A stretch of DNA of 32,000 nucleotides from Promethearchaeia archaeon (GTDB lineage Archaea; Asgardarchaeota; Lokiarchaeia; Sigyniarchaeales; SOKP01). Shown one piece after another: positions 1 through 32,000 of the stretch. The DNA is taken from contig JAWOFX010000057.1 of the NCBI GenBank assembly GCA_046497275.1, positions 30,001 to 62,000 on the forward strand, given 5' to 3'. The notes below the pieces were generated by a model that worked only from the letters and a program-made list of their open reading frames with translations, did not search any database and was not told where the DNA came from. The position numbers were made by a program, and so were the translations under genes. Position 1 is the first letter of the stretch. The number at the start of each line of letters is the position of its first letter.

Positions 1-2
1 AC

Positions 3-74
3 ATAAATTTATATCGGAGAGATAAGACAAAAGCTAAGAGTCTGGATCTTAATGGAGAAACCCATTTGTTTTAA
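3..74 (+). CDS. Possible 3' end of a gene entering from the left edge (INLYRRDKTKAKSLDLNGETHLF*)
   Basis: The frame starting at position 3 is open to TAA at 72-74. It is too short to identify. Confidence 0.3.
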   Translation: MNLYRRDKTKAKSLDLNGETHLF

Positions 75-127
75 TGCAATTAATCTTTATTTCAATTTAA
101 ATTAATAATTTAAACCATTACTATAAA

Positions 128-1090
128 ATGAAGAGAAATATCCAAGAGAGATATTTAAGCATTGATATTTTTAAAGGATTAATAATCTTGTTAATGGTGT
201 TTGTTAATACTTTATCGATTTTTGATAATGTACCATCTTGGACCAAACATGCTCCAGATTACGGTCTTACTTATGTTGATTTAATTGCTCCGTTTTTTAT
301 ATTTATGATGGCCTTAAATTCAAATATCTCTTTTGAAAAAAGAATCGAGAGAGACGGCTCAAGAAAAACATATTTTCATTTTATTCAACGTTACTTGATA
401 ATAACTGGGATTGGATTGCTCTTGACTATGAATCCTGAATCAATTTTTCTATTTCGTTGGGGGATTTTGCAAGTTCTTGGGATTTCAGGATTAATTTTAA
501 CGGTATTTATCAAGTTTAAAATTATAATCCAATCTGTTGTAGCTTCTATCTTTATTCTAATCCATCAATTAATAATATTATATTTTTTTGGGAACCATAT
601 CTACAATGCCATTGAAGGCGGATTTTTCAGCTCACTGGGGTGGGGATCAATTATACTCTTCTCTTCGGTGTTGACTAAACATTTCTCATTTGATTCGAAA
701 AACAAATATTTCATAATAGGAGGAATCATCTCTCTCTTGATAGGGATGTTCACATCATTAATATGGGGAATAAGTAGGTTTCGAATTACACTCCCTTTCG
801 TTTTTATAAGTATTGGAGCATCTTCTTTATTATATTATTTATTTTATTTAATATTTGATAGATGGGAAAATAATTATGATTTTTTTAACCAAGAAAATTT
901 TCTGAGTATTATGGGAAAAAATTCTTTTATCTTATTTATCCTTCATATCATCATTATTAATATTTTATATTATGTAATACCGCTTAATATTGATACTTGG
1001 CTTGTTTTTATCATAGGATTTTCCCATGGAGCAACAATTTGGCTTTTTTCTTATTTTCTCCATAAATTTGAGATCTATATAATTCTTTGA
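128..1090 (+). CDS. Polytopic membrane protein, HGSNAT/DUF5009 (heparan-alpha-glucosaminide N-acetyltransferase-like) family
   Basis: N-terminal RYLSIDIFKGLIILLMVFVN, WTKHAPDYGLTYVDLIAPFFIFMM and RWGILQVLG match the family pattern. There are many hydrophobic helices. Confidence 0.75.
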   Translation: MKRNIQERYLSIDIFKGLIILLMVFVNTLSIFDNVPSWTKHAPDYGLTYVDLIAPFFIFMMALNSNISFEKRIERDGSRKTYFHFIQRYLIITGIGLLLTMNPESIFLFRWGILQVLGISGLILTVFIKFKIIIQSVVASIFILIHQLIILYFFGNHIYNAIEGGFFSSLGWGSIILFSSVLTKHFSFDSKNKYFIIGGIISLLIGMFTSLIWGISRFRITLPFVFISIGASSLLYYLFYLIFDRWENNYDFFNQENFLSIMGKNSFILFILHIIIINILYYVIPLNIDTWLVFIIGFSHGATIWLFSYFLHKFEIYIIL

Positions 1091-1130
1091 TCTATTATTC
1101 TCTCAATTTTTATAAAAAGAAAAATGAAAG

Positions 1131-1142
1131 TTGTTCGCAATA
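1131..1142 (+). promoter_or_regulatory. Candidate regulatory motif TTGTTCGCAATA (copy 1)
   Basis: An identical 12-mer lies at 3396-3407. Both copies are intergenic and upstream of small + strand orphan genes. Confidence 0.35.
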
Positions 1143-1217
1143 CTATAACAAACAAGTAAAAAAAAAGATCTACTTTTTAGTATTTATTATTTTTTGTAAA
1201 CTAAAGAGGTTAAGAAT

Positions 1218-1484
1218 TTGTTTAACTCAAAAATAACTCAACCAGATTTAACCGAAAAAGCATTGAAAAATTTTGATAATATTAAGGAAGCAATCAAAGG
1301 AATTTATGAAATTCTAAAAATTTCTATTCCAGAAAAAGATTTTTATCTAAAAGTGGGTGTAGATAATATCACAGCATTATATCAAAATATTCTTGAATTA
1401 GCCTCTAATGAGTTAGGATTAAGAGAAATAATGCAAAGATTAGAGAATTCTGAAATTGAGCTTGATATTCCGTTGGATCTCTAG
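1218..1484 (+). CDS. Small acidic helical hypothetical protein
   Basis: 88-aa ORF with a TTG start preceded by SD-like GAGGT (1206-1210). Confidence 0.7.
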   Translation: MFNSKITQPDLTEKALKNFDNIKEAIKGIYEILKISIPEKDFYLKVGVDNITALYQNILELASNELGLREIMQRLENSEIELDIPLDL

Positions 1485-1523
1485 TTCTGAATAATAAAAA
1501 AATATTAGTAGATTTATTAAAAA

Positions 1524-2147
1524 TTATTTTAAAATTTTGCCTGTTTCTAAGTACCATAAATATAAATCTAATTCCGCCATATTTAACTCTAGAGTTTCTC
1601 CGAGTTCTTTTAATACCTCTTCTATTTGTAAATAATTCTTTTTTGTCATTGTTTTAGGGCGTCTTACTAATTCATGGCGCTCAAGCAAATCTACAATGTG
1701 AAAATCTACAATGGCATAATCTTTATAACCGATATTTCTTAGAAAATGACTACTTTCTTTATATCCTAAACCTTTAATATTTTTTACAACCCAAGATCGT
1801 AATTCATCTCCTCTTAAAGAAATTAAGGCATCCTCTAATTGTTTGATATAATTTCTGGATTCGGTTATATAATTTGCACGTACATTTGGAAATCGATAAC
1901 CTAAATCTTTGAAGGTAGCAGAAAGTTCCTCCTCAGATAGAGTGAGAAAATCTTCTCCTATTGTTTCATGGATTTCGATACAACGATCAGCAGGGCAATT
2001 TGCAGTCATAATACAAAAACATAATTCTTGGAAAATTTGATTAATGTGCTTATCTTGAAATTTAGCAAATTCTTCTATGCGCTGGTCTACTATTGATTTT
2101 ATTTCATTAATCTTAAGATTCTCAATTTGGCTTATAAGATCATCCAT
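1524..2147 (-). CDS. ogg: N-glycosylase/DNA lyase (8-oxoguanine DNA glycosylase, archaeal Ogg type)
   Basis: ELCFCIMTAN, GYRFPNVRA, the HhH motif KNIKGLGYKESSHFLRNIG, AIVDFHI, and C-terminal LDLYLWYLETGKILK. Confidence 0.92.
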   Translation of the reverse strand: MDDLISQIENLKINEIKSIVDQRIEEFAKFQDKHINQIFQELCFCIMTANCPADRCIEIHETIGEDFLTLSEEELSATFKDLGYRFPNVRANYITESRNYIKQLEDALISLRGDELRSWVVKNIKGLGYKESSHFLRNIGYKDYAIVDFHIVDLLERHELVRRPKTMTKKNYLQIEEVLKELGETLELNMAELDLYLWYLETGKILK

Positions 2148-2281
2148 TTTTTACGCTAATTTTTTATAGTATTAATTTCTAGCCCTTAATCGTAATAAGT
2201 TCATTTTTAATCTCAAAAGAATTTTAAAAAATTATTACTTAGATAATATATTAAGAAAAAAATTATATCAAAACAAAATTT

Positions 2282-3286
2282 ATGCCCCAAAAACAAAAGG
2301 TAATCGTTCTAGGTTCCTTGGCATTCGATTATATAATGGGATTTAATGAGAAGTTTATAAATGCAGTTTTTGTCGATCATGATAAGGAAGAATATCAATC
2401 CACTATAACTGCTGATTCAAGAATTCAATATTACGGTGGTACAGCCGGTAATATTACATATAATTTAGGTTTATTAAAAGTTGGACATGTTTCTTTAGTG
2501 GGATCTGTTGGAAAGGATTTTGAAAGTCTTGGATACAAGGATCATATCACTCTATTTGGTAACGTTGAGCTTGGAATAGATATACACGAAAATGATTTTA
2601 CTGCCTCATGTTATATTGTAAATGATATCAAAGCAAATCAGATGATTATTTTTCATGGGGGCGCTCTTAATAAGTGTAAAGATATTAACTTAAAAGAAAA
2701 GATAGCAGATCCGGAAAATTACTTATATGCGATTAATTCCACCCAAAGTGTTGAAGCTATGGCAAATTTTGCGGACCAGCTATATGAATTAGGCATTCCT
2801 ATAATATTTGATCCAGGCCAAGTCACTCCTCTGTTCCCTAAATATGCATTAATTGAGATTATTAAAAAATCCAACATTTTAATTGGAAATAAACATGAGA
2901 TAAAGCAAATGATAAAGAAATCAGAAATGTCTAAAGAACAATTAATGGAATTTGTAGACGCGATAATTACCACTAAAGGAGCGGAAGGATCAGAATTATT
3001 ATATAAAGATCAAGAAGAACGTACCTATACCATCGAAATTCCCATAGTAAAACCCAAACAAATAACAGATACTACTGGTGCTGGAGACGGCTATCGTGCG
3101 GGAATCTTAACGGGTTTAATGCTCAATTTTACTTTAATTGATGCCTGTAGATTAGGTTCTGTTCTTGCATCTTTTGTTGTGGAGACAACTGGAGCACAAA
3201 CTCAAAATTATGATATTTCTAAAGTTAAAAAACGATTTTTAGAGACTTATAAATATATCCCAAACGAATTAGAAGGGATTAAATAA
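2282..3286 (+). CDS. PfkB/ribokinase-family kinase, probably a nucleoside (adenosine/inosine-guanosine) kinase
   Basis: GSLAFDYIM, GGTAGNI, DPGQ, and the PfkB signature DTTGAGDGYRAG. Confidence 0.88.
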   Translation: MPQKQKVIVLGSLAFDYIMGFNEKFINAVFVDHDKEEYQSTITADSRIQYYGGTAGNITYNLGLLKVGHVSLVGSVGKDFESLGYKDHITLFGNVELGIDIHENDFTASCYIVNDIKANQMIIFHGGALNKCKDINLKEKIADPENYLYAINSTQSVEAMANFADQLYELGIPIIFDPGQVTPLFPKYALIEIIKKSNILIGNKHEIKQMIKKSEMSKEQLMEFVDAIITTKGAEGSELLYKDQEERTYTIEIPIVKPKQITDTTGAGDGYRAGILTGLMLNFTLIDACRLGSVLASFVVETTGAQTQNYDISKVKKRFLETYKYIPNELEGIK

Positions 3287-3395
3287 AATTATCAAATCAA
3301 TTATAGCTTTTGCTCAAAAATATTTTTCAAATAAATCCTCTATAAGTGGGAATATTTGGGAAACCCTCTTATTTATTATTTATTAACGAAAAAAT

Positions 3396-3407
3396 TTGTT
3401 CGCAATA
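3396..3407 (+). promoter_or_regulatory. Candidate regulatory motif TTGTTCGCAATA (copy 2)
   Basis: Exact match to 1131-1142, about 95 bp upstream of the ORF at 3501. Confidence 0.35.
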
Positions 3408-3500
3408 AGATCACATAAATAAGTTAAAAAAAATCAATTTTTAAATAATTTTTTATATTTCATATATAAGCTTCACTTTGCCTTAATACAACCATTTAAT

Positions 3501-3803
3501 ATGTCAGAGAATGATACTATGTCTGAATCAGAATGTTATAATCGGATTATAGATTTCTTTCAGAAGGATACAAACGATAATGAGAAAATTGAAATTTGGA
3601 AAAATAGATCTTATATAAAATTAATGCATAAATTAAGTGATGAGAGGAGTAAAGTTTTAGCGAAAAATGCTATTATCTTAATCTTAAACTTATTTGAAAA
3701 TTTTCCTCCAGATATATATAATAATATGGGGGATAAATTAGAACATCTAGATTCTAAAGAAAAACAAAAAGTACTTTCTCAATTAAAAAAGGAAGCTTTT
3801 TAA
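3501..3803 (+). CDS. Small hypothetical protein
   Basis: 100-aa ORF with an ATG start that fills the intergenic space. No motif was recognised. Confidence 0.7.
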   Translation: MSENDTMSESECYNRIIDFFQKDTNDNEKIEIWKNRSYIKLMHKLSDERSKVLAKNAIILILNLFENFPPDIYNNMGDKLEHLDSKEKQKVLSQLKKEAF

Positions 3804-3944
3804 TATCTGCATATACTCATAGATTTTTGAATATAAACCATTCATCTTCTTATATCATAATTTAAAACCATAAAATAAATGTGTTAAAATAATTTTCTTA
3901 AATTAGGGAATAAATCATAAATAATTACTAAAGATCATAAGTTT

Positions 3945-4547
3945 ATGAGTAAAGAGGAAGAGCTTCGATTTGAATGCACTAAATGTGGAAGGTGTTGTAG
4001 TGATGAAAAAACCCTAGTAAATGTGACTTATAATGATATTTTAAGAATAAAAGAAGCTTTAAATCTTAATTTAGATGAAATCAATCATATTTTAGCTTTT
4101 TATATTTTTGATCATGAACCAACAGAAGAGGATAAAAAAAAAATGGTCATCTCCCCTGTTGAAACAGAAAGAGGATTGGCATTTGCGGGATTGAGAAAGA
4201 GACCAGATGGATCGTGTTACTTTTATGATAAAAAAGAAAAGAAGTGTCTGATTTATAAAGCAAGACCTAATTTTTGTAGGACTTTTCCCTTTTCATTTGA
4301 AGTAATTGAAGAGGATCTCGGTATAAAAATGAAATATACCGAAAAGGGTAAAAAGTATTGTCCTGGAATTAATGATGATTCCCCTCTTATTAATAAAAGT
4401 AAATGGCTCGAACTTGGAAATAAAACTATTGAAGATTTAAATAAAAATTATTTTGTTATGAAAAAATGGAATGAGAAAGTAAGAAATGAAAAGATTGAAG
4501 CATCTGTTAAGAATTTTTTAAAAATGATATTAAATGAAAATAATTGA
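3945..4547 (+). CDS. YkgJ-family cysteine cluster protein (Fe-S/Zn binding)
   Basis: FECTKCGRCC, then CYFYD...CLIYKARPNFCRTFPF, and a later CPG. Confidence 0.88.
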   Translation: MSKEEELRFECTKCGRCCSDEKTLVNVTYNDILRIKEALNLNLDEINHILAFYIFDHEPTEEDKKKMVISPVETERGLAFAGLRKRPDGSCYFYDKKEKKCLIYKARPNFCRTFPFSFEVIEEDLGIKMKYTEKGKKYCPGINDDSPLINKSKWLELGNKTIEDLNKNYFVMKKWNEKVRNEKIEASVKNFLKMILNENN

Positions 4548-4568
4548 ATTATTCTTCCTTCCCAAATC

Positions 4569-5678
4569 TTATTGTATAAAAGAGTAAAATCTAAAACTCG
4601 CTAAGAGTGCCCAAAAGAGCATCCTTAATTCTAATAACCAAGCGATTTTATCTTTATTCCATGAGAAATCTGTATCCTCAATATCAGAATTAAATATTCG
4701 AGTCGAATTCATTAATTTATCTAATAAGCGCTTAACGAGTTGATTTTTATCATTTTTTAAATTTAATAAATCAATTGTTAACAATATTCTGGCAGTTCCA
4801 GTTATAGATAATTTTTGAAGTTCTAAGTTATCGAAAGTATTTATTATTAAATCTTCATAATTATTTTTCATATCATTTAAAATCTCTTCTGAGTCTAATA
4901 TTTGAATACATGAAAAAAATTCGTAATAATCAATAGTTGGATCAAAGTTCTCAAGGGAACTTATATCAAAATCTCTTATTTTATTAAAGATCTCATCACT
5001 ATCTAATTCTATACGAAAAAATTTTCTGTTTAACACATTAACGGAATTTAATGCATAATAATTGATATGTAATTTCTCTGGTTTAATTCGTTCCAATTCA
5101 AATCTAAGAAAATCTTCGATTTTATCAAAATCAATTAATTCAGAACTCTTATAATAATCAAATTCAGATAATATTGAGAGACCAAGAAAAATACTCTTTA
5201 CGTCAGGTACTTCCGTTTCTGAGGAAACAAACATTCCAGAATTTATATGATCTTCTAAGATTGTAAGAATCTTTTCCAAGTCTAAATTGAAATCCTCTCC
5301 AATTATTTTATATATTGAAATATAATAATAGAAACTTTCTAAGCTTAGATTTTCAAGAAAATTCGTGATTGAATTCTTAAAATTCGGAATATTGATGTCG
5401 AATTTATTAAGAACTCTTGGACTAAGAGTTGGAAGATTTCCAAAATAATTGATAAACGAATTTGATTTTTTCACTCTTACTTTAGCCCCTTTTTTTTCTT
5501 TGGAATTTTGCGTGAGATCCTTCGAATCGTCCGATTGATTTAATGAAGATTTAATATCTGTTTTTAGAGTATTAAGATTATCCCGGATTGCTTGCTCCAA
5601 TGATTCTATAAGTTCCAATTCGTTATCTTCAGATGTATCATTTAACTTTTTTTTCTTCTCTTCCATATAACAATACAC
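4569..5678 (-). CDS. Hypothetical alpha-helical protein, possibly a degenerate prenyltransferase-like alpha/alpha toroid (likely start ATG at 5666)
   Basis: Charged low-complexity N-terminus. SGMFVSSETEVPDVKSIFLGLSIL resembles the GGF...PD..xT..AL repeat. The ORF track start at 5678 is a GTG. Confidence 0.45.
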   Translation of the reverse strand: MYCYMEEKKKKLNDTSEDNELELIESLEQAIRDNLNTLKTDIKSSLNQSDDSKDLTQNSKEKKGAKVRVKKSNSFINYFGNLPTLSPRVLNKFDINIPNFKNSITNFLENLSLESFYYYISIYKIIGEDFNLDLEKILTILEDHINSGMFVSSETEVPDVKSIFLGLSILSEFDYYKSSELIDFDKIEDFLRFELERIKPEKLHINYYALNSVNVLNRKFFRIELDSDEIFNKIRDFDISSLENFDPTIDYYEFFSCIQILDSEEILNDMKNNYEDLIINTFDNLELQKLSITGTARILLTIDLLNLKNDKNQLVKRLLDKLMNSTRIFNSDIEDTDFSWNKDKIAWLLELRMLFWALLASFRFYSFIQ

Positions 5679-5936
5679 ATCGAATATATTATTCTTCTCT
5701 ATAATAATAGTGATTAGATATTGGCATTAATATTTTTTTTTATTTACAAAAGAGAAATAAAAAATTAAATATGAAGCAATCAACATCTAAAATATCTAAT
5801 TTCATAAATAATATTATATTTAACTTTAATAATTTATCTTGAATCTGAGATAATAGAGAAATATAAGAAGTTCTTAAAAATTAACATTTTTATCAATTTT
5901 ATCATTTTACTTATAATTTTTCCTAGATTATTTTAC

Positions 5937-6683
5937 TTGTCGAGATTAGCCTTGATTAAATGGAATAAATTTGCCGAGGATTATCATAATAAAAGGAGAA
6001 AACCTTGGAATGCTTTTAAATCATTTTTTAATGAAACCATCAATCAAGGATATACATTTAATGGTCTAATCATAGATTTAGGTTGCGCAAATGGTAGACA
6101 TTTCTCAGTTCTTAAAAATGATAATAATAGAATAATCGGAATCGACAATTCCATTGAATTTTTAAAAATAGCTAGAGAAAATTTACCTAAACGCGAAATA
6201 AAAGACTTTAATATTAATAATATTAATTTACTTTTAGCTGACATATCTAAATTGCCCCTAAGAGATAATTCTATAAAACATATTATTTCTGTTGCAGCCC
6301 TCCATCATATTATGACAAAAAAAGAGAGGAGAGAAACTTTTGATTATCTCCATAAAATATTAAATTATGGCGGGTTCCTATTAATTTCCGTCTGGAGAAG
6401 ATGGCAAAAAAGATTTAAAACACATTTCATAAAGAATTGGATTAAGAGAAAACTAATAGCAAGCTTTAAGAAGGATCAAATTAATAAGGGTTTGATGGAT
6501 TTTGGTGATATTTTTGTTCCTTGGACAATCTCGTCAGAGAATAACACAATCAACCGTTTTTATCATTTATTCTCCTCTAAAGAACTTCATAATTTACTAA
6601 ATGAATTTAAAATTATAAAATTTGAAAAAAGAGGAGGTCCTGGAGCAGAAGATAATTTTTTTGTATTAGCGCAAAAAAAATAA
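5937..6683 (+). CDS. Class I SAM-dependent methyltransferase, Trm9/ALKBH8-like (tRNA wobble uridine carboxymethyl methyltransferase homolog)
   Basis: SAM motif IIDLGCANGR, plus Trm9-type elements YHNKRRKPW, SVAALHHI..KER, LISVW, DIFVPW and RFYHLFS..EL. Confidence 0.75.
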   Translation: MSRLALIKWNKFAEDYHNKRRKPWNAFKSFFNETINQGYTFNGLIIDLGCANGRHFSVLKNDNNRIIGIDNSIEFLKIARENLPKREIKDFNINNINLLLADISKLPLRDNSIKHIISVAALHHIMTKKERRETFDYLHKILNYGGFLLISVWRRWQKRFKTHFIKNWIKRKLIASFKKDQINKGLMDFGDIFVPWTISSENNTINRFYHLFSSKELHNLLNEFKIIKFEKRGGPGAEDNFFVLAQKK

Positions 6684-6689
6684 ATATGT

Positions 6690-7181
6690 TTAATGGCAAA
6701 TAATGGATTTATATGATTCTATAACATAGGGTCTGAAATTCTCATATAATTCAGCAATTACATTTGTGTGAAGGGAAAATAGCCTTTCAGAAATATCACA
6801 ATAAAAAATACCATGAACAGCATTTTCCGCATAATATCTTTTTCTTATCATTTTACTTCTATTTCCATACCAAAATGTGAATTCGTGAGAACGAACCCAA
6901 TCGTTTTCCTTATTTGTGATAACCATATTTATTGCATTATATACATCTATTGATCTTTGTACTTCTTTGTAATGAAGAAAATCAATTCTTTTCTTAGGTT
7001 CCCAACTTATTTCCATTTTTGCATTTGAACCCCAATATTCATCATAATCGTTATGGGAATGCAAAATGATGATTCCTTCTTGCTCATTTCCTTCGAATTG
7101 AACCTCTTTAAACCAAACTGGCATTCTATTAATGGTTAAATTTGCTTCATCCTTTTTATAAACGTAATATGTATATTGCAT
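6690..7181 (-). CDS. Conserved-looking hypothetical protein, possibly PsbP/Mog1/DcrB-like fold
   Basis: 163-aa ORF with a beta-rich pattern, YCDISERLF and a C-terminal SIICH. The fold guess is weak. Confidence 0.55.
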   Translation of the reverse strand: MQYTYYVYKKDEANLTINRMPVWFKEVQFEGNEQEGIIILHSHNDYDEYWGSNAKMEISWEPKKRIDFLHYKEVQRSIDVYNAINMVITNKENDWVRSHEFTFWYGNRSKMIRKRYYAENAVHGIFYCDISERLFSLHTNVIAELYENFRPYVIESYKSIICH

Positions 7182-7339
7182 GTTATTATTTAAGAATAGA
7201 AATTATTAGTTAATGAGAATTCTAACTTATCATTAAAATAGTGTGAAACTATAAAAAATTTCACATAGACTTCTGAAAAATATAGAAAAAGTAAAGATCC
7301 CTTATAATCAAATGATTAAGAAAATGTTTTTATATAAAT

Positions 7340-7915
7340 TTATTCTAATAGTTCTTTTGCCTCTTTAATCCACCCTTCAATTGAATCTACAGATGCTCCA
7401 TCTATCAAAGTAGCTATGTCTTCAGGATTTTCTTTTATCAAATCATTTACGGAATTAACTCCAATTTCCTTAAATTTTTCCTCGGTCTTAGGACCTAAAC
7501 GATGTAATTTCGTCAAGGGGATTAATTTTTCTTCAGATACTTCCTTACCCTTTTCTTTTGGCTTTTTAGTTACTTTCTTTTTCTCAATTTTTTTCTCTGG
7601 CGTCATTTTTTTCTCTTCTAATTTCTTCTCCTTTTTCCTCTTTTCTTTAGGTCTATATGGAGTTCTTTTCTTCTCCTTTTTCACAAAAGCCTCTCGTTTA
7701 GATTTTTCTTTTTTAGGGACCTCTAATTGATTTAGCTTTTCAATATTTAATTTATGAGCTGATTGTCGCCTATAATCGATTTTAATTCCTAAATCTTTTA
7801 TTTGTTCGAGTTCTTTGTTTGATTTTTCAATTTCAGCCAGTGAGAATCCGTCTCCTTCTCTTAGATGATGATCACGTGAAGGTGATTGAACTATTGATAC
7901 TAATTCTTTTTCCAT
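7340..7915 (-). CDS. rpl13e: 50S ribosomal protein eL13 (L13e) fused through a Lys/Glu-rich linker to a C-terminal helix-hairpin-helix domain
   Basis: REGDGFSLAEI...LGIKIDYRRQSAHKLNIEKL is the eL13 core. The C-terminal LTKLHRLGPKTEEKFKEIGVNSVNDL...WIKEAKELLE is a DUF4332-like HhH. Confidence 0.85.
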   Translation of the reverse strand: MEKELVSIVQSPSRDHHLREGDGFSLAEIEKSNKELEQIKDLGIKIDYRRQSAHKLNIEKLNQLEVPKKEKSKREAFVKKEKKRTPYRPKEKRKKEKKLEEKKMTPEKKIEKKKVTKKPKEKGKEVSEEKLIPLTKLHRLGPKTEEKFKEIGVNSVNDLIKENPEDIATLIDGASVDSIEGWIKEAKELLE

Positions 7916-8106
7916 GATATAAACACGCTTTTTATGGTTAATAAGCTATTTATGATAAAGCTTTAAGATTTTTATTTTTTTCTGTTCGTATAGAATTTCA
8001 ATAAAAAGTTTCATCAAATTTAATCTAATAATAAAATCTAATTGAATTATAAAAAAGCAAGATTAGGTTGGTGGATAAATTAATATTTGGATTTCTTATG
8101 ATAAAT

Positions 8107-8748
8107 CTATCGTTTAATAATTTCTAACTCTTCTAATTTCTTCAGAACTTCATAAATTTCCATCTTAGTTTTCTCGAATTTTCGAGATATTTCCAGAGGA
8201 GAATTCCGGCCATCACACTTCAATGCCACCAAATATTCAAGATCATTAATTATACCCATGGAACGTATATTTTCTAAGACATTTTTGATTATAATCAATT
8301 GAGGATATTCTTCGGCAATTTTACCTCCTATTGTAATGATTTCTATATCAGCATCAAACGTTTTAAACTTAGTCTTATCATTATCATTTCGAAAATTTTC
8401 GATTTCTGATTTATGCTTCTTCCAGAATTTATTTCCTATTTTTTGCATCGCTTTCTTAATACTCTCAATATTATCATCTGCATCTGAAATTGAGCATATT
8501 AAGATCCTAGAAGGAAAATGATATAATATCACCATGGTCGAACTTTCAGCTTCAATTATGCGTATTACTTCATCTAAATTCCGTCCTTTTTCCATAGCTC
8601 CATGGATATTATCGATTATTTTATTAACTTCGTTAAAAAAGTTAGGTAAGACTTCCTTTTCGATCTCATCTTTTGAAAACTTTTTAAGTGTTGTATCTAA
8701 AATCGCAATTCCACTATCCCCATCGATTAGAAAAATTTTATAAATCAA
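8107..8748 (-). CDS. Longin-like domain plus C-terminal winged-helix protein
   Basis: TTG start. IYKIFLIDGDSGIAILD, ILCSISDADD and IGNKFWKKH fit a longin pattern. CDGRNSPLEISRKFEKTKMEIYEVLKKLEELEIIKR fits a wHTH. Confidence 0.6.
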   Translation of the reverse strand: MIYKIFLIDGDSGIAILDTTLKKFSKDEIEKEVLPNFFNEVNKIIDNIHGAMEKGRNLDEVIRIIEAESSTMVILYHFPSRILICSISDADDNIESIKKAMQKIGNKFWKKHKSEIENFRNDNDKTKFKTFDADIEIITIGGKIAEEYPQLIIIKNVLENIRSMGIINDLEYLVALKCDGRNSPLEISRKFEKTKMEIYEVLKKLEELEIIKR

Positions 8749-8882
8749 ATTTAAAAGCTGTAGATCGAAATTTATTTATAAAAATAAAGAAAATTCATCC
8801 TTATAATTGATACTCAAAGTAGGAATATATAATAATTTGAAGTTTTATTGAAAGTATAAGAACTAATTTTGGGATATTAAAT

Positions 8883-10169
8883 ATGAAAAGACGTAATACA
8901 CGCTATTTTATACTTTATTGTATAATTCCACTACTTTTTGTTTCACAATTTTCACCTCTGATAAAACTAGAGATATCCAATAACCAAAATTCGATATACT
9001 TATCAAATTCGGGAACGTCTAATTATACTATTCCTCAAAATGTGACCTATCAAGTGGAAACCAACTTTTCTATCCAGCAATTAACTGGTTCTGGGAATTA
9101 TTATTTAAAATTCGCTAAATTAAATAACAAAACTCCTGATTCCGCTCTAATGAGATTTTCTCCCCCATACCAAAAATCATTTCCTTATGACAGATTTATT
9201 TTAGGAAATACCCCTTCTCAAACCGATTTAGATCATCAAGATAGATTTAACAATACCTATGATTCTTTCAATATAAGTTTAGGAGCAATTTCTAACCCAG
9301 AATTCAATTATGTTCAAAAATATAATGTCACTCTAAATGAAATTTCTTTTAATACTATTCAAGACTCAGATATAGGAGATTATGATTATTCTGATGTAAT
9401 GTTTGATTTGTATTGTAATAATTCTGTTGAATATTATAATGTTAGTGATCCTATTCTTATAGAAGCCTCTGATAATATTGTTCAAGGAGCATCAAATGTA
9501 GTTGAAAAAGCAAGAAAAATCATTCAGTGGATTAGAGACAATATAGAATATGAAGCTAGTGAAGATGAGGAGAAGGGGGCAAGTTGGGCATACGAGAATA
9601 AAAAAGGAGATTGCTCTGAATTCGCGACTTTAATGGTAACATTGCTACGTATACAAAATATACCTGCCAGAAAAGTATCTGGATATTTAATTTCAAATAA
9701 TCCTCGACTAAGACCAAGAGTTGGACAAACATGGACTTTTCAATTTAGCAAAACAGAAAATGGAAATTTTTTAGGACACGCATGGGTGGAATATTATATA
9801 CCAAATGTAGGCTGGATCGCATGTGATCCAACATGGTTTCAATCTGATTCCACATATTTTAATTATATCGATTTTTTACGATTTAATTTTAATGTAGGGC
9901 AATGGTTTTATTGTCCAGGTTCAGGTCCAGATCCAGGTCCAAGTGATGATTACAAAAGTGAATTTCCAAATCCATGGTTTTATGGAATGTCTAGTGGAGA
10001 TATAGATTATGAATATCAGTTTAAAGTAACTGTGTTAGAGGCGAATTTAAAGCCACAAGTTTGGATTTATTTTCTGATATTTGGCTTACCCATTGTTATT
10101 ATATTAGCAATTGTTGCTTATTTAATAGTAAGAAGAAGGAAAAAATCAAGAGAGTTAGTTTTATACTAA
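8883..10169 (+). CDS. Secreted, C-terminally membrane-anchored transglutaminase-like (Cys-His-Asp) protein
   Basis: Signal-like N-terminus; catalytic motifs GDCSEFA, GHAWVEYY and CDPTW; C-terminal TM helix followed by RRRKK. Confidence 0.85.
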   Translation: MKRRNTRYFILYCIIPLLFVSQFSPLIKLEISNNQNSIYLSNSGTSNYTIPQNVTYQVETNFSIQQLTGSGNYYLKFAKLNNKTPDSALMRFSPPYQKSFPYDRFILGNTPSQTDLDHQDRFNNTYDSFNISLGAISNPEFNYVQKYNVTLNEISFNTIQDSDIGDYDYSDVMFDLYCNNSVEYYNVSDPILIEASDNIVQGASNVVEKARKIIQWIRDNIEYEASEDEEKGASWAYENKKGDCSEFATLMVTLLRIQNIPARKVSGYLISNNPRLRPRVGQTWTFQFSKTENGNFLGHAWVEYYIPNVGWIACDPTWFQSDSTYFNYIDFLRFNFNVGQWFYCPGSGPDPGPSDDYKSEFPNPWFYGMSSGDIDYEYQFKVTVLEANLKPQVWIYFLIFGLPIVIILAIVAYLIVRRRKKSRELVLY

Positions 10170-10176
10170 ATAAAGC

Positions 10177-11589
10177 TTAAATATAGGTATTTATCAGCTC
10201 GATTAGATTGGTTGATAAATCCGGTAAATTTTTTTCTATTTTTTCAATCTCTATTTGATTTTCTAACAGAATTAAAAGATATAGCTTATATTTATCTACT
10301 TGAATTTTCTTAAATATTAATTTTTTGGACTCATCAGTTATCCCTGAGGTAGTTATGAAATCTTTCTCTAACAATTTAAATTCTTTAAATGTTTTATACA
10401 ATGTCTGGAAATGAGGAGCTGAAATTTCAAAAACTTGTCCGGATATATCGTCTTTTGAATAATTCGATAATATAATACCACTATCATTCAAAAGGAGAAT
10501 AGCATCTGTTTTAGTTTTCTTTGCAAATCGTTTTAATTGTTGCTTGAATAATTTTCTATTAGGACTGAGTTGAGAAAGACCAAATGAATAGGCAGAAATT
10601 AATGACCAATGAGCAAAAATAGAAGTTTTAAAAATCTTAACAAAAAACCTGTCGGAAAGATTCTTTATGTGTTCACTGATATGCTTCACATTACTCTCGA
10701 TCTCTTCAGAATCCTTTAAATCAGGGTCATATTTATTTAAACAAACCACAATAGGAGGATATTCGTCAAGTTCATTTAGCGAGGTTATAATTCTTCGAAA
10801 TAAAGCCAAACTTTTGTCTAAACGTTGAGTATCTTGTATATCAACGAAAAAAAACAATAGATCAACATTATACAAATAAATTTTACTCTGTTCAAAATAT
10901 CTTTCTAAATATTTTTTCTGACCACCCAAGTCCCAAATCATAATTTGAGAAGAATCATTAGATAAGAGATGCTCTTCCGAGCGATCAACTCCTTTAGTTG
11001 GTAAAGATTTGATTATTTCTGAATATTTTTTCTTTACTCCTAATAAAAAACTTGTTTTTCCCACTTTATCTAATCCTGCGAAAACGACTTTAATTTTACG
11101 TTTTGAAGAGAATGGATCTTTTAATTCGCTAGTAAAATTAATTAATTCGTTTTTTAATGAACCTATAATTCTATGATAGCTCTCTTCATCGGGAGACTTC
11201 TGAATCTGTGAGGCTATACGATCTATTATAACTCGTAAATATTTCATATTTTCATAAAAAAAAGTTCTGTTATTTTCATCCACTAAAATTGTTATTGTGG
11301 CGGCTTTCGCTTGTCCTCTTGCTTCAGGGTCAGCAATTAAAAAGAAATAGGTCAGTCCATTTAATTTTAGATCAGGAAACGGAATTACTCCAAAGTAATT
11401 AATTCCATCAATTTCGAAACTATCTTGATAGGTGGCATCTCCCATAAGAATACTGATTGTTTTCATAGCGATAAGCATAGTTGCCATTTGATCCATTGAT
11501 TCAGGCCAAACAACTAATGGAGATGGACCTTCTTCGTCGAACACACTTAGAGTTATAGCCTTAATTATATCTTTATCAGAAGTTTCCAT
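10177..11589 (-). CDS. uDENN/longin-like domain + Rag/Arf-like small GTPase + C-terminal roadblock/longin-like domain
   Basis: N-terminal LSVFDEEGPSPLVVWP. GTPase motifs are G1 GLDKVGKTS, G2 PT, G3 WDLGGQ, G4 NKYD and G5 TSIF. C-terminal DAILLLNDSGIILS fits a roadblock pattern. Confidence 0.8.
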   Translation of the reverse strand: METSDKDIIKAITLSVFDEEGPSPLVVWPESMDQMATMLIAMKTISILMGDATYQDSFEIDGINYFGVIPFPDLKLNGLTYFFLIADPEARGQAKAATITILVDENNRTFFYENMKYLRVIIDRIASQIQKSPDEESYHRIIGSLKNELINFTSELKDPFSSKRKIKVVFAGLDKVGKTSFLLGVKKKYSEIIKSLPTKGVDRSEEHLLSNDSSQIMIWDLGGQKKYLERYFEQSKIYLYNVDLLFFFVDIQDTQRLDKSLALFRRIITSLNELDEYPPIVVCLNKYDPDLKDSEEIESNVKHISEHIKNLSDRFFVKIFKTSIFAHWSLISAYSFGLSQLSPNRKLFKQQLKRFAKKTKTDAILLLNDSGIILSNYSKDDISGQVFEISAPHFQTLYKTFKEFKLLEKDFITTSGITDESKKLIFKKIQVDKYKLYLLILLENQIEIEKIEKNLPDLSTNLIELINTYI

Positions 11590-11781
11590 TTTTCACTTAG
11601 GTATTTTTTATCGCAAGTTAGTCAAATTCTTTAAGATAATTTTCTCTAATAAATACTCTCAAAAATAAAGAATTAAAAAATTAATTTCATACCATTTTCA
11701 AAATTATTTTTTAAACTATATATTTTCACTATTTTTAAACTCTCTGATCTTTTATAAAAACAAATCTATTCTTTACTTTAT

Positions 11782-12570
11782 ATGTTCCATTTCCGATCTA
11801 GAGATGAAATAATCCCGTTATTTCATGAGATCTATAATATTTTGTGTACTTTAGAGAGAGATTTAGATGAACCATGGTATAAAATTGATAAGATTGAATT
11901 TTTCCAGAAATACTCTTCACAAGAAATTGATTCGATCATCATGAACTTTGATTTTCTTCATAATGAGAGTTGGAATCATGTTTCTATTAATAAAATAGAT
12001 TTCGTTTTAGACTCCTTAAATTTTCTGGAACATGATATTTCCCAACTTTCGATGATTTTAAATTATAGTAATTTCGAAAAATTAGTCAAGCGAATACTTG
12101 CTTTTAACGAATTCAATGTTATCAACAATTTCAGATTTTCTGATAAATCGAATTATAAGAAACAGACGGATCAACACCGTTATGAAATAGACGTAATCGG
12201 ATTAAATCGAAAAATATTAATTTTAATTGATGCGAAACAATGGAATAGAAGAGATTCTTTTTCAGCTATTAATAAAGCAGCGAATCTTCAACTTCAAAGA
12301 GCGAGAGCCTTAAAAAATAATCCTTTAATACTAGGAGATTTAATCACCACTTTAATCGGAAAAGTTAATGATATTAAAAATCAACTCCCACTCACCTTCA
12401 TCCCTATTATGGTAACTTTAGAAGAAAGCAATATTAAATTAAACCATAATAAAGTTCCTTTAGTTTCAATATACAAATTAAATTCTTTTTTACAAGAATT
12501 GAATGAGAATTTGTATTATTTTAATACAATTATAATTGATAAACTCTCCATTCAAGAAACAATCCTATAA
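11782..12570 (+). CDS. PD-(D/E)xK nuclease-fold protein (restriction-endonuclease/NERD-like)
   Basis: YSNFEKLVKRIL...YEIDVIG...LILIDAKQW fits the E...D...DxK nuclease motif. Confidence 0.7.
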   Translation: MFHFRSRDEIIPLFHEIYNILCTLERDLDEPWYKIDKIEFFQKYSSQEIDSIIMNFDFLHNESWNHVSINKIDFVLDSLNFLEHDISQLSMILNYSNFEKLVKRILAFNEFNVINNFRFSDKSNYKKQTDQHRYEIDVIGLNRKILILIDAKQWNRRDSFSAINKAANLQLQRARALKNNPLILGDLITTLIGKVNDIKNQLPLTFIPIMVTLEESNIKLNHNKVPLVSIYKLNSFLQELNENLYYFNTIIIDKLSIQETIL

Positions 12571-12768
12571 TTCGTTTGAATGACAAAATAAATTCTAAGT
12601 AAGAAAATATTTGTCATATCCTATCATTATTTTTTTATATATGATAATTCTTATAATACGGAATAAAATGAACTTAAATTGACAAAAATAATGAAATTTT
12701 TATTCCAAGAAATGGCAAAAATTATTTAATTATTTAAGAATTTAGATATTTGAGTATAACGCAAAACT

Positions 12769-12773
12769 GGTGA
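12769..12773 (+). promoter_or_regulatory. Shine-Dalgarno GGTGA, 6 nt upstream of a probable ATT start at 12780
   Basis: The same motif with 5-9 nt spacing precedes the genes starting at 16289, 22460 and 23728. Confidence 0.55.
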
Positions 12774-12779
12774 ACAATA

Positions 12780-13472
12780 ATTAGTAAAAAAGATTCTCCC
12801 ACTGATTATGAACTCGAAATACTAGAGTGTGTCAGAAATCATCCATCAGGGGTAACAATTACCGATATCGCTGATCTCTTAGGGTTTTCCAGAAATACCG
12901 TGTCAAAATACATTAGTATTCTCGAATTGAAGAACAAGATTTATAAAAAGAAAGTTGGGGCGTATTCTCTGTATTTTAGTTCTGAAGAGAGCTATTTACC
13001 TAATAGTTTGATATTATCGTATTATAAAGCGTTTTTAAAAGGACTCCGCAAAAATTTTCCCAATAAAGAGGAAGTGTTTAAAAATATTGGTCAAAATCAA
13101 GCTGATATGATAAAATTTTCTTTTAGTCCCAATATTTATAAGCAATTGAAGAGTTTGAAAGGTCATCCTGTATCTAAGATCCACTTAGAAATGTTTAAAG
13201 AATTTTATTCCGCCTATGACATTTTCCAACCTAATGTAGAAATCTCAATATTGGATGTCGATCCTAAAGGTCAAAAGGCTATCTATCGGTTCAAGAATTC
13301 CGTGTTTTTAGATGACAATGACCTTTATATTTATCATATTTACCTAATGTCAGGAATCACGCAAGCAATCTTGGAAAGAGAACTGGGAAGGGATGTTATA
13401 TGTAAAGTAGAGAATTATCACATCAGTGATGATAAAAGAGATTCTTATTTTGACATTTCAATTACTCTCTGA
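12780..13472 (+). CDS. HTH + V4R/HNOB-like ligand-binding transcriptional regulator (true start upstream of the ORF-track start at 12900)
   Basis: The frame is open from 12774 and encodes ...ELEILECVRNHPSGVTITDIADLLGFSRNTVSKYISILE..., a complete wHTH. The GTG at 12900 falls inside the recognition helix. The C-terminal YLMSGITQAILERELG...CKVE fits V4R-like domains. Confidence 0.75.
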   Translation: MSKKDSPTDYELEILECVRNHPSGVTITDIADLLGFSRNTVSKYISILELKNKIYKKKVGAYSLYFSSEESYLPNSLILSYYKAFLKGLRKNFPNKEEVFKNIGQNQADMIKFSFSPNIYKQLKSLKGHPVSKIHLEMFKEFYSAYDIFQPNVEISILDVDPKGQKAIYRFKNSVFLDDNDLYIYHIYLMSGITQAILERELGRDVICKVENYHISDDKRDSYFDISITL

Positions 13473-13625
13473 GATTCTTATTAGATTCTTTTTCGTAGTT
13501 TATTCATTGAATTATCTCAAATATAGAAAATTATTACTTCTTACTGAATTGTAAATATGGTTATTTTGAGTCTAAATCATAAAAAAACATAATAAAAAAA
13601 ATTAAATAAAATTAGAAATATAATT

Positions 13626-16289
13626 TTAGGGACTATGTGTGCCATCGCCATCATATATAGTCCAATTAAATGTGTCAACAATATATTGCCTTGCGGTAGC
13701 AGGAGCACCTGGATCAGTACATACCGAATTTCCAGCACTGAATTCGACCTCAGGTTGTAAAGTTAAATTCGACCAACCTATCAATAAACTGTCATAATTC
13801 GCAGTTGATAATGTAAGACTATTAAACATGCCAGCCATATTTGAAACTTGCGATACGTTCCAGCTACCTAAATCCTGATCGAACGATGAAGCTCCAGAGA
13901 ACATATATTGCATATTTTCCACATTTGAAACATCCCAGTCACCAATATCTTGATTAAAGGAAGTAGCATTGAAAAATATAGAGTCCATATTATTTACGCT
14001 CGATATATTCCAATTTCCTAAATACTGATCGAACGATGATGCTCCAGAGAACATAGAGTTCATATAAACAACACTGTTAACATTCCAATTACTAATGTCT
14101 TGATTGAAAGAAGTTGCATTCAAAAACATACCACTCATAGAAATTACATTTGATACATCCCAATTGCTAATAGGTCCGTTAAACAAGAGATCATCTCCAA
14201 ACATGAAATGCATATTATTCACATTTGATACATTCCAGTTATTCAAATCCTGATTAAAAGAATCAGCACGGAAAAACATCCACCCCATATTAGTCACCCC
14301 TGAGACATCCCAACTACCGACATCTTGATTAAAATCATGAGCCATATAGAACATACTGTACATAGTTGTTACATTTGATACTATCCAGTTGCCAATATCT
14401 TGATTAAAGTAAGTCGATCTAAACATAAAACTCATATCTTTTACATTTGAGACATCCCAGTCACCAATGTCTTGATTAAAAGAGGTTGCTGCTGAAAACA
14501 TTCTAGACATATCAGTAACACTCGATACTTCCCAATTACTTATATTTTGGTTAAAGGAATACGCAGCATCAAACATTTCCCTCATATCTTCCACTTTTGA
14601 TACGTCCCATCCTCCAATATCTTGATTAAATGAAATAGCACCATCAAACAATCCTGTCATATCTTCCACATTTGATACAGTCCAATTACCGATATCTTGA
14701 TCGAAGGAGGAAGCTCCAGAGAACATAAACCTCATATCAATAACACTCGATACATTCCATCCACCTATATCTTGATTGAATGGTGTACCATAAAACATAT
14801 AATCCATATTCAAAACCTTGGAAACATCCCATCCTCCAATAGATCCATTGAATTTTGTAGCCACATTAAACATGTGATTCATATCCGTGACGTTGGATAC
14901 GTTCCATCCTCCGATATCTTGATTAAACACTTCAGCAGCCTCAAACATCCCACTCATATCTATCACATTGGAAACATCCCAACCTCCTATATCTTGATTA
15001 AAAGAAATCGCGTGCAAAAACATCCCACTCATATCAGTAACACTTGAGACATCCCAATCACTAATACTTTGATTAAATGTATTGGCGTATCTAAACATAC
15101 TTTTCATATTAGTGACACTTGATACATCCCAGTTATTAAGATCTTGATTAAAAGCATCAGCTCCTGAAAACATATGATTCATATCTCTAACATTCGATAC
15201 ATTCCAACTTCCAATATCTTGATTGAAGGAAGAAGCAGCGGTGAACATTGCGTACATAGACTCCACATTTGACACATCCCACTCACCAATATCTTGATTA
15301 AAGTAATGAACATCATAAAACATGTAGCTCATATCCGTCACGCTAGATACATCCCAACCTCCAATATCTTGATTAAAATAATCAGTACCACCCAGCATCC
15401 CCCTCATGTTAGTAACACTTGATACATTCCATTCTCCAATATCTTGATTGAAAGAAGAAGCGTGAAAAAACATAAAACTCATATCTGTGACACTCGACAC
15501 ACACCAATCACCAATATCTTGGTTAAAATAATCAGCAGTACTAAACATATATCTCATATCTCTTACATTGGAAACATCCCATCCTCCAATGTCTTGATTG
15601 AAAGCTTCATTAGAATTAAACATATAGCTCATATCTCTTACATTGGAAACATCCCATCCCCCGATACTTTGATTGAAATCAGTCCATTGGAACATATGAC
15701 TCATATCTTCAACATTTGATACATCCCATCCATTGATATTTTGCAAATTATCAGGTTGAAGGTTATAGCAAGAAGTAAAAGCTAAATCTAAACTTAATGT
15801 ACCAGTCAAATCTAGAATATCGGTTGCGGTAATCTCAAGATTTTCGCATCCATAAAAATATCCTCCAGAATTGCCTAGCAGTAAGACACCCCATTGTTTT
15901 ATCTCAAGGATTTTGTCTTTATCTCCGTTATTATTAAACCTCCAACCGATGATTGTCCCTGTTATATTTATTGTATATACTCCCTCTGAGGTATAGGTAT
16001 GGGTGGTTTCCGCTTGATCCCAACTCGTTATATTATCCTCGGTTCCATCGCCCCACTCTACTTTAAAATTATAGGTTCCAGACGATTCCAGTGGTAATTT
16101 GATTTGGTCGCTATTACTTGATCCAGAACTTGTGAATGTAGTATTCCAGGTGGATATAAAGGGCTCCCCTTGGAATTCTCCATCTCCACCGTCAGGGGCC
16201 TGTAAAAATACTAACAACAAACCTATAGTGAGCCCACTCACGATAAGAACAGCGATGAGTATAATTGCAAACTTTTTTTTCTTTATCAT
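13626..16289 (-). CDS. Membrane-anchored BspA/DUF285 (25-residue repeat) surface protein with a PKD-like domain
   Basis: N-terminal TM anchor, WGDGT PKD-like motif, and 26 FNQDIGxWDVSxVxxMxxMF repeats. The ATG at 16289 follows GGTGA, so the ORF-track GTG at 16298 is probably part of the SD. Confidence 0.92.
13830..15745 (-). repeat. Intragenic ~75-bp degenerate tandem repeat array (26 units) encoding the DUF285 repeats
   Basis: Recurrent + strand ACATCCCA...TCTTGATTAAA units at a ~75-bp period. Boundaries are approximate. Confidence 0.9.
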
Positions 16290-16356
16290 TAAATTCACCT
16301 ATATTTTTTTAAAAAGGTTATAGAGATGATCTTATTTTCCTTGCTTTTATAGATAT

Positions 16357-16368
16357 ACTATCGATAGT
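16357..16368. promoter_or_regulatory. 12-bp perfect palindrome ACTATCGATAGT
   Basis: Read directly from the sequence; it lies 5 bp from the larger palindrome, upstream of the DUF285 gene. Confidence 0.35.
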
Positions 16369-16373
16369 TCCAT

Positions 16374-16400
16374 GAAACTTCCATTCAGAATGGAAGTTTC
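16374..16400. repeat. 27-bp inverted repeat GAAACTTCCATTC-A-GAATGGAAGTTTC (operator, terminator or cruciform candidate)
   Basis: Perfect 13-bp arms with a 1-nt centre, intergenic, about 85-110 bp upstream of the DUF285 start. Confidence 0.7.
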
Positions 16401-16718
16401 TTCTTTTAATAAATTTTTAATAATTAATATAGGATTTCTGTGAAAAATAAGAATATAACCTTTCAAAATAAAGAAAAATTAAATAAAAATAGGATGTTAA
16501 TATTGGAAAGTACTTATTTTGATAAATTAAAAACTCTGAATAATTTATCTAGGGTGTCAGATCTTGTAAAAAATGATAATTTCAATAATAGAAAAAAAAG
16601 GCATTAAAAAATTCAACATTTAAAAAATATCTTATTTTGTGGGCTCGAGGTTTCTTTAAAAATTAGAAAAATAATAGTGAGTATAATAAAATACTCTATT
16701 ATCGAAGAGAATTATGAA

Positions 16719-19223
16719 TTAATCGTTTTTGTCAATGTTTTCTGATATTTGGGTACTATTTTCAGGTTGGTTCGCTTCCGGTTTTTTTACATTATTATTA
16801 ACTTCCTCCTTTATTTCTGGAACCGGTTTTTTCAGTTTACCTTTTTTTTTGGGGGAAATCTGATTTTTCATTTTCCTATTTACTACAATATTCCTCCCTG
16901 TATAAGTTCCTCCAGTTACAGTTAAGATTGCTCCAATTTGAATACCCCAAAACATAATATTGCTTCTCGCAGTTAATGCTGGATATACTTGACTTGAGAA
17001 TTCGGAAGCTAATTCTTTTGGGACTTCTCCACTCCGCTCGAACCAAATGATTGGCATAATTGATTCATTTATATTTGGTTTTAATTTATTAGATGGATTC
17101 ACTTCAAAATTTATTTGTATTCTTTGTTTAGCATTCATAGTTATTCCAGAAATAGGTTCTACGTCTATAAATGTCTCATGATTCTCCTTTATAGGATTAA
17201 TTCCGATTATAGAATCTGCGATTTCATGTTCACAACCCAAAAAGTGTGGTTTACTCACTCTGACAGGAACTCCTTGGTATTGTTCTACAGGAGATAAATT
17301 GATTATTCCAGGTGTATCCATATAATATTTTTCATTCGGCGCAAAGCAATCAGAATTTAATGTAAATCGTAAAAGTCTTATACCATGTATGGATGTATCT
17401 TCTACATATTCAAGATCCACAACTCTCATCAAATCGGGCTGGAATGTTTGTAATGTTTCTTCTTTAGAAATTCCTTGATGAAATTGCATGCCATCAGTCC
17501 CTCCAACAATTTCTGGGGAATCCCAAATTTCAATTGTATCAGTTCCATCATATTTAACTATTGTTTTGGCGTTATTCATATCATCTTGACCCGTTTTAAT
17601 AGTATAACTCTTGACTTGTTCATATTCAGCTTCTGTTTCATCTTCTATGTCATCAAATATATTCACTGATGCTAAGTTTGTATCCTTTCCATAATAGTTC
17701 ATATAATTTATTATCGCATTGTCTCTTGCACTGAATAACCACTCTTCAGCTGTTCTAGTGGAAATCACCCCACTATTCCAATCGTTAAGGGTGTATTCGA
17801 TTACATTCGGCTCCCACGTGGAAACACTCGTATTAATCCATCTCAAAATCGCTTCCAATTGAATATCATTGAGATTAAATTCATTTTTTAAGAATAATCT
17901 ATTTGGCCCACTTTGATCCTCGGATAATGCTTCGAACCATGTTTTATTTGTTTCATAATCTAATTTTGTTAAAGAATAAGAGTTATTTTCGTCCCATAAT
18001 TCAGCACATTGAGAAAAATTTAATCCCGTTTCAATATCAACTGTATAGAGCGGTAAATTCATGGTGGTCTCGGCATATATCGGCCAAAATACCAACTCGC
18101 TAAAGATTTTAATAAGGCGTGAAGTTTCCACTGCTCTTGTATTAGTAATATTTAAGTCTGCTTCACTGCCATCAGTATAATTATATTGACCATCTATATC
18201 TACCCCCAAGCCATTAATACTTCCTGATTCATCAACCATATCTGCTCCACGCTTAGTTATGATGTCATCCATAGCATCTTGAACTTCATTATCCTCAAGA
18301 ACTTTCTCCATAAGATTCTCCACAGCACCTGCACTTATTGTCTCAATAATCCCTTCTCCATTAAAGCTTATATTTGAGATCAATATCTCATAATTTCCAT
18401 TAAATTGCGGGAAATAATCATTGCCCCATTCAGCATAAAATACTTCCTCCCATCTTGGCATCCCATCCTGAAGAAAATACATCAAATGTTCCATTTCAAT
18501 ACATTTAAAGAATATATCTGCAACGCTTCCTGGTAAAAGCCCTTGCAAATTCCGAGTACAATCTTTCAGAATATCTCTTTGAGTTTGTTCAACCCAATCA
18601 GGATTTGAAAGAGTTGATTGCATTGTTTCTGTAAAAATCGTTTTAAATTCTTGTTTTACTTGAGAAAGGACAAAAGGCAGATTCATTTCAAGGAAATTCC
18701 TTTCAGTCCCTCCAGCAACTTCGAATGCTCCCAAAAGCCCCGGATTTATATTTGTGATCTCAACCTCTGAAATATTCTCTCCTTCTATTTGAACATAATC
18801 AACATATTCCTTATAGGTCACTTCTGTGTTATCACCATTAAATTCAATATCATATTTCGTTTTATAAGCAAGGAAAACAAATGGTCCAACTTCTTCATAT
18901 ACTGGTGTTCCTCCAGCTAAAAATTCTTCAGAATTAGTTAAGTTCCACAAATAATACGAATAATATTCTTCAGGAGCACCAGAATAATTGTTGGAAGTGA
19001 AATGATCATAATTAGAATCTTGAGAAGATGGAATAACAATATGTTCAGAAAGTCCTTGATTTATCAGGTTTTGGATTAAATTTCCCATAATAATCCCTCC
19101 AGAAATTAAAATCCCCCCTAGAATCAATATCGCTACAAATCTTTTGACTTTTTTCGGTGTTAAATTAGTTTCAGATGCTTCAAGTGGTTTATTCTTCTTT
19201 TTTTTAACTTTCTTCTCACTCAT
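16719..19223 (-). CDS. CD36-family (SR-BI/LIMP-2-like scavenger receptor class B) membrane protein with a large internal insertion
   Basis: There are TM helices near both termini. Ordered CD36 motifs are WNLTNSEEFLAGGTPVYEEVGPF, KYDIEFNGDNTEVTY, ITNINP, TAEEWLF, YTIKTGQDD, WDS...GGTDGMQF, DLMRVVDLEY, HGIRLLRF, PVRVSKPHFLG, GINP..ENHETFIDVEPISG, QRIQIN and MPIIWFE. Confidence 0.88.
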   Translation of the reverse strand: MSEKKVKKKKNKPLEASETNLTPKKVKRFVAILILGGILISGGIIMGNLIQNLINQGLSEHIVIPSSQDSNYDHFTSNNYSGAPEEYYSYYLWNLTNSEEFLAGGTPVYEEVGPFVFLAYKTKYDIEFNGDNTEVTYKEYVDYVQIEGENISEVEITNINPGLLGAFEVAGGTERNFLEMNLPFVLSQVKQEFKTIFTETMQSTLSNPDWVEQTQRDILKDCTRNLQGLLPGSVADIFFKCIEMEHLMYFLQDGMPRWEEVFYAEWGNDYFPQFNGNYEILISNISFNGEGIIETISAGAVENLMEKVLEDNEVQDAMDDIITKRGADMVDESGSINGLGVDIDGQYNYTDGSEADLNITNTRAVETSRLIKIFSELVFWPIYAETTMNLPLYTVDIETGLNFSQCAELWDENNSYSLTKLDYETNKTWFEALSEDQSGPNRLFLKNEFNLNDIQLEAILRWINTSVSTWEPNVIEYTLNDWNSGVISTRTAEEWLFSARDNAIINYMNYYGKDTNLASVNIFDDIEDETEAEYEQVKSYTIKTGQDDMNNAKTIVKYDGTDTIEIWDSPEIVGGTDGMQFHQGISKEETLQTFQPDLMRVVDLEYVEDTSIHGIRLLRFTLNSDCFAPNEKYYMDTPGIINLSPVEQYQGVPVRVSKPHFLGCEHEIADSIIGINPIKENHETFIDVEPISGITMNAKQRIQINFEVNPSNKLKPNINESIMPIIWFERSGEVPKELASEFSSQVYPALTARSNIMFWGIQIGAILTVTGGTYTGRNIVVNRKMKNQISPKKKGKLKKPVPEIKEEVNNNVKKPEANQPENSTQISENIDKND

Positions 19224-19403
19224 ACTAAATTTTTCACTTTTTTCTTAATAAAAGATCTCGATCATCATTAATGATCAAATATATAAAATACTATTTGTTT
19301 TTCAATATATTTAAATCTTTTCTCAATCCGTGGTAAATAAAATTAGAATGAGTAAAAATCAGCCATAAGGTATGTTAAAATGGATTAATAAATATCTCCA
19401 AAT

Positions 19404-20444
19404 TTATTTTATTCCAAGATATTCTTTAACTTGTTTTCTAACCAAATTCGTCGCAATATTAATGACTCCACTTTTAACCTTCGGATTTGAAAATATAATA
19501 AGTAACATCTTACTTAAATTGGGATTTTCTGAATCTATAGGTGCTAAGTCCAATATCCCTTCTGTACCTCTAACTGATATTGATTGAAGCGACCCTGCAC
19601 TTAACCCATCAATAATATCCTCTCCCATCATTGACAAATTTTGCCCGATAGTTGCGAATAAGGTATCCGAAATCCTATCGGAAATAGCTGAAGCAAGAAT
19701 TGTTCCATCTCGATTAATCAGTGCACTAGCTTCACAGTTTATATCGATATTTAACAATTTTTTTAAAATTTCCGTTAAACTTTCTGGCTTAATTTCTTTT
19801 TGAGGTGCTTTTTCTTCCTCAACTATTTCAGCTTGCTCGATTTCTTCCTCCGGTTGAGGTATTTGTAATTTTTCTGAGAGAAACCTTAGCACTTCCCTCA
19901 TATCTTCTTCAAGCTGTTTTCTTTTCCCCTGGATTTCATCTGTTTGCTGCACTTTTTTCCTAGAAGATTCTTGCGGTGGTTTTACTGGAGTGAGTGGTTG
20001 GGGTTGGGGTTTTGCTTTTGGTTGTGAAGTTGAAATTCCGGACACAGGGTCTTTGGAAAAAATAGATCCATCAAATGGACTAGGCTCTATCTCTTCAAGG
20101 TAATCCCATCTATTTTGAGTTGATGGCTGAAATTCATCCTGTTTCTCAATGTTATTATCGATTCCATTTCCACTCATCGGAATTTCTTGAAGGGATAAAT
20201 TATTTTTTTCTTCTGTTGTTCCCTTAGAATTAAAAAATTTAGCTTCCGCAGGGGTAAAGGTCTTGGTTTTTGATTTAGATTGTTGATTATCACTTGTTTC
20301 TTTGTTTTCGCTTTCTTTTTCTTTTTTACCAAATGGAACCCGTAATCTTGGGGCCTTTGTGGAAACTGGAAGGAGTGCACCGCACTTCCGACAAACTTTA
20401 GTATTCTCATCATTTGTAGAGCCGCAATTTGGACAGATGATCAT
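19404..20444 (-). CDS. Double zinc-ribbon + Pro/Gln/Ser-rich disordered linker + C-terminal roadblock/LC7 domain protein
   Basis: The likely ATG at 20444 gives MIICPNCG...CRKCG. The C-terminal EASALINRDGTILASA...LQSISVRGTEG...KSGVINI is roadblock-like. Confidence 0.78.
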   Translation of the reverse strand: MIICPNCGSTNDENTKVCRKCGALLPVSTKAPRLRVPFGKKEKESENKETSDNQQSKSKTKTFTPAEAKFFNSKGTTEEKNNLSLQEIPMSGNGIDNNIEKQDEFQPSTQNRWDYLEEIEPSPFDGSIFSKDPVSGISTSQPKAKPQPQPLTPVKPPQESSRKKVQQTDEIQGKRKQLEEDMREVLRFLSEKLQIPQPEEEIEQAEIVEEEKAPQKEIKPESLTEILKKLLNIDINCEASALINRDGTILASAISDRISDTLFATIGQNLSMMGEDIIDGLSAGSLQSISVRGTEGILDLAPIDSENPNLSKMLLIIFSNPKVKSGVINIATNLVRKQVKEYLGIK

Positions 20445-20629
20445 AGTGTTAAAAATTTTTTTTTCTAAAAAATTATCAATAAAATCATTAAGACTTATAT
20501 AAAAATCCAAATATAAATTAATTTCTGTTAACTTTCCATATGAATTTTATTTTTCTTGTCTTTTATACAAATCTTCTTTTTAATATAAAAAATCAAAATT
20601 TGGATGGATTCGATTTTTGCGTTTTTAAG

Positions 20630-21379
20630 TTAACGATCTAATCTCTCAGCTATCCATTTCGGTATTACTAATGAAAAATACAAAAATAGCACAAATATAA
20701 AGGCAAAAACCCACCCTAAATATACGAAAATTGAATATCCTGGATGCTCGAACGCAACAATTAAAATATTATCAAGGGTTATCATAACAAAAAACATAAT
20801 CATAGAAAGCACAGCATAAAATAGAAATGTCAATCCCCATTTTGTAATCTTTTCCTTCGCTTGTGATTTTACATTCCAGCTTATAGAAGCAATTGAAGCA
20901 TAGATCAAAATTGAATATATCGCAAAACTAATTGTGGTATAGGTTCTAATATTTATCTCTCCTTCATAATCCTCGTGAGGGATACCCCACCAATTCCAGG
21001 GCAAAATTAAAAGAACTATCAAAACTAAACCGATAATAATAATTGGAATTAATGCTTTTTCTCCTTTCTCAGTTATGTTCACGGCAAAATTATATAGAAA
21101 AATATCTGCAATTACTACACAACAATACGCTAAGGGAAAAGTTATTCTATAGATTTCTTTAAAATAGCCCGTTATGATAGTTTCAGCAGCTCCAATTGCA
21201 AGAAACGTTAAAGCGAATATAAATGAAATGAACACATATGATAGATATAGCGGCTCATCATATTTTCTTTCTCGCCATTTAATCAACATTTTAATAGCTA
21301 AGAAGCTGCTCGCAAGTATTAAGATAATATAAATGGCGAAAAGAGGATAAATTCCTTGATTAATAGGTGTATATGACAT
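20630..21379 (-). CDS. Stand-alone seven-transmembrane protein (HisKA-7TM-like, no kinase domain)
   Basis: Likely ATG at 21379 (MSYTPINQG). Seven hydrophobic segments were counted by eye, and the protein ends VIPKWIAERLDR. Confidence 0.7.
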   Translation of the reverse strand: MSYTPINQGIYPLFAIYIILILASSFLAIKMLIKWRERKYDEPLYLSYVFISFIFALTFLAIGAAETIITGYFKEIYRITFPLAYCCVVIADIFLYNFAVNITEKGEKALIPIIIIGLVLIVLLILPWNWWGIPHEDYEGEINIRTYTTISFAIYSILIYASIASISWNVKSQAKEKITKWGLTFLFYAVLSMIMFFVMITLDNILIVAFEHPGYSIFVYLGWVFAFIFVLFLYFSLVIPKWIAERLDR

Positions 21380-21512
21380 AGAATATAATTTGTTACAACC
21401 ACATAAATAGATTTTCTTTTTAGTTATAAGGTGCAAGATCAAATTCAGAGCTTTTGATTAAAAAACCCATAAAAGAAATATGGATTATTTTAATCTTAAA
21501 AATTATAAATTT

Positions 21513-22460
21513 TTATTTATACAAAATTTCCTGTAATAGATTCGTGAGGGATTCAATATCTTCTTTATTATATTTTGGCTCTTCTTTCACCAATAATAAA
21601 TAATACGGTGGTATCCCCTCTTTTAATGTGATTTGCTTAAAAATAAAATACTTATCATAGCGTTGAACTAAGACGTTATTCTCCGGATCTTTTATGATTT
21701 TTGCTTTATCCTCAGCAACTTTAAAACTATCGTTAAGAGTTAAGAAATATGGAGTGGAAGAGTCTAAGATAGTTTTAATTTCATCATTTTTAAAGTAAGA
21801 ACCAATCTGGAGGCTATTATCGTCAATAACAACTACTCCCTCTGCACCTACTTTTTCCGAGAATTCTTTTATAGTTTTATTAATTAACTCAGATTTTGGA
21901 TATAATGTCAAAAGAATCTCAGACATCGCTCTTATAATCGAAGATATATCATAAATTGTCGTATTATAGAAATATAACCGTTTGTACTCTGATTTCTTCT
22001 TTATATCTTGTTTTAAGTTGAGAGTGAGGTTTGAATATTCATTATACGCACTGCGCTCTAAGACGGGATCGAATTTATGAAAAAAGATATATATTGGAGG
22101 GCTAATTTCTAATTCTTCAAATTGTGCAATCACATCTTTGAGATAATCAATCGCTTCAGGTATTCTTTTCTTGTCTTGGATATCAATAACATATATTGCT
22201 ATCTCTGTATTATCAAAATATTTTGAGGGATTCTTTAGATACGCAATGCGATACGACTTCTGGCCTCCTAAGTCCCATTCACTAATATTCTTATCTAAAA
22301 ACTGGAATACTCTTCTCTGCGCTCCTCTTGTCGGAGAAAGAATCGCTATCTTCGAGAATTCTCTCTTAAGTACCATTATGATTGAAGTCTTTCCTGCTCC
22401 GTCAAGACCGGTAAATAGAATTTTAGATGCTTCTGGATCTTCTTCTTTTAAATATTCCAA
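21513..22460 (-). CDS. Rag/Gtr-like small GTPase with C-terminal roadblock domain (paralog B)
   Basis: TTG start with SD GGTGA. Motifs are G1 GLDGAGKTS, G2 PTRG, G3 WDLGGQ, G4 HKFD and G5 TTIYD. EGVVVIDDNSLQIGS fits a roadblock pattern. Confidence 0.82.
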   Translation of the reverse strand: MEYLKEEDPEASKILFTGLDGAGKTSIIMVLKREFSKIAILSPTRGAQRRVFQFLDKNISEWDLGGQKSYRIAYLKNPSKYFDNTEIAIYVIDIQDKKRIPEAIDYLKDVIAQFEELEISPPIYIFFHKFDPVLERSAYNEYSNLTLNLKQDIKKKSEYKRLYFYNTTIYDISSIIRAMSEILLTLYPKSELINKTIKEFSEKVGAEGVVVIDDNSLQIGSYFKNDEIKTILDSSTPYFLTLNDSFKVAEDKAKIIKDPENNVLVQRYDKYFIFKQITLKEGIPPYYLLLVKEEPKYNKEDIESLTNLLQEILYK

Positions 22461-22777
22461 GAATGAATTTCACCTTACGTTCTTAAACCTAAAAAATTAT
22501 TCTTATTAAAATAAAAACAACAATACTAATTTATTAATTTTGTCCCAGATCTTATTAAAAAATTTTTCTAACTTGATCTAAAGAACTAAAATTTGCTTGT
22601 AATTTTTAAAGAAAACTGATTGGCTTCTTGATATTTAATATTAAATACACGTAATTATTTAATAGTTTCTATTAAAAGGAGATTAATAACAAAGAATAAT
22701 CTGAATAATATTTATAAAATCGTTTATCTTTTAGAAGCAAGTGTTTCCAATTTCTATGAAAAAAGGAAATTGGAAAT

Positions 22778-23728
22778 TTAAATTAGTAATTGTCTAAGCA
22801 AATTGGAAACTGATTGAATATCTTTGCTATAGTAATCAGGGGTAGCTTTCACCATTAGAAGATAATAAGGTGGAACGCCCTCTCCCAATATTAATTTAAA
22901 GAAAATGAAATTTTTTTGGAATTTTTTTATAACCATTGTCTGGAAAGGACTATTTGGATTATTAAGGGAATTATTATTGACTTTCTCGAAGCTATCGTTA
23001 AGAGTTAAGAAATACGGAATAGAATCCATAACAAGGTCTTTTATACTTTTATTTGTAAAATATGAACCAATGAAGAGAGAGTTATCATCCACTATTAATA
23101 TTCCTTCCGAAGTAGTTTTTTTCGCAAACTCTTCTATTATTTTATCTATTAATGTCGTTTTAGGTACTAATGATAAAAAGATCTCAGAGAGAGCTCCAAG
23201 CACAGATGATATGTTAAAAATAGAGGTGGTATGAAAATCTATGGTTTTATAATTTAAATTCTTGTTTATTTTCTTTTTTAATTTTTTAATATGAGAATCA
23301 TAATTATTCTCTTGGTCTTTTAAGAGTTTTGGGTCTGCTTTATGGAAAAATACATGAATAAACGGGGCAATCTCTAATTTATCAAATGTTTGGACAACTT
23401 TTTCTAAAAATTCAATTGCTTCATTGAATCTGTTATTATCTTGAATATCAATTACATAAATTGCGACACTAGTGTTAGCAAAAAAGTCATTGGGTCGTTT
23501 TAAGTAAGAAATACGATATTTTTTTTGTCCTCCAAGATCAAATTCGGCAATTTGCTTTCCTAAGAAGTCGAATATTCGCTTTTGGCTACCTTGGGTTGGA
23601 CTTAAAGACTCTATTTGAGCAAATTCTCGTTTGAGAACTGAAATAATAGAAGTTTTTCCCGCATTATCTAAACCAGTGAAAAGCACTTTTTCTGTTTTTT
23701 GATCTTCCCGTTGCATATATTTTAACAA
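22778..23728 (-). CDS. Rag/Gtr-like small GTPase with C-terminal roadblock domain (paralog A)
   Basis: TTG start with SD GGTGA. Motifs are G1 GLDNAGKTS, G2 PTQG, G3 FDLGGQ, G4 HKAD and G5 TSIFN. The protein is colinear with paralog B over its full length. Confidence 0.82.
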   Translation of the reverse strand: MLKYMQREDQKTEKVLFTGLDNAGKTSIISVLKREFAQIESLSPTQGSQKRIFDFLGKQIAEFDLGGQKKYRISYLKRPNDFFANTSVAIYVIDIQDNNRFNEAIEFLEKVVQTFDKLEIAPFIHVFFHKADPKLLKDQENNYDSHIKKLKKKINKNLNYKTIDFHTTSIFNISSVLGALSEIFLSLVPKTTLIDKIIEEFAKKTTSEGILIVDDNSLFIGSYFTNKSIKDLVMDSIPYFLTLNDSFEKVNNNSLNNPNSPFQTMVIKKFQKNFIFFKLILGEGVPPYYLLMVKATPDYYSKDIQSVSNLLRQLLI

Positions 23729-23864
23729 AATTTTTCACCCATTTCCTTATTAAACACTAAATAATTTAAGATGATTTGGGGTAATAAAGATTTATGCTAT
23801 AATACATTTGCAAACTCTATATTTTACCTTAAATTTGAAAGAGGAAAAGAAGAAATAATTTATT

Positions 23865-25214
23865 CTAAAAATTTTTGAGTAAAAAGGTCTTAAAACCGTT
23901 ATAGTTTGTAATTTCTACCGGGTTTGGGATTTCTTCACGATTTTGAATTTTTTTTAATGAATCCGGTATTTCGGGAGTAACATTAATCAGTTCGATAATT
24001 TCATCTGGGAACTTGGCGGGATCTGCGGTTTCAAAGGTGATGGATTTAATATTTTTTTCATTAGGATGTTCCTTTCTGTAGTATTGAAGTGCTCTCCATC
24101 CAACGGCGCCGTGAGGTTCTAAAATCCCTTGATATTCGTTATAGAAATTTTTGATTGTTTCTTTCGTTTCATCATCAGAAATGGAATATGAAACAATTTT
24201 TTTTCTCATTTGTTCCATATTTGGTTTTTTATGAATAGTACCAGTCTCATCAATCTGACCACCGTAAAGATCAATCAATCGTGCGAGATTAGAGGGATGA
24301 CCTACGTTCATAGCATTAGAAATGCAATTTTTGGACGGTTCAACCTTTTCATAAGTTCCAGTGGTTAAAAATTTTGGAAATTCATCATTCTCATTCACTG
24401 CAGCAATAAACCGTTTCACGGGAAGACCCATGTTATAAGCAATTAATCCTCCCATTAAATTACCGAAATTTCCAGATGGAACTGAGAATATGACTTTCTC
24501 TCCTTGTGTTTCTACAATTCTGGAATAACCCCAGAAATAATAAAAGGTTTGTGGTAGCAATCTACCAAAATTAATAGAATTTGCAGACGAGAGTCTTAGA
24601 TGACTGAGGTCATTATCGGCAAACGCTTTTTTTACATATTGTTGACAATCATCAAATTTTCCTTGTATCCCTATTGCTGTGATATTTTTACCCAAAGTAG
24701 TCATTTGTTTTCTCTGAAGTTCACTAATTTCATATTTCGGAAATAGAACGACTACGCGAATGCGGGCCATTTCATAAAATGCTTGAGCGACTGCGCCCCC
24801 TGTATCTCCTGAAGTTGCCGTTAATATGATTATGTTTTTATTCTCCTTTTCCAAATAATACTCCAGCAATCTTGCTAATGTTCTTGCGCCGAAGTCTTTA
24901 AAACTACACGTTGGACCCCTATCTAAATAACAGATGAAACCATTCTCCGTTATTGATTTAACTGGGGCGTCAAAATTTAATGCTTTTTTAACAATTTTCT
25001 TAAATTCTCTCTTGGGGATAGTATTTCCAATAATTTTCGAGAGAACAATAAGTCCTATTTGGTGTAATGATAAGTTTCTAAAGGAAAAAATTCGTTCTTC
25101 CTCTAATCTATTTATCTTATTGAGCATATACAGCCCTTTATCAGGAGCTTGCCCTTTCAATATAGCCTCTTTAAAATTCACATTAGGAGAATTATAATTC
25201 GTTGAATGGAACAT
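23865..25214 (-). CDS. thrC: Threonine synthase (long, E. coli/yeast-like type)
   Basis: GQAPDKGLY, GPTCSFKDFGAR (PLP lysine), ATSGDTGGAVA, SSANSINFGRLLPQ, VPSGNFGN and TADPAKF. Confidence 0.93.
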   Translation of the reverse strand: MFHSTNYNSPNVNFKEAILKGQAPDKGLYMLNKINRLEEERIFSFRNLSLHQIGLIVLSKIIGNTIPKREFKKIVKKALNFDAPVKSITENGFICYLDRGPTCSFKDFGARTLARLLEYYLEKENKNIIILTATSGDTGGAVAQAFYEMARIRVVVLFPKYEISELQRKQMTTLGKNITAIGIQGKFDDCQQYVKKAFADNDLSHLRLSSANSINFGRLLPQTFYYFWGYSRIVETQGEKVIFSVPSGNFGNLMGGLIAYNMGLPVKRFIAAVNENDEFPKFLTTGTYEKVEPSKNCISNAMNVGHPSNLARLIDLYGGQIDETGTIHKKPNMEQMRKKIVSYSISDDETKETIKNFYNEYQGILEPHGAVGWRALQYYRKEHPNEKNIKSITFETADPAKFPDEIIELINVTPEIPDSLKKIQNREEIPNPVEITNYNGFKTFLLKNF

Positions 25215-25286
25215 AGTAGTAATAATATCAAATCAAAGTTTACCAAAAAATATTATCTAATGCTTTGTCCTTCAAACTTATAATTA

Positions 25287-25532
25287 TCAAAATTTACCGA
25301 AAAAATTGGTGATATCGAAATAAACAGTTTCTTCTTTACCATTAATATTTAAAGTAAGCATATCATACATTCGATTATCAATTTTAAGTAGAGATTGTTT
25401 TAATAGTTTATATTGTCCAAACCTTCTTTTTATTTCGGTAATTTCTTGACCAACTCCTTCAATATTATTACAATCTGTTATTATAATGGCATCATCTTGA
25501 CAAGAGCCATTTCCTCCTTCAATCCTAACCAT
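25287..25532 (-). CDS. Small conserved-looking hypothetical protein
   Basis: 81 aa, GGNGSCQDDAIII...YDMLTL...YFDITNFFGK, co-oriented with its neighbours. Confidence 0.65.
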   Translation of the reverse strand: MVRIEGGNGSCQDDAIIITDCNNIEGVGQEITEIKRRFGQYKLLKQSLLKIDNRMYDMLTLNINGKEETVYFDITNFFGKF

Positions 25533-25614
25533 TTTATTCCCTATTTTAAGTTATCAATTTCATATTATGACTTAATTAAATTTAAGGATATTTGTTTTAT
25601 GCTTAATATTAATG

Positions 25615-26974
25615 CTATAACACAATTGAAACCTTTTTATAGATATACTTTTGTTCGGGTATAAGAGAACTAGGACCAGCAAATATATAGGCTAAGATCG
25701 TGGAAATTGCTACTGGTATAAATAAGATTGGCAACCAACTCATTTCGATCACAATTACAATCGCTGAAATCGGATTGTTTGTTGCTGCACCTAGTACTGA
25801 GGAAATCCCAAGAATAACAAACAGTTCAAGGTATTCTTGATAAAAAATGTCCCCAAAAAAACCTTCCAATAATGTTCCTAAAAGTATAAGTGGGAGGATA
25901 ATTCCAGCACTATTTAAGGTTCCAATGGATAGAAAAATTCCAATCAAGAATATTACTATAAATAGAAAGAGAATATACCAAGGAATAGAGGCACTTATAA
26001 GATTTGTAAATAGCGTTAAATAATCAGAATCTGGTCCAATAATAAGATTTTCGAAATCACCCCCCAAATAGGGAACTATTAAAAATAAAAATAATGAATA
26101 TAAGATCGTTCCGAGAAATGGTAAAATCCATATGCTAGTTTTATCTGTGAAAAATTTTGAAAGCTTATTTATAAATCCTCTTAAAAGTCCCATAAATACA
26201 AATAGGAATAATTCTGAAAAAATTCCGAATATTATTGATAGAAAAATAAAATAAATGTAATTTACATTTTCCACATTAAGAATTTCATGGAGTTGGAGAA
26301 ACGGATCTAAACCAAAAAATGCAGCATATATAAAATATGCTATTGTAGCCGCGATGATCGATGGAATTAAAGATCGATATTTTATATGATTATTATATGG
26401 CAATTCCGCACAAAAAAGTGACCCTCCGATGGGTGATCTTAAGATAACCCCAGTACAAGCACTCGCTCCTGTAAATATAGATACATCCATATCTAAGGAA
26501 AATCTTTCTGATTTATAAAATAAATAGCCCAGATTACAACCTATTAAAAGTCCAGGTCCTTGTAATCCACAAATTACACCCGAACCAAAAGTCCAAGAAG
26601 TAGCAAGTGTTTTTCCTATCAAATTTTTTAATCTTTCAAATGATTTTGTTGGAACTTGAGGATTCGTTTCATGCAATATGTGCACATCTTCAACAAATTC
26701 TGCAGCACCTGTTCCCATCACGCGATCTAAACTAAAAACTTTAACGATAATACTTATTAATCCTCCAGCCATCATAGGGGTTATAAAATAAGGGAAAAAG
26801 CAAAAACCAAACTCAAAAATCATTAATAAATAAAAAAAAACCAACCATTAGAAATCCGCTAACAGTTCCTAGAATAATAGAAACTAAAATCAGACCCAAA
26901 TACTTTTTTAACCAAAGTTCCTCTAATTTAAAAAAATCTCTGACTTTTTTAAAAATATTTAATTTTTCTGTCAT
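25615..26974 (-). pseudogene. ClC-family chloride channel/transporter homolog, frameshifted at a T9 tract (26832-26840), without CBS domains
   Basis: The ATG at 26974 frame encodes a ClC-like first helix and stops at 26813-26815. Removing one T joins it to the 25615 ORF. ClC motifs are recognisable: GxxxGLQGP, SPIGGSLFCAE and GAATNNPISAIVIVIEM. Confidence 0.72.
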
Positions 26975-27026
26975 TTAGTTTTTTTTAATAAAATTAGTAA
27001 TAATTATATATTATTAGGTTTATAGA

Positions 27027-27575
27027 TTAAAAAGTATCAGTAAAACTCAAATCATTGTTTTTGTTTTCTTGAAAAACTTTATTTAAAATAGAAATTACCT
27101 CTTCTGGAGTTTCAGCCCCATAGATCTGATCGGATCGTCTATCATCAATTTTTTTATTAGCCATTTTAGCGGACCATCCTGGAACACTCGAAAGTGCTAT
27201 TATTGGTTTTTGATAAATCCACGCAAAACACATTTCAGAGAGTGTACCTGCTTTTCCTCCAATAGCAATTACGGCGTCACCACTTAAAACAACTATAAGA
27301 TTTCTTCCTTGTGAAAATGGGACAGGAATAACAATATCAACATAATCATTAGCGGCACTTTTTTCTTTGTAAGGAATTATTCCAATTGTTAAACCCTTTT
27401 CTTGTTTTACCCCCTTACACACTGCCTCCATCGCTCCAAAAAGCCCCCCACAAACCACAGCATAATTGTTTTGTGCCAAGAGCCTCCCTATTTTAATTGC
27501 TTTTTCCTCACTGTCTTTATCAATCTCACTTCCACAAATTACTGAAACCACTCCTTTGATTTTATCGAAAGACAT
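27027..27575 (-). CDS. LOG/SLOG family Rossmann-fold protein (TIGR00725-like)
   Basis: VCGGLFGAMEAVCKG, GLTIGIIP, and GRNLIVVLSGDAVIAIGGKAGTLSE. Confidence 0.85.
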   Translation of the reverse strand: MSFDKIKGVVSVICGSEIDKDSEEKAIKIGRLLAQNNYAVVCGGLFGAMEAVCKGVKQEKGLTIGIIPYKEKSAANDYVDIVIPVPFSQGRNLIVVLSGDAVIAIGGKAGTLSEMCFAWIYQKPIIALSSVPGWSAKMANKKIDDRRSDQIYGAETPEEVISILNKVFQENKNNDLSFTDTF

Positions 27576-27635
27576 AAGTTATGCATTTATTATATGAATT
27601 TTTAAATTTTTTAATATTGTTTTAATATCCATAAA

Positions 27636-28643
27636 TTACACGCGAGATCTGATTTTATGGATACTTATTATGTCATTTAATATTGCTGAGGCAGCTTCAT
27701 ATCCACCAGCCCCTCTTCCCATTAATATAATTGGTCCCGCATACTTTGTCTTAAATTCAATCACGTTTAGGGTTCCTCCAATATTGAGGGGAGAATCTTT
27801 GTCAATCATTCTTGGTTCAACGATCAGTTTATTATTCTCTGCAATAGCTAAATGTTTAATAACAAAGCCATCGGATTTCGCTAATTCGATCGCTTGTGGA
27901 GTAATTTTAGAGATACCAGTTATATCCGCATCGCCGATTTTTTTATTCCAATCAAGTAAAGCATTAGCTAGAATTACAATCTTCCCAGCGGCGTCATATC
28001 CTTCAATATCTAGACTTGGATCTGATTCAGCATATCCCAGCTCTTGAGCTTCTTTTAATGCTAATGAAAAATCAACCCCTTCAGAGGTCATTCTACTTAA
28101 AATATAATTCGAAGTACCATTAAGAATAGCTTTTATACTAATTATTTCATTACCCAATAAGCTTTCTTTTATTGAAATTGCTGGTACACAAGATGCAACA
28201 GTTGCTTCATACTTAACAAGACAATTATTTTGAAGCGCTAAATTATCTATTTTCTTATAATTAAGATAAAAAGGACCTTTATTTGATGCTACTACATCAA
28301 TATGATTTTCAATTGCTCTTAATATATGACTAAGAGCTGGTTCCCCTGTTTTTGGATTAGTTGGAGTAGTTTCAATACAAATATCAATCTCTAAATTAGG
28401 AATAGAATCAATTGCATTCACATTTTCATTCCAATCTTCTAAACTTCTGAAGTTGGCTCCCACTTCGATTATTTTTGAAATGTTTAATCCGTTATGATTG
28501 ATAAGTGCACCATCAAATTCGAATATAGCAATGATTGATAAATCTAAACCCCTTTTTTTCAACATAGGCTTTTTTTCTTCAATCAATTCCAAAAAACATG
28601 TTCCAACATTTCCTTTCCCAATTAAGCAGCAGTTTAATTTCAT
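27636..28643 (-). CDS. hom: Homoserine dehydrogenase (short form without an ACT domain)
   Basis: LIGKGNVG, VVASNKGP, YEATV, ILNGTSNYIL, AQELGYAESDPSLDIEGYDAAGK, and GRGAGGYEAASA. Confidence 0.93.
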   Translation of the reverse strand: MKLNCCLIGKGNVGTCFLELIEEKKPMLKKRGLDLSIIAIFEFDGALINHNGLNISKIIEVGANFRSLEDWNENVNAIDSIPNLEIDICIETTPTNPKTGEPALSHILRAIENHIDVVASNKGPFYLNYKKIDNLALQNNCLVKYEATVASCVPAISIKESLLGNEIISIKAILNGTSNYILSRMTSEGVDFSLALKEAQELGYAESDPSLDIEGYDAAGKIVILANALLDWNKKIGDADITGISKITPQAIELAKSDGFVIKHLAIAENNKLIVEPRMIDKDSPLNIGGTLNVIEFKTKYAGPIILMGRGAGGYEAASAILNDIISIHKIRSRV

Positions 28644-28682
28644 TTTCTTTAAACCTAAAATTAAGTTAGATTGTGAAGTAAC

Positions 28683-29174
28683 TTATGAATGAATGAGGAT
28701 AAGGTTCTTCTCTTTACATATTATATTTAATTCTTTGATTAATTCTTCTTTACTAATTGAATCTGGAAAGTCTAATTTAAATTTTACATTACTAATTTCA
28801 CTAATTTCTGTAAATTTGGCTTGTAACTCTTTCACTTTTATTCCTTTTTTTGCTAATCTTGTAATGGTATCAACAACATCTGTATCAAAAACATGACCAG
28901 TCATTATTATTGTTATATGTCGTTTCTCTACTCCTAGCGCAATTTTGTCAATACGTATATTTTTATCGCGTAATTCTTTCTTAATATTTTCAAGACTGGT
29001 CTCCTTTAATTTTTCATTGAGTTCAAATGTTATATTTACAGGAATCATATTATTTAACTTTTTATCGTGATGATGGAGAATTCCAAAGATATTTCCTCCA
29101 TTATTTGAGATGGGTTTAATTAATTCTATAAGACTGCCCGGTGTATCCGGAATCCGCACCTCTAAATCAATCAT
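28683..29174 (-). CDS. Tandem ACT-domain protein (stand-alone amino-acid-binding regulator upstream of hom)
   Basis: LEVRIPDTPGSLIELIKPISNNGGNIFGILH and a second unit, IIMTGHVFDTDVVDTI. Confidence 0.82.
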   Translation of the reverse strand: MIDLEVRIPDTPGSLIELIKPISNNGGNIFGILHHHDKKLNNMIPVNITFELNEKLKETSLENIKKELRDKNIRIDKIALGVEKRHITIIMTGHVFDTDVVDTITRLAKKGIKVKELQAKFTEISEISNVKFKLDFPDSISKEELIKELNIICKEKNLILIHS

Positions 29175-29235
29175 TTTCTTTATCTCTTTTACACTCTATT
29201 TTTAATTAATTTTCTCATTCTTTTTTAAATGGTTA

Positions 29236-29949
29236 CTATATAGAAGAGGGATTAAATCTCAAGAATTCTGGTATTCTTTCTCCACATTCGGGGCAGAACG
29301 ATAATCCTTCTGGGATATGTGAGCCGCATTTAGGACATTTAATCTTCCCAGCGGGAACCCCTTCAGCACTTTGATATGAGATGGTTTCTGTTGGGGTAAC
29401 ATATGATGTATCCTTCTTTTTAATATTTTTATAGATGATATATACAAAAGGAATACCAAATGCCCCAATCAATATAAACATCAAAATATACCCTAGTCCA
29501 AGTATCGCCTCATACGATTGTGTATATTCAAATAATCCATTGATACTTACATTAAATTGATAAAGACCGGGAAAGGTTTGAATTTTTGGTTGAGTTTTTA
29601 ATAAAAACGTGTCTGTTTGATTACTTCCTGAGAGTATTTTTGTTTCATTAATTTTATTAAAATATATATTAGCATAATTATCATTAATCGCGATGTTTAC
29701 ATGACCACTCTCATTCGATGTAATACTAATTTGAATTTGAGCCTCTATCCAAATAAGTTTTGGAAATTGAATACTTACATTTTTATTTGGAATTATTTGT
29801 GAGATATTAATATTAGATTTTTTTTTCTCTAAATTTTGAGCTTGGAAATAAGGATAAATAACTCCTAAAAATGAGAATGTAAAAATTAAACTAATAAAAA
29901 CTAAACTCTTTATCGAGGATTTTTGAAAATATTTCTTTTTGAAAGTCAT
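29236..29949 (-). CDS. Membrane protein with a beta-rich extracellular domain and a cytoplasmic double zinc ribbon
   Basis: N-terminal TM, Asn-rich beta region, second TM, then CPKCG...FCPECG. Confidence 0.7.
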   Translation of the reverse strand: MTFKKKYFQKSSIKSLVFISLIFTFSFLGVIYPYFQAQNLEKKKSNINISQIIPNKNVSIQFPKLIWIEAQIQISITSNESGHVNIAINDNYANIYFNKINETKILSGSNQTDTFLLKTQPKIQTFPGLYQFNVSINGLFEYTQSYEAILGLGYILMFILIGAFGIPFVYIIYKNIKKKDTSYVTPTETISYQSAEGVPAGKIKCPKCGSHIPEGLSFCPECGERIPEFLRFNPSSI

Positions 29950-29967
29950 AATAATATAATCCTTATT

Positions 29968-30954
29968 CTAGAATTTAATTACATCAATAAAAGAATTCTT
30001 CTTTCCATTATTTAATCTCAAAAGATTTTTTTCTTTAATAATTTTTCCAATAATATTTGCTTGTAAACCAAAATCCTTAAAAATGTCGACCATACTTTCA
30101 CAATCTTCCCTCTGAGCTGTTAGAACATATGATGTGGTCAAATACATTTTCGAATACATAGTTAAATCATAGTTAGCTTCCTTAAGAATAGGAGGGATTT
30201 CAATCTTATTAATATCAATATCCGCCCCGACATTCGAATATTTAATTAACTGTAATATAGTGCCAAAAATCCCCCCATTTGAAATATCTTTAGAGGCATT
30301 TGCAAGATGTTTTTCAGCAATGGTATTCATTGATTTTCTTTTTCTTAAAACTTCTTCAGAAGTCTTAAATGTGGTTGTATCAAAAAAGAATTTACTAGCT
30401 TTTCCAATCTTTCCATCAAAATCGGTGGCTAATATTATATAATCTCCAATTCGAGCTCCTCCCGCTGAAATATAATCTTCCTTTTTTATTTCACCAATCA
30501 TTGTTGAGCTTAATTCGTAGCATACACCGTTTGTATTGGTGTGTCCTCTTATAATGGGAACTTTAAATTTATTTGATCCCTCACATATTCCTTGAAGTAT
30601 TTGTTTTCCTATTTCTTCCTTTTTATAAGAGAGAATAATGCTTGCACCTAACGGAATCCCTCCACATGCGTATATATCATCAACACTAACTAAGATACTA
30701 CTAAAGCCGGCTCCAAAAGGATAATTTTCAATAAATGAAGTAATAATACGATCAGTTGTAATAAGAGTATATGTCTCACCATCTCGTATAGCTGCAGAGT
30801 CTTCACCGATATCAGAAAAAATCCGTTCGCTTTTATAGCTATTCGAGTCTATATATTGGACAATGGGATTAATTTCCTTTTTTTGAATTATATTTTTATT
30901 ATTTCTAATTGAATCTGCTAGTTCTCTTAATTTTTCAACCATTCTTTTATTCAA
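29968..30954 (-). CDS. AIR synthase (PurM-like)-related protein, methanogenesis marker 2/sll0787-like
   Basis: IGEDSAAI, AGFSSILVSVDDIYACGG, IIRGHTN and ASKDISNGGIFGT. Confidence 0.8.
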   Translation of the reverse strand: MNKRMVEKLRELADSIRNNKNIIQKKEINPIVQYIDSNSYKSERIFSDIGEDSAAIRDGETYTLITTDRIITSFIENYPFGAGFSSILVSVDDIYACGGIPLGASIILSYKKEEIGKQILQGICEGSNKFKVPIIRGHTNTNGVCYELSSTMIGEIKKEDYISAGGARIGDYIILATDFDGKIGKASKFFFDTTTFKTSEEVLRKRKSMNTIAEKHLANASKDISNGGIFGTILQLIKYSNVGADIDINKIEIPPILKEANYDLTMYSKMYLTTSYVLTAQREDCESMVDIFKDFGLQANIIGKIIKEKNLLRLNNGKKNSFIDVIKF

Positions 30955-31130
30955 TTTAAAAAAATCTTTATTGAGTTATAATTTTTAGTTTTTCAAGAAA
31001 ACTGTTTTTCTGTGTGAAATGATTAAATCGTTAATGATATTAATTTTTAAAATAAACTTATTAAATAAGATTTTTACATAGAATATTAAGACTACCAATA
31101 ATCAATTCAAAATAATGGACATAACTGAAA

Positions 31131-32000
31131 ATGGAAAATCTGTTTAAATCCTCAATAATCAAAGGTTTGGTTTTTTGTATTCATGATGATATTGGTCCGC
31201 AGCCAAAATATATGTGGCCAAATGCCGTCCCTGATGAACAAGTGGATAATAAGATCCCAATAAAAGAAGGAATATTGAGATTATCATATCAAAATTACAT
31301 GCAGATCGCTATTAAGAATTTGAGTCTGTTACTAAGTGATGAAATGATCTCAAAAAAAGCGATAAAAGATAAAAATATTGAATACTTTGCCATTGTGCCC
31401 TATCCTGATTATTATTTAACATCTTTAACATATTTTCATTATCTAAATATAAAAAAGAGAGAATATCCTATAGAAACGGCTTTTTCCTTGCTCATTAAGG
31501 AAAATAGAAGAAATTTTTTATACAATAATCATAACAGAATTAAAAACCTTATAACTGATTACTTTAAAATCATAGATGAAAGGCTGATAAATGGATTTAT
31601 TCCTCAAGAAGAATTAGAAAAAGATTTTAAAGATCTTTTAAAGGATTTAATCAAAATTGAGACTCAACCTTCAACTCCAGCGACAACACAGCGAAAAATG
31701 AAGATTATTTTAGCAGGCTTAGATGATTCGGGAAAAACTTCCTTTATATTTTCGATAGATAGAAAATTCTCTAAATTAATGGGGTTGAATCCTACAATGG
31801 GGGCAAAGGTTCAATCTATACAGGCATTAGGAGCCACTCTGTTTCTTTGGGATCTTGGGGGTCAAACTCATTTTCGGGAGAGTTATTTAACAAAATCCCA
31901 GATTTACATTTATGAATCTGACTTAATTTTTTATTTCATTGATTTGAAAAATGAAGAGAGATTCGAGGAAAGTTTAACCTATTTCAAGAATATTTATGAG
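31131..32000 (+). CDS. uDENN/longin-like + Rag/Arf-like GTPase, paralog of 10177-11589, truncated by the window edge (not in the ORF track)
   Basis: Translated by hand from ATG 31131 and open for 290 codons: LVFCIHDDIGPQPKYMWP...YFAIVPYPD...LTYF..., then KIILAGLDDSGKTS, PT and WDLGGQ. Confidence 0.85.
   Translation, partial: MENLFKSSIIKGLVFCIHDDIGPQPKYMWPNAVPDEQVDNKIPIKEGILRLSYQNYMQIAIKNLSLLLSDEMISKKAIKDKNIEYFAIVPYPDYYLTSLTYFHYLNIKKREYPIETAFSLLIKENRRNFLYNNHNRIKNLITDYFKIIDERLINGFIPQEELEKDFKDLLKDLIKIETQPSTPATTQRKMKIILAGLDDSGKTSFIFSIDRKFSKLMGLNPTMGAKVQSIQALGATLFLWDLGGQTHFRESYLTKSQIYIYESDLIFYFIDLKNEERFEESLTYFKNIYE

Follow-up and report, generated by a model that had tools for sequence, protein, structure and literature searches.

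Roadblock proteins regulate small GTPases, as MglB does with MglA and LAMTOR2/3 with the Rags. SLC38A9 is a member of one of the amino-acid transporter families. The Asgard archaeon MK-D1 (Ca. Prometheoarchaeum) has Rag-like proteins described as 'GTPase-RB' and 'longin-GTPase-RB' (Tran et al. 2024, PMC10933270), and one of its Rag-like pairs, encoded in an operon, is predicted to heterodimerise via the roadblock domains (PMC10933270). The claim of a roadblock fold for Rag-like C-terminal halves rests on published AF2 work on the same organism (PMC10933270). No internal compartments were seen in cultured Lokiarchaeia (PMC10933270). No description of a conserved adjacency between a Rag gene and a downstream Zn-ribbon-roadblock gene was found in the literature searched.

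Organization of the Locus

The window analysed here is a stretch of 32,000 nucleotides from a Lokiarchaeial (Asgard) genome. Its gene content is as an earlier note on this DNA had given it: five co-oriented minus-strand genes code two Gtr1/RagA-type GTPases (RagA and RagB), a seven-helix membrane protein (7TM), a protein combining a zinc ribbon with a roadblock domain (ZnRobl) and a CD36-family protein, assignments supported by Pfam, profile, fold and hydrophobicity analyses, and a DUF285 gene lies next to them (Table 1). The spacers across these genes measure 317, 133, 119–185 and 180 bp, in agreement with the wide spacing already remarked upon (119–317 bp measured, 130–320 bp given before). 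Co-orientation is not peculiar to the five genes because every called gene from 13626 to 30954 is found on the minus strand. The DUF285 protein is called with 862 aa, or split in 628 and 239 aa, elsewhere in the assemblies of the species. Its gene is missing from all CD36 and ZnRobl loci of relatives; it is local cargo, not conserved at the site.

Table 1. Features of the locus, with positions in the window.
Feature	Position	Strand	Evidence
RagA-like GTPase, 316 aa	22778..23728	-	Pfam Gtr1_RagA 94.2 bits
RagB-like GTPase, 315 aa	21513..22460	-	Pfam Gtr1_RagA 95.5 bits
7TM protein, 249 aa from ATG at 21379 (ORF up to 21442)	20630..21379	-	seven hydrophobic segments
ZnRobl, 346 aa (ORF up to 20510)	19404..20444	-	Zn_Ribbon_1 28.9 bits + roadblock profile/fold
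CD36-family membrane protein, 834 aa	16719..19223	-	Pfam CD36 270.5 bits, E 2.7e-80
DUF285-repeat surface protein, 890 aa	13626..16298	-	Pfam DUF285 1108 bits
wHTH + V4R/Bet3-fold regulator ('orf190' + in-frame upstream stretch)	12774..13472	+	HTH matches, AF2 fold
NERD-like protein, 262 aa	11782..12570	+	Pfam NERD 22.4 bits
470-aa Rag-like GTPase with N-terminal extension (possible longin domain)	10177..11589	-	Gtr1_RagA 87.6 bits

The earlier note had proposed that all five genes work as a single module for nutrient sensing, a forerunner of the lysosomal Rag system, with the 7TM protein as the sensor, RagA/RagB as the heterodimeric switch, ZnRobl as a Ragulator-like adaptor and CD36 as a LIMP-2-like membrane or lipid component. 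All five domain types are indeed present and adjacent. The identical gene order in two more public assemblies of the same species speaks for the proposal and excludes an assembly artefact, and RNA-library contigs from salt-lake metatranscriptomes match parts of RagA, RagB, ZnRobl and CD36. Against it stands the oligo-T run found shortly past the stop codon in every spacer, although such runs are at chance level in DNA of 17–22% GC. The caution that such GTPases are many was well placed: the genome has 31 matches to the Gtr1_RagA model (~10 of them strong) and 14 to Robl_LC7. By a rough estimate, which assumes ~45 GTPase/roadblock loci among ~4000 genes, a random gene has one of these loci within four genes on either side ~9% of the time. 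Conservation of gene order in relatives had been set beforehand as the check that could refute the module. The five-gene order is not found in independent lineages; it occurs in this species only, and the close relative GCA_014730295.1 has the order ThrS-RagA-RagB-ZnRobl-CD36 without the 7TM gene. The proposal comes close to refutation by this result and, together with the individual histories of its parts (see below), we consider it highly improbable.

The Rag-like GTPases

The G domains of RagA and RagB score best with the Gtr1_RagA model (cut-off 22 bits), followed by Arf (73 bits), which assigns both to the Rag/Gtr family (PF04670). The motifs G1 (GLDNAGKT), G3 (DLGGQ) and HKxD are read in the RagA translation, while RagB aligns over its full length with the solved chain 8yl2_A (E 2.3e-85). 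The profile of the Rag C-terminal half matches only the homologous chain 8yl2. Its alignment to the ZnRobl roadblock by hhalign has a probability of 0.2, no similarity being seen, and the nearest entries in an Atlas feature search are short eukaryotic Gtr1_RagA clusters (0.87; a lead only).

In the phylogenetic tree RagA groups with the copy of the related genome G274 only (support 100/100), on a long branch nested inside the RagB orthogroup; RagA is also present in GCA_014730295.1. Judged from these sequences, RagA is a fast-evolving recent tandem duplicate confined to this sub-lineage, that is, to the species and its two closest relatives. Most relatives carry one Rag gene at the locus, the RagB orthogroup being single-copy. 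Tandem copies elsewhere fall outside the RagA clade, an indication of separate duplications. The nesting of RagA within a single-copy orthogroup rules out RagA and RagB as an anciently diverged A/C-type heterodimer pair, so that the parallel to the eukaryotic Rag pair drawn previously does not hold. RagB, in turn, represents the ortholog found throughout the family, and its place upstream of ZnRobl is conserved.

ZnRobl and the Conserved Block

ZnRobl is composed of an N-terminal C4 zinc ribbon, a ~190-aa linker rich in K/E/Q/P/S, and a C-terminal roadblock domain; a sequence scan predicted no hydrophobic segment. The roadblock domain scores 14.5 bits in a single-sequence Pfam search, which is under the cut-off. 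A profile of 21 ZnRobl orthologs searched against the PDB finds the solved Asgard roadblock 7f8m at E 1.3e-6, as well as 7yh1 and 9jue. In the AF2 model of the C-terminus (pLDDT 79) the order of secondary-structure elements fits the alpha-beta-beta-alpha-beta-beta-beta-alpha roadblock fold, and Foldseek matches this model to MglB, LAMTOR2 and Asgard roadblock structures with probability 1.0 and TM values of 0.57–0.68, the best matches being MglB structures (E ~3e-7). By profile and model, ZnRobl is thus a true roadblock protein (Roadblock/LC7, PF03259). One ortholog is found in 128 of the 134 genomes of the family.

Gene neighbourhoods were compared in 22 relatives: 20 loci that represent 13 genera of the family, one in G265 and one in G132, a genome of the sister family. 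All 22 have a RagB ortholog upstream of ZnRobl and co-directional with it, and in 21 of them a 470-aa Rag-like gene lies ~10 kb or less from ZnRobl. RagB, ZnRobl and the 470-aa Rag-like gene are consecutive in G132. In two loci, G151 and G165, the pair RagB and ZnRobl is interrupted by an unrelated gene, for an LRR protein and a GH3 glycosidase respectively. The pair belongs to a block of ~20 kb that is conserved family-wide and includes genes for homoserine dehydrogenase, a LOG-like protein, ThrS, Rag, ZnRobl, the NERD-like protein, the 470-aa Rag-like protein, a transglutaminase-like protein, an L13e-like protein and a methyltransferase. These are mostly housekeeping genes with 90–250 bp spacers. 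Downstream of ZnRobl the conserved neighbour is the NERD-like gene, in convergent orientation; almost every locus sampled has it beside ZnRobl or close to it. The 470-aa Rag-like protein has a Folliculin score of 23.1 bits (cut-off 23.3), and the profile of its N-terminus gave no match in the PDB.

As the block is strongly syntenic and mostly made of housekeeping genes, the adjacency of Rag and ZnRobl by itself says little about a functional link. RagB and ZnRobl might be neighbours merely through a slowly rearranging core block and be functionally unrelated, as the conservation of the whole 20-kb block, its wide spacers and the entry of unrelated genes between the two would allow. In MK-D1, moreover, GTPase genes do not as a rule share operons with roadblock genes (Tran et al. 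2024, PMC10933270). Yet the adjacency outlasts the flanking pairs, since it is kept in the loci of genera g12 and g13 that are without ThrS and CLC; three GTPase-system genes are consecutive in the sister-family genome; and the ZnRobl model matches structures of roadblock proteins, a class of established small-GTPase regulators. We consequently regard such a fortuitous neighbourhood as rather unlikely, while giving it some weight. The constant adjacency and the second Rag-like GTPase gene nearby make a link between a Rag and a roadblock adaptor plausible, and to this extent the earlier proposal stands; its wider analogy, with a sensor and CD36, is without support. A functional partnership of Rag and ZnRobl is slightly favoured.

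The 7TM Protein

The 7TM protein has seven hydrophobic segments and short termini. Neither it nor its orthologs (about 19 sequences in all) match a Pfam family, so that it matches none of the amino-acid transporter families. The absence of a Pfam match, the seven helices and the short termini led us to reject it as a lysosomal amino-acid sensor of the SLC38A9 type. An Atlas feature search retrieved unnamed archaeal clusters only, one of them auto-named 'histidine kinase N-terminal 7TM region' (a lead only). Orthologs are present in 67 of the 134 family genomes. No Rag, ZnRobl or CD36 gene was found within ~8 kb in 20 sampled 7TM loci of relatives (orthologs with 40–71% identity), nor did the orthologs have a constant neighbour there. 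The position between RagB and ZnRobl is seen in this species only, and this restriction, combined with the variable context elsewhere, argues against the membrane-sensor part of the module.

CD36 and Its Gene Contexts

The CD36 match (family PF01130) covers model positions 2–169 and 141–459, two stretches split by a ~300-aa insertion in the ectodomain. The protein has an N-terminal TM segment at residues 29–47 and Lys-rich tails; a C-terminal hydrophobic stretch is visible in the sequence, yet it is under the simple threshold used. It is the sole copy in this genome. The family is found in 29 of 400 genomes of the phylum and in 19 of the 134 of the family, 8 of these 19 carrying a strong 7TM ortholog, which is about the family average (tally from tables). 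Since no internal compartments are seen in cultured Lokiarchaeia, the ectodomain would face outside and not a lysosome lumen.

ZnRobl is followed by CD36 only here and in GCA_014730295.1; a CD36-derived gene of 1012 aa is found instead in G274. Other CD36 loci, ~23 in number (20 in 19 GTDB genomes, plus three on additional public contigs), never have RagA/RagB or ZnRobl beside CD36. One of them (G265:C33) does carry the 470-aa Rag-like paralog: there a second, differently arranged CD36 cassette separates this gene from the NERD-like one. CD36 or a derivative after ZnRobl in three related genomes, with this separate cassette, is an observation that tells against a mosaic origin of the locus (see below), because the arrival of CD36 twice in the same neighbourhood might reflect selection and not an insertion hot spot.

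In genera g12 and g13 CD36 has a conserved context (CinA, an unknown gene, CD36, a regulator, PIG-L, a Zn-ribbon protein and a TPR protein). In 13 of 20 loci a wHTH-V4R regulator is encoded no more than 2 kb from CD36; an NMO/FabK-like gene recurs in three CD36 loci and at the G274 site, and an AMP-binding (acyl-CoA-synthetase-like) enzyme in G275, two public contigs and the G274 site. Seen across other Asgard genomes, such surroundings speak for a role in lipid uptake and activation. The upstream frame of the regulator in the window is open without a canonical start codon and encodes the HTH present in orthologs of 227–235 aa; of 10 aligned members, 6 have HTH_11/HTH_IclR matches. At the sequence level Pfam gave no V4R match, while an Atlas feature search retrieved V4R clusters. 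The AF2 model (pLDDT 78) matches TRAPPC3/Bet3 and the MopR/PoxR phenol-sensor domains in Foldseek (probability 1.0, target TM 0.43–0.62).

The two sites beside the NERD-like gene, on its ZnRobl side and on that of the 470-aa gene, are occupied in other genomes by unrelated genes (G277: PFOR, thiolase and MM-CoA mutase; G155 and G170: ORFs without a match in the window), which fits an insertion hot spot. It bears on a further possibility, that in the sub-lineage Rag/ZnRobl were recruited as regulators of where CD36 is placed or how it is turned over, the 7TM protein taking no part. Recruitment would account for the retention of CD36-type genes right after ZnRobl in three genomes, and the cassette adjoining the 470-aa paralog in G265:C33 agrees with it. 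The three genomes are nevertheless closely related, two of them sharing 86% nucleotide identity, so the common order may be simple inheritance. With the hot spot and the ~23 loci free of RagA/RagB- or ZnRobl-type neighbours also opposing it, we hold this coupling to be improbable.

Origin and Function of the Locus

We favour the reading, with a probability of about 0.75, that the stretch is an evolutionary mosaic rather than one functional module. The unequal phyletic spread of ZnRobl, 7TM and CD36 was counted in its favour, and the unrelated distributions of the parts also weigh against the five-gene module. The old core would be RagB followed by ZnRobl, in a conserved core-genome block with the 470-aa Rag-like GTPase. 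Dimerisation of the Rag-like GTPase may occur via the C-terminal half, a mode proposed for such proteins in Asgard archaea, and a ZnRobl roadblock dimer would act on the GTPase either as a MglB-type GAP or as a Ragulator-type platform/GEF. To this core the RagA tandem duplicate would have been added recently, as would CD36 and the wHTH-V4R/Bet3-fold regulator, in the sub-lineage, together with DUF285 here, in a variable spot downstream of ZnRobl. The free-standing 7TM gene would be a recent addition of this species. CD36 most likely forms a tunnel at the cell surface for hydrophobic ligands, lipids or others, and acts apart from the GTPases; the ligand-sensing regulator next to it would control it, and in relatives it would be coupled to enzymes of the acyl-CoA-synthetase type. 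As the 7TM and CD36 genes are recent local arrivals, and CD36 is confined at this site to a shallow sub-clade while having lipid-metabolism neighbours elsewhere, the locus gives no evidence for an ancestral 'proto-lysosomal' sensing module, and neither the LIMP-2 part nor the sensor part of that proposal finds support. A bolder scheme, in which the Rag-like GTPase, ZnRobl and the (possibly longin-)Rag-like GTPase are a working archaeal Rag-Ragulator-FLCN counterpart that controls a captured CD36 lipid-uptake cassette in the sub-lineage, appears very improbable; if true, it would be the first prokaryotic link of Rag-type signalling to a CD36-type membrane protein.

Comparison with Known Systems

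The locus GTPases resemble eukaryotic Rag/Gtr proteins in their best match to the Gtr1_RagA model and in the HKxD G4 motif, but the ancestral state here is one Rag gene and not an A/C-type pair. As in Ragulator/EGO, the roadblock fold is found in a protein of its own, here the product of the adjacent gene, and the model of this protein can be superposed on LAMTOR2 chains (TM 0.6–0.77); in contrast to the five-subunit, lipid-anchored Ragulator, the roadblock comes from a single gene that also encodes a zinc ribbon and a long linker. The N-terminal region of the nearby 470-aa Rag-like GTPase, with its borderline Folliculin match, recalls FLCN-FNIP. Counterparts of LAMTOR1, TOR and SLC38A9 were not identified, which for LAMTOR1-like and TOR components also disfavours the five-gene module.

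Small GTPase and roadblock genes are adjacent as in bacterial MglA/MglB, and the ZnRobl C-terminal model is closest to MglB. The locus GTPase differs from MglA in being Rag/Arf-like with a long C-terminal domain, and ZnRobl differs from MglB by its extra zinc ribbon and linker, a GAP role being putative. CD36 has a strong full-model match to CD36/SR-B1/LIMP-2, with a predicted N-terminal anchor and the C-terminal hydrophobic segment in the sequence; it departs from them in the ectodomain insertion, in its archaeal host, and in the gene neighbours of its relatives (a V4R-type regulator and acyl-CoA-synthetase-like enzymes). The regulator recalls V4R/TRAPPC3 (Bet3) fold sensors such as the phenol-sensing domains of XylR/DmpR/MopR, its model matching palmitoylated TRAPPC3 and the MopR/PoxR sensors, but here the sensor-like domain carries a winged helix-turn-helix at its N-terminus, in place of a link to a sigma-54 AAA+ activator or to the TRAPP complex. 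The same architectures are described for the Rag-like proteins of MK-D1, and RagB aligns over its entire length to 8yl2_A. Whereas their GTPase genes generally lie outside roadblock operons, the adjacency of Rag and ZnRobl is family-wide here.

Gene Content of the Locus

The five consecutive genes encoding RagA, RagB, 7TM, ZnRobl and CD36, together with the adjoining DUF285 gene, have the domain types and the co-orientation claimed for them in the earlier note, as seen in Pfam, PDB profile, AF2 and Foldseek results, the roadblock fold of the Rag C-terminal halves excepted; all lie on the minus strand. Co-orientation spans at least 12 genes around the five-gene set, and the intergenic spacers from RagA to CD36 measure 317, 133, 119–185 and 180 bp. 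The arrangement is real because the gene order is identical in two further public assemblies of this species. The host genome (3.85 Mb, 98.9% complete) carries a single copy of the CD36 gene. Homologs in public records bear Lokiarchaeota/Promethearchaeota (Asgard) labels.

Features of the locus and of the equivalent region in relatives (L-codes denote fetched loci; other coordinates refer to the window)
Feature	Length (aa)	Coordinates	Strand	Remarks
RagA-like GTPase	316	22778-23728	-	Pfam Gtr1_RagA
RagB-like GTPase	315	21513-22460	-	Pfam Gtr1_RagA
7TM membrane protein	249	20630-21379	-	seven hydrophobic segments
ZnRobl	346	19404-20444	-	N-terminal zinc ribbon, C-terminal roadblock domain
CD36	834	16719-19223	-	270 bits, E 2.7e-80
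DUF285 protein		13626-16298	-	Pfam DUF285
wHTH + V4R/Bet3-fold regulator		12774-13472	+	adjoins DUF285; orf190 called at 12900-13472
Rag-like GTPase, ~150-aa N-terminal extension		10177-11589	-	Pfam Folliculin match, 23.1 bits (cut-off 23.3)
Rag-like GTPase, ~150-aa N-terminal extension		31131-32000	+	
LRR protein between RagB and ZnRobl		L089:4908-5897		genome G151
GH3 glycosidase between RagB and ZnRobl		L090:2984-5059		genome G165
Membrane protein past ZnRobl	1012	L072:5568-8603		genome G274; position equivalent to window 16719-19223

RagA and RagB match the Pfam model with 94–95 bits (cut-off 22), and the GxxxxGKT, DLGGQ and HKxD motifs, read from the translation, are kept in both. RagB aligns over its full length with PDB entry 8yl2 (a "GTP-binding protein" of 342 aa; E 2.3e-85), while a second entry, 8zla/9m28, matches its G domain; a literature search on 8YL2/8ZLA found nothing relevant, which does not prove them unpublished. 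The C-terminal domain of ZnRobl is a roadblock domain. Its profile matches the Thorarchaeal roadblock protein 7f8m in the PDB (E 1.3e-6), its AF2 model (pLDDT 79) arranges the secondary-structure elements in the usual roadblock order, and Foldseek retrieves MglB, LAMTOR2 and Asgard roadblocks with probability 1.0. The length of 7TM is counted from the ATG used by its orthologs and by public gene calls; a Pfam scan of 19 orthologs gave no match, HisKA_7TM included. Gene calls for DUF285 differ between two assemblies of the species, with 862 aa in one and 628 plus 239 aa in the other (loci L104 and L105), so this repeat gene is variable or broken among strains.

Conservation of the RagB-ZnRobl Pair

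Relatives of each gene were located separately and the surrounding DNA was then fetched for comparison. This identified a real, conserved gene pair of a Rag-like GTPase and a zinc-ribbon-roadblock protein. One ZnRobl ortholog is found in 128 of the 134 genomes of the window's family, and a RagB ortholog lies upstream on the same strand in all 20 loci (13 genera). The two are separated by an unrelated gene in two of these loci, which belong to two other genera (G151 and G165; see table). The RagB-ZnRobl spacer, where 7TM is found here, accepts foreign genes repeatedly. The pair belongs to a longer block running from homoserine dehydrogenase through LOG-like, CLC and ThrS genes to RagB and ZnRobl, and continuing beyond with a convergent NERD-like gene, a Rag-like GTPase of 470 aa with an N-terminal extension, a transglutaminase-like gene and housekeeping-type genes. 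The same backbone is present in G265, and in the sister-family genome G132 the RagB, ZnRobl and 470-aa GTPase genes are consecutive and co-directional. No Rag neighbour was found for the more distant ZnRobl-like genes of families f4 and f6. Because both N-terminally extended GTPases belong to the conserved neighbourhood, the block of the host genome comprises four Rag-like genes. A PDB profile search with the first 150 aa of the 470-aa GTPase gave no match.

Duplication of the Rag-like GTPase

In a maximum-likelihood tree, RagA of the window groups with the upstream copy of relative G274 (support 100/100), and this clade is nested on a long branch within the radiation of single-copy RagB orthologs. 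The pair therefore arose by a recent duplication in which one copy evolved fast, and not by an ancient RagA/RagC-type split. The tandem Rag copies of G165 and G170 group outside the RagA clade, suggestive of independent duplications.

Placement of 7TM and CD36

Orthologs of 7TM occur in 67 of the 134 family genomes. Neither Rag, ZnRobl nor CD36 genes were found near them in 20 loci, and no constant neighbour was identified in the sampled loci. The CD36 family is patchy, being present in 29 of 400 genomes of the phylum (~7%; six of the coded families) and in 19 of the 134 genomes of the window's own family. Some Asgard members reach 1000–1370 aa, and G265 and G275 have two tandem copies. Within ~10 kb of CD36 no homolog of RagA/RagB, ZnRobl or 7TM was found in 20 loci from 19 genomes, the exception being a 470-aa Rag-like paralog on contig C33 of G265. 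In genera g12 and g13 CD36 has a fixed context of its own: a CinA-like gene, an unknown gene, CD36, orf190, (PIG-L), a Zn-ribbon protein and a TPR protein.

A word-indexed protein search identified a CD36 protein 68% identical to that of the window in assembly GCA_014730295.1. The order on its contig is ACT, HSD, LOG, CLC, ThrS, RagA, RagB, ZnRobl, CD36; the 7TM gene is absent from it. Up to the end of ZnRobl this contig is 86% identical in DNA sequence to the G274 locus, where a 1012-aa membrane protein follows. The latter keeps the N-terminal anchor, the C-terminal anchor and the Lys-rich tail of CD36 and contains a ~70-aa motif of the CD36 insertion in four or more copies, with the CD36 core absent. 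This composition suggests replacement of the ectodomain, a relative with CD36 being found at ~86% nucleotide identity. Downstream of it lie an AMP-binding enzyme, an NMO/FabK-like gene and orf190. From the gene orders of these closest relatives it follows that CD36 reached this position in the ancestor shared by a shallow sub-clade, and that 7TM arrived in the window's species alone.

Unrelated cargo is also found on both sides of the NERD-like gene, facing either ZnRobl or the 470-aa gene. In G277 it consists of PFOR, thiolase and methylmalonyl-CoA mutase; in G155 and G170 it consists of ORFs without a match in the window. These sites fit an insertion hot spot. A non-random attraction of CD36 to this neighbourhood is the less probable explanation; its only hint is a further CD36 cassette, with another arrangement, that lies on G265:C33 between the NERD-like gene and the 470-aa gene. 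A query with the CD36 C-terminal region retrieved Asgard proteins almost exclusively, plus one arthropod SNMP2 (word-indexed protein search), eukaryotic matches too few to test vertical descent against transfer.

The five genes had been proposed to form a "proto-lysosomal" nutrient-sensing module, which, if true, would be a remarkable pointer to how nutrient sensing arose in eukaryotes. Of this synteny, RagB-ZnRobl is kept across 13 genera, whereas the placement of CD36 and 7TM is not. The five-gene order is not conserved, 7TM lies elsewhere in the sampled relatives, as does CD36 except in GCA_014730295.1, and the five-gene module is not supported. Recognition of a species-level juxtaposition guards against over-reading of the locus.

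Transcript Coverage and Chance Expectation

RNA-library contigs from public runs (Logan) cover parts of RagA, RagB, ZnRobl, CD36, DUF285, the regulator and ThrS; 7TM is barely covered, or not covered at all, in two of three runs. No contig bridges two genes of the locus, and Logan contigs cannot show whether genes are transcribed together, where transcripts end or how strongly they are expressed. In three runs (two studies) contigs end 10–19 nt upstream of the RagA start (23738–23747) and carry Illumina adaptor sequence as loose ends; another stops 21 nt past the ThrS stop (23844). RagA might have its own short-leader transcript, apart from ThrS, although this is a weak hint. Oligo-T runs after every stop and TATA-like words before most starts occur in the spacers at the frequency expected by chance for 17–22% GC. 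The caution that Asgard genomes hold many such GTPases is borne out by 31 Rag-model matches in the host genome, next to 14 roadblock-model matches; we estimate a ~9% chance that a Rag or roadblock gene lies within four genes either side of any gene.

The CD36-Linked Regulator and Lipid-Type Neighbours

The most constant neighbour of CD36 is orf190, found within 2 kb in 13 of the 20 loci. Its upstream frame is open from 12774 and encodes a winged helix-turn-helix as in its 227–235-aa orthologs; one public assembly has it called as 230 aa with HTH matches. The HTH part (12774–12899) is in frame without an ATG, GTG or TTG start in the window, and the orthologs have normal start codons. The AF2 model of the regulator (pLDDT 78) matches TRAPPC3/Bet3 (palmitate-bound entries) and the phenol-sensing V4R domains of MopR/PoxR/DmpR; V4R is also indicated by an Atlas feature search. 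Further CD36 contexts include a directly downstream AMP-binding (acyl-CoA-synthetase-like) gene, alpha/beta-hydrolases, an ABC exporter and HTH regulators. AMP-binding genes lie beside or ≤6 kb from Asgard CD36 in three separate contexts, plus the CD36-derived gene of G274 (loci L049, L072, L101, L102). Three CD36 loci, as well as the G274 site, contain NMO/FabK-like genes, and one locus contains alpha/beta-hydrolases. This neighbourhood fits a cassette for uptake and activation of lipids or hydrophobic ligands with its own ligand-sensing regulator, and suggests that such an uptake system exists in the archaea most closely related to eukaryotes. CD36 homologs are named "hypothetical" in NCBI records; our search found no paper on CD36 or scavenger receptors in Asgard archaea, which does not prove the subject unpublished.

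A Candidate RagB-ZnRobl Partnership

Tran et al. 2024 (PMC10933270) described GTPase-RB and longin-GTPase-RB architectures and, in MK-D1, a tandem Rag-like pair with predicted heterodimerisation. The roadblock fold of Rag-like C-terminal halves rests on their AF2 work; our sequence profiles give these halves no link to roadblock proteins, and hhalign detected no similarity between the Rag C-terminal and ZnRobl roadblock profiles. The same authors reported that GTPase genes generally lie outside operons with roadblock genes and that GTPase-to-roadblock matching is hard to read off genome layout. No description of a family-wide pair of this kind turned up in our literature searches.

The RagB-ZnRobl pair is the testable remainder of the original finding and points to a specific candidate regulator of one of the Asgard Rag-like GTPases. 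When RagB (21-row alignment) and the roadblock domain of ZnRobl were modelled as a complex, without controls, the score was 0.00, which is evidence neither way. Roadblock proteins have established roles with small GTPases. On the basis of these roles and of the conserved adjacency, we put at about 55% the probability that RagB and ZnRobl act together, in which case the ZnRobl roadblock dimer would serve RagB either as a GAP in the manner of MglB or as a platform comparable to Ragulator.
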